Position numbers and translations under genes: made by a program. Under the pieces are notes generated by a model. The model saw only the letters and a program-made list of their open reading frames with translations. It had not been told where the DNA came from and ran no database searches. Positions 1 through 64,000 of a stretch of DNA of 64,000 nt are shown here, piece after piece. The stretch lies in the NCBI GenBank assembly GCA_020832005.1, contig JAFIFN010000003.1, forward strand, positions 175 to 64,174, read 5' to 3'. Every line of letters begins with the position of its first letter. The stretch's first letter is position 1. The DNA is from Gammaproteobacteria bacterium. GTDB lineage: Bacteria > Pseudomonadota > Gammaproteobacteria > Steroidobacterales > PWYM01.

Positions 1-10
1 TGAATGGAGC

Positions 11-229
11 ATGGAAATGAGCAAGCAACGCGTCAACATAACCCTGAGTAATGAAGCTCTGGAAACGCTCAAGCAGATTGCTGAACAGCGGGGCGTGTCA
101 CTTTCCGAAGTGCTGCGGCAGTCGATCGGCCATGAGAAGTTCCTGTCGGACGAGATTCGTGCCGGCAACCGCGTGATTATCGAAAGCAAGGACTCGCGAG
201 ACCGACGTGAGCTCGTCATAGCCCAATGA
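11..229 (+). CDS. Ribbon-helix-helix (CopG/Arc/MetJ-type) small DNA-binding protein
   Basis: 72-aa ORF. The N-terminus RVNITLSNEALETLKQIAEQRGVSLSEVLRQSI has the strand-helix-helix pattern of RHH repressors/antitoxins. Its stop overlaps the next start (ATGA at 226-229). It lies in a visibly less GC-rich stretch (1-520). Confidence 0.55.
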   Translation: MEMSKQRVNITLSNEALETLKQIAEQRGVSLSEVLRQSIGHEKFLSDEIRAGNRVIIESKDSRDRRELVIAQ

Positions 230-519
230 CCAATCCTGCCGACGATTCGGAGATCTCCGTTGAGACTTTCGACGTTGGTTCCTACGCACCGGCCCAGGTG
301 CGACCGTCGATTCAGGATCGACAGGAAACCGCGCGCCTCTGGATCGCCGCCGGCCTGCTCCTATTGCTGGCTATCCTGATGCTCGCAACGTTCTGGGCGC
401 TGCTGTTCGGAAATCGAGATTGGGAATCCCTTAGAGATCCGGTGACCAACCTGCTGGGTTTGCTTGTTGGCCTAGTCGGAACTGTCGTGGGTTTCTATTT
501 TGGCGCCAAGTCAAAGTAG
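226..519 (+). CDS. Small membrane protein with two predicted TM helices, unknown function
   Basis: 97-aa ORF translationally coupled to the RHH gene. Two hydrophobic segments (LWIAAGLLLLLAILMLATFWALLF and LLGLLVGLVGTVVGFYF). I recognise no family. Confidence 0.45.
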   Translation: MTNPADDSEISVETFDVGSYAPAQVRPSIQDRQETARLWIAAGLLLLLAILMLATFWALLFGNRDWESLRDPVTNLLGLLVGLVGTVVGFYFGAKSK

Positions 520-622
520 CGGCTGGTTGGAATCCGTAAACAACTGACCCTGTCTATCCCCTCCCCAATGCCTGGAGACTGCCCCGGCAAACGCCTTGGA
601 CGCACCCCCGCCGACTGAGAGT

Positions 623-724
623 GGCAGGGCGTAGCCGCAGGCGGGACCGTCGCCCGCAGGGATGCGGGCGTCGAGCCTCCAGGGATGGATTCACGGCGTG
701 TCCCGACTGCGGCTACGCCCTGCC
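623..724. repeat. 18-bp perfect inverted repeat (GGCAGGGCGTAGCCGCAG / CTGCGGCTACGCCCTGCC) around a 66-nt GC-rich spacer; possible bidirectional terminator or structured RNA
   Basis: The arms at 623-640 and 707-724 are exact reverse complements. The spacer contains its own small hairpin (GCGGG-accgtcg-CCCGC). It sits between the convergent 226-519 (+) ORF and dapE (-). Confidence 0.6.
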
Positions 725-761
725 ACGCGCTCCCGTGGCACCAGCATCTGCCCCCGTACAC

Positions 762-1892
762 TCAGCCAGCAGTGAACATCCTTTCGAGAATCCCACCATA
801 AGTCTTTCTTAACAGAGCAATATCCTCAACCCGAACATGTTCGTCGATCTTATGAATACTGGCATTGATCGGCCCCAGCTCAATGACATCCACGCCATAC
901 GGCGCGATGAAACGGCCATCCGAAGTGCCCCCGCCGGTCGACAGTTCCGGCGTCACACCCAGGTGTTCGGTCACGGCCGCTGAGACCGCCTCGGTGAGCT
1001 TGCCCTCGCCCGTCAGGAACGGCTCGCCGGCCAGCCGCCACTCGATTTCGTAATCGATGCCAAGCTCTGCCAGCAGACGCTCGACATGCGCGCTCAGGGT
1101 CTTGTGCGTCCATTGTGTCGAGTAGCGGAAGTTGAAGCGGGCGCGCAGCGCACCGGGTACGACGTTGGGAGCGCCGATGCCGGTCTCGACCCACACGGTC
1201 TGGAAACTCGTCGGCGGAAAGAAGGCGTTGCCCTCGTCGAGGGGGTGCTCGGCAAGGTGTGCGACCAGGCGGGCGAAGTCGTGGATCGGATTGTGCACGA
1301 GCTCGGGATAGGCGACGTGGCCCTGGATGCCCTTGACGGTGATGATGCCCGAGAAGGACCCGCGGCGACCGATGCGCACAACGTCGCCGAGCTGGCGATG
1401 GCTGGAGGGTTCGCCGACCACGCACCAGTCGATCTTTTCACCGCGCGCATGCAGCGTCTCCATGACCCGCACCGTGCCGTCCTGGGCCGGGCCTTCCTCA
1501 TCGCTGGTGATCAGGAAGGCAATCGACCCGGCGGGGTCGGGGTGCTGTGCCAGGAAATCGCCCACGGCACCGACCATGGCCGCGAGGCTGGCCTTCATGT
1601 CTGCGGCGCCGCGGCCGTAGAGCAGGCCGTCGCGGATCTCCGGGGCGAAGGGATCCAGGCTCCACTGGTCGAGCGGGCCGGGGGGTACGCCATCCGTGTG
1701 TCCCGCGAAGCACAGCACCGGTCCGGCATCACCGCGCCGGGCCCAGAGGTTGTCGGTGTCACCGAAGCGCAGGTGCTCGATGGTGAAACCCAGGGGCTCG
1801 AGCAGCTCGGCGAGCAGCTGCTGGCAGCCGGCGTCCTCCGGGGTCACCGAGGGGCGGGAGATAAGTTCACGGGTCAGTTCCAGCGTATCCAT
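762..1892 (-). CDS. dapE: Succinyl-diaminopimelate desuccinylase (M20 peptidase)
   Basis: Translation from the internal Met reads MDTLELTRELISRPSVTPEDAGCQ..., giving ~376 aa as is typical for DapE. Contains GHTDGVPPG and ITSDEEG motifs. Neighbours dapD and dapC. The track ORF (to 1994) carries a 34-aa non-homologous upstream extension. Confidence 0.9.
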   Translation of the reverse strand: MDTLELTRELISRPSVTPEDAGCQQLLAELLEPLGFTIEHLRFGDTDNLWARRGDAGPVLCFAGHTDGVPPGPLDQWSLDPFAPEIRDGLLYGRGAADMKASLAAMVGAVGDFLAQHPDPAGSIAFLITSDEEGPAQDGTVRVMETLHARGEKIDWCVVGEPSSHRQLGDVVRIGRRGSFSGIITVKGIQGHVAYPELVHNPIHDFARLVAHLAEHPLDEGNAFFPPTSFQTVWVETGIGAPNVVPGALRARFNFRYSTQWTHKTLSAHVERLLAELGIDYEIEWRLAGEPFLTGEGKLTEAVSAAVTEHLGVTPELSTGGGTSDGRFIAPYGVDVIELGPINASIHKIDEHVRVEDIALLRKTYGGILERMFTAG

Positions 1893-1947
1893 GCCTGCGG
1901 TGTTGCATCCTTGTCTGTCGGGCGGGGCAGGTCCGGCCCCGGAGAGG

Positions 1948-2286
1948 TCAGTTGTCGGTGGCAAATGCCAGCCAGTCCTGCTCGCCACCACCACACATCA
2001 CCGCTGTGTCGCGTACCAGGATGGGTCGCTTCATCAGCTTCGGGTGCTCGGCGAGCAGTTCGACGGCCGCGCGTTGGCGGGCGCTGTCGTCGAGTTCACG
2101 CCAGCTGCGGCTGCGTCGGTTCACCAGCGCATCCTCGCCAACGCTGTCCAGCCACTCGCCAATGGTAGCCGCATCGGGCGGCTGCCTGCTGAGATCGACG
2201 AACACGTAGTCCACGCCGTGGCGCGTGAGCACGGCACGCGCCTTGCGGCAGCTGTCGCAGTTGTTGAGTCCGTAGAGCTTCATCAT
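1948..2286 (-). CDS. ArsC/Spx-family protein (YffB-like)
   Basis: MKLYGLNNCDSCRKARAVL... and ...LMKRPIL resemble the E. coli YffB/ArsC family (thioredoxin-like fold). The start is uncertain among 2298 (GTG), 2286 and 2283. Confidence 0.8.
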   Translation of the reverse strand: MMKLYGLNNCDSCRKARAVLTRHGVDYVFVDLSRQPPDAATIGEWLDSVGEDALVNRRSRSWRELDDSARQRAAVELLAEHPKLMKRPILVRDTAVMCGGGEQDWLAFATDN

Positions 2287-2311
2287 GATCTTGCGCACAG
2301 GTGCATCGCGT

Positions 2312-3136
2312 CTATTCGGCCAGGCGCAGCAGTTCGTTCAGGCTGGTCTTTGCCCGGGTCTTGGCATCCACGCGTTTGACGATGATCGCCGCATACAGCT
2401 GGCAGCGACCATCTGACGAGGGCAGCGTGCCCGGCACCACGACGCTGCCTGCGGGTACCCGGCCATACAGGACCTCGTCACGCTCGCGATCATAGATGCG
2501 CGTGCTCTGGCCGATGAACACGCCCATCGAGATCACCGAGCCTGCCTCGACGATGACCCCTTCGACGACCTCCGAGCGTGCGCCGATGAAGCAGCCGTCC
2601 TCGATGATGGTCGGGTTGGCCTGCAGGGGTTCGAGCACGCCGCCGATGCCGGCGCCGCCGGACAGGTGCACGTTCTTGCCGATCTGGGCGCAGCTGCCCA
2701 CCGTGGCCCAGGTGTCGATCATGGTGCCGGAATCGACATAGGCGCCGATGTTCACGTAGGAGGGCATCAGCACGACATCGCGGGCAACAAAGGCCCCGCG
2801 ACGCACCAGGGCATCGGGAACCACGCGCACGCCCTCGGCGCGGAAGCGGGCATCGTCATGTTCGGCGTACTTCAGCGGGACCTTGTCGAAGTACCGTGTG
2901 GCGCCACCCTGGATCGTGCGATTGTCGTGGGTGCGGAAATACAGCAGCACCGCCTTTTTCAGCCACTGGTGGACCTGCCACTGGCCATCGATCTTCTCGG
3001 CGACCCGCGCCGTGCCCGCATCCAGCGCGGCAATGGCTTCGCTGATCGCCGCTGCGACCTCGCCCGGCACGGCGCCGGGTTTGAACTGCGTGCGCTGTTC
3101 CCAGGCCGCCTCGATGGTGTGTTCCAGTGACTGCAT
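2312..3136 (-). CDS. dapD: Tetrahydrodipicolinate N-succinyltransferase
   Basis: From the Met at 3136, [15 protein letters not shown]...[23 protein letters not shown] closely parallels E. coli DapD. Hexapeptide repeats are present. ~274 aa. The track ORF to 3337 is an upstream extension. Confidence 0.92.
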
Positions 3137-3156
3137 GTGATCCTCCATGATGTGAA

Positions 3157-4377
3157 CTAACGGGCAGTGCGATGTGCATGTCGCCGGCACCAGTCGGCAA
3201 TGCGCTCGGCGGCGGTGACGCAATCTTCCAGCGGGGCGACCAGCGACAGGCGCAGGCGACCGGCGCCCGGATTGCCATTGCCCGTATCGCGCGCCAGAAA
3301 ACTTCCCGGCAGCACAGTGAGATGACACTCGCTCCACAGGCTGGCGGCGACGGCGGCGTCATCACCGGACACCCGGGGCCACAGGTAAAATGCCGCACTC
3401 GGGCGCTCGACGTCCAGCCAGGGCGCAAGCATCGGCACGACGGCATCGAACTTGGCGCGATAGAGTGCGCGATTCGCAGCCACGTGGTCGTCGTCCTGCC
3501 AGGCCGCGATGCTGGCAAGCTGCGTGGCATTGGGCACGGCGCAGCCGTGATAGGTCCGGTACAGGGCGAACTCGCGCAGGATTGCTGCGTCCCCGGCGAC
3601 GAAGCCCGAGCGTAGACCCGGCACATTCGAGCGTTTCGACAGACTGTGGAAGACCACCACCCGGCGAAAGTCATGGCGGCCCTGTGCGGCACACACCTGC
3701 AGCAGCCCGGGCGGGGGTGCGGCCTCGTCGAGATAGATCTCCGCGTAGCACTCGTCGGCGGCGATGACGAAATCGTGTTCGTCGGCCAGGGCCAGCGCAT
3801 GCGCCAGGTAGTCGGTATCCATGACCGCGCCCGTCGGGTTGCCCGGCGAGCACAGGTAGAGTAGCTGCACGCGCTGCCAGGTGTCGGCGGACACGGCGGC
3901 CAGATCGGGCAGGTGTGCGTTGTCGGCCCGGCAGTCCAGGTACAGCGGCTGCGCGCCGGCCAGCAGCGCTGCGCCCTCGTAGATCTGGTAGAACGGGTTG
4001 GGCATCGCCACCAGCGCGCCGGGCTTTCGCTCGACCACGGCCTGGGCGAAGGCGAACAGGGCCTCGCGCGTGCCGTTGACCGGCAGCACCTGGGTGGCCG
4101 GATCCACGGCCCCGTCGGCAAGACCGAAGCGGCGTGCCAGCCAGTCGGCGGCGGCCTTGCGCAGGGCCTCCAGGCCGCGCGAGAGCGGATACTGGCCCAG
4201 GCCCGAGGGCTGGGCTGCGATCAGCGCCTCGATGAGAAACGCCGGCGGGGCGTGCTGTGGTTCGCCGATGGACATCGAGACATGCGCAAGCGTTGGATCG
4301 GGCGCGGGTGCGGCGGCCTTGAGCGCGCCGAGCCGTTCGAAGGGGTAGGGATGCAGGCGCGAGATGTCCGGGTTCAT
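3157..4377 (-). CDS. dapC: Class-I aminotransferase, probable succinyldiaminopimelate transaminase
   Basis: 406 aa. [16 protein letters not shown]..., [14 protein letters not shown] (PLP-lysine motif). Located between dapD and glnD, as dapC is in other proteobacteria. Confidence 0.75.
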
Positions 4378-7091
4378 GGCTGTGCGGCCACCGGGCCCTC
4401 GTCGCTGTCAGCGGGCCTGGCGCTGTCCTGGCCCTGGCTGAGCGCCTCGATGAGCGCGCCCTCGAGTTCCTTCTTCAGGCTTGCCGACAGGGCATGGCCT
4501 GCACGGTCGGTGATGTAGAAGACGTCTTCGGCGCGCTCGCCGACCGTGGTGATACGCGCATTGCGCACATCGACGCGAAAGCGCCGGAAGATCCGTCCAA
4601 CCCGATACAGCAGCCCAGGACGATCCGCGGCCACCAGTTCCAGCACCGTGCGCCCGGCGCGATCCTCGCTGAAGCGGATCTCCACCGGGGTGTTGAAGGC
4701 GCGGGTCTGCCGGGGCGGCCGGCGCGTGACGTGGATACGCGAGAGATCCTGCGCCTCCAGGCCGCGCTGCAGACGCCCGGCGACATCGTCGGTGAAGTCG
4801 TCGGCGACCGGCGTGCCATCGGCGCCCAGCACCGTGTAGGTGTCCAGGCTGTGACCGTCGCCGGTCGGCACGATTCGGGCGCCGACAATGTTCAGTGCGA
4901 GCTCATCGAGCACCGCGGTGACGCGCGCGAAACTGTCGAGCTCATAGGGTGAGTAGACCATGATGGCCGTGCCGCCGCTCAGCGGCTGGGCGCGCAGCGA
5001 GACCAGCGGCTTGTCGCTGGCGGTGTGGCTGCTGAGCACCTGGGTGTGCCAAGCGATCTCAGCGGGCTGATGGCGCAGGAAGTATTCGCGGGTGAAGCGT
5101 GCCCACACGGCCGTGACGGTGTCGGCATCGATGCCCGCCTGGCCGAGCAGCACGCGCGCCTGTTGCTGGGTTTCGTCCACCAGCTGCTCGACATCGATCG
5201 GATTTTCCAGGCCGCGCAGCAATGCCCGCCGGGTCTGTTCATAGAGTTCATGAAACAGGCTGGCCTTCCACGAGTTCCACAGTTTCGGGTTCGTCGCGCG
5301 CACGTCGCTGACGGTGAGCACATAGAGATAATCGAGGTGACTTTCATCGCCGACCAGGCGGGCGAATTCGCTGATCACCTCCGGGGCGCTGATGTCCTTT
5401 TTCTGCGCAGTCAGCGACAGCACCAGGTGATTGCGCACCAGCCAGGCCACCAGGCGCGCATCGTAGAGGCTCAGGCCGTGCTCCAGGCAGAAGGCCTCGG
5501 CATCCAGCGCGCCGAGTTCGGAATGATCCCCACCGCGGCCCTTGGCGATGTCGTGGAACAGGCCCGCCAGATAGGCGATCTCGGGCTTGGGCAGTGACTG
5601 CATGATGCGCGAGTGTTCGGGATGCAGCTCATCGAAGCGCGGCAGCGCCAGGCGCCGCAGGTTCTCGACCACGAACAGCGTATGCGCATCGACCGTGTAG
5701 ACGTGGAACAGGTCGAACTGCATGCGCCCGACGATGCGCCCGAAGGCCGGGATGTACAGGCCCAGCACGCCGTAGAGATTCATCCGCCGCAGCTGGCGAC
5801 TCACCCCCTGGGGTGCGCGCAGGATCTCCATGAACAGGCGGTGGTTACGCGGATTCTGGCGGAACTCCTCATCGATGAGCGTCAGGCTGCGCTTGATCAG
5901 GCCGATGGTATGCGCACTGACACCGCGGATCTCAGGGTTCTGTTCCAGGACAAGAAAGATCTCCATCAGCGCACACGGGTCGCGGTTGAAGACTTCCTGG
6001 TCGCGTACGCCCAGGTAGCCGTTGCGCACCTGGAAGCGTGCGTTGATGATCTCCGGCTGGGCGTTGGGGTCGAGCAGGATGGCCTCTTCGAAGAGCTGCA
6101 GCAGCATCTCGTTGATGCGCGATAGCTCCATCACCGTGCGATAGTAGCGCTGCATCATCTGCTCGACGGCCAGCGTGTAGCTGGCATCCTCGTAGCCCAG
6201 CAGCTTGGCCAGCCGCACCTGGTGGTCGAACAGCAGCCGGTCTTCACGCCGTCCGGTCAGCAGGTGCAGGCCCCAGCGGATCTTCCACAGGAAGGCCACA
6301 CCGCGGCGAACAATGCGCAGCTGCCCGCCGGTCAGGAAGCCCGCGGCGACCAGCTCGTCGAGTCTCTCCACGCCCAGGTGCCGGCGCGCGATCCAGCCGA
6401 TCACCTGGATGTCACGCAGTCCCCCGGGCGAGCCCTTGACGTTGGGTTCGAGGTTGTAGCCGGTGTCGTGGTAGCGCTGGTGGCGCAGCTGCTGTTCCTC
6501 GCGCTTGCCGCGGAAGAATTCGGCGCTGTCCCACATCCGTGCCGGCCCGGTGCGCTCGCGCATGTCCTCGACCAGCGCCTCGGGCCCGGCCAGCCGGCGC
6601 GCCTCCATCAGCGTCGTCACCACGGTCAGGTCGCGTGCCGCCTCGCTGGCGCACTGGGCGAGCGTGCGTACGCTGTGACCGACTTCCAGGCCGATATCCC
6701 ACAGAAAGGCCAGAAACCGGCTGAGCTCACCCTCGCGACCGTTGACGCCTTCATCGGGCAGCAGCACCAGCAGATCGATATCCGAGCCTGGGTGCAGCTC
6801 GCCGCGCCCGTAGCCGCCCACCGCGACGAGGGCAGCGCTGGCAGCCAGATCCCCGGCCTGCTGCGCCCAGGCGGCCACCAGCAGCGCATCGACAAGCGCT
6901 GCGCGCCCCGCCACCAGCGATTCGATCGGCACCCCGTCTCGGAAGGCCGCTTCCATACGCGCGCCTTCTTCGGCCAGCGCCTCGCGAAAGCGCCGCACGG
7001 TGGCCTGCGGGTCCTCATCGGCGACCGGGGGCAGCGACAGCCGGATTTGCCAGCCGCCAGGGGAGGTGTTGTCGACCAGCGGCGCGTTCAC
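4374..7091 (-). CDS. glnD: [Protein-PII] uridylyltransferase/uridylyl-removing enzyme
   Basis: 905 aa. Nucleotidyltransferase motif [19 protein letters not shown], an HD domain (LFHDIAKG) and C-terminal ACT-like repeats. Has an ATGA overlap with dapC. Confidence 0.92.
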
Positions 7092-7095
7092 GAAG

Positions 7096-7869
7096 CTAGA
7101 TCGCGCCGCTGGCGCCGAGCGTGAGCACTTCGACGCCGTCGTCGGTGACCAGCACCGTATGCTCCCACTGGGCCGAGAGCGAATGATCCTTGGTCACGAC
7201 GGTCCAGCCGTCGCGAAGCAGTTTCACGTGGCGGCGTCCGGCATTGACCATCGGCTCGATGGTGAAGGTCATGCCCGCCTGCAGTTCAAGCCCCGTGCCG
7301 GGCTGACCGTAGTGCAGGACCTGGGGGTCTTCATGGAAAACCCGGCCGATGCCATGGCCGCAGTACTCGCGTACCACCGAGCAGCGCTCGGCCTCGACGA
7401 AACTCTGGATGGCATGGCCGATGTCGCCCAGTTGCGCCCCGGGGCGCACGACGGCAATGCCCCGGCGCATGGCTTCGTGCGCAATTTCCGACACCCGCCG
7501 GCCGAGTACCGGGGGTTCGCCGACATAGAACATGCGGCTGGTATCGCCGTGGAAGCCGTCCTTGATGACCGTGATGTCGATATTGACGATATCGCCATCC
7601 TTGAGCCGCCGGTCGCCCGGAATGCCATGGCAGACCACGTGGTTGACCGAGGTGCAGATGGATTTCGGGAAGCCGCGGTAGTTCAGCGGCGCAGGCACGG
7701 CTTCCTGGGTGTTCACGATGTATTCGTGGCAGATGGCATCAAGTTCGGCGGTGGTGACGCCCGGGCGTACATGCTCGCCGACCATGTCCAGCACCTGCGC
7801 CGCCAGCCGGCCGGCCACGCGCATCGCGGCCTGTTCCTCGGCGGTCTTGACATGGATGCTGGCCTGCAT
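7096..7869 (-). CDS. map: Methionine aminopeptidase type I
   Basis: From the Met at 7869: [28 protein letters not shown]..., ~257 aa. Metal-ligand context DIVNIDITV...HGIG. In the conserved position divergent from rpsB. Confidence 0.92.
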
Positions 7870-7911
7870 GGTTGTGCCCCGGTACTTTGGCCGCTGTGCC
7901 CATCCAATGGA

Positions 7912-8067
7912 TTGTTGCGGCGAACCGGCTATGGTATAAAGCGCGCGCCAGCAAGGCAAACCACTATCCCACACACGGGCCGTCACATGTTGCCGGGTGC
8001 CCGAGGCGTTCGCGTTCTCAGGTTGCAGCATGGGGCTCGTGGAGGTTTAACCCCAGGAGTAACACCA
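7912..8067 (+). promoter_or_regulatory. Candidate rpsB promoter (TTGTTG-17 bp-TGgTATAAA) plus ~125-nt 5' leader
   Basis: -35-like hexamer at 7912-7917 and an extended -10 ending at 7940, followed by a long untranslated leader ending in GGAG...CAGGAG before the ATG at 8068. In enterobacteria the map-rpsB spacer encodes the structured rpsB leader (t44/tff RNA). I have not verified structural homology here. Confidence 0.3.
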
Positions 8068-9024
8068 ATGACTGACGTATCGATGCGCCAGATGCTCGAG
8101 GCGGGCGTGCACTTCGGGCACCAGACCCGTTACTGGAATCCGAAGATGTCACCCTTCATCTTCGGCGAGCGCAACAAGATCCATATCATCAACCTCGAGA
8201 GGAGCCTGCCGCTCTATCGCGAGGCCATGGCCGTGGTCAAGAAGATCGCCTCCGATGGCGGCACGCTGATGTTCGTCGGCACCAAGCGTTCGGCCCGCGA
8301 GGCCATCCGCGCCGAGGCCGAGCGCTGCGGCATGCCCTTTGTCAGCTATCGCTGGCTTGGCGGCATGCTGACCAACTTCAAGACCATCCGCCAGTCCATC
8401 CGTCGCCTGCAGGAACTCACGGAGATGCAGGAGAACGGCACCTTCGAACAGCTCACCAAGAAAGAAGTGCTGATGCGCCGCCGCGAGATGGACAAGCTCG
8501 AGCGCAGCCTCGGCGGCATCAAGGACATGGCCTCGTTACCCGACGCGCTGTTTGTCATCGACGTGGGTCATGAAGAGATTGCGCTGCGCGAAGCCGCCAA
8601 GCTCGGCATACCGGTGATCGCCGTGGTGGACACCAACTGCTCGCCGGATGGCGTGGATTACCCGATTCCGGGCAACGACGATGCCATGCGGGCGATTCAG
8701 CTCTACACCCGTGGCGTGTCGGACGCGGTGCTGGACGGCCGGGCTTCGGTGCCTGAGGTTGCGTCGAGCAACGACGAATTCGTCGAGCTCGACGAACAGG
8801 GCAAGCCGCGTGCCGACAATGGCCGTGGCAGGCGCCGCAAGGCCCCGGCGCGCAAGGCCGATGCCGCTGCGGGTGCCTCGCCACCGGCGGGTGGCGACAC
8901 TCCGGCGGGCGGCGATACACCGGCCGGCGAGCCCCAGGCCGCGGCCGAGTCGCCGGCCGGCGCTGCGAAAGCTGAGCAGGCGGCGGCCGATGTGGCCGCG
9001 CCGGACAGCACCAAGACGCAGTAA
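8068..9024 (+). CDS. rpsB: 30S ribosomal protein S2 with a ~85-aa low-complexity C-terminal extension
   Basis: [27 protein letters not shown]... is canonical S2. 318 aa versus ~240 typical. The tail is Ala/Pro/Gly-rich with a PAGGDT tandem repeat. The track ORF from 7000 is an upstream extension. Confidence 0.95.
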
Positions 9025-9126
9025 CCCTCGCGCAGGGCGGTGTGCGTTGTTCGCGCCGCCCTGCCACAAACCCGGCCAGCGCCCGCCAGTGGCGGCGCCC
9101 GGCCAAAGATTCGGAGACCCTATCTC

Positions 9127-9996
9127 ATGGCTATAACAGCAGCCGAGGTGAAAGCCCTGCGTGAACGCACCGGGGCCGGCATGATGGAATGCAAGAAAGC
9201 GCTGGTCGAGGCCGGCGGTGATATCGAGCTGGCCGTGGAGGTGCTGCGCAAGTCCGGTCAGGCCAAGGCCGACAAGAAGGCCGGGCGGGTGGCCGCCGAA
9301 GGGCGCATCGTCGTCGCCCAGGATGCCGCCGCCGCGGTGATCGCCGAGATCAACTGCGAGACCGACTTCGTCGCCAATGATTCGAATTTCACTGATTTTG
9401 CCGAACTGCTCGCCCGCACCGTACTGGCCGAGCGTCCCGCAGACGTCGCCGCCCTGATGGCCCTGGAGGTCGACGGCACACGCCTGGAGCAGGTGCGCAC
9501 CGACCTGGTGGCCAAGATCGGTGAGAATGTCAGTGTGCGGCGCTTTGCCGTGGTCTCTCCGCGAGGCGGACTTGCCAGCTACGTGCACGGCACCCGCATC
9601 GGCGTGCTCATCGACGTCGAGGGTGGCGACGAGGCCCTGGCCCGCGACCTGGCCATGCATGTGGCTGCCAGCAGCCCCGTGTGCGTCTCGGCCGACCAGG
9701 TCGACCCCGAGGTGCTCGCCAAGGAACGCGAGATCCTGCTCGATCAGGCGCGCCAGGAAGGCAAGCCCGAGGAGATCGTTGAGAAAATGGTCGAAGGCCG
9801 GGTCCGCAAGTACCTCGCCGAGATCACGCTGGTGGGTCAGCCCTTCGTCAAGGATCCCGATCTGAAGGTCGAAAAGCTGCTCAAGCAGGCTGGTGCTGCG
9901 GTCCACGGCTTCGTGCGCTATGAAGTCGGTGAAGGTATCGAGAAGAAGCAGGATAACTTCGTCGAGGAAGTGATGGCCCAGGTCCGGGGAGGCTGA
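9127..9996 (+). CDS. tsf: Elongation factor Ts
   Basis: [26 protein letters not shown]... is the canonical EF-Ts N-terminus. 289 aa. Confidence 0.95.
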
Positions 9997-10003
9997 GTCA
10001 CTT

Positions 10004-10031
10004 GATCCGGCAGTGCGCCACCTGCCGGATC
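10004..10031 (+). terminator. Perfect 10-bp stem-loop after tsf (GATCCGGCAG-tgcgccac-CTGCCGGATC), no U-tract
   Basis: Exact inverted repeat 8 nt after the tsf stop. It is followed by TAGAAT, a possible -10 for pyrH. The lack of a T-run makes terminator function uncertain. Confidence 0.35.
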
Positions 10032-10092
10032 GGCTAGAATGCGCCGAGCCTTGAAAAGCCAAGCCCAAGCCTGACGCCTGCAAGGGGAGTAT

Positions 10093-10815
10093 ATGAGCGA
10101 CGCGCCGCCGGTCTATCGCAGAGTCCTGCTCAAGCTCAGCGGTGAGGCGCTGCTGGGTAACATGGACTATGGCATTGATCCTGCCATGATCCAGCGGGTG
10201 GCCCGGGAAATCGCCGAGGTCCGCGAGCTGGGTGTGCAGATCGGCGTGGTGATCGGCGGTGGCAATATTTTCCGCGGCGCGGGCCTGGCCCAGGGTGGTA
10301 TGGATCGGGTCACCGGTGATCACATGGGCATGCTCGCCACGGTGATCAACTCGCTGGCACTGCAGGACGCGCTCGAGCGCATCGGTGTCTTCGCCCGCGT
10401 GATGTCGGCATTGAAGATTCACGAAGTCTGCGAAGACTACATCCGCAGGCGGGCGATCCGGCATCTTGAGAAAAACCGCGTGGTGATCTTTGCCGCGGGC
10501 ACCGGCAATCCTTTCTTCACCACCGACACAGCCGCAAGTCTGCGTGCCATCGAGATCAGCGCCGATGTGCTGATCAAGGCCACCAAGGTCAACGGTGTCT
10601 ACAGCAGCGACCCCATGCACAATGCCGATGCGCAGCATTATCCCGCGCTGTCGTTCGAGCGCGTGCTCGTGGAGAATCTGCAGGTCATGGATGCCACGGC
10701 CATCGTCATGTGCCGTGACAACAACCTGCCCCTGCGGGTATTCAATCTCAACAACCCTGGCGACCTGATGAAGATGATGCGCGGCGAGACCGTTGGCACG
10801 CAGGTCAGTAATTGA
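10093..10815 (+). CDS. pyrH: UMP kinase
   Basis: 240 aa. [13 protein letters not shown]...GGGNIFRG...; conserved tsf-pyrH-frr order. Confidence 0.95.
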
Positions 10816-10866
10816 CAAGACACGCCTGCCCGGGCCGATGGGCAGAGCTTGGCGGAGAGCCCATAC

Positions 10867-11424
10867 ATGATCGAGGACATCCGGAAAGACGCGGCCACGC
10901 GAATGAAGAAAAGCGTCGAGTCGCTACGTAACGACCTGCGCAAGGTGCGCACCGGCCGCGCACATCCCAGCCTGCTGGAAACGCTCAACGTCGAGTATTA
11001 CGGCGCCACCGTGCCGCTCAAGCAGGTGGCCAATATCATCGTCGAGGACTCGCGGACCCTGGGCGTGACGCCGTATGAGAAAAACATGGTCGCAGTCATC
11101 GAGAAGGCGATCATCAATTCCGATCTGGGACTCACCCCGAATTCCGCCGGCCTGGTCATCCGCATTCCCCTGCCGCCGCTGACCGAACAGCGCCGTCGCG
11201 ATCTGACCAAGATCGTCAGGGCGGAGGCCGAGGGCGCGCGCGTGGCGGTGCGCAATATCCGTCGTGATGCGATCAGTGATCTCAAGGATGCGCAGAAGGA
11301 AAAGCTCATCAGTGAGGATGACGATCATCGTGCACAGGACGAGATCCAGAAACTCACCGATCGTTTCATCGCCGAGATCGACGGGGTACTGGCGGAGAAG
11401 GAAACCGAGTTGATGGAGATCTAG
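10867..11424 (+). CDS. frr: Ribosome recycling factor
   Basis: [37 protein letters not shown]...; 185 aa from the Met at 10867. The track start at 10849 is also possible. Confidence 0.93.
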
Positions 11425-11429
11425 CGAAG

Positions 11430-12170
11430 GTGCATGTCGCCATCATCATGGATGGCAACGGCCGCTGGGCACGTGCGCGCGGGCTGCCGCGCCACGCCGG
11501 GCACAAGGCCGGTGTGCGCCCCGTGCGCGCCTGTGTCGAACAGGCGGCCCGCCGCGGCGTGACGGTGCTGACGCTGTTTGCGTTCAGCAGCGAAAACTGG
11601 CGCCGGCCCCGTGAGGAAGTCTCGCGGCTGATGGCGCTGTTTCTCGAGGCGCTGGATCGCGAGATCGACGAGCTGCACGCCAACCAGGTCGAACTGCGCT
11701 TCATCGGTGAGCGCGAGCGCCTGCAGCCGGCCCTGCAGCGCAGGCTGCAGGCCGCCGAGATGCGTACGCGCGGCAACACCGGGTTGAAGCTGGTGGTCGC
11801 GGCGGCCTATGGCGGCCAGTGGGACATGCTGCAGGCGACCCGCGCCATCGCCGCGAAGGTCGAGCGCGGCGAGCTCGCCGTCAACCATATCGATGCCGAT
11901 TGCATCCAGTCCCATCGCGCGCTGGCGGGGTTGCCGGGCGTGGACCTGCTGATCCGCACCGGCGGGGAGCAGCGCATCAGCAATTTCCTGCTCTGGGACC
12001 TGGCCTACAGCGAGCTGTATTTCACGCCCAGGCTGTGGCCGGCCTTCACAGCCGAGGACCTCGACGCCGCGCTGGAAGAGTTCGCCGCGCGGCGCCGGCG
12101 CTTCGGGCGTACCGATGACCAGCTCCACGAGGCGCCTGTTCTGCGCACACCGACCGGAACGCCGGGCTGA
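11430..12170 (+). CDS. uppS: Undecaprenyl-diphosphate synthase
   Basis: GTG start. HVAIIMDGNGRWA and the FAFSSENWRRP motif. Confidence 0.9.
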   Translation: MHVAIIMDGNGRWARARGLPRHAGHKAGVRPVRACVEQAARRGVTVLTLFAFSSENWRRPREEVSRLMALFLEALDREIDELHANQVELRFIGERERLQPALQRRLQAAEMRTRGNTGLKLVVAAAYGGQWDMLQATRAIAAKVERGELAVNHIDADCIQSHRALAGLPGVDLLIRTGGEQRISNFLLWDLAYSELYFTPRLWPAFTAEDLDAALEEFAARRRRFGRTDDQLHEAPVLRTPTGTPG

Positions 12171-12171
12171 C

Positions 12172-12975
12172 GTGTTGCGCGCTCGCATCATTACGGCCAT
12201 CGTGCTGGTCGCGGGCCTGCTGGTGGTGCTGTTCGCGCTGCCGGCGCAGGCGGCGATGGTCGCCGTGGCGCTGGCGGTGCTGGCCTCGGCCTGGGAATGG
12301 AGTGCCTTTGCGGGGCTGTCGCGGCTTGCGCAGCGACTTGGCTATGTCGGCCTGATCGGCCTGACCGGCGCGCTTGCGCTGCTGACCACGGAACTGACCG
12401 TATCGCTTGCGCCCGTGTTGTGGCTGGCGCTGGGCTGGTGGGCCCTGGCGCTGTACTGGGTACTGCGATTCCCGCGCCCGATCTCGCCGCAGCTGGCCGC
12501 GCTGTGTGGCGCCGCCGTGCTGCTGCCGCTGTGGCTGGTGCTGGTCAATCTGCTCGCCCAGCCGCGCGACGGCGCCGTGCTGCTGCTGCTGCTGCTGGTG
12601 ATCGTGTGGGCGGCAGACATCGGCGCGTACTTCGGCGGCCGCCGCTTCGGCCGCATCAAGCTTGCGCCCAGCGTGAGTCCCGGCAAAACCTGGGAGGGTG
12701 TCATCGGCGGCATGATCGCCGGTGTGCTGGTGGCGGGGCTTGCGGCATGGCTGCTGGCGCTGCCGGTGGCCGGCCTGGTCATGCTCGCGCCTGCGCTGGT
12801 GCTGATCTCCGTGCTCGGCGATCTGAGCGTGTCGATGTTCAAGCGCAATGCCGGCCTCAAGGACAGCGGCCACCTGCTGCCCGGGCACGGCGGGCTTCTC
12901 GACCGCGTCGACAGCCTGTCGGCGGCAGCGCCCCTGTATCTGCTCGGGCTGGGCTGGCTGGGGGTGCTTGCATGA
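12172..12975 (+). CDS. cdsA: Phosphatidate cytidylyltransferase
   Basis: Multi-TM protein with the signature [32 protein letters not shown] at 12172 avoids overlap with uppS; the track start at 12115 is the alternative. Confidence 0.85.
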
Positions 12976-14159
12976 GCCTGCCCGGGCTGGTCATCCTGGG
13001 TGCGACGGGCAGCGTGGGCGTCAGTACGCTCAACGTGCTGGCGGCCAATCCGGGACGCTTTCGTGTCACCGCGCTGACGGCGTACCGAAACCATGAGCGG
13101 CTTTTCTCGCAGTGCGAGGAACATCGGCCGGAATTTGCGGTCCTTGTGGATAGGGATGCGGCAAAACAGCTCAGTGGGCGTCTGGCCGATGCAGGCATCC
13201 CCACTCAGGTGCTGTCGGGCGAACGCGCGTTGGTCGAGGTGGTCGAACTGCCGCAGGTGGAGCGGGTCATGGCCGCCATCGTCGGTGCTGCCGGCCTGCT
13301 GCCGACACTGGCGGCGGCGCGTGCCGGCCGCCAGCTGCTGCTGGCGAACAAGGAGTCGCTGGTCATGGCCGGTCATCTGCTGATGCAGGCCGTGACCAAG
13401 GGGGGCGGGGAACTGGTTCCGATCGACAGTGAACACAACGCGATCTTCCAGTGTCTGCCCGGTGATGAAGACGCCCGAAAGGGTGTGCGCAGACTGATTC
13501 TGACCGCCTCGGGGGGTCCGTTTCTTGATACGCCGGTCGAAGCGCTGGCCGCGATGACGCCCGATGAGGCCTGCGCCCACCCGAAGTGGCGCATGGGACG
13601 CAAGATTTCCGTGGATTCGGCCACGATGATGAACAAGGGGTTGGAGATCATTGAAGCCTGCTGGCTGTTCGACATGCCGCCCGAGCGAGTGGATGTGATG
13701 GTGCATCCGCAGAGCATCGTGCACTCCATGGTCGAGTATGCGGATGGCTCGGTGCTCGCGCAGCTGGGCTGCCCGGATATGCGCACGCCCATTGCACATG
13801 CGCTGGGCTGGCCACAGCGCATCCACTCCGGCGCGCCCTGGCTGGACCTGGCGACGGCCGGTCCGCTGGAATTCCGCGCGGCCTGTGAGACCCGCTTCCC
13901 CTGTCTGCGCCTGGCGCGCGAGGCGGCGCGGACCGGGGGAACGCATCCGGCCGTGCTCAATGCAGCCAACGAGGCGGCCGTGGCGGCCTTCCTGGACGGC
14001 CGGACGGCGTTTACCGATATCGCCGCCGTGGTCGAACAGGTACTCGAGGCCACCCCTGCGCAGGAGGTTGAGTCCCTGGAGCACATTCTCGCCGTGGATG
14101 CCGCGGCCCGGCAGGCGGCGGCCGGGGTCATCGATGGCCTGTCCGGAGGCCGCGCGTGA
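12972..14159 (+). CDS. dxr: 1-deoxy-D-xylulose 5-phosphate reductoisomerase
   Basis: [23 protein letters not shown]... (NADPH-binding GxTGSxG). ~395 aa. ATGA overlap with cdsA. The track ORF from 12297 is an upstream extension in the same frame. Confidence 0.95.
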
Positions 14160-15532
14160 GCTTTTTGATCTCCGTGTTCGCCTTCCTGCTGGCGATCGGC
14201 GTGCTCGTCGCGGTGCATGAGTACGGCCATTTCTGGGTGGCGCGCAAACTGGGCTTCAAGGTCGAGCGCTTCTCGATCGGTTTCGGTCGGCCCCTGCTGA
14301 AGTGGTATGGCCGGGATGCCGATCGCACGGAGTACTGGCTCTCCGCCGTGCCGCTTGGGGGCTATGTGAAAATGCTCGATGAGCGCGAAGGCCCCATCGC
14401 GCCCGAGGATCAGGGTCGCGCATTCACCCATCGGCCGGTGCCGGCGCGCATCGCCGTGCTGCTGGCCGGTGCCGGCGCGAACTTCGCCTTTGCCGTGGTG
14501 GCCTTCTGGCTGATGTTCATGATCGGCGTGCCGGGCGTCACCCCCGTGGTCGGCCCGGTGGCCGCCGAATCTCCGGCGCAGCGTGCAGGCCTGCGTGACA
14601 ACGAGCAGATTCTCGAAGTGGGCGGTGTGCGCACACCAACCTGGGAGTCGGCCGTGCTGGCCATGCTCGACGATATGCTCGGTGATGGCGTGATCCGGCT
14701 CACGGTGGCTGCCGATGCCCAGGCGCCCTCGCGCGTCGTGGAAATAGATGTGTCGGGCCGTGAGTCGCAACTCACCGAACCCGGTGCGCTGCTCACCGGC
14801 CTGGGCATAGCACCCTGGTCGCCCGATGTCCCCGCGGTGCTCGGTGATATCAGTCCAGGTGGCTCGGCCCAGCGCGCCGATTTGCGCGAGGGCGACGAGA
14901 TTATCGCGGCCGACGGACAATCGATCGGCAGCTGGAGCGATTGGGTAGAGTTCGTGCGTGCCCGCCCTGACAGCCGCGTCGAGGTCGAGTATTTGCGCGA
15001 CGAGCGGCCTGGCAGCGTGGTACTCGAGATCGACAGCGTCATCGAAGACGGTCAGGTCATAGGGCGCATCGGCGCCGGAGTCAACCTTGACCGCGCGCGC
15101 GGACTCGCGGAGCATCTGCGCGCCGAACAGAGATTCGGACCGGTGGCGGCGCTTGGCCAGGGGGCGGTGCGCACCTGGGACATGACGGGGCTGACGCTGC
15201 GCATGCTCGGGCGTATGGTCACTGGTGATGTGTCGGTGAAGAACATCAGTGGACCGATCAGTATCGGCCAGTACGCGGGATTCAGCCTCGTGCTCGGGGC
15301 CAGTGCATTTCTGAACTTCCTGGCGATTGTGAGTATCAGCCTCGGAATTCTCAATCTGCTGCCAATTCCGATGCTCGATGGCGGTCAGATCGTCTACCAG
15401 CTGGTGGAGTGGGTGAAGGGCAGCCCGCTGTCGGATCGTACGCTGCTGATATGCCAGCAGCTTGGACTTGGTGCGCTGCTCGTAATCATGAGTTTCGCTT
15501 TTTACAATGACATCATGAGACTGATGGGTTGA
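14156..15532 (+). CDS. rseP: RIP zinc metalloprotease RseP
   Basis: The HEYGHF (HExxH) motif lies in the first TM region. PDZ-like middle section, [11 protein letters not shown] motif, 458 aa. Confidence 0.9.
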
Positions 15533-15540
15533 ATCGATTG

Positions 15541-17937
15541 ATGAGAGCTACCCGGCAGGCCGCCTGCGCATTGTTCTGCGCGCTCACGCTGGTCGTGGCG
15601 TCGCCGGCGGTGGCGCAGCGCGAAGAGTTCACCGTGCGCAACTTTCGCGTCGAGGGTCTGCAACGCATCGCCGAAGGTACGGTGTACAACTACCTGCCGA
15701 TCAATATCGGCGATACCGTCAACCCGCAGCGCGTGCGTGAAGCCATCCGCGCGATATTCGCCACCGGTTTTTTCCGCGACGTGGAGTTGCGTCGCGACGG
15801 CGATACCCTGGTCATTGCCGTGCAGGAGCGCCCGTCGATCCAGTCGTTCACGATCGATGGCAACAAGGACATCAAGACCGATGACCTGATGCGCTCGCTC
15901 TCGGGTGTGGGCATGCGCACGGGCCGGACCTTTGATCGCGCAATTCTCGAAGAGGTCACGCAGTTCCTGACCGAGCAGTACTTCAGTCGTGGCAAGTACG
16001 GTGTGATCGTCGATACCGAGGTCGAGGAGTTGCCCGACAACCAGGTGGCGATCGCCATCAATATCGTCGAGGGCCAGCGCGCACGCATCCGCCAGATCAA
16101 TATCGTCGGCAATGACACCTTCACCGACAAGGAACTGCGCAAGCAGTTCACGCTCTCGATGCCGCGCTGGGACTCCTGGTTCCGACAGAACGACCGCTAT
16201 GCGCGCGAAACCCTGCAGGGTGATCTTGAAACACTGCGCTCCTTTTACATGGACCGCGGCTACGCGGATTTCCAGATCGAGTCGACGCAGGTGGCCATCT
16301 CGCCCGACAAGAAGGACATGTTCATCACCATCAATATCAATGAGGGTGATCGCTACACCATCTCCGATGTGCGCCTCGCCGGCCAGCTGCCGGTGCCCGA
16401 GAGTGAGCTGATGTCACTGGTGCTGGTTCGCGAGGGGCAGACCTTCTCCCAGCGCCTGCTCAACCAGACCGCCGAGCTGATCAGCTTCAGGCTGGGGGCT
16501 GATGGCTACGCCTTCGCCGAGATCAATCCGGTACCCGAACTCGATCGCGAAAACCGGCAGGCCAGCGTCACCGTGTACATCGAGCCGCGCAATCGCGTCT
16601 ACGTGCGGCGTATCAATTTCGGCGGCACAGACCGCGTCAACGACGAGGTCTTCCGGCGCGAGATGCGCCAGATCGAGGGCAGCTATCTGTCCAACATCGA
16701 TGTTGAGCGCTCCAAGGTGCGCCTGCAGCGTCTTCCGTTCATCGATGAGGTGGATTCCGAAACCGTGCCGGTACCCGGTTCGCCTGACCAGGTGGACCTG
16801 GATTTCGATATCGAATACGGACTGCCGGGACAGTTCGGCGGTGGGCTTGGCTATTCAGCCAGCCAGCGGCTGATCCTGTCTGGCAATTTCGTGCACAGCA
16901 ACTTCCGCGGCACCGGCCAGCGCGTGGCCGCAGAGATCAACAGCGGCCGCTTCAGCGACATCTACAGTGTTTCGCATACCAACCCCTACACCAATATCGA
17001 TGGTGTGAGTCGTACCGTATCGGTGTCCTACCGCGATATCGTGCAGTTCACCTCCCAGGCATCGGATTTCTCCACCAAGACGCTGAGTTCGGCGCTCGAG
17101 TATGCCTACCCGATTACCGAGTACCAGTCGCTGCGGGTGGGGCTGGTCTGGCAGCGCGCCGAGCTGCTGTCGGATAACTTCAGTACCCTCCAGGCCCAGC
17201 AGTGGGTGCGCAATAACGGCAACCCCTTCGAGGCCCCGGTCAGTGAGCAGCTGACCTTGTTCGGCACCAAGTTCGACGCCTACGAGCTGATTGCCGGCTG
17301 GGGATACGACAGCCGCAACCGTGCGCTGTTTGCCGATCGCGGTGCCCGGCATCGCGTGAGCATGGGCATTACCGCGCCGGGCAGCGACGTCGAGTACTTT
17401 ACCGCCAACTACGAGGGTACCCAGTACGTCAGGCTGCACCGCTGGCTGAATATGCGCTTCAACCTGGATCTGGGCTATGCAGAGGCGCTGGGCAGCACGA
17501 CCTCTGTGCCGCCGTTCAAGAACTTCTTCGCCGGCGGGCCCGGCACCGTGCGCGGCTACCGCGAGAGCCGGCTCGGCCCGGTCGACAGCTTTGGCAATCC
17601 CTATGGCGGCAACATGCTGGTTGCAGGCCAGGCCGAAGTGATTCTGCCGATGCCTGATACCTGGCGGAACCGGGCACGCTTCGTGCTGTTCTATGACATG
17701 GGCAATGTGTTCTCCACCGAGGGGGTGGAATTCCGCGACCCTTCGGGCAACCCTATCGAATACCGCTACGATTATGCTAAGTTGAAGCACTCTGTGGGTA
17801 TCGGTGCCGAGTGGCTTGCGCCACTGGGTATCTTCCGGTTCAGTTATTCCATTCCGTTGAACGCCTTTGAGGGCGATTCCCGCCTGTTTCAGGATCAGAC
17901 CGAGCGCTTTCAGTTCACGATTGGCTCGGCGTTTTGA
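15541..17937 (+). CDS. bamA: Outer membrane protein assembly factor BamA
   Basis: Signal peptide, POTRA-type repeats, and a C-terminal barrel ending ...FQFTIGSAF. Conserved rseP-bamA-skp-lpxD order. An alternative TTG start is at 15529. Confidence 0.92.
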   Translation: MRATRQAACALFCALTLVVASPAVAQREEFTVRNFRVEGLQRIAEGTVYNYLPINIGDTVNPQRVREAIRAIFATGFFRDVELRRDGDTLVIAVQERPSIQSFTIDGNKDIKTDDLMRSLSGVGMRTGRTFDRAILEEVTQFLTEQYFSRGKYGVIVDTEVEELPDNQVAIAINIVEGQRARIRQINIVGNDTFTDKELRKQFTLSMPRWDSWFRQNDRYARETLQGDLETLRSFYMDRGYADFQIESTQVAISPDKKDMFITININEGDRYTISDVRLAGQLPVPESELMSLVLVREGQTFSQRLLNQTAELISFRLGADGYAFAEINPVPELDRENRQASVTVYIEPRNRVYVRRINFGGTDRVNDEVFRREMRQIEGSYLSNIDVERSKVRLQRLPFIDEVDSETVPVPGSPDQVDLDFDIEYGLPGQFGGGLGYSASQRLILSGNFVHSNFRGTGQRVAAEINSGRFSDIYSVSHTNPYTNIDGVSRTVSVSYRDIVQFTSQASDFSTKTLSSALEYAYPITEYQSLRVGLVWQRAELLSDNFSTLQAQQWVRNNGNPFEAPVSEQLTLFGTKFDAYELIAGWGYDSRNRALFADRGARHRVSMGITAPGSDVEYFTANYEGTQYVRLHRWLNMRFNLDLGYAEALGSTTSVPPFKNFFAGGPGTVRGYRESRLGPVDSFGNPYGGNMLVAGQAEVILPMPDTWRNRARFVLFYDMGNVFSTEGVEFRDPSGNPIEYRYDYAKLKHSVGIGAEWLAPLGIFRFSYSIPLNAFEGDSRLFQDQTERFQFTIGSAF

Positions 17938-17947
17938 GGTTGTGAAA

Positions 17948-18484
17948 ATGAAAAGCCTAAACAAGTTTAACTGTCTTGCCATGCTCGCGATGTTTGCTTT
18001 CGCAGCGGCGACGCCTGCGACGGCACTGGCCGAGCTCAAGGTGGGCGTGGTCAACATGGCCCAGCTGCTCGATCAGGCACCACAGGCGCGTGCGGTGATC
18101 GAAGCGCTGCAGGACGAGTTCGCACCGCGGCAGCGCGATGTGGTGTCGCGCACCAACGAGCTGCGCCAGCTCGAGGAACGCTTCGAGCGCGACGTCGCCG
18201 TACTGGGCGATGAAGAGCGGCGTAGCATGGAGCGGCAGTTGCGCGACGGTCAGCGTGAACTGCAGCGTCGCCAGAACGAGTTCGTCGAAGACCTCAACCT
18301 GCGGCGCAACGAAGAACTCGGCAAATTGCAGCGCTCGCTGATGGAAGAGATCCAGGCCTACGCGCGTCGTGCCAACTACGATCTGATCGTGGGCGAGGGT
18401 GTGCTCTACGCAAGTTCGGCGGTAGACATCACGCCCAACATACTTCAGGGATTGGAAGCGAACTTCCGCAGCAGTCGTCGCTGA
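17948..18484 (+). CDS. skp: Periplasmic chaperone Skp (OmpH)
   Basis: Signal peptide MKSLNKFNCLAMLAMFAFAAATPATALA, then a coiled-coil, Arg/Glu-rich ~150 aa. Located between bamA and lpxD. Confidence 0.8.
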   Translation: MKSLNKFNCLAMLAMFAFAAATPATALAELKVGVVNMAQLLDQAPQARAVIEALQDEFAPRQRDVVSRTNELRQLEERFERDVAVLGDEERRSMERQLRDGQRELQRRQNEFVEDLNLRRNEELGKLQRSLMEEIQAYARRANYDLIVGEGVLYASSAVDITPNILQGLEANFRSSRR

Positions 18485-18510
18485 TCGGCTGCGCAATCGC
18501 GGCACTGCAG

Positions 18511-19584
18511 ATGAGCGTACGCCCGGCCGACAGCCCGTTGCCACTGGGTGAGCTGGCTGTTCGGCTGGGCTGTGAACTCGACGGCGACCCGGATGCACTC
18601 ATTACCGGCGTGGCCACGCTCCAGGACGCAGGTCCCGGACAGCTGAGTTTCTTTGCCAACACCGCCTACCGCCGTGCCCTGTCAGGCACGGCAGCAAGTG
18701 CGGTGGTGGTGTCGCCCGAGCATGCCGCCGACTGCCCGGCCGCGCGTCTGATTCACCCCAACCCTTACGCCACCTATGCCCGCGCGGCAGCGTTACTGCA
18801 TCCGGCGCGGCAATACCCTGCCGGTGTGCATGCCACAGCGGTCATAGAGCCCGATGCACAGATCGATGCGTCTGCCAGCATCGGCCCCCAGGTGTTCATA
18901 GAGTCCGGCGTACGGGTGGGCGCGGGTGTGCGCATCGGCCCGGGCTGCGTGATCATGCGCGGCAGCCAGATCGGTGAGGACTGCACGCTGGTGGCGCGCG
19001 TGACCCTGTGTGCGGGTGTGAGACTTGGCGCGCGCTGTCTGCTGCATCCCGGTGTGGTGGTCGGTGCCGATGGTTTCGGCATTGCCCAGGATCGCGGCAG
19101 CTGGGTGAAGGTGCCGCAGGTGGGTGCCGTGGTCGTGGGTGACGATGTCGAGATCGGTGCCAATACCACCATCGATCGCGGTGCGTTGGGCAATACCGTG
19201 ATCGGTGATGGCGTGAAACTCGACAACCAGATCCAGATTGGCCACAACGTACAGATCGGTGCGCACACGGCCATTGCCGCGATGGTCGGCGTCGCCGGCA
19301 GCACGCGTATCGGCAGTCATTGCATGATCGCCGGCCAGGCCGGCATCGGCGGTCACCTCGAGATTGCTGATCGCGTGGTGCTGATGGGGCGGGCGATGGT
19401 GACCAACTCGATTCGTGAGCCGGGGATGTACGCCAGCGGCATCCCGGTCGAGGAAGTGGGGCAATGGCGTCGCGGTGTGGCACGCTATCGTAAACTGGGT
19501 CGCGTCAACGAGCGGCTGCGTGCACTCGAGCGTGCCGTGCAAGGCCTGTCTGGCGAAGCGCCAACTGGGGAATCCGATGACTGA
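18511..19584 (+). CDS. lpxD: UDP-3-O-acylglucosamine N-acyltransferase
   Basis: 357 aa with extended hexapeptide-repeat (LbH) region. In the conserved position. Confidence 0.9.
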
Positions 19585-20029
19585 AGCGTTGAAACTCGAT
19601 ATCGAGGAAATCCTGGCGCAGATGCCCCACCGCTATCCTTTCCTGCTGCTCGACCGCATCATCGAGTGCGTGCCGGGCAGCCACGTGGTGGGCCTGAAGA
19701 ACGTCACGATCAATGAACCTTTTTTCACGGGCCACTTTCCCGGCAACCCGGTGATGCCCGGCGTGCTGATCATCGAGGCGCTGGCGCAGGCTACGGGTAT
19801 TCTGGCCTATGCAACCGTCAACAAGACGGCGGCCGACGAGGTGTACTATCTCGCCTCGCTCGACAAGGTGCGCTTCAAGCGTCCGGTAGTGCCGGGGGAC
19901 CAGCTGATGCTGCACGGCAAACTTGAACGCTGCATGCGCAGTGTGTGGCGTTTCACCACCCATGCCGAGGTGGACGGCACGCTGGTGGCACGGGCAGAAC
20001 TCATGGCGGCGCGGGGACGGCAGGGATGA
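19577..20029 (+). CDS. fabZ: 3-hydroxyacyl-ACP dehydratase FabZ
   Basis: [13 protein letters not shown]...[19 protein letters not shown] are canonical FabZ motifs. ATGA overlap with lpxD. Confidence 0.95.
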
Positions 20030-20796
20030 TTGATCAGCGCGCAGTGATTGCCGACGGTGCGCGGATCCATGAGTCGGTAGAGGTCGGTGCCTTCTCGATC
20101 ATCGGCGATGATGTCGAAATCGGCGCCGGCTGCGTGATCGGCCCGCACGTGGTCATCAAGGGACCCACGGTGATCGGCGAGAACAACCGCATCTTCCAGT
20201 TCGCCTCGCTGGGCGAGGCGCCTCAGGACAAGAAGTATGCCGGCGAGCCCACCCGCCTGGTCATCGGCAACAACAACACCATTCGCGAATACGTGACGCT
20301 CAATCGCGGCACCGTTCAGGACCGTGGCGAGACCACGATCGGCGACGACAACTGGATCATGGCCTATGTGCATGTCGCCCACGACTGTGTGGTGGGCAAT
20401 CACACGATCATGGCCAACGGCGTGACGCTCGCCGGCCATGTCACGGTCGGGGACTACGTGATCTTTGGCGGCTATGCGGGCGCGCACCAGTTCTGCAGCA
20501 TAGGGGCCCATGCGTTTCTGGGAATGCAGGTGGCTGCCGGTCGGGACGTGCCGGCCTATCTCATCGTCACGGGCAATCCGCCCGAGCCGCGCGGCATCAA
20601 CCAGGAGGGCCTGAAGCGACGCGGCTTCTCGGTTGAGCAGATCCGCAACATCCGCGAGGCCTATCGCCTGGTCTATCGCCAGCAGCTCAAGCTCGACGAG
20701 GCCATCGAGCGGCTTGATGCCCTGTTGCCGGAGCAGCCGGAGCTGGGCATCTTCATCGATTCCCTGCGCGCCAGCGAGCGCGGCATTCTGCGCTGA
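20026..20796 (+). CDS. lpxA: UDP-N-acetylglucosamine acyltransferase
   Basis: [18 protein letters not shown]..., hexapeptide repeats, 256 aa. ATGA overlap with fabZ. Confidence 0.95.
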
Positions 20797-21995
20797 TGTC
20801 GGCTCAGCCCGCCGGCGCGGACCATGCCGCCGCGCTGAGGGTGGTGTTGGTGGCCGGCGAGGCCTCGGGCGATGCGCTGGGTGCGGGCCTGATCCGCGAG
20901 CTCAAGGCGCTGTATCCGGACATCCAGTGCGCAGGCATTGCCGGGCCGCTGATGCGCGAGGCCGGTTGCGAGGCCTGGTGGGATGCAGACGAACTGGCCG
21001 TCATGGGCCTGTTCGAGATCATCCGGGACCTGCCGCGCCTGCTCAAGCTGAGGCGTGCACTGATTACGCGGCTGCTGGCCGAGCGCCCTGCCGTGCTGAT
21101 CGGCATCGATGCGCCGGATTTCAATCTCGGTGTGGAGAACCGCGCGCGCGCGGCCGGCATCACCACGGTGCACTACGTCAGTCCGTCGGTGTGGGCCTGG
21201 CGCGAAGGGCGGATGAAGACTATCCGCCAGGCCGTCGACCTGATGCTCTGCCTGCTGCCCTTCGAGGCGGACTACTACCATCGCCAGCAGCTGCAGGCGC
21301 GCTTTGTCGGCCATCCGCTGGCCGACGAACTGGCCCATCCGCCCGACCAGGGCAGCGCGCGTGCAGCGCTGGGACTGGCGGGCGAGGGGCCGGTGCTGGC
21401 CGTGCTGCCCGGCAGCCGCGGCGGGGAGATACAGCGCATGGCGCAGCCCTATGCGCAGACCATCGCCTGGCTGGTGGCGCGGCTGCCGGCGCTGCAATGC
21501 ATTGTGCCGGTAGCGCGTGAAAAGCTGGCAGCACCCATTCGCGAGGCGCTGGCTGCTGCCGGCGTGCAGGATCATGTGCGGCTGGTCGACGGTCAGGCAC
21601 GCACGGCGCTGGCTGCCGCCGATGCCGCGCTCGTGACCTCGGGCACGGCGACGCTGGAGGCGGCCCTGCTGCGCACGCCCATGGTGGTGGCCTACCGGGC
21701 CGCGCCGGTGACGCTGGCGCTGGTGCGCGCACTCAAGCTGATCCGCGTGCGTCACTTCGCGCTGCCCAATCTGCTGACCCAGGCGCCCGTTGTGCCCGAG
21801 TTCCTGCAGGCCGAGGTCACCGCGCAGCACCTGGGTCCGTCCCTGCTGGCGTTGCTCGAGGATGCCGGTGCGCGCGCAACGCAGGTCGACGAGTTTGCTA
21901 AACTCCACGACATCCTGAGGCGCGACGCCAGTCGCTCTGCGGCACTTGCCGTCGCCTCCCTGCTGCCCCGAGACCCGACCACGCATGAACCCTGA
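20796..21995 (+). CDS. lpxB: Lipid-A-disaccharide synthase
   Basis: ...[22 protein letters not shown]... is a typical LpxB N-terminus. 399 aa. TGATG overlap with lpxA. Confidence 0.9.
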
Positions 21996-22638
21996 TCGCC
22001 ATCTCGCGCCTGCCCCGGGCAAGCCTGCCCCGGCATTGGCGCGAGAATGGCCGGCCGGTGTCGATGAGGCCGGTCGCGGGCCGCTGGCCGGTCCGGTGGT
22101 CGCCGCCGCCGTGGTGCTCGATCCGGCACGCCCGATCCCCGGTCTGGACGATTCCAAGCGCCTGAGTGCTGCGCGACGGATCGAGCTGGCCACGCAGATC
22201 CGATCGCATGCCGCCGCCTGGGCCGTGGCCTGGGCCGAACCCGGGGAGATCGACCGCCTGAACATCCTGCAGGCGACGATGCTGGCCATGCGCCGGGCCA
22301 TTCTCGGCCTGACCTGCCTGCCTGCGCGGGTGCTCGTTGATGGCAATCGCTGCCCGCAGGCCGACGGCCTGGACTGCGAATTCATCGCCATCGTCGGCGG
22401 CGATGCACTGGAGCCTGCCATCAGTGCCGCCTCAATTCTGGCGAAAGTGCACCGTGACGAGTGCATGGTCGAGCTGGATGGGCGCTACCCCGGGTACGGT
22501 TTTGCCATCCACAAGGGCTATCCGACGGCTGCACACCGCGAGGCACTGCTGAGCCTGGGACCCTGCGAGATCCACCGGCGCAGTTTCGCACCCGTGCGCG
22601 CGGCCATGCGCAGCGCGACGCTGAGTCTGGCGCCATGA
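21985..22638 (+). CDS. rnhB: Ribonuclease HII
   Basis: [22 protein letters not shown] (catalytic DEAGRG motif). Start chosen at the ATG at 21985; the track start is a TTG at 21946. Confidence 0.9.
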
Positions 22639-25600
22639 CACCGGGCTTCGTGCATCTGCGTGTTCACACCGAGTACTCGCTGCTCGACAGCGTGGTGCGC
22701 ATCTCGCCGCTGATGCAGGCCTGCGCACGGGCCGGCATGCCCGCGGTGGCGCTGACCGACGAAGGCAATCTGTTCGCGATGGTCAAGTTCTTCCGCGCGG
22801 CACAGAAAAACGGTATCAAGCCGATCATTGGCGCGGATCTGTGGCTGGGCAGTGCCGACCCGGCAGAAAAGCCGTTGCGGCTGACGCTGCTGTGCCAGAA
22901 CCTGGAGGGTTTTCGCAGGCTCTCGCGCCTGGTCAGTCGCGGCTACCAGGAAAACCAGGTGCGCGGACTGCCGCGCATCGACCCGGACTGGCTGACCGAA
23001 GAGGCGGTGCACGGACTCATCGCGCTTTCGGGTGGCCGCGACGGCGATGTGGGCCGTGCACTGCTCTCGGGTCGCCATGACGAGGCGCGCCGACGGCTTG
23101 CGCGTTGGCTCGGGTTGTTCGGCGATCGCTACTACATCGAGCTGTGTCGCACCGGGCGTCCTGACGAGGAGGCCCATGTCGCCGAGGCCGTAGCACTGGC
23201 CGCCTCGCTGGGGGTGCCGGTGGTCGCGACCAACGATGTGCGTTTCCTGGTCGCCGAGGACTTCGAGGCCCACGAGGCGCGCGTGTGCATCAACAGCGGA
23301 CGCACGCTCGCCGATCCCGGGCGACCGCGCGAGTACACCGAGCAGCAGTACCTGAAGTCGCCGGCCGAGATGAGCGAGCTGTTCGCCGATCTGCCCGAGG
23401 CACTGGCCAATTCGGTGGCCATCGCCCAGCGCTGCAATATGGCGCTGGAACTGGGCAATACCGTGCTGCCGGATTTCCCGATTCCTGAGGGCATGACCAT
23501 CGAGGGATTCCTCGCCGCCGAGTCGCAGCGTGGCCTCGACGATCGCCTTGCCCGCCATACGCCGGTGCAGCCGCGCGAGGTCTATGACGCGCGCCTGGAG
23601 CGCGAACTCGGCGTGATCTGCGGCATGGGGTTTCCAGGCTACTTCCTGATCGTCGCGGACTTCATCCGCTGGGCCAAGGACAACGGTATTCCGGTGGGTC
23701 CTGGACGCGGCTCTGGCGCCGGCTCGCTGGTGGCCTGGTGCCTGGGCATCACCGATCTCGATCCGCTGGCCCATGACCTGCTGTTCGAGCGTTTCCTGAA
23801 TCCCGAGCGCGTGTCGATGCCCGACTTCGATGTCGACTTCTGCATGGACGGGCGCGATCGTGTCATTGACTATGTGGCCGAACGCTACGGCCGCGACCGG
23901 GTCTCGCAGATCATCACCTACGGCACGATGGCCGCGCGTGCCGTCGTGCGCGATGTCGGGCGGGTGCTGGGGATGCCGTATGGCTACGTCGACCGCATTG
24001 CCAAGCTGATTCCCTTCGAGATCGGCATGACGCTGGAAAAGGCGCTCACGGATGCCGAACTCAAGCGCCAGTACGAGGCTGAAGAAGACATCCGCACGCT
24101 GATCGATCTTGCGCGCAGGCTGGAAGGGCTGGCGCGCAATGCGGGCCGACATGCCGGTGGCGTGGTCATAGCACCGCAACAGCTCACCGAGTACACGCCG
24201 CTGTACTGCGAAGAAGGCTCCAGCAGTCCGGTCACGCAGTTCGACAAGGATGATGTCGAGGCCGTGGGCCTGGTGAAGTTCGATTTCCTGGGCCTGCGTA
24301 CGCTGACGATCATCGATCGGGCCGTAGCCATCATCAATGCCCAGCGCGCCGGCACCGACGAGGCAGCGCTGTCGATTCACACCCTGCCGATGGATGATGC
24401 GGCGACCTTCCGCCTGCTCAAGGCCTGCCAGACCACCGCGGTGTTCCAGCTCGAGTCGCGCGGCATGAAGGACCTGATCAAGCGTCTGCAGCCGGATCGC
24501 TTCGAGGATATCGTCGCCCTGGTCGCGCTGTTTCGCCCCGGTCCGCTGCAGTCGGGCATGGTCGATGATTTCATCAACCGAAAGCATGGCCGCAATGCAG
24601 GCCCGATCGACTATCTGCATCCCAGGCTCGAGCCGATCCTGACACCGACCTATGGCGTGATCCTCTACCAGGAGCAGGTCATGCAGATCGCCCAGGAACT
24701 GGCCGGCTACTCGCTGGGCGGTGCGGATCTGCTGCGTCGCGCGATGGGCAAGAAGAAGGCCGAGGAGATGGCCAAGCAGCGCAGCGTGTTCATGCAGGGC
24801 GCGCGTGAGCAGCAGGTCGACGAACGCCAGGCCAGCTACATCTTCGACCTGATGGAGAAGTTTGCCGGCTACGGCTTCAACAAGTCGCATTCGGCCGCCT
24901 ACGCGCTGCTGTCCTACCAGACGGCCTGGCTGAAGGCGCATTATCCTGCCGCTTTCATGGCCGCGGTGATGTCCGCGGACATGGACAATACCGACAAGAT
25001 CGTTGTACTCAAGGATGATGTCGAGCGCCTGGGCCTGACGCTGCTGCCGCCTGATGTGAACGCCTCGGTGTTCGAGTTCACGGTGGCCTCGGCGGACTCG
25101 ATCCGCTACGGCCTGGGGGCGATCAAGGGCCTGGGCCGTTCGGCCATCGAGGCGATCGTCGCCGAGCGCGAGCAGGGCGGGGCGTATTCGGGCCTGCAGG
25201 AGTTCTGCCGGCGGGTCGACGTGCATCGCCTCAACCGCCGGGCGATGGAGGCGCTGATCCGCGCGGGTGCGCTCGATGCACTGGGCCCCAACCGTGCCAG
25301 CCTGATGGCGGCGCTGCCCAACGCGCTGCGCGCCGCCGAGCAGGACGAGCGCGCCCGGGCGGCCGGTCAGGATGACCTGTTCGCGGTCAGTTGTCCCGAG
25401 GCCAGCCCGACGCTGGACGAGCCACTGCCGCTGCTGCGCGAATGGAGTGAGCGTGATCGCCTGGCCGCAGAGAAGGAGTCGCTGGGCCTGTATCTCACCG
25501 GCCATCCGTTCCGGCCCTACCGGGAGCATTGCCAGCACTTCACGACCGCGGCACTTGCGGATCTCGGCGGGCCCGCACCGGCGAACGGGCAGCGCTTTCA

Positions 25601-26120
25601 GTCCCGCCGCGACGTCACCGCCGCCGGCCTGATCGTCGAGGTGCGCCGGCGCGGCGGGCGCCTGATCCTGACGCTCGATGACGGCAGCGCACGCCTGGAG
25701 GCCTCGATGTTCGAGGATGCGGCGCGCGAGTATGGTCATCTGGTCGTGGTCGACGAGGTGGTCGTCGTCGAGGGTAACCTGCGCTTCGACGAGTTCATCG
25801 ACGGCTGGCGACTGGCCGCCAAGTCGCTGCGCTCGGCCGACGAGTGCATCGAGACACAGGCGCGCCGCCTGCTGATCCGCTGGGACGAGCCGCAGCGCGG
25901 TCGCGAGTTCGTGCAGGCACTTAAGGACACGTTGGCGCCGTTTCGGGAAGGACCCTGCGATGTCTGCGTGGACTACCAGGGGCCCGCGGCCCGGGCGATG
26001 GTCTCGCTTGGGGGGCACTGGCGTGTGCGCCCCAGCCGCGAATTGCGCGAGCGCCTCGGCCACCTGGTCGGCGAGGAGCGCGTGCGCCTGCTCTACCCGG
26101 GTCCGGTCGCCAGCTCATGA
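22635..26120 (+). CDS. dnaE: DNA polymerase III alpha subunit
   Basis: [19 protein letters not shown] (PHP domain). ~1161 aa with polymerase core motifs. ATGA overlap with rnhB. Confidence 0.95.
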
Positions 26121-26205
26121 CCCGGTTGGCTGCGCGGGTATACTCTTGTCTTGCCCCTGATGGGGCGTTAGTGTGTGCGCCTCCGGCGTGGCATCGGGCT
26201 TTAAG

Positions 26206-27162
26206 ATGGAAGTGAAGTTCCTTGATTTTGAAAAACCTATCGCTGAACTTGAAGCGAAAATCGACGAGTTGCGTTTCGTCGGCGATGACTCCGAGGTCAA
26301 TATCGGCGACGAGATCTCGCGCCTGCGCGCGAAAAGCGACCAGCTGACCCGCAGCCTGTTTTCCAGTCTCTCCGCCTGGCAGGTCACGCAGCTGGCCAGG
26401 CATCCCCAGCGGCCCTACACACTCGACTACATCCACTACTGCTTCACGGACTACCAGGAGCTGCACGGCGACAGGATGTACGCTGACGACCGCGCCCTGG
26501 TCGCGGGCCTGGCGCGCATCGAGGGCCGTGCGGTGGTGGTCATCGGCCACCAGAAAGGCCGCGACACCAAGGCGCGCATGCATCGTAACTACGGTATGCC
26601 CAAGCCGGAGGGCTATCGCAAGGCGCTGCGCGTTATGAAACTGGCCGAGCGTTTCTCTCTGCCGGTGGTCACGCTGATCGACACGCCGGGTGCTTACCCG
26701 GGTGTGGGTGCCGAGGAACGCGGCCAGAGCGAGGCGATCGCGCGCAATCTGCTGGAGATGTGCAAGTTGCGTGTGCCGATCGTCAGCCTGGTGATCGGTG
26801 AGGGCGGTTCGGGCGGGGCGCTGGCCATCGGTATTGCCGATCACCTGATGATGCTGCAGTACTCGATTTACTCGGTGATCTCTCCGGAGGGTTGTGCCTC
26901 GATCCTGTGGAAGAGCGCCGAGAAGGCGGAAGTCGCCGCCGAGGCGATGGGCGTGACGGCCGAGCGCCTGAAAAAGCTCGAACTCGTCGATGAGGTCATC
27001 GCCGAGCCGCTGGGTGGCGCTCACCGTGATGCGGCGGGCTGCGCCGAGGCCGTGCGCAATGCGCTGATCAAGGCGCTGGGCGATCTTGAAGGCCTGTCGC
27101 CCGAAGCGCTGATCAGCCGGCGACGCGAGCGCCTCGCCAGCTACGGCGCCTTCCGCGGCTGA
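26206..27162 (+). CDS. accA: Acetyl-CoA carboxylase carboxyltransferase alpha subunit
   Basis: [23 protein letters not shown] parallels E. coli AccA ([22 protein letters not shown]). 318 aa. Confidence 0.95.
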
Positions 27163-27196
27163 TGCGCCGGGTGTCCGTGCCACGGGCGCGGCACAC

Positions 27197-28582
27197 GTGA
27201 AGGTTTTCAGCGTATCGGCACTGTCACAGGTGCTGGCAGACGCGCCGATGCCGGCCGCCTTTCTGGTCGCCTACAGTGGCGGCCTCGATTCCACCGTGCT
27301 GCTGCACGCCGCAGCCAGCCTGCGTGCAAGCCAGCCTGAGCTGCAGCTGCGGGCGCTGCACGTCAATCATGGTCTGCAGCCTGGCTGCGATGACTGGCAA
27401 CAGCATTGCGAGCGCTTCGCCGCCACGCTGGGGGTGGACTGCGAATCCGTCAGCGTCAGTGTCGGGCTCGCGGAGTCCTCGGAACTGGGTGTGGAGGCGG
27501 CCGCGCGACGGGCACGCTATGGGGTATTCGCCGACCGGCTGGCAGCCGGCGAGTGTCTGTTGCTGGCCCACCATGCCGATGACCAACTCGAAACCATGCT
27601 GCTGCGGCTGATGCGCGGGGCGGGCACGCGCGGCATGGCCGGTATGCCGCCGCGCCGGAAGCTGGGTCGCGGGGAGCTTCGACGGCCGCTGCTGGGGTGG
27701 CCGCGCGAGGCCCTGGCGGCCTATGCAGGCATGCACGGACTGCCATTCATCGAGGATCCCAGCAATGCGCTGACCCAGGCAGATCGCAATCACCTGCGCC
27801 ACGACGTCGTGCCGATGCTCAAGCGTCGCTGGCCAGCTGCGGCCGGGGTTGCCACGCGCAATGCGCAACAGCTGGGCGAAGATGCCGCACTGCTCGGCGA
27901 GCTCGCCCGGCTCGATCTGGATGAGCACCTGGGATGTGCCGAGGTGCCCGTGGCGCGCCTGTGCGAGCTGCCCGAGGCGCGTGCCGCCAATGCGCTGCGC
28001 CATGCGCTGATGGCGCTGGCACTGCCCGTGCCACCGCGGCGGCGTCTGTCCGAGGCGCTGCGCCAGGTGCGCTCGGCCGGCCGGGATCGCCAGGTGCTGG
28101 TGCGCTGGCAGGGTGCGCAGCTGCGTCGAGAGGGCGAGACGGTCTGGTTGCTGGGCGATCTGCCGATGCCGCCGACACAGCGCGTCGGCTTGTCACCGCA
28201 GCGTCCGCTCATCGATGCCTGTGGCGAACTGTGCCTGCTGCCGTGGGAGGCGGGTCGCGACGATGCGCGTGCCTGCGTGTTGTCGGCCAGCGACGTGCAG
28301 GCCGGCTTGCACGTCGCCTATCGGCAGGGGGGTGAGCGATTGCGCCAGGCCAGCGCCGGTGCACGCGGGCTTGCGCGCGTGCTCGGTGCCGCCCATGTGC
28401 CCGTGTGGTTGCGCGATCGCCTGCCGCTGGTGTTCGTCGACGACGAGGTCGTGGCCATTGCCGACTGGCGCGCAACGGTGGCCGATACCACCCAGCCGCC
28501 GCTGCGCAGCGGCTGGCAACTGCGCTGGACGCCGGCTGAATCCTTGCGGCCAGGATTGACACGGCTGGACCGACCGGCCTGA
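27197..28582 (+). CDS. tilS: tRNA(Ile)-lysidine synthase
   Basis: GTG start. PP-loop motif SGGLDSTVLLH. 461 aa. Conserved accA-tilS-pyrG order. Confidence 0.85.
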   Translation: MKVFSVSALSQVLADAPMPAAFLVAYSGGLDSTVLLHAAASLRASQPELQLRALHVNHGLQPGCDDWQQHCERFAATLGVDCESVSVSVGLAESSELGVEAAARRARYGVFADRLAAGECLLLAHHADDQLETMLLRLMRGAGTRGMAGMPPRRKLGRGELRRPLLGWPREALAAYAGMHGLPFIEDPSNALTQADRNHLRHDVVPMLKRRWPAAAGVATRNAQQLGEDAALLGELARLDLDEHLGCAEVPVARLCELPEARAANALRHALMALALPVPPRRRLSEALRQVRSAGRDRQVLVRWQGAQLRREGETVWLLGDLPMPPTQRVGLSPQRPLIDACGELCLLPWEAGRDDARACVLSASDVQAGLHVAYRQGGERLRQASAGARGLARVLGAAHVPVWLRDRLPLVFVDDEVVAIADWRATVADTTQPPLRSGWQLRWTPAESLRPGLTRLDRPA

Positions 28583-28683
28583 GGGCGGATGGTGAAGAAT
28601 GCATGGGCGCCGCAGGGCAGGCGTTTTGTGGTAGCCTTTTCTCCCGACGTGCTCACGCGGGACCTTAGGTTGATGGTTCCCAG

Positions 28684-28760
28684 GGTCGGAGAGGCACCGC
28701 GAGTGACGAGATGGCCGCCGTAAGGCGTGCACGGACCGCGCAGTGGCTCTCCGGCCTTTT
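28684..28760 (+). terminator. Long imperfect hairpin with GNRA apex followed by TTTT, ~50 nt upstream of pyrG (tilS terminator or pyrG leader attenuator)
   Basis: The outer stem GGTCGGAGAG (28684-28693) pairs with CTCTCCGGCC (28747-28756). The apex is CGCC-GTAA-GGCG (28716-28727). A T-run lies at 28757-28760. Confidence 0.4.
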
Positions 28761-28802
28761 GAGTTTCTGCTGCCCTTACAACCTTCAGCAGGGAGACCTT
28801 GA

Positions 28803-32615
<3,813 letters not shown>

Positions 32616-32624
32616 GCGTCGCGC

Positions 32625-32930
32625 ATGCGCCTCGTCATCCTGGTGCTGGTGATCGCGCTGGCGGCCGTTCAGGCCCGGCTGTGGTTTTCCGACCAGGGTC
32701 TGCGCGAGGCACATCGCCTGCAGGCAGCGGTTGAGTCGCAGCGTCAGGAAAACACCGAACTGAGATTGCGCAACGATGCACTCGAGGCCGAGGTGCGCAA
32801 CCTGCGTGACGGTCTTGAGGCGGCCGAGGAACGCGCGCGCGCCGATCTTGGCCTGGTGCGCGAGGACGAGACCTTCTTCCAGGTCGTCCCGACCCATGCG
32901 GTCGAGCGCGCCGAACGCGCCCGGCGCTGA
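32625..32930 (+). CDS. ftsB: Cell division protein FtsB
   Basis: 101 aa: N-terminal TM, then a coiled coil (LRLRNDALEAEVRNLRDG) and ...LGLVREDETFFQVV. In the conserved eno-ftsB-ispD position. Confidence 0.85.
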   Translation: MRLVILVLVIALAAVQARLWFSDQGLREAHRLQAAVESQRQENTELRLRNDALEAEVRNLRDGLEAAEERARADLGLVREDETFFQVVPTHAVERAERARR

Positions 32931-32943
32931 CGATCGCCGCATC

Positions 32944-33669
32944 ATGGCTGAGTCCGCGGCAGAGCAGGTTCCTGTGTGGGCACTCGTGCCCGCCGCCGGC
33001 AGTGGCTCGCGACTGGGCGGCGATACGCCCAAGCAGTATCTCTCGCTGGCCGGTCATCCGCTGCTGTGGCACACGCTGCGCGCGCTGGCCGCGACCCCCG
33101 GCCTGGCCGGCATGGTCATCGTCACGGCGCCCGAAGACCGGCAGTGGCGGCGTTGTGTGCCCGCCGGCATCGATGTTCACCAGGCCCCCGGCGGCGAGCA
33201 GCGCATGCACTCGGTGCTCAACGGACTGCGCGTGCTCTCCGCGCTGGCCGGCGACGATGACTGGGTCATGGTGCACGATGGCGCGCGACCCTGCGTGCCG
33301 CGCGGCGACCTCGTGCGGCTGATGGCGGCGATCGCCGGCCACCCCGGTGGTGGATTGCTGGCGCGCCCGGTGGCCGATACGCTGAAGCGCCAGGTCGGCG
33401 AGCGTCCCGCACGGGTCGAGTCCACCGTCAGCCGCGCAGGCCTCTGGCAGGCGCTCACGCCACAGGTGTTTCGCCTCGGCCTGCTGCGCGATGCCCTCGA
33501 GCGCGCCGATGCGCAGGGCATTGCCGTGACCGATGAATCCCAGGCCATCGAGCGTCTTGGCCATCAGCCGCTGCTGATCGAAGGCTCGGCGATGAATCTC
33601 AAGGTGACCGTGCCGGGCGATATTGCGCTCGCGGAACGTCTGCTCAGCAGCGCAGGTGTGTTGCCATGA
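32944..33669 (+). CDS. ispD: 2-C-methyl-D-erythritol 4-phosphate cytidylyltransferase
   Basis: [23 protein letters not shown] motif. 241 aa from the ATG at 32944. Confidence 0.9.
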
Positions 33670-34148
33670 GCTATCGCATCGGTCATGGGTTTGATGTGCA
33701 TGCCTTTGGTGACGGGGATGCCGTGGTGCTCGGTGGCGTGCGCATTGCGCACGAGCGCGGCCTGCTGGCGCATTCTGACGGTGACGTGGCCCTGCACGCG
33801 CTGTGCGATGCGCTGCTGGGTGCCGCCGGACTCGGTGACATCGGTCAGCTGTTTCCCGACAGCGAACCTGCCTACGCCGACGCCGACAGCCGGGCACTGC
33901 TGCGCGATGTCGTTGAGCGCGTCGCGCAACTCGGCCTGATCGCAGCCAACGCCGATCTGACGCTGATCTGCCAGGCGCCGCGCCTGGCCCCGCACCGCGA
34001 GGCGATGCAACGCAATATTGCCGCCGACCTGGGCATCGATCCTGCACGGGTCAACGTCAAGGCCACGACCACCGAGGGCCTGGGCTATCTCGGCCGCGGC
34101 GAAGGCATTGCCGCGCACGCCGTCGTGCTGCTGCACGGCCGCACGTGA
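33666..34148 (+). CDS. ispF: 2-C-methyl-D-erythritol 2,4-cyclodiphosphate synthase
   Basis: [12 protein letters not shown]...[11 protein letters not shown] are canonical. 160 aa. ATGA overlap with ispD. Confidence 0.95.
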
Positions 34149-35203
34149 GCATGCCTGCTGCCATCGAGGCGGCCTGGGCCCACGGACGCCCGTCGGCCAC
34201 CGCGATTCTTCGCGACCGCGCCGAGGATTTTCGCGTCGAGGAGATTCCGGTGGTCATGCCCGAGGGCCAGGGTGAGCACCTGTGGCTGCTGGCGCGCAAG
34301 CGAGGACATACCAGCAGTGATCTTGCCGGCGTGTTGGCACGGCACTTCGATGTGCCGCGCCGTGACGTCGGCTTTGCCGGGCGCAAGGATCGCCATGCAG
34401 ACACCAGCCAGTGGTTCAGCGTGCGTCTGCCGGGGCGCGAGGCGGCAGACCCACCGGTGCTCGAGGGCGTAGTCTGGGAACAGGTCAGCCGGCATGCCCG
34501 CAAGCTCGCCACGGGTGGCCTGCGTGGCAACCGCTTCCGTCTGCTGCTTCGCGAAGTGGCAGGCGAACGCGAGGCGCTCGAGCAGCGCCTGGCGGCCGTT
34601 TCTACGTGCGGCGTGCCGAACTATTTTGGCCCGCAGCGTTTCGGCCGCGGCGCGGACAATCTTGCCTCGGCCTGGCGGATGCTGGCCGAGGGTTCGTCGG
34701 TACGCCGGCGCGAACTGCGCGGGCTGCTGCTTTCCGCTGCGCGCAGCTGGTGTTTCAATCGCGTGGCCTCGCAGCGCGTCGCTGATGGCAGCTGGCAGCA
34801 GCTGATGCCCGGTGAGCTCGCAGCACTGGATGGCAGCCGCAGCGTATTCGTCGTGGAGGACATCGACGAGGCCTTGTGTGCACGCCTTGCAGCCTTCGAT
34901 GTGCATCCATCCGGCCCGCTGCCGGGTCGGGGTGGCAAACAGCCTGCAGCCGACTGCGCGGCGCTCGAGGCCGCCGCGCTCGAGGACTTCGCACCGCTGA
35001 TCGCAGGCCTGGTCCATGCCCGTGTGGATGCCTCGCGTCGAGCCCTGCGGTTGCGGCCCGCCGAGTTTTCCTGGCAGTGGCCGACGGCCGACAGCCTGTT
35101 GCTGTGTTTCGAACTGCCGGCCGGCAGCTATGCCACCTGCGTCGTACGTGAGCTGGTCGATGCCCGCGACGCCAGTGGCGCCGGGCTGTCAGTGCCGGCC
35201 TGA
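34145..35203 (+). CDS. truD: tRNA pseudouridine(13) synthase
   Basis: ...FRVEEIP...[15 protein letters not shown]...[10 protein letters not shown] (catalytic Asp context). 352 aa. Overlaps the ispF stop. Confidence 0.9.
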
Positions 35204-35224
35204 TACGGCTCGACAGCCGCGCAT

Positions 35225-35247
35225 CCCGAGTCTCGACTCGGGTTTTT
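35225..35247 (+). terminator. Rho-independent terminator after truD
   Basis: CCCGAG-tctcga-CTCGGG followed by TTTTT, located 22 nt after the truD stop. Confidence 0.75.
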
Positions 35248-35272
35248 CACAGATTCATTCAAGGAGATAGAC

Positions 35273-36031
35273 ATGCTCGAAACCACCCGTCACGACAGTA
35301 TCCTCGAGCTGAAGATGTCGCGCCCGCCGGCCAATGCAATGAACACCGAACTGGTGACACGCATTGCCGACGAACTGCAGGCTGCGCCCGGTGCAGGTGT
35401 CGGCGGCGTGGTCATCTCCGGTGCGCCGGGGATGTTCTGCGCGGGCCTGGATGTGGCCGAACTGCTGCAGCACGATCGCCAGGGTATCCGTGATTTCTGG
35501 GCGGCGTTCTTTCGCATGAACAAGACGGCCGCCACCTTGCCGGTGCCGGTGGTCGTGGCGCTGACCGGACACAGCCCGGCCGGGGGCGCCGTGCTGGCCA
35601 CCCATTGTGACTATCGCGTCGGTGCGCAGGGACGCTTCAAGATCGGCCTCAACGAGGTGCAGGTCGGACTGCCCCTGGCGGAGAACTTCTACTTCGCGCT
35701 GCGCAGACTGGTAGGCCAGCCGCGCGCGCAGGATATGGCGATCCGCGGTGCATTGATCGACATGGACGAGGCCGCGCGGATCGGCCTGGTCAACGAACTG
35801 GTCGCCCCGGAAGAGGTCGTGCCGCGCGCAGTGGCGTGGGCGCAGGCGCTTACCCAGCTGCCTCCACACGCGATGCTCAGCACGCTGCAGCTGGCACGCG
35901 CCGATCTTGTCGCCGTGCTGGATCGTATCGAGCCTCAGTTCGCCGAGACCGCGACACGGCACTGGTTCAGCGATGAGACCCAGGGCGCCATGCGCGCCAT
36001 GATCGAACGCCTCGCCAGCAAGAAAAAATAG
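35273..36031 (+). CDS. Enoyl-CoA hydratase/isomerase (crotonase) family protein
   Basis: 252 aa. The ...GMFCAGLDV...GHSPAGGAVLA..C.DYR pattern is typical of the crotonase fold. SD AAGGAGA lies upstream. The specific substrate is not inferable. Confidence 0.8.
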   Translation: MLETTRHDSILELKMSRPPANAMNTELVTRIADELQAAPGAGVGGVVISGAPGMFCAGLDVAELLQHDRQGIRDFWAAFFRMNKTAATLPVPVVVALTGHSPAGGAVLATHCDYRVGAQGRFKIGLNEVQVGLPLAENFYFALRRLVGQPRAQDMAIRGALIDMDEAARIGLVNELVAPEEVVPRAVAWAQALTQLPPHAMLSTLQLARADLVAVLDRIEPQFAETATRHWFSDETQGAMRAMIERLASKKK

Positions 36032-36116
36032 GTCATTTGAAGTATTCCGGGGAGGCAACTTCTCAAGAATCTTCGGGTCCGCACATCACTGGGAAGGCCG
36101 GGGGTCATGCTGCGTC

Positions 36117-39100
36117 TCACGCCGCCCCAGCGGCCCTTGGCAATCCTCGCGCGTGCCACAGGTAGTACGCAGCGGGCAGCACGATCAGGGCTACAAGCCA
36201 CACCGTGAATACGCCGCCCACCATTGGGGCCGCTATACGCTGCATGATCTCGGCACCGGTGCCGGTACCCAGCAAGATGGGCAGCAGTCCCAGGAACACC
36301 GTGCTTTCGGTCATCGTCGCCGGGCGCACGCGGCTCAACGCCGCCCCGGTAATCGCTGAGCGCAGCGCGTCGCGCGTCCGCTCGGCCAGCGGCATTCGCC
36401 CGTGCGCTTCGAGTGCCTGCCCGAGGTATACGACCATGATGATGCCTGTCTGGGCCGCCAGACCGCCCAGCGCGATGAATCCGACCGCGACGCCCACCGA
36501 CATGTTATGACCCAGCCACCACATCAGCCACATGCCACCGGCCAGTGACAGTGGCACCGTCAACAGGACCATCACGACATCGGTTGGGCGGCGGAAGGTG
36601 AGCATCAGCAGCACGATGATGATGGCGGCCGCCAGGGGAATGAGCGTATTCAAGCGTTGCCTCGCGCGCTGCAGGTATTCGTACTGGCCGGTGAAATGAA
36701 TCGCGTAACCGGGCGGCAGTGTCACCTCTTCCGTGACGCGGCTGCGCGCCTCGGCGACCCAGCTTCCAAGATCACGGTCTGCAACATCCGCAAATACGAA
36801 GTTTGTCGGGCGCGTGTTCTCGCTGCGGATCATTGCCGCGCCTTCGGCGACATTGATGCGGGCAAGCTCCCCCAAGGCTATTTGTGTGCCAGCTGGTGTG
36901 ATCACTGGCAGTTCCCGGAGCCGCTGCGGCGAGTCTCGCCAATCGGCACTGAAACGGACATTGACCGGGAAGCGCTCCAGCCCTTCCACCGTCTCTGTCA
37001 CGTCGGCGCCGCCGATGCCGTATCGGACGATCTCGTGCACATCGGCGATGTTCATGCCGTGTCGCGCAGACGCCGCGCGGTCGATGTCGACGACCACGTA
37101 GCGTCCTGCTGCCGGGCGGTCTGCGAATGCAGTGGCCGTTCCAGGCACGCGGTTGACTACCGAGGCCACCTGCTGGGCCAGCTCCTGCAGTGTCAGCAGG
37201 TCCGGGCCGGTGATACCAATGCCTACATCGGTGCGTATCCCGGTCTGGAGCATGTCGATGCGCGTCTGTATGGGAAAGACCCAGGCATTGCTCACGCCGG
37301 GCAATTGAATCCGCTCATCGAGTTCCCGGATGATGTCGGAAGTGGTCAAGCCCCGCCGCCACTGGTCGCGGGGCTTCAGCGAGATGAAGGTTTCGAACAT
37401 CGTCAGGGGCGCGGGGTCGGTGGCGGTGTCCGCGCGACCGGCCTTGCCGAACACGCGTTCGACTTCCGGGGTCTGGCGGATCAGTGCGTTGGTCTGCTGC
37501 AGCAACTCACGCGCCTTGTCGGGCGAAAGGCCGGGAAGCGTGGTAGGCATGTACATCAGGTCGCCTTCGTCGAGCTCCGGCATGAACTCGGTTCCGACCT
37601 GCGTCGCGGGGTAGAGCGCTGACGCGAGCAGGATCATGGCCGCCGCGAGCGCGAGCCACGGACGGCGCATGACCCCGGTGATCATGGGCCGGTACGCGAA
37701 TACCAGGCCACGGTTAACCGGGTTGGCCATCTCCGGGCGAATCCGGCCGCGCACGAGGTAGCCTATGAGCACCGGCACCAGCGTGACCGCCAAGCCCGCG
37801 GCCGCCGCCATCGCGTAGGTGCCGGTCAACGCCAGCGGCGTAAACATTCGCCCCGCCTGGGCCTCCAGTGCGAAAACTGGCAGGAAACCGACGGCGACCA
37901 CCAGCAGCGAAAGAAATATGGGGCGGCCCACCTCCGTGACGGTCTCTTCGACTACCTGCCAGTGCCCCTGGTCGCTGACCGGCGGATCGCGCGCGAGTCG
38001 CTTGTGCACGTACTCGATCAGCACGATGGCCGCATCCACCATCACCCCGATCGCGATCGCTATTCCCCCGAGAGACATGATGTTGGCATTGATGCCCTGC
38101 ATGTACATCACGACAAACGCCACCAGGACGCCCAGCGGCAGACTGACGAGAATCACGAGAGACGAGCGCAGGTGCCACAAAAAGAGGCTGCAGATGAGCA
38201 CGACCACCGCGAACTCGAGTGCGAGCTTCTGCCAGAGCGTCGCGATCGCACGCTCGATGAGCGCGGATCGATCATAGGTGGTGACAATCTCCACGCCTGC
38301 TGGAAGGCCGGCGCTGAGTTCATCGATTCTCGCGCGCACCGCGCGGATCGTTGCCCGCGCATTCTCGCCATGGCGCATCACCACAATTGCGCCCACGGCT
38401 TCGCCTTCTCCGTCCAGCTCGGTGATGCCGCGGCGTTGAGCGGGCCCACGGCGGACGTCGGCGACGTCTTGCAAGGTTACCGGTGTGCCGGTTGCGCTTC
38501 GGCCCAGAGGCACCGCCCGGAGGTCCTCCAACGAGCGGATATAGCCGGTCGCGCGCACCATGTACTCTGCCTCGGCCAGCTCGAGCAGCGCGCCACCCAC
38601 CTCGGCGTTGCCGCGTTGGATGGCCGTCCGCACGGTGCTCAACGGTATGCCATGGGCCCGCAACCGGTTGGGGTCAACGACCACCTGATACTGACGGACC
38701 ATGCCGCCCATCGTCGCGACTTCCGACACGCCGGACACGGCCTGCAGTTCGAACTTCAGGAACCAGTCCTGCAGCGCGCGCAGCTCGGCCAGGTCCAGGT
38801 TGCCGGTGCGGTCGACCAGCGCGTACTTGTATACCCACCCGACACCGGTGGCGTCGGGACCTAGGGCCGCGCTTACGCCATCCGGCAGCCGCCCCTCAAC
38901 CTGACCGAGGTATTCCTGGACCCGGGACCTCGCCCAATAGGGATCGGTCCCGTCGTCGAACAGCACATAGACGAACGAATCGCCGAACATCGAGTAGCCG
39001 CGCACGGTGTGCGCACCGGGCACGCCCATCAGAGCCGTGGTGAGGGGATAGGTGACCTGGCTCTCCACCACCTCCGGAGCCTGACCGGGGTACATCGCGC

Positions 39101-39248
39101 GCACGATCACCTGGGTGTCCGATAGATCGGGAATTGCGTCTACAGGCGTGTTGGCGATTATGTGGACGCCCGCTCCGGCGCCGGCAACGGCCAGAATGAG
39201 CACCAGCACACGGTTGACGATCGACCAATGGATGATGGCGTTGATCAA
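36117..39248 (-). CDS. cusA: CusA-type heavy-metal (Cu/Ag) RND efflux pump
   Basis: 1043 aa. The N-terminus MINAIIHWSIVNRVLVL aligns with E. coli CusA MIEWIIRRSVANRFLVL. TM4 is GGIAIAIGVMVDAAIVLIE. The Met-triad contexts MYMPT, PLTMFET and RIDMLQTG are conserved. TTG start with GGGAGA upstream. Confidence 0.9.
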   Translation of the reverse strand: MINAIIHWSIVNRVLVLILAVAGAGAGVHIIANTPVDAIPDLSDTQVIVRAMYPGQAPEVVESQVTYPLTTALMGVPGAHTVRGYSMFGDSFVYVLFDDGTDPYWARSRVQEYLGQVEGRLPDGVSAALGPDATGVGWVYKYALVDRTGNLDLAELRALQDWFLKFELQAVSGVSEVATMGGMVRQYQVVVDPNRLRAHGIPLSTVRTAIQRGNAEVGGALLELAEAEYMVRATGYIRSLEDLRAVPLGRSATGTPVTLQDVADVRRGPAQRRGITELDGEGEAVGAIVVMRHGENARATIRAVRARIDELSAGLPAGVEIVTTYDRSALIERAIATLWQKLALEFAVVVLICSLFLWHLRSSLVILVSLPLGVLVAFVVMYMQGINANIMSLGGIAIAIGVMVDAAIVLIEYVHKRLARDPPVSDQGHWQVVEETVTEVGRPIFLSLLVVAVGFLPVFALEAQAGRMFTPLALTGTYAMAAAAGLAVTLVPVLIGYLVRGRIRPEMANPVNRGLVFAYRPMITGVMRRPWLALAAAMILLASALYPATQVGTEFMPELDEGDLMYMPTTLPGLSPDKARELLQQTNALIRQTPEVERVFGKAGRADTATDPAPLTMFETFISLKPRDQWRRGLTTSDIIRELDERIQLPGVSNAWVFPIQTRIDMLQTGIRTDVGIGITGPDLLTLQELAQQVASVVNRVPGTATAFADRPAAGRYVVVDIDRAASARHGMNIADVHEIVRYGIGGADVTETVEGLERFPVNVRFSADWRDSPQRLRELPVITPAGTQIALGELARINVAEGAAMIRSENTRPTNFVFADVADRDLGSWVAEARSRVTEEVTLPPGYAIHFTGQYEYLQRARQRLNTLIPLAAAIIIVLLMLTFRRPTDVVMVLLTVPLSLAGGMWLMWWLGHNMSVGVAVGFIALGGLAAQTGIIMVVYLGQALEAHGRMPLAERTRDALRSAITGAALSRVRPATMTESTVFLGLLPILLGTGTGAEIMQRIAAPMVGGVFTVWLVALIVLPAAYYLWHARGLPRAAGAA

Positions 39249-39443
39249 TGCGCCGTCTCCCGAGGAGGAGCCTCTGCACGGGGCATGGCCGGGCGCATGA
39301 ACGGCACATCGTTGTTCATGCGTTCGCGTTCCGACGTTGCGCGCAGGCCACCATGCCTCCGGCTATGCCTGGCTGAGCACACGTTGATCCTGCAGAAAAT
39401 GAACACCGATCCGATCTCCCTCTCGCGTGCATGGGCTCCACAC

Positions 39444-40652
39444 CTAGTGCTGGTGCTCGGCACCTTTGAGTCGGTCCAGCCCCCCGCGCAGCGCTGCTTC
39501 GGAGTCGAGGAGAAACTGACCTGACGTGACGATCTCTTCATCCGCTGCCAGCCCTTCGCGGATCTCCACCCAATCGCCGCTCTCCATGCCAGCCACGACC
39601 TGACGCACTTCGAACCGTTGCCCGTCTTCGCGCAAAACCACCCGAGCGGCGTGGCCCGACCGGATAAGCGCTTCACGCGGGATCATCAGGACGTCATCCA
39701 GTGCATTGGCGAATATGCGCACAGCGCTCCACATGCCGGGCTTGAGTCGCGTGTCCGGATTGTCCATGGGCAATCGCACCCGAACGGTGCGCGTTGCGTC
39801 GTCGAGCTGGGGGTATATGTGCTCGATTTCGGCATGGCGCATCTCGCCGGGCATGTACGGGATGGTCACTTCCGCCCGCTGCCCCGGCGCCAGCCAGTCG
39901 GCGTGCCGATCGAAAACGTCTGCAGTCAGCCAGATCCGCGACAGATCAACGGTCTCCAGCAGCACCTGCCCGGGGCCGACGAACATCCCCCGCCGCACGC
40001 CAAGCTCGGTGACCACGCCGTCATGCCTGGCCAGCCAGGGGACAGCCCGCAGCGCCGTTCCGCGCCGTTCCAGTTCGGTCATCACTTCGTCCTGCACGCC
40101 CAGAGCGCGCAACCGTTCGCGTGCCGCCTCCACGGTCCCGTCTGCCCCACGGCGCAGGGCCTGCAGCAGGTCCTCCTGCGCGTTCACCAGTTCGGTCGAA
40201 TACAGCGTGAACAGCAGCTGGCCTTCCGTGATCTGCTCGCCGACGGCGTTAACGTGTGTTTCCTCGATCCAGCCTTCCACCCGCAGCTGGATGTGCATCA
40301 GTCGGGACTGATCATAGCCCACGTGCCCGACCGTCTCGATGATTCGCGGTAGGCTGCCGCGTCGGGCGCGCGTCGTGCGCAGATTCATCACCTGCTGGAT
40401 ACCGGGCGCCACGTTCACGCGTGCCCCGTCGGCTTCGTCGGCATAACGGGGCACGAGATCCATGTCCATGAACGGCGATGGACCCGGCTCATCGAAACGC
40501 TGCTCCGGGTGCATGGGGTCGTACCAGTAGAGCACTTCGCGACCCGTCTCCCGGGGGGGCGATTCATGAGACTCATGCCCGCCCCCATCGCATGCGCCGA
40601 GCAGCGCGATGGACATCAGCATAAGGATCAGTAAGGGGGTACGGACATCCAT
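39444..40652 (-). CDS. cusB: CusB-type periplasmic adaptor (membrane fusion protein)
   Basis: From the Met at 40652: MDVRTPLLILMLMSIALLGAC (lipobox-like). Conserved CusB N-terminal metal site YWYDPMHPEQRFDEPGPSPFMDMDLVP. Starts 1 nt after the cusC stop. Confidence 0.87.
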   Translation of the reverse strand: MDVRTPLLILMLMSIALLGACDGGGHESHESPPRETGREVLYWYDPMHPEQRFDEPGPSPFMDMDLVPRYADEADGARVNVAPGIQQVMNLRTTRARRGSLPRIIETVGHVGYDQSRLMHIQLRVEGWIEETHVNAVGEQITEGQLLFTLYSTELVNAQEDLLQALRRGADGTVEAARERLRALGVQDEVMTELERRGTALRAVPWLARHDGVVTELGVRRGMFVGPGQVLLETVDLSRIWLTADVFDRHADWLAPGQRAEVTIPYMPGEMRHAEIEHIYPQLDDATRTVRVRLPMDNPDTRLKPGMWSAVRIFANALDDVLMIPREALIRSGHAARVVLREDGQRFEVRQVVAGMESGDWVEIREGLAADEEIVTSGQFLLDSEAALRGGLDRLKGAEHQH

Positions 40653-40653
40653 G

Positions 40654-41919
40654 TCACTGCCCCTCCAGGTACAGCAAACCGATGCGGATGCTGCCGCGCT
40701 GGCGCTCGACGTCAAGTTCTTCCAATTGGAGGTCCAGCTCCGTGATGCGGGCGCGAATCAGTTCGTCGAACGTAGCCCGGTCGTTGCGGTAGGCACTGAG
40801 CGTATCCGCACTGGTGTCTCTGGCCGCCGGGAGCAGGCGCTCCCGATAAAGGGCAGCGAGGTCGTTCAGGCGTTGCCAGAGGGCCAGCCGGCTTTCCAGC
40901 ATGCCAGCGAGCTGGCGCAACTGGTCGCGGTGCTCATGGCGCGCTGCATCTCGCTCGCGCATTGCACCCTGCAGTCGCCGATCCTGTCGATTCCGGCTGA
41001 ATAAGGGAACGTTGACAGAGACCATGCCAGTGAGCGTGTCGGACACACTCCGGCCTGTTGTCATGTCAGCACCCCTGCGTAAGCCGTAACTGAATTCGAC
41101 CATCCACATCGGCTTGTACGTCTCTCGCGCGAGCTCAGTGTCCAGGCGGCCCTGTTCCACCCTGATCGCCGGGCCCTGCAGGGCGGGGTGATCAGGAAGG
41201 GCCGCGCGCAACTGCTCGGCCGCGACGTTTTGCCAATCGGGCAACTCGCCTGGAGGGCGTCCCTTCACCGATCCACCCAGCCAGCGTGACAGCTCTGCTG
41301 CGGCGACATCCCTCTGCGCCTCCAGCTCGATAATGCGTTGAGACAGCGCCGCGAGTTCCAGTTGCGCCTGGCTCACGTCGCGTTGGTGACTCGCGGCGGT
41401 AGCGAGGCGCCGTTGCGCCAGCTCCGCCAGCTCCTCGAGACTGCTTTCGATCGTGCGGGCCAGCGAGATTCCCTGGTGGGCAAAGTACCAGTCCAGCCAG
41501 GCCTGCCGTACCTCGGTGCGGATCTCGAGCGTCCGATGGCGATGGTCGGCGCGCAGCGCCTGCGCGTCGAATTCTCCGCGGTTGCGCAGCAGCTGCCGGG
41601 TGCGTCCCGGTGGGAAGCGCTGCCGCACCCCGACCATGGCCATGGTCATCATGTCATCGGAAGTCGAGAACGAATTTACCGGAATATTCTGATAGCCCAC
41701 CGTCACCTCTGGATCCGGCAAGGCGCCGTCGGCCACTGCGTGCTCCGCCCTGGCGTCGGCAAGGGCTTCGATTCGCGGCAACGAGTCGTCCCCCTCCAGC
41801 GCAATGCGCAAGGCATCTTCCAGCGTCAGTGTCTGGGCGCTGGCCGGGGTGAAGAACACTGCGGATACCACGATGAAACTTGCCAGGCCGGCCAGTCTGA
41901 GGGCGCGAACAGATGACAT
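40654..41919 (-). CDS. cusC: Outer-membrane efflux factor (TolC/CusC family)
   Basis: From the Met at 41919 (SD GAGGAAA upstream): signal peptide MSSVRALRLAGLASFIVVSAVFFTPASA, then TolC-type repeats (LTLEDALRIAL...). ~421 aa. Confidence 0.8.
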   Translation of the reverse strand: MSSVRALRLAGLASFIVVSAVFFTPASAQTLTLEDALRIALEGDDSLPRIEALADARAEHAVADGALPDPEVTVGYQNIPVNSFSTSDDMMTMAMVGVRQRFPPGRTRQLLRNRGEFDAQALRADHRHRTLEIRTEVRQAWLDWYFAHQGISLARTIESSLEELAELAQRRLATAASHQRDVSQAQLELAALSQRIIELEAQRDVAAAELSRWLGGSVKGRPPGELPDWQNVAAEQLRAALPDHPALQGPAIRVEQGRLDTELARETYKPMWMVEFSYGLRRGADMTTGRSVSDTLTGMVSVNVPLFSRNRQDRRLQGAMRERDAARHEHRDQLRQLAGMLESRLALWQRLNDLAALYRERLLPAARDTSADTLSAYRNDRATFDELIRARITELDLQLEELDVERQRGSIRIGLLYLEGQ

Positions 41920-42030
41920 GAGCCGTTTCCTCGGCGCGCTGCTCCCCGCCAGAGAATGAGCGCTGCTAGTTGTAGGCACTGCCGTCACGCTTGGCGGGTT
42001 CTGCAATTGCGGGACGGTTTACAATACGGG

Positions 42031-44319
42031 TCATGCCCGCTCAGGATTTTCCACACGGATGCGCGCCCGCTTCAGCAGCACCGAGTTGCCGATGACCGAG
42101 AGCGAACTGGTGACCATGGCGACTACGCCGATCATGGGATGCAGCAGGCCGATTGCGGCGATGGGGATGGCGGCGACGTTGTAGAAGAAAGCCCAAAACA
42201 GGTTCTGAACGATCTTGCGATACGTGAATCTGGAAAGTCGGATTGCTTCGACCACCTTGGTCAGTTCGCCGGAGACCAAGGTTACATCGGCCGCTTCGAT
42301 GGCGACATCGGCGCCGGCGCCGATGGCGATGCCGACATTGGCCTGTTTCAGTGCCGGTGCGTCGTTGATGCCGTCGCCCACCATGGCCACATGCGGTCCA
42401 AAACGCTCCTGCAGCTTGCGAATCTCGTCGACCTTGCCTTCGGGCAGGACACCGGCGAGAACTTCGTCGATGCCGACTTCTTCAGCCACCGCTCTGGCGG
42501 CACGTTCGTTGTCGCCGGTGACCATGGCCACGGTCAGGCCCATATCATGCATGGCACGGATTGCGTTTTTCGAATCCGACTTGATGGTGTCGGCGACGGC
42601 CACAATGCCGATGGCCAGACCGTCGCGAGCCAGCAGTACCGCCGTACGTCCCGTCTCCTCCAGTCGGGTCAGCGCTCCATCCAGCACATCGAGACCCTGG
42701 ATACCGGATTCTTCCAGCAGGCGTCGATTGCCGATCAGAATCTCCCGGCCGTCAACCATGCCCTGGACACCGCGGGCAGTAACCGACTTGAATGTCTTGA
42801 CCTCGCCGATTTCGATCTTCTGATCTCTGGCACCTTTCACTATCGCCTGTGCCAGCGGATGTTCGGAGGCGTTTTCCACCGCTGCGGCCAGGGCCAGCAC
42901 TTCCTGCTCGTCAAGCCCCTCGGCGGCGACCACATCCGTCAATTCGGGCTCACCCTGAGTGATGGTGCCGGTCTTGTCCAGTACCACCATCCTGATGTCT
43001 TTGAGCGTCTGAATGGCCTCGCCGGATCGGATCAATATGCCACGCTCCGCCCCCAGCCCGGATCCGACCATCAGCGCGGTCGGCGTGGCCAGGCCCAGGG
43101 CGCAGGGGCAGGCGATGACCAGCACGGCAATGGCGGCAAGCAGGGCCAGGATGACCGGTTGTGCCTCGGCATCGACCCAGGGCAAAAAGCCCGAGCCCCA
43201 TTCCAGGATCGGACGCAATGCCTCGGGAAACAGCAACCAGGCGCCCAAGCTGCCCAGAGAGATGAGAATGACCACAGGCACGAAGCGGGCCGTGACCCTG
43301 TCGGCAAATTCCTGGATCGGCACCTTGGAGGACTGTGCTGCCTCGACCAGCTTGATGACCTGCGACAGGAAAGTATCGGCACCGACGCGCGTGGCCTTGA
43401 CCTTGAGCCGGCCTTCCTTGTTGATGGTGGCGCCGAGTACGCCAGCGCCCGGCGACTTCTCGACTGGAATCGACTCGCCGGTGGCGATGGATTCATCTAC
43501 ATGGCTTTCCCCCTCGATTACTTCGCCGTCAGTGGGAATCTTGTCGCCAGGTCGAACTATCATCACGTCGCCAAGCGAGAGTTCCTTGACCGCCACTTCA
43601 ACCTCTTCGCCGTCGCGTTCCACCCGAGCGGTCTTGGCACCCAGCTTCAATAGTTGCTTGATCGCCTGGGACGCCCGGCCCTTGGCCTTGTTTTCCAGGT
43701 AGCGGCCGAGCAGGTGGAAGGTCATGATGGTCGCGGCCATCTCGATGAACGAGGTCATCGGCCAAATGAACCCTACCAGCCCGATCAAATACGGCGGCAG
43801 CGATCCCATCGAGATCAGTACGTCCATATTGGCGGTTCGGTTGGTCAGCGAGCGCCAGGCGGAGACGTGCGTGGCCCAGCCGCCGTAAAGAAAAACCACC
43901 GGGAAGGCGAGCAGGGCAATGACGGCCAGGTACCCCGGAATGGGCGCCCACAACATGTGCACCATCATCAGGACCATGATCAAGGTGGCCGGAATCGCTG
44001 CGATCACGAAACGGCGCCAGGCGCGTCTCAGGTAGGCTTCGTCGCTGCCATCATCTTCGGCGGTATTGTCTCCGGTACGAACGGCTGTAACCTCGTAGCC
44101 CCCCCGTTCCACGGCGGCTTTGAGTTCTTCGAGAGGGGGCGAATCACCGCTGTGCTTCACCGTGACCTGGTGGTTGGAAATATTAGTGCGAATCTCCTCG
44201 ATGCCGTCGAGCCGCTCGAGCGAGTGCCGGACCAGGCCGGCGCAATGGTCTGATCCCATGCCGGGCACGACGAGGGTGACGGAACGATGAGTCGAAGGTT
44301 GGTTGGTTGATTGGTTCAT
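42031..44319 (-). CDS. copA: Cu(I)-translocating P1B-type ATPase
   Basis: 762 aa. One N-terminal HMA-like domain, TM6 CPC (ACPCALGLATP), DKTGTIT, SEHPLA, TM7 YNVAAIP, TM8 MVTSS, GDGINDAP. Confidence 0.92.
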   Translation of the reverse strand: MNQSTNQPSTHRSVTLVVPGMGSDHCAGLVRHSLERLDGIEEIRTNISNHQVTVKHSGDSPPLEELKAAVERGGYEVTAVRTGDNTAEDDGSDEAYLRRAWRRFVIAAIPATLIMVLMMVHMLWAPIPGYLAVIALLAFPVVFLYGGWATHVSAWRSLTNRTANMDVLISMGSLPPYLIGLVGFIWPMTSFIEMAATIMTFHLLGRYLENKAKGRASQAIKQLLKLGAKTARVERDGEEVEVAVKELSLGDVMIVRPGDKIPTDGEVIEGESHVDESIATGESIPVEKSPGAGVLGATINKEGRLKVKATRVGADTFLSQVIKLVEAAQSSKVPIQEFADRVTARFVPVVILISLGSLGAWLLFPEALRPILEWGSGFLPWVDAEAQPVILALLAAIAVLVIACPCALGLATPTALMVGSGLGAERGILIRSGEAIQTLKDIRMVVLDKTGTITQGEPELTDVVAAEGLDEQEVLALAAAVENASEHPLAQAIVKGARDQKIEIGEVKTFKSVTARGVQGMVDGREILIGNRRLLEESGIQGLDVLDGALTRLEETGRTAVLLARDGLAIGIVAVADTIKSDSKNAIRAMHDMGLTVAMVTGDNERAARAVAEEVGIDEVLAGVLPEGKVDEIRKLQERFGPHVAMVGDGINDAPALKQANVGIAIGAGADVAIEAADVTLVSGELTKVVEAIRLSRFTYRKIVQNLFWAFFYNVAAIPIAAIGLLHPMIGVVAMVTSSLSVIGNSVLLKRARIRVENPERA

Positions 44320-44753
44320 TTCAGCTTCCTGGTACCTGATGGCGGTCCGGGCTGCGCTGCGACAACTGCTTCGACGATAGGACAGTCACGGACCGAACCG
44401 TGACCGGAACAGGCACTGACCAAGCCGGCCAGCGCAGCCCGCGCCTGCTGCATTTCGGCCAGTTGGCGATTCATGTCCTCGAGTCGTCCAGCGGCCAGGG
44501 CGCGGACTTCAGCTCGATCGCCTTCACTATCCACCACAGCCAGCAGGTACCGAATCTCGTCGAGCGAGAAACCGAGCGACTTGGCACCACGAATGAACCT
44601 CAAGCGCTCCAGATCCTCCCCGGAGTACATTCGGTAACCGGCATCGCTGCGCTGAGGCTCCGGCATCAGGGCGCGGCGCTCGTAGTAGCGCACCGTATCG
44701 AGCTTGACGCCGGCGGCCCGGGCCAGGCGCCCAATGGTCAATGATTGGCTCAT
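44316..44753 (-). CDS. MerR-family metal-responsive regulator (CueR/HmrR-like)
   Basis: 145 aa. N-terminal wHTH LTIGRLARAAGVKLDTVRYYERRALM, a dimerisation helix, and a C-terminal loop CSGHGSVRDCP (two Cys 8 residues apart). ATGA overlap with copA. Confidence 0.87.
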   Translation of the reverse strand: MSQSLTIGRLARAAGVKLDTVRYYERRALMPEPQRSDAGYRMYSGEDLERLRFIRGAKSLGFSLDEIRYLLAVVDSEGDRAEVRALAAGRLEDMNRQLAEMQQARAALAGLVSACSGHGSVRDCPIVEAVVAAQPGPPSGTRKLK

Positions 44754-44759
44754 GTCTGC

Positions 44760-44791
44760 ACTCTACACCCTGGACCCGGGTCCAAAGTCAA
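44760..44791 (-). promoter_or_regulatory. MerR-type promoter/operator: TTGACT-20 bp-TAGAGT with a perfect 14-bp palindrome in the spacer
   Basis: The minus strand reads TTGACT T TGGACCCGGGTCCA GGGTG TAGAGT GCAGAC ATG. The palindrome is at 44771-44784. The over-long spacer is the hallmark of MerR-family regulated promoters. Confidence 0.6.
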
Positions 44792-44882
44792 GAGCGTAGT
44801 GTTACATGGCGGCAGTCCAGGGCCAGCGCGACCTTAATGACGATATGGAGGACTATCAGCAATTGTACGGTAAAGCATATCC

Positions 44883-46937
44883 CTAGCGTCGGCGCCGCTC
44901 GGCCCGCGTTGGCGGTTCAGATGGACCAGGCCGGGCAAAGCGGGCCTGCCAGTCGCGCACCTGGTGATACCAGTGGATGGAGTTGTTGGGCTTGAGGATC
45001 CAGTGGTTTTCGTCAGGGAAATACAGCAGGCGTGATTCGATGCGCCGACTCTGCAGCGTGCGGAACAGTTCGAAGGCCTGGCCGACCGGCACGCGATAGT
45101 CGAGCTGGCCATGCACGATCAGCGCCGGGGTGGCGAAATCGCCTGCGTAGTAATGGGGCGAGATCTCGCGATAGATCTCGGGCACCTCCCAATACTGGCC
45201 GAAGCGCTCGCTGTGCACGGCGAAGTCCGAGGCCATCTGCGAGTACATGTTGTAGACCGGTGCATGGATCAGCAGGCTGCGAAACGGATGCTCGCGGCCC
45301 AGCAGGATCGAGGCCAGGTAGCCGCCGTAGCTGCCGCCGCCGGCGACCATGCGGTCTGCATCGATCCAGTCCTGCCCCGCGAACCATTCGGCGGCGGCGA
45401 TGGTGTCGTTGTACGGGGCCGTGATCCAGTCGGGATTGATGTAGTCGACGAAGTCCTGACCGAACCCACTGGAGCCGTGGAAGTTGTGCCAGGCGGTGAC
45501 ATAGCCCCAGGAGGCGAAGGTCTGCGCGTTCCAGCGGTAATGGAACCCGTCGGTGATTGCGCCATGCGGGCCGCCGTGAATCAGCAGGAACAGCGGATAG
45601 CGACGCTCCGGATCGAAGCCCGGTGGATAGTGCACCCACATCTGGATTTCAGCGCCATCGTGACCTTCATAGGTGACCGATTCGTAGGTGCCCAGCTCGA
45701 CATCGGCCAGCAGCTCGTCGTTGAGCGTATCCAGGCGCGTAGTCTCGCCTGAATCGGTGTCGATGCGCACCAGGCGCGCCGGATAGAGGAAACTCTGGTT
45801 CGTCGCCACCAGCGTGCCGTCGCGCGCGATCGACAGATTGCCGAAGTCGGTGTCGCGTGTGAGCCTGCGCGGCGTGCTGCCGTCAACACCGATGAAATGC
45901 ACGCGAAAAGTCGCTGCATCGTCGATGGCCGCATAGAAGCCGCTGCTGTCGGGCAACCACACCAGTCCCGAGGCCGAGCGGTCCCAGTCGCTGGTGATTT
46001 CGCGCTGTTCGCCGGAAGCCAGGTCATGCAGCACGATATTGGCCGTATCGGCATAGAACCCGGGAATGGCCTGGCGTGTATAGGCAAGCATGCGTCCGTC
46101 AGGACTGAACATCGGCGATCCATCACTGGCCTCGTTGGCTTCCGTCAGGTTTTCAGCCGCCGTTGCGCCGATGCGCCCGAGGAATACATCGTAATCAGGC
46201 GACACCCCATCGGCGCGCGCGTCGCTGACGAAAGCCACATGGGATTCGTCCGGGTGGATATCGTAGCTGCCGGTGCTCTGGGTGCTGCGCGAGAGCTGTC
46301 GGCCCAGCGGCTGGGTGATTGCCTCGATGTCACCGCCGGCGGCAGGGATGCGGAATACATGCGCCTCGCGCGCCTCTTCGATCCAGGTATCCCAGTGGGC
46401 ATAGGGCAGGGCGTTCCATTCATACACTGAGACCTTCTTGTCGGCTTCCGCCTTCACCTGCTCGGCCATCTCCTCCCAGGTTTTGTCCGGCCATACGCGA
46501 CTGACGAAGTACAGGTGCTCGCCGACCCATTTCACCGCCGAAATGCCGGTGGGCACATCGGAGAGGCGCTGCGCCTCTCCGGGTGCATCCATTGGCAGCA
46601 GGTATAACTGTGCGCTGTCATCGTCTGTGCGCTGGGTGGTAAAGGCCAGCTGTGTGCCGTCGGGCGAGAACACCGGGTTGCCTGCAGACTTCCCGGCCAT
46701 GGTCAGCGCGCGCTGCACGTCACCGCTGGCGGAAAACAGCCACAGGCGGGTTTCACTTTCGTCCGTTTCAGTGTCGTAGCTGATGACCGGTGCGACGATG
46801 TGGCCGCCGACAGGCGAGATGACGGGCGCGCCGAGCCGCTCGATCTGCCACAACAGTTCCACGGACAGGTGTTTGGGCTTTTCGGCGAGTGTGGCGCTGC
46901 CGGTCAGCGCGAGCAGCGCCAGTAGCAGAATTCTCAT
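44883..46937 (-). CDS. Exported S9-family serine peptidase (prolyl oligopeptidase/DPP-IV type) with N-terminal beta-propeller
   Basis: Signal peptide MRILLLALLALTGSATLA. Nucleophile motif GGGSYGGY, plus C-terminal GQLDYRVP and DENHW (Asp/His of the triad). An alternative start at 46958 gives MSKQGPIM.... The track ORF to 47333 is an upstream extension. Confidence 0.85.
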   Translation of the reverse strand: MRILLLALLALTGSATLAEKPKHLSVELLWQIERLGAPVISPVGGHIVAPVISYDTETDESETRLWLFSASGDVQRALTMAGKSAGNPVFSPDGTQLAFTTQRTDDDSAQLYLLPMDAPGEAQRLSDVPTGISAVKWVGEHLYFVSRVWPDKTWEEMAEQVKAEADKKVSVYEWNALPYAHWDTWIEEAREAHVFRIPAAGGDIEAITQPLGRQLSRSTQSTGSYDIHPDESHVAFVSDARADGVSPDYDVFLGRIGATAAENLTEANEASDGSPMFSPDGRMLAYTRQAIPGFYADTANIVLHDLASGEQREITSDWDRSASGLVWLPDSSGFYAAIDDAATFRVHFIGVDGSTPRRLTRDTDFGNLSIARDGTLVATNQSFLYPARLVRIDTDSGETTRLDTLNDELLADVELGTYESVTYEGHDGAEIQMWVHYPPGFDPERRYPLFLLIHGGPHGAITDGFHYRWNAQTFASWGYVTAWHNFHGSSGFGQDFVDYINPDWITAPYNDTIAAAEWFAGQDWIDADRMVAGGGSYGGYLASILLGREHPFRSLLIHAPVYNMYSQMASDFAVHSERFGQYWEVPEIYREISPHYYAGDFATPALIVHGQLDYRVPVGQAFELFRTLQSRRIESRLLYFPDENHWILKPNNSIHWYHQVRDWQARFARPGPSEPPTRAERRRR

Positions 46938-46988
46938 GATGGGCCCCTGTTTGCTCATGATGGTTGACTGAAGTATAAAGACTGCGCA

Positions 46989-47366
46989 ATGAAAATTTCT
47001 TCCTGCTGCCGCGCATTCGCACGGCCCCTGCTGCCGCTGGTCGCAGTGGCGGTATTGGGCGCGCAGCTGCTGGGTGCGCACATGCACCTGCATGGTGATC
47101 ATCATGACCATGCAGGTGCTCATGTACATTCCGTCCATTCGCCCTGCCATGCTGACCCTGATCACCTCGGTGACGGCGTGGAGATCAGTCTGTGGCATGC
47201 GCTGCTGTGCAAGCTCCCCGATGTACAGAGCGTGGGTGCCGCGGTCGCGCTGCTGGTAGCGCCTGCGACTGTCTGGCTGGATGTCACTGCTGCGCTGCAG
47301 CATGTCCCTGAACGCCGGCGACTGCTGGCGCATTTCTCCCCCCTGCTGCGCGCGCCACCGCGCTGA
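46989..47366 (+). CDS. His-rich small protein preceding the RND operon (CzcI-like position), hypothetical
   Basis: 125 aa. Signal-like N-terminus (…PLLPLVAVAVLGAQLLGA), then HMHLHGDHHDHAGAHVHSVHSPCHADPDH, and a second hydrophobic stretch. Ends ...LLRAPPR. No obvious SD, so coding status is moderate. Confidence 0.5.
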   Translation: MKISSCCRAFARPLLPLVAVAVLGAQLLGAHMHLHGDHHDHAGAHVHSVHSPCHADPDHLGDGVEISLWHALLCKLPDVQSVGAAVALLVAPATVWLDVTAALQHVPERRRLLAHFSPLLRAPPR

Positions 47367-47467
47367 TCGCCGACGCCTGATCGTCCCTGCCGTGTTTGAA
47401 GACGCGGTACGTGGGTCGGACCTGATGCAGCACGCTGCCGCCCTGGCGGCAGTAGGGAGTCATTTCC

Positions 47468-48730
47468 ATGCGTATTTCTTGCTACGCGTTCGGCGCTCTG
47501 ACGCTGGGCGCGCTGGTGCTGGCTGCGACTGGCGCGCACTCTGAGCGCACGCTCGAGCAGACCATCGAGGAGGCCTTGCAGGTCGCGCCGGAGCGCGATG
47601 CCGTCGGCGCCGGCATTGCCGCGGGTCGCGCCGAGCTGCGCCAGGCCGGTGCCTGGCCGGACCCGGTGCTGGAGCTGCGCGCAGACGATCGCATCGGGCG
47701 TGAACTCGGCGCTGGCGGGCGGGAGTTCACCGAGGTTTCGTTCAGCCAGGCGTTGCCAATCGGCCAGGTCGGGCCTAGGCGGGCGCGGGCGCGCGCTGGT
47801 CTTGCGGCGGAGCGGGCTGCAGGTGCATCACAGCAGCTAGAGCTGGAGCATACGGTGGCCGAGGCCTTTCATGCGCTTCAGCATGCCACGGCGGTGCTCG
47901 CCATCACACGCGCTGCTGCTGCGGATGCGCAGGCGTTCGCGGCCATCGCCTCACGTCGTCAAGCCGCGGGAGAGGTGTCGCGCCGCGAAGCCTTGCGCCT
48001 GTCAATTTTTTCCGCGCAGACTGCACAGCAGGTTGAGGCAGCCGAGGGCGAGTACTCCGAGGCACAGCATCGACTTGCCCTGCTGCTGGCCATTCCTGCC
48101 GAGGCGGTTGGCGACACACAGAGCCTGCATCGGCCGCCAGCTGCGGAGTCCCTGGCCCGACTGCTCGCGGACATCGATCAGCACCCGGACTTGCGGGTCC
48201 ATACTGCTGCCCAGTCGATGATCGAGGCGGACCTTGCCGCTGCATTCAATGCACGCTGGTCGGAGGTTGCCATCAGCGCATATCGCATGCGCGATGCGAT
48301 CAATGGCCGGCGCGAGTCTTACACCGGTATCGGGGTGTCACTGACGGTGCCGCTGTGGGACCGCCGCAGCGGGCGTATCCAGGCCCTGACGGCAAGCGGT
48401 GTGCGTGCCCGCGCTCACCAGCGCGGCGAACGTCGCACGCTTGAGAGCGCCGTGCGAGTTCGCCATCTGCACCTGTCTCACCTTCTGGCACAGCTCGATG
48501 AACAGGCCGCCGAGGTGCTGGAGCCTGCACGCGAGCTGCTGGCACTGACACGACAGGGATATCAGGCCGGGGAAGTCGATCTGCTTGCCCTGCTGGAAGC
48601 CACGACCACCGCACGTGAAGCCGAGCGATTGCAACAGCAATTGCTGGCCGACGCGTGGCTGGAGATGGCGGCATTGAGACACGCCGCCGGTCGCTTTCTC
48701 GCACCCCCGTTCCCGGAGACTCAACCATGA
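47468..48730 (+). CDS. Outer-membrane efflux factor (TolC/CzcC family)
   Basis: 420 aa. Signal peptide, then LEQTIEEALQVAPERDAV... typical of OMF repeats. SD GGGAG upstream. ATGA overlap with the next gene. Confidence 0.8.
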   Translation: MRISCYAFGALTLGALVLAATGAHSERTLEQTIEEALQVAPERDAVGAGIAAGRAELRQAGAWPDPVLELRADDRIGRELGAGGREFTEVSFSQALPIGQVGPRRARARAGLAAERAAGASQQLELEHTVAEAFHALQHATAVLAITRAAAADAQAFAAIASRRQAAGEVSRREALRLSIFSAQTAQQVEAAEGEYSEAQHRLALLLAIPAEAVGDTQSLHRPPAAESLARLLADIDQHPDLRVHTAAQSMIEADLAAAFNARWSEVAISAYRMRDAINGRRESYTGIGVSLTVPLWDRRSGRIQALTASGVRARAHQRGERRTLESAVRVRHLHLSHLLAQLDEQAAEVLEPARELLALTRQGYQAGEVDLLALLEATTTAREAERLQQQLLADAWLEMAALRHAAGRFLAPPFPETQP

Positions 48731-50226
48731 AATCCGCAGGTATCTGTCTGCCCGCCCTGCTGTTGATGGCCAATTTGCTGGTTGCCGACGAGCTTGATTT
48801 CACGCTCTGGGAGAACGAACTTGAGGCCTTTGTCGAGCATGATTCGCTGCAGGCTGGTCAGCCGGCTGATTTTGCGGTTCACCTGACTTGGCTGGCGACC
48901 CAGCAAGCGGTGACCGCCGGAGCTCTGACGCTGACCTTGCAGGCGCCCGGGCAGGAACCGGTGCGCCGCACGCTGCGTGCGCCTGATCGACCGGGGATTT
49001 ACCTGGCGCAGCTGGTGCCACGACATGAGGGCCGACACATGCTTGAGCTTGCGCTCGAACATGATGGCCGTAGCCTGGTACTGCGGCATGACCTCACGGT
49101 GCACTCGAGCGCGGGCGCTCGCCACGACCACGATCACGATCACGACGCTGCGGATTCGGCCATCGCGTTCTCCAAGGAGCGGCAGTGGCGGATGGCCTTC
49201 TCGGTCGACACGGCGCGTATCGAGTCGATCGCGGCCCGAATTTCAGCGGCGGCCATGGTTGAAGCCATGCCGGGGAGGCAGGTCGATATTGTCGCACCGG
49301 CGCGCGGCACCTTGAGAGTTGCGGCCGACCGGCCGTGGCTTCGACCGGGCCAGGAGGTCAATGCGGGTGAGACGCTGGCCGAGCTCGCCTCCCTGGCGGG
49401 GGCCGACGACCTCGGTCAGCTGCGCGCTGAGCAGCTTGCGGCCGAAGCCCGCTGGCGTATGGCACGTGAGGATCTGCAGCGGGTGACCGGGCTGGCTGCT
49501 GATGGTGTCGTCTCTGAGCGCCGATTGTCAGAAGCCCAAACCGAGGAGATCACCGCAAGAGGCGCCCTTGAGGCTGCGAATGCACGGTTGGGTGAGGCAC
49601 GCGGCGGCTCAGGTTCGGGCGATGCACTGCTACTGCGCTCGCCGATCCGTGGCACTGTGATCGCTGCCCCGCGCAGCCCTGGTGCCATGGTCGAGGCCGG
49701 GACGTCGCTGGCAACGGTGCTCGATGCAGAGGAGGTCTGGATTCGCGTGTCCCTGCTGGCGCACGACCTGGTCGCGCTCACGGATCCGCAGGATCTGGCG
49801 ATCCGTCGACCCGGTGATCGCGAGTGGCGCCATCCTGACAGTGCGCGGCTGGTCTACCGCGGCCTGGCGCTCGAGGATGGGATTCTGCCGCTGGTGTTCG
49901 AGGTGGCCAACGATGGCAGTCTGCCGCCGGGACTGCCGCTGGTCGCGAGTCTGGCTGCCGGCGCACCGCAGCGCTCGGTCACCATCCCGGAGACAGCACT
50001 GCTCAGTGATGATGGCGTCGATGTCGTGATCGTACAGCTCGGTGGTGAGCGATTCGAACGTCGCCCTGTACGCACACGAACACGCGCCGCCGGTCGCGTC
50101 GCCGTCGGTCTTGGCCTCGAGGCTGGGGAGCGTGTCGTTGTGGACGGCGCCTACGCTGTGCTGCTGGCCGGTCGCACATCCGCTGCGGGTGATGATGATC
50201 ATCATCATCACGGCCACTCGCATTAG
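48727..50226 (+). CDS. RND periplasmic adaptor with extra N-terminal domain and His tracts
   Basis: 499 aa. Signal peptide, a ~130-aa N-terminal extension, (HD)4 at RHDHDHDHD, then MFP core (lipoyl/barrel-like VIAAPRSPGAMVEAGTSLATV). C-terminal DDDHHHHGHSH. Confidence 0.85.
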   Translation: MKSAGICLPALLLMANLLVADELDFTLWENELEAFVEHDSLQAGQPADFAVHLTWLATQQAVTAGALTLTLQAPGQEPVRRTLRAPDRPGIYLAQLVPRHEGRHMLELALEHDGRSLVLRHDLTVHSSAGARHDHDHDHDAADSAIAFSKERQWRMAFSVDTARIESIAARISAAAMVEAMPGRQVDIVAPARGTLRVAADRPWLRPGQEVNAGETLAELASLAGADDLGQLRAEQLAAEARWRMAREDLQRVTGLAADGVVSERRLSEAQTEEITARGALEAANARLGEARGGSGSGDALLLRSPIRGTVIAAPRSPGAMVEAGTSLATVLDAEEVWIRVSLLAHDLVALTDPQDLAIRRPGDREWRHPDSARLVYRGLALEDGILPLVFEVANDGSLPPGLPLVASLAAGAPQRSVTIPETALLSDDGVDVVIVQLGGERFERRPVRTRTRAAGRVAVGLGLEAGERVVVDGAYAVLLAGRTSAAGDDDHHHHGHSH

Positions 50227-50237
50227 GGGGCGGCGTC

Positions 50238-53200
50238 ATGTTTGATCGCCTGGTGCTATGGTCGCTGCGTCGACAGATCTTCGTGCTGCTGATGGCTGCG
50301 CTGTTGCTGGTGGCGGGGCTGTGGGCTGCACGCAGCGCGCCGCTGGATGTGTTTCCGGATCTCACCGCGCCGAGCGTCACGGTCCTCGCAGAGGCGCCTG
50401 GCCTGGCGGCCGAGGAGGTCGAGCGTCAGGTCACCATGGCGGTGGAGAGCGTGGTCAATGGGGCCGATGGTGTCAGGCGGGTGCGATCGCAGTCGGTGGC
50501 GGGGTTTTCGCTGGTCTGGGTCGAGTTCGAGTGGGGCACGGACATCTACCGCGCGCGTCAGTCCGTGACGGAGCGACTCTCGCAGCTTGGTGTCATGCCG
50601 GCGGGTGTGGAACGCCCGCAGCTTGGTCCGATCACCTCCATCATGGGCGAGATCATGTATGTCGGCTTGCGTGCGACGCCGCCGGCGAACCTGATGCAGG
50701 CGCGCGAGAGCGCAGACTGGTTGCTCAAGCCGCAGTTGCTGGCGATACCCGGGGTTGCACAGGTCTCCAACCTCGGCGGTGAGGTCCGTCAGTATCAGGT
50801 GCTGATCAATGCCGAGCGCATGCGCGCCGCCGGCATTGGCATCCAGGCGGTGCGCGATGCCGTGGCAGCGGCGAACCGCAACACCAGCGGCGGTGTGGTC
50901 GAACGTGCAGGTCGGGACATCCAGTTGAGGTTTCTGGGCCGCATCGAGCGTATCGATGACCTGCGTGAAGCCGTGGTGGGAATGCGCAACGGCGTGCCTG
51001 TCCGGTTGCGACATGTGGCCGAAATCGCGATGGGGCCCGCATTGCCGGTCGGGGACGGTGGCGTCAACGGGGCGCCGGGTGTGGTGCTGGCCATTGCCAA
51101 GCAACCGGCCGCCGATACCCTGGCCCTGACTGCCACGGTGCTGGCGACACTTGCAGGCCTTGCCGATGCCTTGCCGGAGGGTGTCGAGCTTGTCGATGAT
51201 CTTTTTCGCCAGGCCGATTTCATTACACTGGCCGTGAGAAACGTCGCCGCGGCGCTGCGCGATGGTGCCCTGCTGGTCACGGTGGTGCTGTTCGCCTTCC
51301 TGCTCAATGTGCGGACTACTGTCATCTCCCTGCTCGCCATTCCGCTGTCGCTGCTGATGGCGATCCTGGTGCTCAGCGCATTCGGCGCCAGCATCAATAC
51401 CATGACGCTTGGCGGCATGACGATCGCCATTGGCGCCCTGGTCGACGATGCGATCATCTTCATCGAAAGCATCTTTCGACGGCTGAAAACCAACCAGGAG
51501 GCGTCCCGGCCTGAAGCGTCCCGCAAGGTTATCGGTGATGCCTGTCTCGAGGTCAGCCAGCCGGTGGTGTATTCGACTGTGATCATCATGCTGGTGTTTC
51601 TGCCGATGTTCTTTCTCGGCGGTATTGAAGGCCGTCTGCTGCAGCCGCTCGGCGTGGCCTATCTTGTAGCCATCGCCACATCGCTGCTCGTGGCGCTGAC
51701 GCTCACGCCGGTGCTGGCGCAGATGTGGCTGGCAGGCAGTGCTGCGGTGCGCGAGCCGCGTGAGCCTGCACCCGTGCGCATGCTGCGCAGCTGGTATCTG
51801 CCGCTGCTGAAGGCCGCGCTGGCGCGCGCCCGATGGATGGTCGGCGGCTCGGTTGCCCTGGTGGTCGTGACGGCGATCCTGATGCTGCAGGCCGGGCGCT
51901 CCTTCCTGCCTGAATTCAATGAGGGCGCACTGACCATCGAAATGCTGACGCCGCCTGGCACGGCACTGGCTGAGTCGGCGCGACTGGCGGCAGAGGTGGA
52001 GCGGGCCCTTCTCGCACATCCGGAAATTCTTTCCGTCGCTCGACGGACCGGGCGCGCCGAGCTCGATGAACACACCCAGCCTGCGCATATGAGCGAACTC
52101 GACGTGCGACTGGCGCCGCTGCAGGACCAGGCAGCGTTTCTGGAGACGCTGCGCAGGGATCTGGCGGGCTTCGCGGGGCTGAATTTCAGCATCGGACAGC
52201 CGATCTCGCACCGCATCGATCACATGCTTTCGGGTGTGAGGGCGAATCTGGCCATCAAGGTGTTCGGCCCTTCCCTTGGGGAGTTGCATCGGCTCGGCAA
52301 TGAAGCTGCCGTGCTGTTGCAGGAAGTGCCTGGCCTGGTCGATATCTGGATCGAGCCGCTGGCTGAAGTGCCACAGCTGAGATGGCGAGCGGACCGCGAA
52401 GCCATTGCGCGCTACGGTCTGAGCGTCGGTGAGGTTGGCGAGGCGATTGAACTGGGCTGGCGTGGCGAGCGGGTCTCCGAAGTGTTCGAAGGCGGCCGTC
52501 GCTTTGATCTGGTTGTGCGTCTGCCTGACGAGGAGCGCGCGCAGCTGGAGCGGCTCGCGGAGCTGCCTCTGAACGCCCCGACGGGCGGGCTGGTTGGCCT
52601 GTCCGAACTGGTTGTCACCAGTCTGGAGAGCGGTGCCGGCACCGTGATGCGCGAAAATGGAGAACGACGACTGGTGATCAGCGCGAACGTCGCCGGAAGG
52701 GATCTGCACGGCACGGTCACGGCGGCTCGCGACGCCCTGCGGGGAATGACCTTGCCGGTCGGCTATCGCATCGACTACGGCGGTCAGTTCGAAGCCGAGA
52801 TTGCTGCAACCCGTACCCTGGGGCAGCTCACCGTGTTCGTGCTGATTGCCATGGTGCTGGTGCTGTTCGCTGCGCTGCGTTCCTGGACGCTGGCATTGAT
52901 GGTCATGGTCAACGTGCCGCTTGCCCTGTTCGGGGGCGTCATCGCGGTATGGCTGATGGGCGGTGTGCTGACAGTGCCGGCGCTGGTGGGCTTGATCACA
53001 CTGCTGGGCATTGCCGTTCGCAACGGACTGCTGCTGATCAGTCGCTACCAGGCCCTCGACGCGGAGGGTGTGGCGCTCAACGAGGTCATAGAGCGGGGCT
53101 CTCTCGAACGCCTGGCGCCGATCCTGATGACCGCGCTGACGGCCGCCTTGGCGCTGATCCCGCTGGCAATGGGTCTGGGGCAGCCGGGGACGGAGATCCA

Positions 53201-53330
53201 GGCACCCATGGCCTGGGTGATTCTCGGGGGGCTGCTCAGCTCGACGCTGCTCAACATGGTCGTGGTGCCGGCGATCTACCTGCTTTTGCGTGAACACAAA
53301 TTACTTGCCTCGGCGCGGCAGCTGCGGTAG
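50238..53330 (+). CDS. Heavy-metal efflux RND pump (CusA/CzcA superfamily, atypical TM4 motif)
   Basis: 1030 aa, 12-TM RND architecture. The N-terminus MFDRLVLWSLRRQIFVLL is like HME pumps. TM4 is GGMTIAIGALVDDAIIFIES, which is neither the Czc DFG-DGA-VEN type nor exactly the CusA type. Confidence 0.9.
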   Translation: MFDRLVLWSLRRQIFVLLMAALLLVAGLWAARSAPLDVFPDLTAPSVTVLAEAPGLAAEEVERQVTMAVESVVNGADGVRRVRSQSVAGFSLVWVEFEWGTDIYRARQSVTERLSQLGVMPAGVERPQLGPITSIMGEIMYVGLRATPPANLMQARESADWLLKPQLLAIPGVAQVSNLGGEVRQYQVLINAERMRAAGIGIQAVRDAVAAANRNTSGGVVERAGRDIQLRFLGRIERIDDLREAVVGMRNGVPVRLRHVAEIAMGPALPVGDGGVNGAPGVVLAIAKQPAADTLALTATVLATLAGLADALPEGVELVDDLFRQADFITLAVRNVAAALRDGALLVTVVLFAFLLNVRTTVISLLAIPLSLLMAILVLSAFGASINTMTLGGMTIAIGALVDDAIIFIESIFRRLKTNQEASRPEASRKVIGDACLEVSQPVVYSTVIIMLVFLPMFFLGGIEGRLLQPLGVAYLVAIATSLLVALTLTPVLAQMWLAGSAAVREPREPAPVRMLRSWYLPLLKAALARARWMVGGSVALVVVTAILMLQAGRSFLPEFNEGALTIEMLTPPGTALAESARLAAEVERALLAHPEILSVARRTGRAELDEHTQPAHMSELDVRLAPLQDQAAFLETLRRDLAGFAGLNFSIGQPISHRIDHMLSGVRANLAIKVFGPSLGELHRLGNEAAVLLQEVPGLVDIWIEPLAEVPQLRWRADREAIARYGLSVGEVGEAIELGWRGERVSEVFEGGRRFDLVVRLPDEERAQLERLAELPLNAPTGGLVGLSELVVTSLESGAGTVMRENGERRLVISANVAGRDLHGTVTAARDALRGMTLPVGYRIDYGGQFEAEIAATRTLGQLTVFVLIAMVLVLFAALRSWTLALMVMVNVPLALFGGVIAVWLMGGVLTVPALVGLITLLGIAVRNGLLLISRYQALDAEGVALNEVIERGSLERLAPILMTALTAALALIPLAMGLGQPGTEIQAPMAWVILGGLLSSTLLNMVVVPAIYLLLREHKLLASARQLR

Positions 53331-53885
53331 CGTCGTTGAGGCGAGCTCAAAAATGAACTTTATTATTCACCGGGGCTCGACGGGGAAGACGACAATGCAT
53401 CGCTCTGTGCGTCGTCAATGGCTGGCAGGATTGATTGCTGCGATGGCGCTGTTCGCGCAATCGGCCATGGCTGTGTGCTGTGGCCCCTTTGCACACGCAG
53501 ACGTCACCTCCGGCGACACCCATCCTGCGGATTGCCCGTCGCTGAATCAGAAGCCGGCATCGTCTCAGCAGGCTTCGACGGACGGGTTTTCTGACGAGCT
53601 ATGGGGTGGTGACAATTGCGTCCATTTGGCGCCGGCGTTGTGTATCGCGCACTCGCTGCCGCCTGTGTCCGCGTCCTACACCGCCGTGGTTGCGTTATCC
53701 TTCGATACGGGCCCTGACCATCTGCTCCTTCCTCGCGATACAACCCTGCAGGTATGGTCGCCCGGTCATGGCTTCCTCAGATCTAGGGCAGAGCGTGTCG
53801 CCTCTCCCGATGGACGGACCCTGTTTCTGACGACCCGGCGACTGCGCCTGTAGCGTAGCTGTCGCTCGGTTGGCGCAGGGCGCAT
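53280..53885 (+). repeat. Copy A of a ~600-bp diverged duplication (RND 3' end + leader + Cys-rich small gene + ~30 bp)
   Basis: Alignable by eye with 59902-60500. Shared parts are the RND tail (CTGCTTTTGCGTGAACACAAATTACTTGCC vs CTGTTGCGTAAATACAAACTGCTTGCC), the leader CCGGGGCTCGA(C/T)GGGGAAGACGACAATGCATC, the CDS, and TGTCGC(T/C)CGGT(T/C)GGCGCA after the stop. Confidence 0.75.
53395..53853 (+). CDS. Cys/His-rich exported small protein, uncharacterised (paralog 1)
   Basis: 152 aa. Signal peptide MHRSVRRQWLAGLIAAMALFAQSAMA, then VCCGPFAHA, HPADCPS, DNCVHLAPALC, VWSPGHGF. Basic tail DGRTLFLTTRRLRL. A paralog lies at 60014-60469 (~55-60% identity by my hand alignment). Confidence 0.65.
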   Translation: MHRSVRRQWLAGLIAAMALFAQSAMAVCCGPFAHADVTSGDTHPADCPSLNQKPASSQQASTDGFSDELWGGDNCVHLAPALCIAHSLPPVSASYTAVVALSFDTGPDHLLLPRDTTLQVWSPGHGFLRSRAERVASPDGRTLFLTTRRLRL

Positions 53886-54059
53886 CGGCGCCGTGCCGAC
53901 GCCGCAGGACTGGATTCCCCCTTTGGCATAACGCCTGAATTACACCTGCGTGCGCCAATCCCGCGACCTTCCGAGCGACCTTTTCCCCACGTTCGCCTGC
54001 GCTGCAGCGTTGACGAGCGAGTTGTGCTGTTGGCTTTTGCCATTTACTCGGAGAGTGAG

Positions 54060-54620
54060 ATGATGAAATACACACGGATACTGCTGGGCATGGCGGCGGT
54101 GGCGAGTACGCTCATGGTCGGTCAACTGACATGGGCGCATGCGTATGTGCACGTGACGGAGGTCTACGCCGGCTGGCGGCAGGATATCGAGATTCGTATT
54201 CCTCACGGTTGCTACGGGTCACCGACCAATTCCGTGCGTGTGCGGATTCCCGATGGCGTGGTCTCCGTCGTGATCGAACACAATCGCGACTGGAACATCG
54301 AGACTCGCATGCGCAAGTTGCCTGAACCGCGGCGCGGCGAAGGCGGAGTGTTGATCACCGAAACAGTCGACGAGATTATCTGGAGCGGAAACTCGTTGCC
54401 GGAAGGTCGCTTCGAGCGCTTCACCTTTCGGGCAGTAATGCCGAACGAGCCCGGTAGGATTCTTTGGTTCCGTACGATCCAGGCTTGTGACGAGGGAGAG
54501 CATCGTTGGGTCGATATTCCGGACGAGGGCGCCAATATCCTCGAGTTCCTGCGAAGCGCGCCCGAACCTGCGGCCTTCGTCAAGCTGGTGGATGCCGGCC
54601 GGCCCCAGTACGACTATTGA
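54060..54620 (+). CDS. ycnI: YcnI-family (DUF1775) periplasmic copper-binding protein
   Basis: Signal peptide ...GQLTWA followed by a mature N-terminal His (HAYVHV). IPHGC and W...I.W motifs are typical of YcnI-like proteins. SD GGAGAG. Immediately upstream of a copC-copD fusion, as in Bacillus ycnI/ycnJ. Confidence 0.78.
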   Translation: MMKYTRILLGMAAVASTLMVGQLTWAHAYVHVTEVYAGWRQDIEIRIPHGCYGSPTNSVRVRIPDGVVSVVIEHNRDWNIETRMRKLPEPRRGEGGVLITETVDEIIWSGNSLPEGRFERFTFRAVMPNEPGRILWFRTIQACDEGEHRWVDIPDEGANILEFLRSAPEPAAFVKLVDAGRPQYDY

Positions 54621-54633
54621 GGAGTCATTGGAG

Positions 54634-56256
54634 ATGAATCGACCTGGCGTTTTCATCACGATGTTGGTGGTCCTGGCTGCGGCATGGCTTGTCCCGGTGC
54701 AGGCTCAGGCGCATGCCGTGCTGCTTGGCTCCACACCCGCGGCTGAGCAGCAGCTCGAGCGCTCACCGCCGGAACTGATACTCAACTTCAACGAAAACGT
54801 CGGGCCGATCCATTTCCGCGTGCTTGATCTCGCTGGCGACGAGGTTGGCGACCCCGGCGAGATTAGAACTGAAGGCAATAATGTCCAGTTGCCGTTGAAT
54901 GCCACGCTTGAAAACGGAACCTATGTTGTCACCTGGCGGGTCGTATCGGCGGATACTCACCCGGTGGGCGGGTCCTATCTGTTCTCGGTGGGTGAACCAC
55001 TGGCTGCAGGCGCGCAGGTGGCCGTAGACGAGGCGAACGCATGGACTGCGGTCGTGTTCGTAAATCGCCTGGTGCTCTACGCCGTGGTATTGCTGGGCGT
55101 AGGGTCTGTCCTGGTCCTGAGGGTGCTCGAGCTGCCCGTGAAAGCCGCCATGCTGCTGCGCCGACAGATGCATGCCAGCGCCTTGATTGCGCTGGTGAGC
55201 TTTGTTGTCGCCATCGGTGCAGGCGGTGCGGAGATCCTCGCAGGAGGCCTCGGAGCCTTGTTCGACGGCGCATCCTGGCGGGCGGGGGCTGGCACCACGC
55301 TGGGAGGCAGCGCGCTGCTCGGCGTGCCCGGGGCGCTGCTGCTGGCCTGGGCGTCGCGAGCGTCGTTGCCGACGTCGATCTTCGCGGTCGCTGCGATCGG
55401 AGCCGCGCTTATGGTGCTGAGTTTCCTTCTGACAGGGCATGCAGCTACCGCTCAGCCGGTGTGGTTGATGGCGACCATGGTTGCAGTGCACGTGGTGTGC
55501 GCAGCACTGTGGTTCGCAGCGCTGCTGCCGCTGGCGGCGGTGCTGGGTGAGACGGCCCCGCGCAGATCTGCGGCGATCATGGACCAGTTCTCTCGCATCG
55601 CCGTGTGGAGTGTCGCGGCGCTGTTCATCAGCGGCTTCGTGATCAGCTGGGTTCAGGTGTCTGAACTGGGCCTGTTATTCACCACGGACTACGGTTTTCG
55701 CCTTGGCATCAAGGTGGCGTTGTTCCTGGTACTGCTGGGCCTTGCAGCGCGCAACAAGTCGCAACTGACGCCGCGCCTGGCGGCCGGTGCCGAACAGGCA
55801 CGCAAATCCCTGAAGAACGCGATTCGTATCGAGTACGGCCTGATCGTGCTGATTCTTGCTGCAGCGGTTTCGTTGACCCTGCCTGTCCCGCCGCGTGCGA
55901 TTGCCGAGCAGTCAGCGATGGAAGTGGATACCGGTACCGGCTATAGCGCAACCGCCGAGCAGCGCGGATATACCGCGCGCGTGGAGGTGACGCCGGCGCG
56001 TACCGGCGAGAACATGGTCATGGTCTATTTCACAGGCCCGGACGGCGAAACCTTCCGGATGGTGCGCGCAGCGATAAGAGCGAGCCTTCCGGCCGCCTCG
56101 ATCGAGGGGATCTACAAGGTGGGTCATGCCATGGGCGGGGGATATCACTTCGACTTCAACGAGTTCGTGATTCCAGGGGCCTGGGAGATGCGTGTTGAAG
56201 GTTTCGTTGATGACTTCGAAATGCTGCGGTTCGACGTGACCGTGCAGATTCGCTGA
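54634..56256 (+). CDS. CopC-CopD fusion protein (YcnJ-like) with C-terminal extracytoplasmic domain
   Basis: 540 aa. Signal peptide ...VQAQA, then a CopC domain starting with His (HAVLLGSTP...WRVVSADTHPVGGSY). Next comes a multi-TM CopD region, then a ~110-aa soluble C-terminal domain. This is the same tri-partite layout and size as I recall for B. subtilis YcnJ. Confidence 0.85.
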   Translation: MNRPGVFITMLVVLAAAWLVPVQAQAHAVLLGSTPAAEQQLERSPPELILNFNENVGPIHFRVLDLAGDEVGDPGEIRTEGNNVQLPLNATLENGTYVVTWRVVSADTHPVGGSYLFSVGEPLAAGAQVAVDEANAWTAVVFVNRLVLYAVVLLGVGSVLVLRVLELPVKAAMLLRRQMHASALIALVSFVVAIGAGGAEILAGGLGALFDGASWRAGAGTTLGGSALLGVPGALLLAWASRASLPTSIFAVAAIGAALMVLSFLLTGHAATAQPVWLMATMVAVHVVCAALWFAALLPLAAVLGETAPRRSAAIMDQFSRIAVWSVAALFISGFVISWVQVSELGLLFTTDYGFRLGIKVALFLVLLGLAARNKSQLTPRLAAGAEQARKSLKNAIRIEYGLIVLILAAAVSLTLPVPPRAIAEQSAMEVDTGTGYSATAEQRGYTARVEVTPARTGENMVMVYFTGPDGETFRMVRAAIRASLPAASIEGIYKVGHAMGGGYHFDFNEFVIPGAWEMRVEGFVDDFEMLRFDVTVQIR

Positions 56257-56267
56257 GGTCTGCATTG

Positions 56268-57683
56268 ATGGTCCTGCTGGTTGCGCGCAAGGAGCTTGCG
56301 ATCGTGTTGTCGGACGGCAGAATCCGAACGCTCGGCGCACTGCTTGCGGTGATGTTGCTGATGGCAATCGGGGCCGCCGTGCAACGCTTCGGGGTTATCT
56401 CCAGCGAGCGAGATATGGCACAGTCGCTGGTCGCCGAACAATGGGAGCAGCAGGGTGAGAAGAACCCTCACGCGGCGGCGCACTACGGCTTGTACGCATT
56501 TCGGCCAGTGGGTCCGCTGACGTTCTTTGATACCGGCGTAAGTTCTCACCAGGGGGTGTCGGTATGGCTGGAGGCACATCGTCGCAATTTCGCCGAAGCG
56601 CCCCCGGCGGCTGACCTTGGTAGCGTCGCGCGTTTTGGCGAAATGACCGGGGCCTTCGTGCTGCAGACGCTGCTGCCGCTGCTGGCAATTCTGCTCTGCT
56701 ACGCCGCGTTTGCCGGAGAACGCGAAAACGGCACGCTGCGTCAGGTCCTGGCCACAGGAGTTCGTCCATTGCAGCTGCTGTCCGGAAAGGCATTGGGCGC
56801 GCTGGGGGCGGTGATGGTGCTGTTGTTGCCCGTCGTGTTCCTGGCAGTGCTGGCGTTGCTGTTTTCAGAGTCGGCAATCTCGGTGCTGCCGCGTGTAGTT
56901 CTTCTGACCCTGGCTTACGTCGTGTACGCGGGGGTTTTCGTGATGCTGTCCCTGGGTGTTTCAGCGCGCGCGTCATCCACGCAGGCGGCACTGGTGATGC
57001 TGGTGGGGTTCTGGGCGATCACCAGCTTTGTCGTACCGCGCATTGTCGCAGATGCGGCATCCCTGCTCCGGCCGCTGCCGACGCTGGAGGAGTTTCGTCA
57101 GGGAGTCGAGCAGGATTTACAGACCGCACGTGATGGTCGCAGCGTTGATGAGGTGATCCGCGAGCGGCGCCAGCAGGTGTTGTCCCTGTACGGTGTGGCC
57201 TCGGAGGATGAGCTGCCGATCAACTTCCAGGGTATGGTGCTGGCCCTGCAGGAGGAGATCAGTGATGTGGCTTACGCACGGCAGTTTTCGCAGTTGCAGG
57301 CGCGGATTCACGCGCAGCTCGCATTGCATGACCTGGCCACGCTGTTGTCTCCAAGAATGGCCGTACAGCGTTTCTCTGCTGAACTCTCCGAGACCAGTCT
57401 GGATGCGCAACAGGCGTTCGAAGCCGAGGCCGAGGCCTACCGCCGCGAGTTCATCGCACTGCTGAATCGCGACATGACCTTCAGCGCGCGCGGCGGACAG
57501 GTCGACTATCGCGCCGGTGCTGAACTGTGGTCGCAGGTGGAATCGTTCGCGTATGGCGGCCGGGATACCAGCCGGGTGGCTGCAGCGGCGGCCCCGGGCG
57601 CTGTCCTGCTGCTGTTGTGGTTTGCAGGCACGGCGCTGTTCGCAGCGCTTGCCGTGCGTCGAACTGACCTGGCACTGCGATGA
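56268..57683 (+). CDS. ABC-2-type transporter permease with large extracytoplasmic/coiled regions (DUF3526-like as I recall)
   Basis: ~471 aa. N-terminal TM, a loop containing EKNPHAAAHYGLYAFRP, a cluster of TM helices around ERENGTL, then a long Glu/Arg/Gln-rich segment and a final TM. 11 bp after copCD. Confidence 0.72.
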   Translation: MVLLVARKELAIVLSDGRIRTLGALLAVMLLMAIGAAVQRFGVISSERDMAQSLVAEQWEQQGEKNPHAAAHYGLYAFRPVGPLTFFDTGVSSHQGVSVWLEAHRRNFAEAPPAADLGSVARFGEMTGAFVLQTLLPLLAILLCYAAFAGERENGTLRQVLATGVRPLQLLSGKALGALGAVMVLLLPVVFLAVLALLFSESAISVLPRVVLLTLAYVVYAGVFVMLSLGVSARASSTQAALVMLVGFWAITSFVVPRIVADAASLLRPLPTLEEFRQGVEQDLQTARDGRSVDEVIRERRQQVLSLYGVASEDELPINFQGMVLALQEEISDVAYARQFSQLQARIHAQLALHDLATLLSPRMAVQRFSAELSETSLDAQQAFEAEAEAYRREFIALLNRDMTFSARGGQVDYRAGAELWSQVESFAYGGRDTSRVAAAAAPGAVLLLLWFAGTALFAALAVRRTDLALR

Positions 57684-59086
57684 TGGTCGCGCGCGTATTG
57701 CGGCAGGACTGGGTGTTGCTGCGATCCAGCCCGGGGCTGTGGATTGCGCTTCTTCTACTGACAGGTGTCACGGCGCTTGCCGCAGCCGCTGGCCAGGCAC
57801 GGCTCGGTTTGCATGATGCAGCCGTCCAGAGCCGGATCGATACGGCCGAGCAGACGCACGTTGCTGTCATCCAGACCCTGCAGCGCTGGGAGCAGGCGGG
57901 CGATGCGGCTGCAGCACCGGCAGTGGCCAGTCCTGGTGCACTGGGGCTGTCAGTGCTTGAGACTCCAATGGCGCTGCCGGGCGTGCCACTCGCGGCCCTG
58001 GCTGCGGCCAGCGGACGGCCCCAGGCGGTGAGTGTGACCGCACATGCTGACTATCGAATGGAATCAATCGGCATTATAGAGAATGCGGCGAACCTCGCTC
58101 TGGGCGGATTCGACGTGATATTCGTCATCGTGTTCCTGATGCCGATCGTGATTATCGCGCTGACGTTCGATTTGCTTTCCCGGGAGCGTGAACTGGGCAC
58201 GCTGCCACTGGTAATCGCCCAGGGCGTATCGTTGCGGGACTTCGTGCTTGCCCGGGTGCTCGGCCGCGGTGTGCTGGTTCTTCTGGGCATGGCGACTGCG
58301 GGGCTGGTCGCCATCCTTGCGGTGGGAGGACCGGCCGCGCTCTGGCCCGACGGGCTTGTCTGGCTGCTGATAGCGGGACTCTACGGTGCTTTCTGGTTTG
58401 CGCTGGCGCTGTTCGTCAACACACTGCGTCTGGGCTCGGATCAGAACGGAGTCATTCTCGCCAGCTGCTGGCTGGTCCTGGTGGTCGTAATTCCCGCGCT
58501 GGTCAGTTTGCTGTCAGCGACGCTGTACCCGGCGCCCTCACGTGTACTGCTAACCACCGAGATCCGCGAGGCAGCGGCTGAAGCCGAGGAACGCGCGGCT
58601 GACGCACGCGAGGCGTTCCTGTTCGATCACCCGGAACTCGCGGGCGGCGCTGGGGCCCAGGAGGCCTATTTCAGGCAGGTGATGGAGACTGAGCGCGACG
58701 TTGCAGCTACCATTGCGCCGCTGCTCGAGTCCTTCGCGGATCAGGCCCACCAACGGGATGCGCTGGTCAATCGCCTGGCCGTGTTGTCGCCGGCGCTGCT
58801 GGCCGATCAGGCCCTGTTGAGCATTGCCGGAATGGATGAGGCGCGGGCGCGCGCATGGCGTGATGCTGTCGGCGAATTTCATGCTGCCTGGTCAGAGTTA
58901 TTTGCCGACCGTATTCGTCGCGAAGTACAGGTCACCAGTGCCGAGGTCGAAGCACTCCCGGTATTTGGCTTCAGTGAACCGGTAGGTCGTCACCTGCAAC
59001 TTGGACCCGGACTGGTGCTACTGATCATGAGCCTCGCACTGCTGATCACAGCCGTGGCCCGTCTGCGCCGCTACCCGATTACCTGA
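57680..59086 (+). CDS. Second ABC-2-type permease (paralogous architecture)
   Basis: 468 aa. Same layout as the previous gene (SRERELGTL motif, TM cluster, charged helical region, C-terminal TM). ATGA overlap with it. Confidence 0.72.
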   Translation: MMVARVLRQDWVLLRSSPGLWIALLLLTGVTALAAAAGQARLGLHDAAVQSRIDTAEQTHVAVIQTLQRWEQAGDAAAAPAVASPGALGLSVLETPMALPGVPLAALAAASGRPQAVSVTAHADYRMESIGIIENAANLALGGFDVIFVIVFLMPIVIIALTFDLLSRERELGTLPLVIAQGVSLRDFVLARVLGRGVLVLLGMATAGLVAILAVGGPAALWPDGLVWLLIAGLYGAFWFALALFVNTLRLGSDQNGVILASCWLVLVVVIPALVSLLSATLYPAPSRVLLTTEIREAAAEAEERAADAREAFLFDHPELAGGAGAQEAYFRQVMETERDVAATIAPLLESFADQAHQRDALVNRLAVLSPALLADQALLSIAGMDEARARAWRDAVGEFHAAWSELFADRIRREVQVTSAEVEALPVFGFSEPVGRHLQLGPGLVLLIMSLALLITAVARLRRYPIT

Positions 59087-59098
59087 AAGGGGATTTTT

Positions 59099-59797
59099 AT
59101 GCTGCAGACCCAGGACCTTTCGAAGAGCTACAACGGTCACGAGGCCCTCAAAGGTCTCAACCTGCAGGTCGCTCCGGGGGAAATTTACTGCCTGCTGGGG
59201 GCGAATGGTGCTGGCAAGACCACTACGATCAACCTGTTCCTTAGCTTTATTGAGCCCAGCGCCGGGTGCGCACTGGTCGACGGCATCGACGTGATGACCG
59301 ATCCTGTGGCAGCGCGCCACCGGCTGGCCTATATCCCGGAGCAGGTGATGCTCTACCGACAGCTGTCCGGGCTGGAGAACCTTGTCTATTTCAATCGGCT
59401 GTCTGGCAGGGATATGGCACCCGAGGGCTATCGTGAGGTGCTTCGGGACTGCGGTCTGCAGGCCGACGCCGTGGACCGCAAGCTCGGCACATACTCCAAG
59501 GGCATGCGTCAGAAGGTCGGCGTTGCGATTGCCGTGGCCAAGCAGGCGCGCGCCTTGCTGTTGGATGAACCCACGTCAGGCCTGGATCCCAAAGCCAGCA
59601 ACGAGTTTTCGCAGCTGCTGGTGCGCCTGCGCGAGCAGGGCGCAGCCATCCTAATGGCGACGCACGATTTGTTTCATGCCCGTCAAACGGCTACACGGAT
59701 CGGTATCATGTGCGAAGGGGTTCTGCGTCGGGAGTTGGTAGCCCACGAGGTCTCGCATGCGGACCTCGAGCGCATCTACCTGGAGCACATGAATTGA
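59099..59797 (+). CDS. ABC transporter ATP-binding protein (ABC-2/DrrA/NosF-like subfamily)
   Basis: 232 aa. Walker A GANGAGKTT, signature YSKGMRQK, Walker B LLLDEPTSGLD, H-loop ATHD. SD AAGGGG upstream. Confidence 0.9.
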   Translation: MLQTQDLSKSYNGHEALKGLNLQVAPGEIYCLLGANGAGKTTTINLFLSFIEPSAGCALVDGIDVMTDPVAARHRLAYIPEQVMLYRQLSGLENLVYFNRLSGRDMAPEGYREVLRDCGLQADAVDRKLGTYSKGMRQKVGVAIAVAKQARALLLDEPTSGLDPKASNEFSQLLVRLREQGAAILMATHDLFHARQTATRIGIMCEGVLRRELVAHEVSHADLERIYLEHMN

Positions 59798-59835
59798 TCA
59801 CCTTTACAAATATTATCCCGAAGAGTCCTCCACGG

Positions 59836-59949
59836 CCTTCATAGGTGGCCGATTCATAGGTGCCCAGCGTGGGCATGGGGCCGGGCCCGGCGAACGGCGG
59901 GCTGTTGCGTAAATACAAACTGCTTGCCTCCGTCGGACGGCTGGGGTAG
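59836..59949. pseudogene. Mosaic gene relics: 33-nt S9-peptidase fragment (antisense) plus ~48-nt 3' end of an HME-RND gene with its stop codon
   Basis: 59836-59868 matches 45664-45696 inside the S9 peptidase gene at 31 of 33 nt (encoding LGTYESATYEG vs LGTYESVTYEG). 59902-59949 translates to LLRKYKLLASVGRLG*, compared with the intact RND C-terminus LLREHKLLASARQLR*. Confidence 0.6.
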
Positions 59950-60500
59950 CTTGATCGACGCGAGCCCGATCAAGAACCTAACCGTCAGCCGGGGCTCGAT
60001 GGGGAAGACGACAATGCATCACTCCATGCGTCGTCAATGTCTGGTCGCGTTCATCGCCACGGTTGCGCTGTGCGCGCAGTCGGCGTTGGCACTTTGCTGT
60101 GGGCCCTTCGCACATGCCAGCGTTGCGCCAGACGACAATCATCCGCAGGACTGCCCGTCGCGTACGCACAGTGCATTGTCCGACCAGGCAACGGTGGACG
60201 GCTTGTCTGATGAGCTGACCGACGGCCACGACTGCGTTCATCTGATTCCCGCGTTATGCACGGCGTACTCATTGCCGCCGTTGTCTGCGGCCTGCAACAC
60301 TGTCGAAACTTCTTCCCCCGATCCCGGTGCAGAATATGGCCTTTTGCCGCGTGCGGCCGCCGCACCGGTATGGTCGCCAGGCCATGGGTTTCCCAGATCC
60401 AGGGCAGAGCATGCAAGGCCCGCCGATGGCAGGGCCCTGTTTCTTACAACCGGGCGTCTGCGTTTGTAGTGCAGGTGTCGCCCGGTCGGCGCACGGCGTA
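59902..60500 (+). repeat. Copy B of the ~600-bp diverged duplication
   Basis: See copy A (53280-53885). Confidence 0.75.
60014..60469 (+). CDS. Cys/His-rich exported small protein, uncharacterised (paralog 2)
   Basis: 151 aa. MHHSMRRQCLVAFIATVALCAQSALA, then LCCGPFAHA, HPQDCPS, HDCVHLIPALC, VWSPGHGF, DGRALFLTTGRLRL. Same leader/RBS sequence as paralog 1. Confidence 0.65.
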   Translation: MHHSMRRQCLVAFIATVALCAQSALALCCGPFAHASVAPDDNHPQDCPSRTHSALSDQATVDGLSDELTDGHDCVHLIPALCTAYSLPPLSAACNTVETSSPDPGAEYGLLPRAAAAPVWSPGHGFPRSRAEHARPADGRALFLTTGRLRL

Positions 60501-60684
60501 TTGATGCAAGTCGGTAAACTGCCTGCGATACATCGACCAGGTTCCCAGTGCATCACGCGATTGCGCCATCGTCCGGGTGGGATGTCTGCATCGTGAGCTC
60601 GGGCGTGACTGCCTGGAGCACACACAACGATGACCAAACAGCAGAATTTTTTTCAAGATACAGATCAAGCAAGGGAGAGTAGCG

Positions 60685-63117
60685 ATGAAGGTCCATTCCA
60701 GAGGGAGGGTTGCGGCCGCGGTGGCCTGTGCGCTGGGCACCGGTGTGCTGGCCACGCCGGTTGTCGCGCAGGACGGGCGCAGTGCCCAGGCGCTCGAGGA
60801 GATCGTCGTGACCGCGCGCAAGCGCGAGGAGAGCCTGCAGGATGTGCCGATTTCGGTGACGGCGTTCTCCGGCGATCGCCTGAGCGAGCTGCAGATCAGA
60901 AACGCAACCGATATTGCTGAGTTCACCCCGGGATTTTCGTTCCAGAGCTATCTCGGTCGCGACGAGGATCGTCCGGTGGTGCGTGGCATGGCCAACATCC
61001 TGGGCCAGGCCAACGCCTCGTTCTTCATCGATGGCGTGTACGTGCCCGGTTCGATTGCCTCGACCGAGCTTCGCAACCTCGAACGCGTGGAAGTGATCAA
61101 GGGGCCACAGGCTGCACTGTATGGTCGCGCGACGTTTGCCGGTGCCATCAACTACGTCACCCGGACGCCCGGCAATGAGTACGAAGGCGAAATCAGCCTG
61201 ACCGCAGCCGAGCACCGGGAATACGAAGTCGCAGCTTCGCACATGGGACCGATTATCCCCGATCAGCTGTACTACTACGTCGCAGGACGCTACTTCGAGT
61301 ATGGCGGCGAGTATCGCAACGAGCTGACCGGCCGCTATGTTGGCGACCAGGAGACTCTGAGCTTCACCGGCAAGCTCGTCTGGACGCCGACCGATACCTT
61401 CGATGCGACCTTGTCCCTGACGTATGCAGAGGACAACGACGGTCATCCCGCGCTGTTCCTGCAGCGCTTTGGCCAGAACAATTGTTTTGCGCGTGATCCG
61501 GTCAATGCGCCTGCTGCCCGCGGCTATTACTGCGGCGAGGCGCTTTGGAACGATACGGTGCGCCTGCGCACCGACGTACTGCCGGATGGCGGCGGTTTGC
61601 AGCGTGATGTCCTGCGCACCGCGCTGACCCTGAACTGGGATGTGTTCGGTGGTCACACGATCACCAGCGTCACCGGATTACAGGATGAGGAGATCACCCG
61701 GGAGCTTGACACTTCCTACGGCGGCTATGATCCTCTGGCGTATCTGTTCGCCGTGTTTGCACCGCTCAACGGCCAGTTCTGGCGGGTGCAGGACGAGGAG
61801 CGCCGCTCACTGTCACAGGAATTGCGCATCAGCTCGCCCACTGATCGCGCGTTTCGCTGGCTGGCCGGCACCTATTATTTCAATGACAAGTTCGACCTGT
61901 TCAACAATGACCGCATGAACCCGGGTACCAACTTCCCGTCGCAAGTTGATCCGAACAACGTCGTACGTCAGCCTAATACGTTTACCGAGACCCAGATCAT
62001 CGAGAATATGGCGGTGTTCGGTGGCGTCGAGCTGGACTTCAACGACCAATGGACGGCGACCGCGGAGCTTCGCTACGCAATCGATCGCCTTTCCAATGAC
62101 TTCGTCAATGTGACCGGTGTACCTTCAGCGTTCCAGAACGCGAAGTTCTACAGTCTCAGTCCCCGTGTGACGCTGAGTTATCAGTACAGCGACGAGCTGA
62201 CGATCTACGGCAACATCGCGCAAGGCAACAAGCCGGGCGGTTTCAATGACCCCGGGATCGAGCCCGAACTCCAGACCTACGACGAAGAGCAGTCGACGAA
62301 CTTTGAAATCGGCTTCAAGAGCCAGCTGTTCGACGGACGTGCCCGCTGGAACGTGGCGGCCTTCTACATCGACTGGAAGGATCAGCAGCTGACCTTTACC
62401 GGTGAGCGTGCCGACGGCTCATTGAACTCGTTCATCCAGAACGTCGGCAAGACACGCGTCATGGGTCTGGAGACCGAGTTTACGATGCTGCTGGCCGACA
62501 ACTGGACGATGGACTTGAGCTACTCGTTCGTCGACTCGGAGATTCGCCGCTACACAAGCGAGGATCAGGCCATCCTGCTCGGGTGTGCTTTGCCACCGGC
62601 CCAGGCAGGTAATCCCGCGGCGGTCGCCGCCTACGCAGCCTGTATCGAAGAGCGTGGCAGTGTCGCGGGCAACCAGACGCCGCGTTCACCGAAACACCAG
62701 GCCTCGCTGCGTTCGCAGTACAACGTGCCGATGGCCAACGGGCTGGAGTGGTTCCTCGGTGGCAACGTCACGCTGGAGTCGAGTCGTTACTCGCAGGTGC
62801 ACAATCTGGCCAAGACGGGGGATCGCTGGCTGGTGGGTGCGCAGACCGGTATCCGTGGGGAGCGCTGGGATGTGACCCTGTGGGGCAAGAACCTGTTCAA
62901 CGACAAGACCATCGTCGACATCTTGCGCTACATCGATACCAGTCACTGGGTGGAGGGGCCGGAGATTCCATGTACGGCGCCCGGCCTGAATCCGGCAGCG
63001 AATTGTGGACCGCTGTTTCGCTCGGGCCCCTGGGGTGGCTTCCAGACCCCGCGCGGCTTCGCCAATACCCTGCCGCGTCTGCGTCAGATCGGCGTGACGG
63101 CGAATTTGCGCTTCTAG
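60685..63117 (+). CDS. TonB-dependent outer-membrane receptor
   Basis: 810 aa. Signal peptide, plug with TonB-box-like EEIVVTARKREESLQDVPISVTAF. Barrel ending ...IGVTANLRF (aromatic C-terminus). No N-terminal signalling extension. SD GGGAGAG. Confidence 0.9.
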   Translation: MKVHSRGRVAAAVACALGTGVLATPVVAQDGRSAQALEEIVVTARKREESLQDVPISVTAFSGDRLSELQIRNATDIAEFTPGFSFQSYLGRDEDRPVVRGMANILGQANASFFIDGVYVPGSIASTELRNLERVEVIKGPQAALYGRATFAGAINYVTRTPGNEYEGEISLTAAEHREYEVAASHMGPIIPDQLYYYVAGRYFEYGGEYRNELTGRYVGDQETLSFTGKLVWTPTDTFDATLSLTYAEDNDGHPALFLQRFGQNNCFARDPVNAPAARGYYCGEALWNDTVRLRTDVLPDGGGLQRDVLRTALTLNWDVFGGHTITSVTGLQDEEITRELDTSYGGYDPLAYLFAVFAPLNGQFWRVQDEERRSLSQELRISSPTDRAFRWLAGTYYFNDKFDLFNNDRMNPGTNFPSQVDPNNVVRQPNTFTETQIIENMAVFGGVELDFNDQWTATAELRYAIDRLSNDFVNVTGVPSAFQNAKFYSLSPRVTLSYQYSDELTIYGNIAQGNKPGGFNDPGIEPELQTYDEEQSTNFEIGFKSQLFDGRARWNVAAFYIDWKDQQLTFTGERADGSLNSFIQNVGKTRVMGLETEFTMLLADNWTMDLSYSFVDSEIRRYTSEDQAILLGCALPPAQAGNPAAVAAYAACIEERGSVAGNQTPRSPKHQASLRSQYNVPMANGLEWFLGGNVTLESSRYSQVHNLAKTGDRWLVGAQTGIRGERWDVTLWGKNLFNDKTIVDILRYIDTSHWVEGPEIPCTAPGLNPAANCGPLFRSGPWGGFQTPRGFANTLPRLRQIGVTANLRF

Positions 63118-63165
63118 AACGTACTTCAGCGGGTCACCAGAACCCCGCACGGGTGCGCTGTTTGA

Positions 63166-63194
63166 GGCCGGGCAGAGATGCCCGGCCTTTTTTT
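63166..63194 (+). terminator. Rho-independent terminator after the TonB-dependent receptor
   Basis: GGCCGGGC-agagat-GCCCGGCC followed by seven T. Confidence 0.85.
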
Positions 63195-63236
63195 GGTCCG
63201 GTTGTCATCGCGCGGGTGGCCGGGTAGGGTGCGCCA

Positions 63237-64000
63237 ATGTTTTTGATCCGCGCATTCGGATGCGCAGTCATCGCTGGTGCGTTGTTTACGCCACTGCCTT
63301 GCGCGGCCGAGTCTGCGGGGGCAGATAATTCGGACAGCACACTCGAGCTTGGCGGGGCGCTGCGCTTCAATCTGGGTTGGCTTGACTACGCAGGCCCGCG
63401 CCGATGGAGCGACGTCGATGTGGAGTTGCTGCGTATCGACCTGCGGGGCAGCCACGGACCATTGAAATTCTCCGTGCAGCATCGATGGTACGAAGGTTTC
63501 GAGGCCGTGCATCATGCATGGGCCGGATGGACGCTGGATGCGGACCGCGATCTGCGGTTGGGCATCCAGCAGGTGCCGTTCGGGTTGCTGCCGTATGCCT
63601 CACAGAGCTTCTGGTTTGGCTCAGGTTATTACCTGGGGCTCGAGGACGATCACGATCTGGGCGTCGTGTGGCGCGATGAACGAGGTGATCGCAGCTGGCA
63701 TGCAGGTGTGTTGCTGCGAGACGAATACGGCACGGGACGCCGCTTTGCACGTTACTCGTTTGATGTTGCCACGACCGATGAATTGCCCTATCGCCAGGCC
63801 GAGCATCTGGTGCTGCGCTATGCACGTCGCCTCACCGGCGAGCGCTGGGCACTGGGCTGGGGCATGTCGGGAATGCTCGGGCGTGTGGAAAACCGCGACG
63901 ATGGCCAAACCCACGGTCACGTTGCCGCAGCAGTGCATCTGGAGGGCAGTGCGTCGTCCTGGACCGCCCAGCTTCAATGGGCACACTACGATTACGGGGT
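63237..64000 (+). CDS. Putative outer-membrane beta-barrel (porin-like) protein, 5' partial view (runs off window)
   Basis: This open frame is not in the supplied track because it has no stop in the window. MFLIRAFGCAVIAGALFTPLPCAAES is a signal peptide. It is followed by alternating aromatic/polar beta-strand-like segments (LRFNLGWLDY, LKFSVQHRWYEGF, SFWFGSGYYLGLE). Confidence 0.5.
   Translation, partial: MFLIRAFGCAVIAGALFTPLPCAAESAGADNSDSTLELGGALRFNLGWLDYAGPRRWSDVDVELLRIDLRGSHGPLKFSVQHRWYEGFEAVHHAWAGWTLDADRDLRLGIQQVPFGLLPYASQSFWFGSGYYLGLEDDHDLGVVWRDERGDRSWHAGVLLRDEYGTGRRFARYSFDVATTDELPYRQAEHLVLRYARRLTGERWALGWGMSGMLGRVENRDDGQTHGHVAAAVHLEGSASSWTAQLQWAHYDYG

Follow-up and report, generated by a model that had tools for sequence, protein, structure and literature searches.

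A conserved gene module linking YcnI and a CopC-CopD fusion to a heterodimeric DUF3526 ABC-2 permease pair, with candidate copper-sensing leader ORFs

Several described systems handle copper on the periplasmic side of the bacterial inner membrane or regulate the genes that do so. The ABC-2 machine NosDFY(L) provides nitrous oxide reductase with copper (PDB 7o0y, 7znq, and 7qba), and in Bacillus subtilis Cu(II) is exchanged between YcnI and YcnJ, which support growth when copper is limiting (PMC12362106, PMC13344008). For the DUF2946 leaders CutF (Rhodobacter capsulatus) and CruR (Bp2923 of Bordetella pertussis), the published sensor-to-motif spacing is 45. One survey notes briefly that ABC and TonB transporters occur near copD, and no paper describing the ABC module presented here was found in the literature searched; an earlier note on this DNA likewise matched the combination to no described system.

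The locus lies in a 64-kb stretch of DNA (the window, whose coordinates are used throughout), where all genes from 53395 to 63117 are on the plus strand. The block opens with CysA (53395 to 53853), a Cys-rich protein of 152 aa with an export signal, followed after a 209-bp spacer (53854 to 54062) by YcnI (54063 to 54620; Pfam DUF1775, E = 2.8e-31), a CopC-CopD fusion (54634 to 56256; Pfam CopC, E = 6.6e-22, and CopD, E = 1.7e-22), two permeases that each match Pfam ABC2_membrane_2 and DUF3526 (Perm1, 56268 to 57683; Perm2, 57680 to 59086), and a 232-aa ATPase of the DrrA/NosF type (59099 to 59797; Pfam ABC_tran and an NCBIfam match). Successive gaps from YcnI to the ATPase are 13, 11, -4, and 12 bp, while the Cys-rich ORFs are flanked by wide ones: the CysA paralog CysB (60014 to 60469; 151 aa) starts 216 bp after the ATPase, and a TonB-dependent receptor (TBDR; 60685 to 63117; 810 aa; Pfam Plug and TonB barrel) starts 215 bp after CysB. 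The sole strong intrinsic terminator within 53200 to 63500 closes the block (63164 to 63199, plus strand; an 11-bp stem at 63164 to 63189, 8 of its pairs being G-C, followed by a T run). Coordinates, Pfam searches, and a terminator scan all reproduced what the earlier note had reported of strand, gaps, the two Cys-rich paralogs, the TBDR, and the terminator. The paralogs sit in a plus-strand repeat, with 67% identity over ~650 nt in a DNA alignment. Copy A (53267 to 53900) spans the last ~20 codons of the preceding RND pump gene, CysA, and ~45 nt past its stop, and copy B (59886 to 60515) spans a dead 3' end of a CusA-like gene (~59886 to 59945, ending in LLRKYKLLASVGRLG before its stop), CysB, and ~45 nt past the CysB stop.

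The block sits within a copper-efflux island. Upstream is a plus-strand heavy-metal efflux operon identified by Pfam and NCBIfam (47468 to 53330), which encodes an outer-membrane efflux protein (OEP; 47468 to 48730; Pfam OEP), a membrane-fusion protein (MFP) with His-rich tracts (~48727 to 50226; Pfam HlyD), and an RND pump of the CusA/CzcA family (50238 to 53330; Pfam ACR_tran; NCBIfam TIGR00914, 768 bits with the cut-off at 701). Two CusA/CzcA pumps and one CopA-type ATPase are encoded in the window, with the second Cus-like set and the CopA ATPase on the opposite strand.

YcnI is periplasmic, and predicted signal-peptide cleavage between TWA and H leaves it with an N-terminal His; a subfamily alignment places it among proteins with an invariant RxxHGC motif. 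The CopC-CopD fusion, at 540 aa, falls in the length class of B. subtilis YcnJ; its signal peptide is followed by an N-terminal His, and the CopC domain contains a D-T-H motif. It scores under the cut-off of the NCBIfam equivalogs, Pfam searches detected no YtkA domain in it, and its C-terminal ~110 residues had no Pfam match. The locus resembles B. subtilis ycnKJI and Escherichia coli yobA-yebZ-yebY in its DUF1775 protein with an N-terminal His, its YcnJ-sized CopC-CopD with a His...DxH Cu(II) motif, and the placement of YcnI beside CopCD. It differs from both in that YcnI is a soluble, periplasmic member of the invariant-HGC subfamily and in that the operon includes an ABC-2 heterodimer and an ATPase, and from ycnKJI also in having no YcnK repressor.

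Perm1 has six predicted transmembrane (TM) helices, a periplasmic loop at residues 41 to 128, and a DUF3526 region that forms a helical insert between TM5 and TM6, which the predicted topology places on the periplasmic side. The motif NPHAAAHYG (residues 67 to 75, TM1-TM2 loop) is also predicted to be periplasmic, as the earlier note had suggested for this His-rich stretch, and loop residues H69, H73, D89, E103, and H105 do not vary among 78 homologs, the genome scan for permeases having itself selected for the His-loop motif. The invariant His loop also occurs in distant homologs without YcnI and CopCD, so the loop is not copper-specific, and its structural model is of low confidence (pLDDT 34 to 72), which counts against the main reading set out below. 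Perm2 is a diverged paralog of Perm1 (29% identity over the TM core) without the NPH motif, which implies a heterodimer. DUF3526 is not mentioned in the literature searched, and we know of no experimental work on any DUF3526 protein.

In a Foldseek comparison of the permease with the PDB, the top 11 matches were all NosY (E = 1.2e-6; TM-score of 0.75 on the target); NosY was the only match when the permease profile was searched against PDB sequences, and NosF was the best bacterial match of the ATPase among solved structures (E = 2.8e-40). No solved bacterial structure comes closer to the permease and the ATPase than NosY and NosF, which belong to a copper machine directed at the periplasm, and this bears out the earlier guess of a NosFY-like ABC engine. 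The likeness extends to the ABC-2 (type V) permease fold, the lack of a solute-binding protein, and a locus tied to periplasmic copper proteins. However, NosY is a 270-aa homodimer, whereas the two permeases of the window have diverged from each other, are 470 aa long, and both contain a periplasmic loop of ~90 aa and a helical DUF3526 insert of ~165 aa; the 232-aa ATPase is without the C-terminal extension of NosF (308 aa). The module also lacks NosD, NosL, and NosZ and has YcnI and CopC-CopD as partners instead; the absence of NosD and NosL weighs against the main reading.

Among the clade of permeases with at least 44% identity to Perm1, CopCD is adjacent on the same strand in 26 of 26 informative loci and YcnI is present in 23 of 26, whereas CopCD adjacency was found in 0 of 15 informative loci whose permeases have 43% identity or less (Fisher p = 1.6e-11). 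The CopCD-linked permeases are monophyletic in a neighbor-joining tree, the linkage of YcnI, CopCD, and ABC-2 genes is found in both Alpha- and Gammaproteobacteria and takes three gene orders, and a reverse scan from the YcnI subfamily recovered permeases in 18 of 23 informative metagenome loci. The adjacency seen in the window therefore held up when its conservation was checked, and YcnI, CopC-CopD, and the heterodimeric DUF3526 ABC-2 pair constitute a conserved module. No ATPase gene lies nearby in 13 of the 26 linked loci, most of those from Rhodospirillaceae among them, a point against the main reading. The Rhodospirillaceae operon encodes a leader, an outer-membrane efflux protein, a two-domain multicopper oxidase, YcnI, CopCD, and the two permeases in that order. 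It resembles copABCD of Pseudomonas syringae in combining CopC and CopD with a multicopper oxidase and an outer-membrane protein, but the latter is of the TolC/OEP type rather than CopB, the oxidase is short with two domains, and the operon additionally includes YcnI and the ABC-2 pair; the window, unlike copABCD, has no multicopper oxidase.

The TBDR is an occasional neighbor and not a conserved member of the module. TBDR genes occur near the module in five linked lineages and at no Rhodospirillaceae locus, a distribution that does not sustain the earlier inclusion of the receptor in the copper system. The protein is of a generic siderophore-receptor type, scoring under the cut-off of the NCBIfam siderophore subfamily, and the solved structure that matches it best is that of the yersiniabactin receptor FyuA (E = 1e-19). 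An OprC-like identity was ruled out by the NCBIfam and structure comparisons.

CysA and CysB share 60% protein identity with a dN/dS of 0.24, and dN/dS values of 0.24 to 0.50 point to moderate purifying selection across the whole ORF; no Pfam or NCBIfam match was found for either even at E ≤ 10. CysA has an export signal, a PxDCP motif, and a Cys pair (CVHLAPALC) followed by 69 residues to the tail LFLTTRRLRL, and CysB has the same motifs and the tail LFLTTGRLRL. Across their family the tail LxLTTxRLR[LI]-stop is invariant, and the C terminus follows the second Cys at a fixed distance although the spacer sequence varies (64 residues in 26 sequences, 63 residues in 4, and 69 residues in the 5 of the window clade). 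When a full profile search was run on 1.84 billion proteins, the family, which comprises 19 clusters, was tied to no larger one. The AlphaFold model of CysA consists of a signal helix only, with the remainder predicted to be disordered (pLDDT ~45 to 54).

Export signal, Cys-pair sensor, and predicted disorder are shared with CutF and CruR, as are the placement upstream of copper genes (such as those for a multicopper oxidase, a TBDR, YcnI, or CopC; in Rhodospirillaceae, first in the operon), the long downstream spacers, and, in many family members, a Pro-containing motif at ~45 to 47 residues from the sensor (R[AG]PP or DPP, 46 to 47 residues after CxxxC). In contrast to CutF and CruR, the family was not detected by Pfam DUF2946 and has a 12-residue invariant tail, LYLTTQRLR[LI], after the Pro motif and up to the stop; in the window clade the Cys pair is Cx7C and the PP motif is gone (ASPD or RPAD), and the lack of CXXC and RAPP in the window copies counts against a leader function. 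The CysA-YcnI spacer has a C-rich, G-poor stretch at ~53915 to 54015, with a C/G ratio of 2.36 in a 78-nt window (99.9th percentile of the 64 kb) and C minus G of +13 to +14 in 60-nt windows, and no intrinsic terminator was found in it; downstream of CysB the C>G bubble is weak, at the 88th percentile, which also speaks against the leader assignment. An apparent anti-Shine-Dalgarno pairing proved not to be conserved in the ortholog, a further point against it. A motif scan recovered one further candidate leader ORF of 125 aa ahead of the OEP-MFP-RND operon (46989 to 47366, plus strand), with an export signal, a His-rich stretch, and HALLC followed by 46 residues and RAPPR-stop; it had no Pfam match, and its C>G bubble reaches +13 at 47330.

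From these features, CysA is a candidate copper-sensing leader ORF of the YcnI operon and CysB a candidate leader ORF of the TBDR. Predicted disorder together with the CutF/CruR-like architecture suggests that the Cys-rich proteins are probably regulators and not chaperones, which replaces their earlier assignment as copper-trafficking components. That they are instead functional periplasmic or membrane-tethered copper binders (disordered chaperones or buffers) seems unlikely to us, even though the export signal, the conserved Cys and His, the purifying selection over the whole ORF, the missing RAPP and CXXC, and a spacer of only ~80 nt to the next gene at one Rhodospirillaceae locus would all suit such a role. 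Binders of this kind would have no predicted fold beyond the signal helix and would belong to a tiny family; the strict ruler from Cys pair to stop over a variable spacer and the invariant extreme C terminus are hard to explain in a mature protein, and the entire cassette has been duplicated with its flanks ahead of another gene.

Our main reading, to which we give about even credence, is of a conserved copper-handling module at the periplasmic face of the inner membrane, with a NosFY-like ABC hand-over, CysA and CysB as cis leaders, and the TBDR as an add-on. By analogy with the homologs characterized in Bacillus and E. coli, both YcnI and the CopC domain would bind Cu(II) via the N-terminal His and pass it between them, and CopD would offer a membrane route toward the cytoplasm. 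The two DUF3526 permeases and the ATPase would form a NosFY-like type-V ABC machine that has no solute-binding protein and performs no classical solute import; ATP hydrolysis would drive its periplasmic parts, namely the invariant His/Asp/Glu loop of Perm1 and the helical DUF3526 inserts, and these may exchange copper with YcnI and CopC by loading, unloading, or hand-over, comparable to NosFY powering copper transfer via NosD. We infer that copper is the substrate of this machine. CysA and CysB would lie outside the copper route as cis-acting leader ORFs of the CutF/CruR kind, in which the nascent exported peptide may sense copper by a Cys pair at a fixed distance from the invariant tail; CysA would set expression from YcnI to the ATPase and CysB that of the TBDR, a putative lineage-specific add-on under the same type of control. 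As for the direction of flux, we lean slightly toward acquisition under copper limitation.

Given the efflux island and the oxidase/efflux operon of Rhodospirillaceae, copper tolerance fits as well as uptake, and these same features do not bear out the importer route of the earlier note, although the packing of YcnI, CopCD, and ABC genes on which it drew is conserved and the engine is NosFY-like. It is possible, if less probable than our main reading, that the ABC-2 heterodimer exports copper or a copper complex to the periplasm, where YcnI and CopC would buffer it and a multicopper oxidase, OEP, or RND pump would remove it, with CutF-like leaders through which copper would induce the downstream genes. 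The block directly follows one CusA/CzcA pump, a second Cus-like set and a CopA ATPase are encoded on the other strand, the Rhodospirillaceae operon resembles cutFOG as well as copABCD, and ABC-2 systems that lack a binding protein usually function in export; CxxxC is also common to CutF, which induces a multicopper oxidase with copper, and the alphaproteobacterial leaders. However, YcnI, YcnJ, and YebZ have been tied by experiment to uptake under copper limitation, a paralogous leader here precedes a TonB-dependent importer, several lineages have TBDR and PepSY_TM genes close to the module, and bacteria already export cytoplasmic copper by P1B ATPases, one of which is encoded in the window.

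The siderophore-receptor type of the TBDR and its match to FyuA would also suit a cycle in which the ABC-2 system exports or recycles a copper ligand (chalkophore or metallophore), the TBDR reimports the loaded ligand, and YcnI and CopC take the metal, and distant DUF3526 loci often have a TBDR fused directly into the operon with a second permease pair. We consider such a cycle improbable, as ligand biosynthesis genes do not recur near the module, most linked loci have no TBDR, and the conserved partners bind metal and are not ligand-processing enzymes. Very improbable, in our judgment, is an ABC-2 system that is unrelated to copper (with a lipid, peptide, or other metal as substrate) and merely co-located: the permease family has no characterized member, and some distant DUF3526 systems without YcnI and CopCD lie beside COG0523-like GTPases or other TBDRs, but the linkage in every close locus, its three gene orders, the 11 to -4 bp gaps in the window, and the monophyly of the linked clade argue against chance proximity. 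DUF2946-like leader ORFs adjoin distant DUF3526 operons too, and the nearest solved relative, NosFY, is itself a copper machine.

In this window, a contig of a Gammaproteobacteria metagenome-assembled genome, every gene from 53395 to 63117 lies on the plus strand, as the earlier note had claimed, and Pfam agrees with the protein identities proposed there: YcnI (54063-54620; DUF1775), CopC-CopD (54634-56256; CopC and CopD), the permeases Perm1 (56268-57683) and Perm2 (57680-59086), each with ABC2_membrane_2 and DUF3526, their ABC ATPase (59099-59797; ABC_tran), and a TonB-dependent receptor (TBDR; 60685-63117; Plug and TonB barrel). Two Cys-rich exported proteins complete the block; CysA (53395-53853) precedes YcnI and CysB (60014-60469) precedes the TBDR. 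Between YcnI and the ATPase the gaps measure 13, 11, -4, and 12 bp, identical to those claimed, and long spacers flank the Cys-rich genes (209 bp between CysA and YcnI, 216 bp between the ATPase and CysB, and 215 bp between CysB and the TBDR). The strong terminator placed at the end of the block is present at 63164-63189 and is the sole strong intrinsic terminator within 53200-63500; a search for RNA families across 46500-64000 returned sub-threshold matches only, located at this terminator.

The association of these genes is conserved well beyond the window. We compared an alignment of Perm1 to 185,579 species genomes using two peptide patterns (KNPH[AS]AAHY and PL[SA]FFD[TP]G), a forward scan that consequently sees only permeases bearing one of those motifs; it recovered no fewer than 580 relatives, from which we retained the 80 top loci and mapped their neighbors by phmmer. 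Where Perm1 identity was at least 44% (26 informative loci), CopC-CopD was adjacent on the same strand in all 26, YcnI was adjacent in 23, and the ATPase was adjacent in only 13; at 43% identity or less (15 informative loci), CopC-CopD and YcnI were adjacent in none and the ATPase in 14. The difference in CopC-CopD linkage is pronounced (26/26 versus 0/15; Fisher P = 1.6e-11), albeit among loci that are not phylogenetically independent. In a neighbor-joining tree the linked permeases form one clade of 42 tips with zero outsiders, and the taxa in this group include Rhodospirillaceae, Woeseiaceae, Steroidobacteraceae, and Burkholderiales. Three gene orders occur in the clade, namely YcnI-CopCD-Perm1-Perm2 with or without a following ATPase, Perm1-Perm2-ATPase-YcnI-CopCD, and CopCD-Perm1-Perm2-ATPase-YcnI; because adjacency is kept despite this rearrangement, it argues for functional coupling of YcnI and CopC-CopD with the ABC-2 permeases. 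A reverse scan of metagenomes from the YcnI subfamily found the permeases in 18 of the 23 loci that extend 5 kb or more on both sides. The module occurs mostly in uncultured lineages. Rhodospirillaceae loci (including L006-L021) carry YcnI-CopCD-Perm1-Perm2 with no ABC ATPase gene inside 10 kb. Separately, a DUF1838 protein with a Tat signal sits beside the module in 14 genome loci, directly after Perm2 or directly before Perm1 (L001, L007, L013, L020, L025, L026, L029, L030, L040, L043-L045, L047, L126, and others); the window does not encode this protein, which may be an additional partner in the periplasm.

Both permeases match PF12679 (E values of 6.7e-22 and 5.4e-14) and DUF3526 (PF12040; 73.5 and 70.8 bits, cut-off of 25). 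They share 29% identity across the transmembrane core, and the His motif NPHAAAHYG of Perm1 is missing from Perm2, which points to an asymmetric heterodimer. The Perm1 model (pLDDT 81, pTM 0.81) has six hydrophobic helices; given an N-in topology, residues 41 to 128 would form a periplasmic loop that contains NPHAAAHYG, in keeping with the periplasmic position suggested for this motif in the earlier note, and DUF3526 (approximately residues 270 to 434), a purely helical segment inserted after TM5 and before TM6, would also be periplasmic. Across 42 linked and 36 distant homologs, Perm1 residues H69, H73, D89, E103, and H105 never vary, and of these E103 and H105 lie outside the search pattern; the loop itself is modeled at low confidence (pLDDT 34 to 72). 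Positions that distinguish the linked clade carry mainly Arg or Glu (R41, E48, R49, R301, R364, and R416) and might mark a docking surface.

The likeness to NosDFY raised earlier is borne out by structure and sequence alike. In a Foldseek search of the PDB with Perm1, NosY from NosDFY takes all of the top 11 places (best E value of 1.2e-6, TM-score of 0.75 on the target), a profile of the Perm1 family matched NosY alone among PDB sequences (E value of 5e-6), and the best bacterial match of the ATPase among solved structures is NosF (E value of 2.8e-40). The two systems thus have a PF12679 permease and a NosF-like ATPase in common; however, the NosFY machine has its partner NosD (with NosL and NosZ) encoded alongside, whereas no NosD, NosL, or NosZ domain was found in the genes from 46989 to 63117 or among recurrent neighbors. 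The system also departs from classical ABC importers, which have a solute-binding protein gene and a type I or II permease fold, in having no binding-protein gene and an ABC-2 fold.

The YcnI protein matches PF07987 with 109.3 bits (cut-off of 25; E value of 2.8e-31). The reference Cu(II) site of this family, with 1:1 binding, is a mono-histidine brace in which the mature N-terminal His is joined by Trp and Glu ligands. His26, which follows the signal peptide (TWA|H), is invariant in nine aligned homologs, as are W77 and W107; no Glu is invariant in that alignment. A phmmer search of YcnI against the PDB gave zero matches. The N-terminal His is invariant across the subfamily, which also carries an RxxHGC motif. 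An alignment of its ABC-2-linked members also contains invariant D41, R45, H48-G49-C50, and C142 and a PQYPW motif near the C terminus, features that are not discussed for B. subtilis YcnI. CopC (78.8 bits; cut-off of 23.3) and CopD (80.2 bits; cut-off of 32.1) are present in one chain, which scores under the cut-offs of both the CopC and the CopD equivalogs in NCBIfam. Its mature N terminus reads HAVLLG and it also contains SADTHP, an N-terminal His together with a DxH motif that we take to be the Cu(II) site of CopC; the same two elements make up this site in published work (PMC12362106). At 540 amino acids the protein is of matching length to YcnJ, but the C-terminal YtkA domain of the latter was not detected by Pfam, as the last 119 residues have no match at an E value of 1 or less.

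CysA and CysB are paralogs, as the earlier note had recognized (60% identity, dN/dS of 0.24), and belong to a small family, for which an indexed search gave 22 proteins and a profile search of 1.84 billion proteins gave 19 clusters. Neither Pfam nor NCBIfam gave a match at an E value of 10 or less; PF11162 (DUF2946) in particular matched none of CysA, CysB, P0122, and P0123 at that threshold, and no bridge to DUF2946 emerged from the word-indexed or the full profile search, with all 19 clusters falling within the family. Its members share an export signal (a hydrophobic segment at residues 10 to 28, predicted to be helical), a PC..H motif, a pair of invariant Cys residues, and, after a poorly conserved spacer, an invariant C terminus (LxLTTxRLR[LI]-stop). 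The window clade has Cx7C; 30 members other than these have CxxxC, the form found in the alpha clade. Counted from the second Cys, the C terminus lies at a fixed distance of 64 (n = 26), 63 (n = 4), or, in the window clade, 69 (n = 5) residues. Many other members have DPP, RAPP, or RGPP 46 to 47 residues past CxxxC; CysA and CysB have ASPD and RPAD there, without PP, and all members carry the extra invariant 12-residue tail. AlphaFold predicts the signal helix alone, with residues 33 to 152 free of secondary structure (pLDDT of approximately 45 to 54). In ten Rhodospirillaceae loci a family member heads an operon of an outer-membrane efflux protein (OEP), a two-domain multicopper oxidase, YcnI, CopC-CopD, Perm1, and Perm2.

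These features invite comparison with two characterized leader peptides. CruR of Bordetella has CXXC, 45 residues, and RAPP, and copper frees its stalled ribosome, after which Rho terminates transcription ahead of a TBDR gene (PMC9426467); CutF of Rhodobacter has a Sec signal, CxxxC, 45 residues, and a Pro-rich motif, and copper prolongs its stalling, which switches on a downstream multicopper oxidase (PMC9973294, bioRxiv 2025.02.05.636593). Published descriptions of both peptides note instability or poor structure and place them at the head of copper operons that include TBDR, YcnI, and CopC genes (PMC9426467, PMC9973294, bioRxiv 2025.02.05.636593). Such leaders are followed by a long spacer, as in the window (209 nt before YcnI and 215 nt before the TBDR), and the C-rich, G-poor stretch of the CysA-YcnI spacer (99.9th percentile of the window) resembles the Rho-loading region of CruR; the corresponding stretch past CysB is weak (88th percentile). 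In Cys spacing the window clade has Cx7C, as against CXXC in CruR and CxxxC in CutF, the latter form being found in other family members too. CysA and CysB look like putative copper-sensing leader peptides that may control downstream expression by copper-dependent ribosome stalling, for which the C-over-G bubble after CysA and the predicted disorder are the supporting data. They probably work like CutF and CruR, but we do not file them as DUF2946 members, because homology is not demonstrable and the window copies have neither CXXC nor the PP motif; the family would then be a diverged, unrecognized relative or analogue of CutF and CruR. Ahead of the module in 80 metagenome loci we found no CruR-type ORFs except three Cys-rich family members, and no operator palindrome shared by the regions upstream of both leaders was found. 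A minimum-energy fold offered long-range pairing that would hide the ribosome-binding site of ycnI, which we rejected as the partner is not conserved in an ortholog (L084) and the folds are not unusually stable (z of -1.7 and -0.7). Elsewhere, small ORFs with CAVC, 44 to 45 residues, and RAPP occur in two distant DUF3526 loci that have no YcnI or CopC-CopD (L074:8827-9153 and L048:12962-13345), one directly before an ATPase-Perm1-Perm2 operon (weak DUF2946 match, E value of 0.26) and the other between Perm2 and a TBDR.

The two leaders lie within diverged repeats, copy A (53267-53900) containing CysA and copy B (59886-60515) containing CysB, which are alike from 128 nt before the start codon to approximately 45 nt past the stop (67% over approximately 650 nt). 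The upstream part of copy A is the genuine 3' end of an RND efflux pump gene (ending in LLREHKLLASARQLR and a stop), and copy B carries the end of a dead CusA-like gene (ending in LLRKYKLLASVGRLG and a stop, approximately 59886-59945). The similarity of the copies together with this dead gene end indicates that the whole leader cassette was copied to a position ahead of the TBDR, and the YcnI-to-ATPase block consequently lies between diverged direct repeats. Both copies keep TTGCCT-N17-TAGCGT/TAGCTT approximately 70 nt before the start codon, a possible promoter identified by eye.

The TBDR, which the earlier note included in its proposed route, falls outside the core of the module: no more than five linked lineages have such a receptor inside 10 kb, with position and strand differing among them, and no Rhodospirillaceae locus does. 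The receptor is of a generic siderophore type, scores under every NCBIfam cut-off (the siderophore subfamily being its best match there), and has FyuA as its best solved match (E value of 1e-19). An OprC/NosA-type assignment is not supported, since the OprC model is not among the best 25 of the 27 NCBIfam matches (E value of 0.01 or less); the OprC chain is also not among its PDB matches. TBDRs are commoner in distant DUF3526 loci of Acidobacteriota and related groups (14/36), where some directly precede a second Perm1-Perm2 pair.

The block sits in a copper island. The plus-strand genes immediately upstream encode an OEP, a CusA/CzcA pump, and a membrane-fusion protein rich in His. On the minus strand, another copper-efflux set (36117-44319) combines a CopA-type P1B ATPase that has an HMA domain (42031-44319) with a further CusA/CzcA pump (36117-39248), a CusB-like adaptor bearing a heavy-metal-binding domain, and an OEP. 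The membrane-fusion protein (48727-50226, plus strand) contains an HDHDHDHD tract, ends in DDDHHHHGHSH, and has a weak, sub-threshold FixH-like N-terminal match. A 125-amino-acid ORF on the plus strand (46989-47366), located 101 nt before this efflux operon, has an export signal and His-rich tracts, reads HALLC, 46 residues, and RAPPR-stop, and has no Pfam match; it looks like a candidate third leader of the CutF/CruR type. The longest ORF of a Dpp5-like peptidase on the minus strand (44883-47333) would overlap it, but because its family match covers nothing before residue 155 and a start resembling that of a signal peptide (MSKQGPIMRILLLALLALT) is present near 46957 or 46936, the peptidase gene is probably shorter and clear of the leader-like ORF.

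The analysis shows the gene identities, their linkage, the likeness to NosFY, the predicted topology, the invariance of the motif, and the build of the leaders, and on these we base a model. In it, YcnI and CopC would catch and swap periplasmic Cu(II) and CopD would pass it inward, much as their counterparts do in B. subtilis and E. coli. By analogy with NosFY, the DUF3526 ABC-2 heterodimer would use ATP to drive its periplasmic parts and so load or unload copper on YcnI and CopC, and CysA and CysB would tune expression of their downstream units by copper. We regard this combination of YcnI and CopC-CopD, an ABC engine, and leaders as the best explanation as a whole, with the chances of its being right and wrong evenly balanced. 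The same module might instead serve copper tolerance, a variant favored by the surrounding efflux island and by the multicopper oxidase/OEP operon of Rhodospirillaceae; acquisition is favored by what experiments have established for YcnI and YcnJ, along with the placement of a TBDR under a leader, and we consider tolerance the less probable of the two. It is rather doubtful that two further claims hold jointly, namely that the DUF3526 heterodimer is the first ATP-powered copper engine coupled to YcnI and CopC-CopD and that CysA and CysB are a new arrest-peptide branch. If they do, the former would supply the ABC-driven step in bacterial copper acquisition or cuproprotein loading that the field describes as not yet found, and the stalling signal of the Cys-rich branch would be not RAPP but the LxLTTxRLR[LI] tail next to the stop codon.

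How copper enters bacteria and is loaded onto proteins is poorly understood. By joining an ATP engine of the NosFY type to the two uptake proteins with the best support, the conserved operon offers a candidate for an energized step. Its parts are of known kinds; the combination of YcnI, CopC-CopD, and a DUF3526 ABC-2 transporter, which the earlier note could not match to a described system, is likewise without a description in the literature we searched, where no paper mentions DUF3526 and none treats ABC-2 or NosY together with CopD. The nearest mention is a 2025 paper in which copD neighborhoods include "TonB-dependent and ABC transporters"; the same paper states that a copper-importing ABC transporter is not known from any species. 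If the leader reading holds, control of the CutF/CruR type is wider than Pfam DUF2946, and such cassettes can be copied ahead of new genes. The model also offers a first working hypothesis for the uncharacterized DUF3526 transporters, present in at least 580 species genomes. Six distant DUF3526 loci (L052, L063, L064, L072, L073, and L081) lie near a CobW/COG0523-like GTPase, assigned from sequence motifs only, which hints at a role of the wider DUF3526 family in metal homeostasis more generally.
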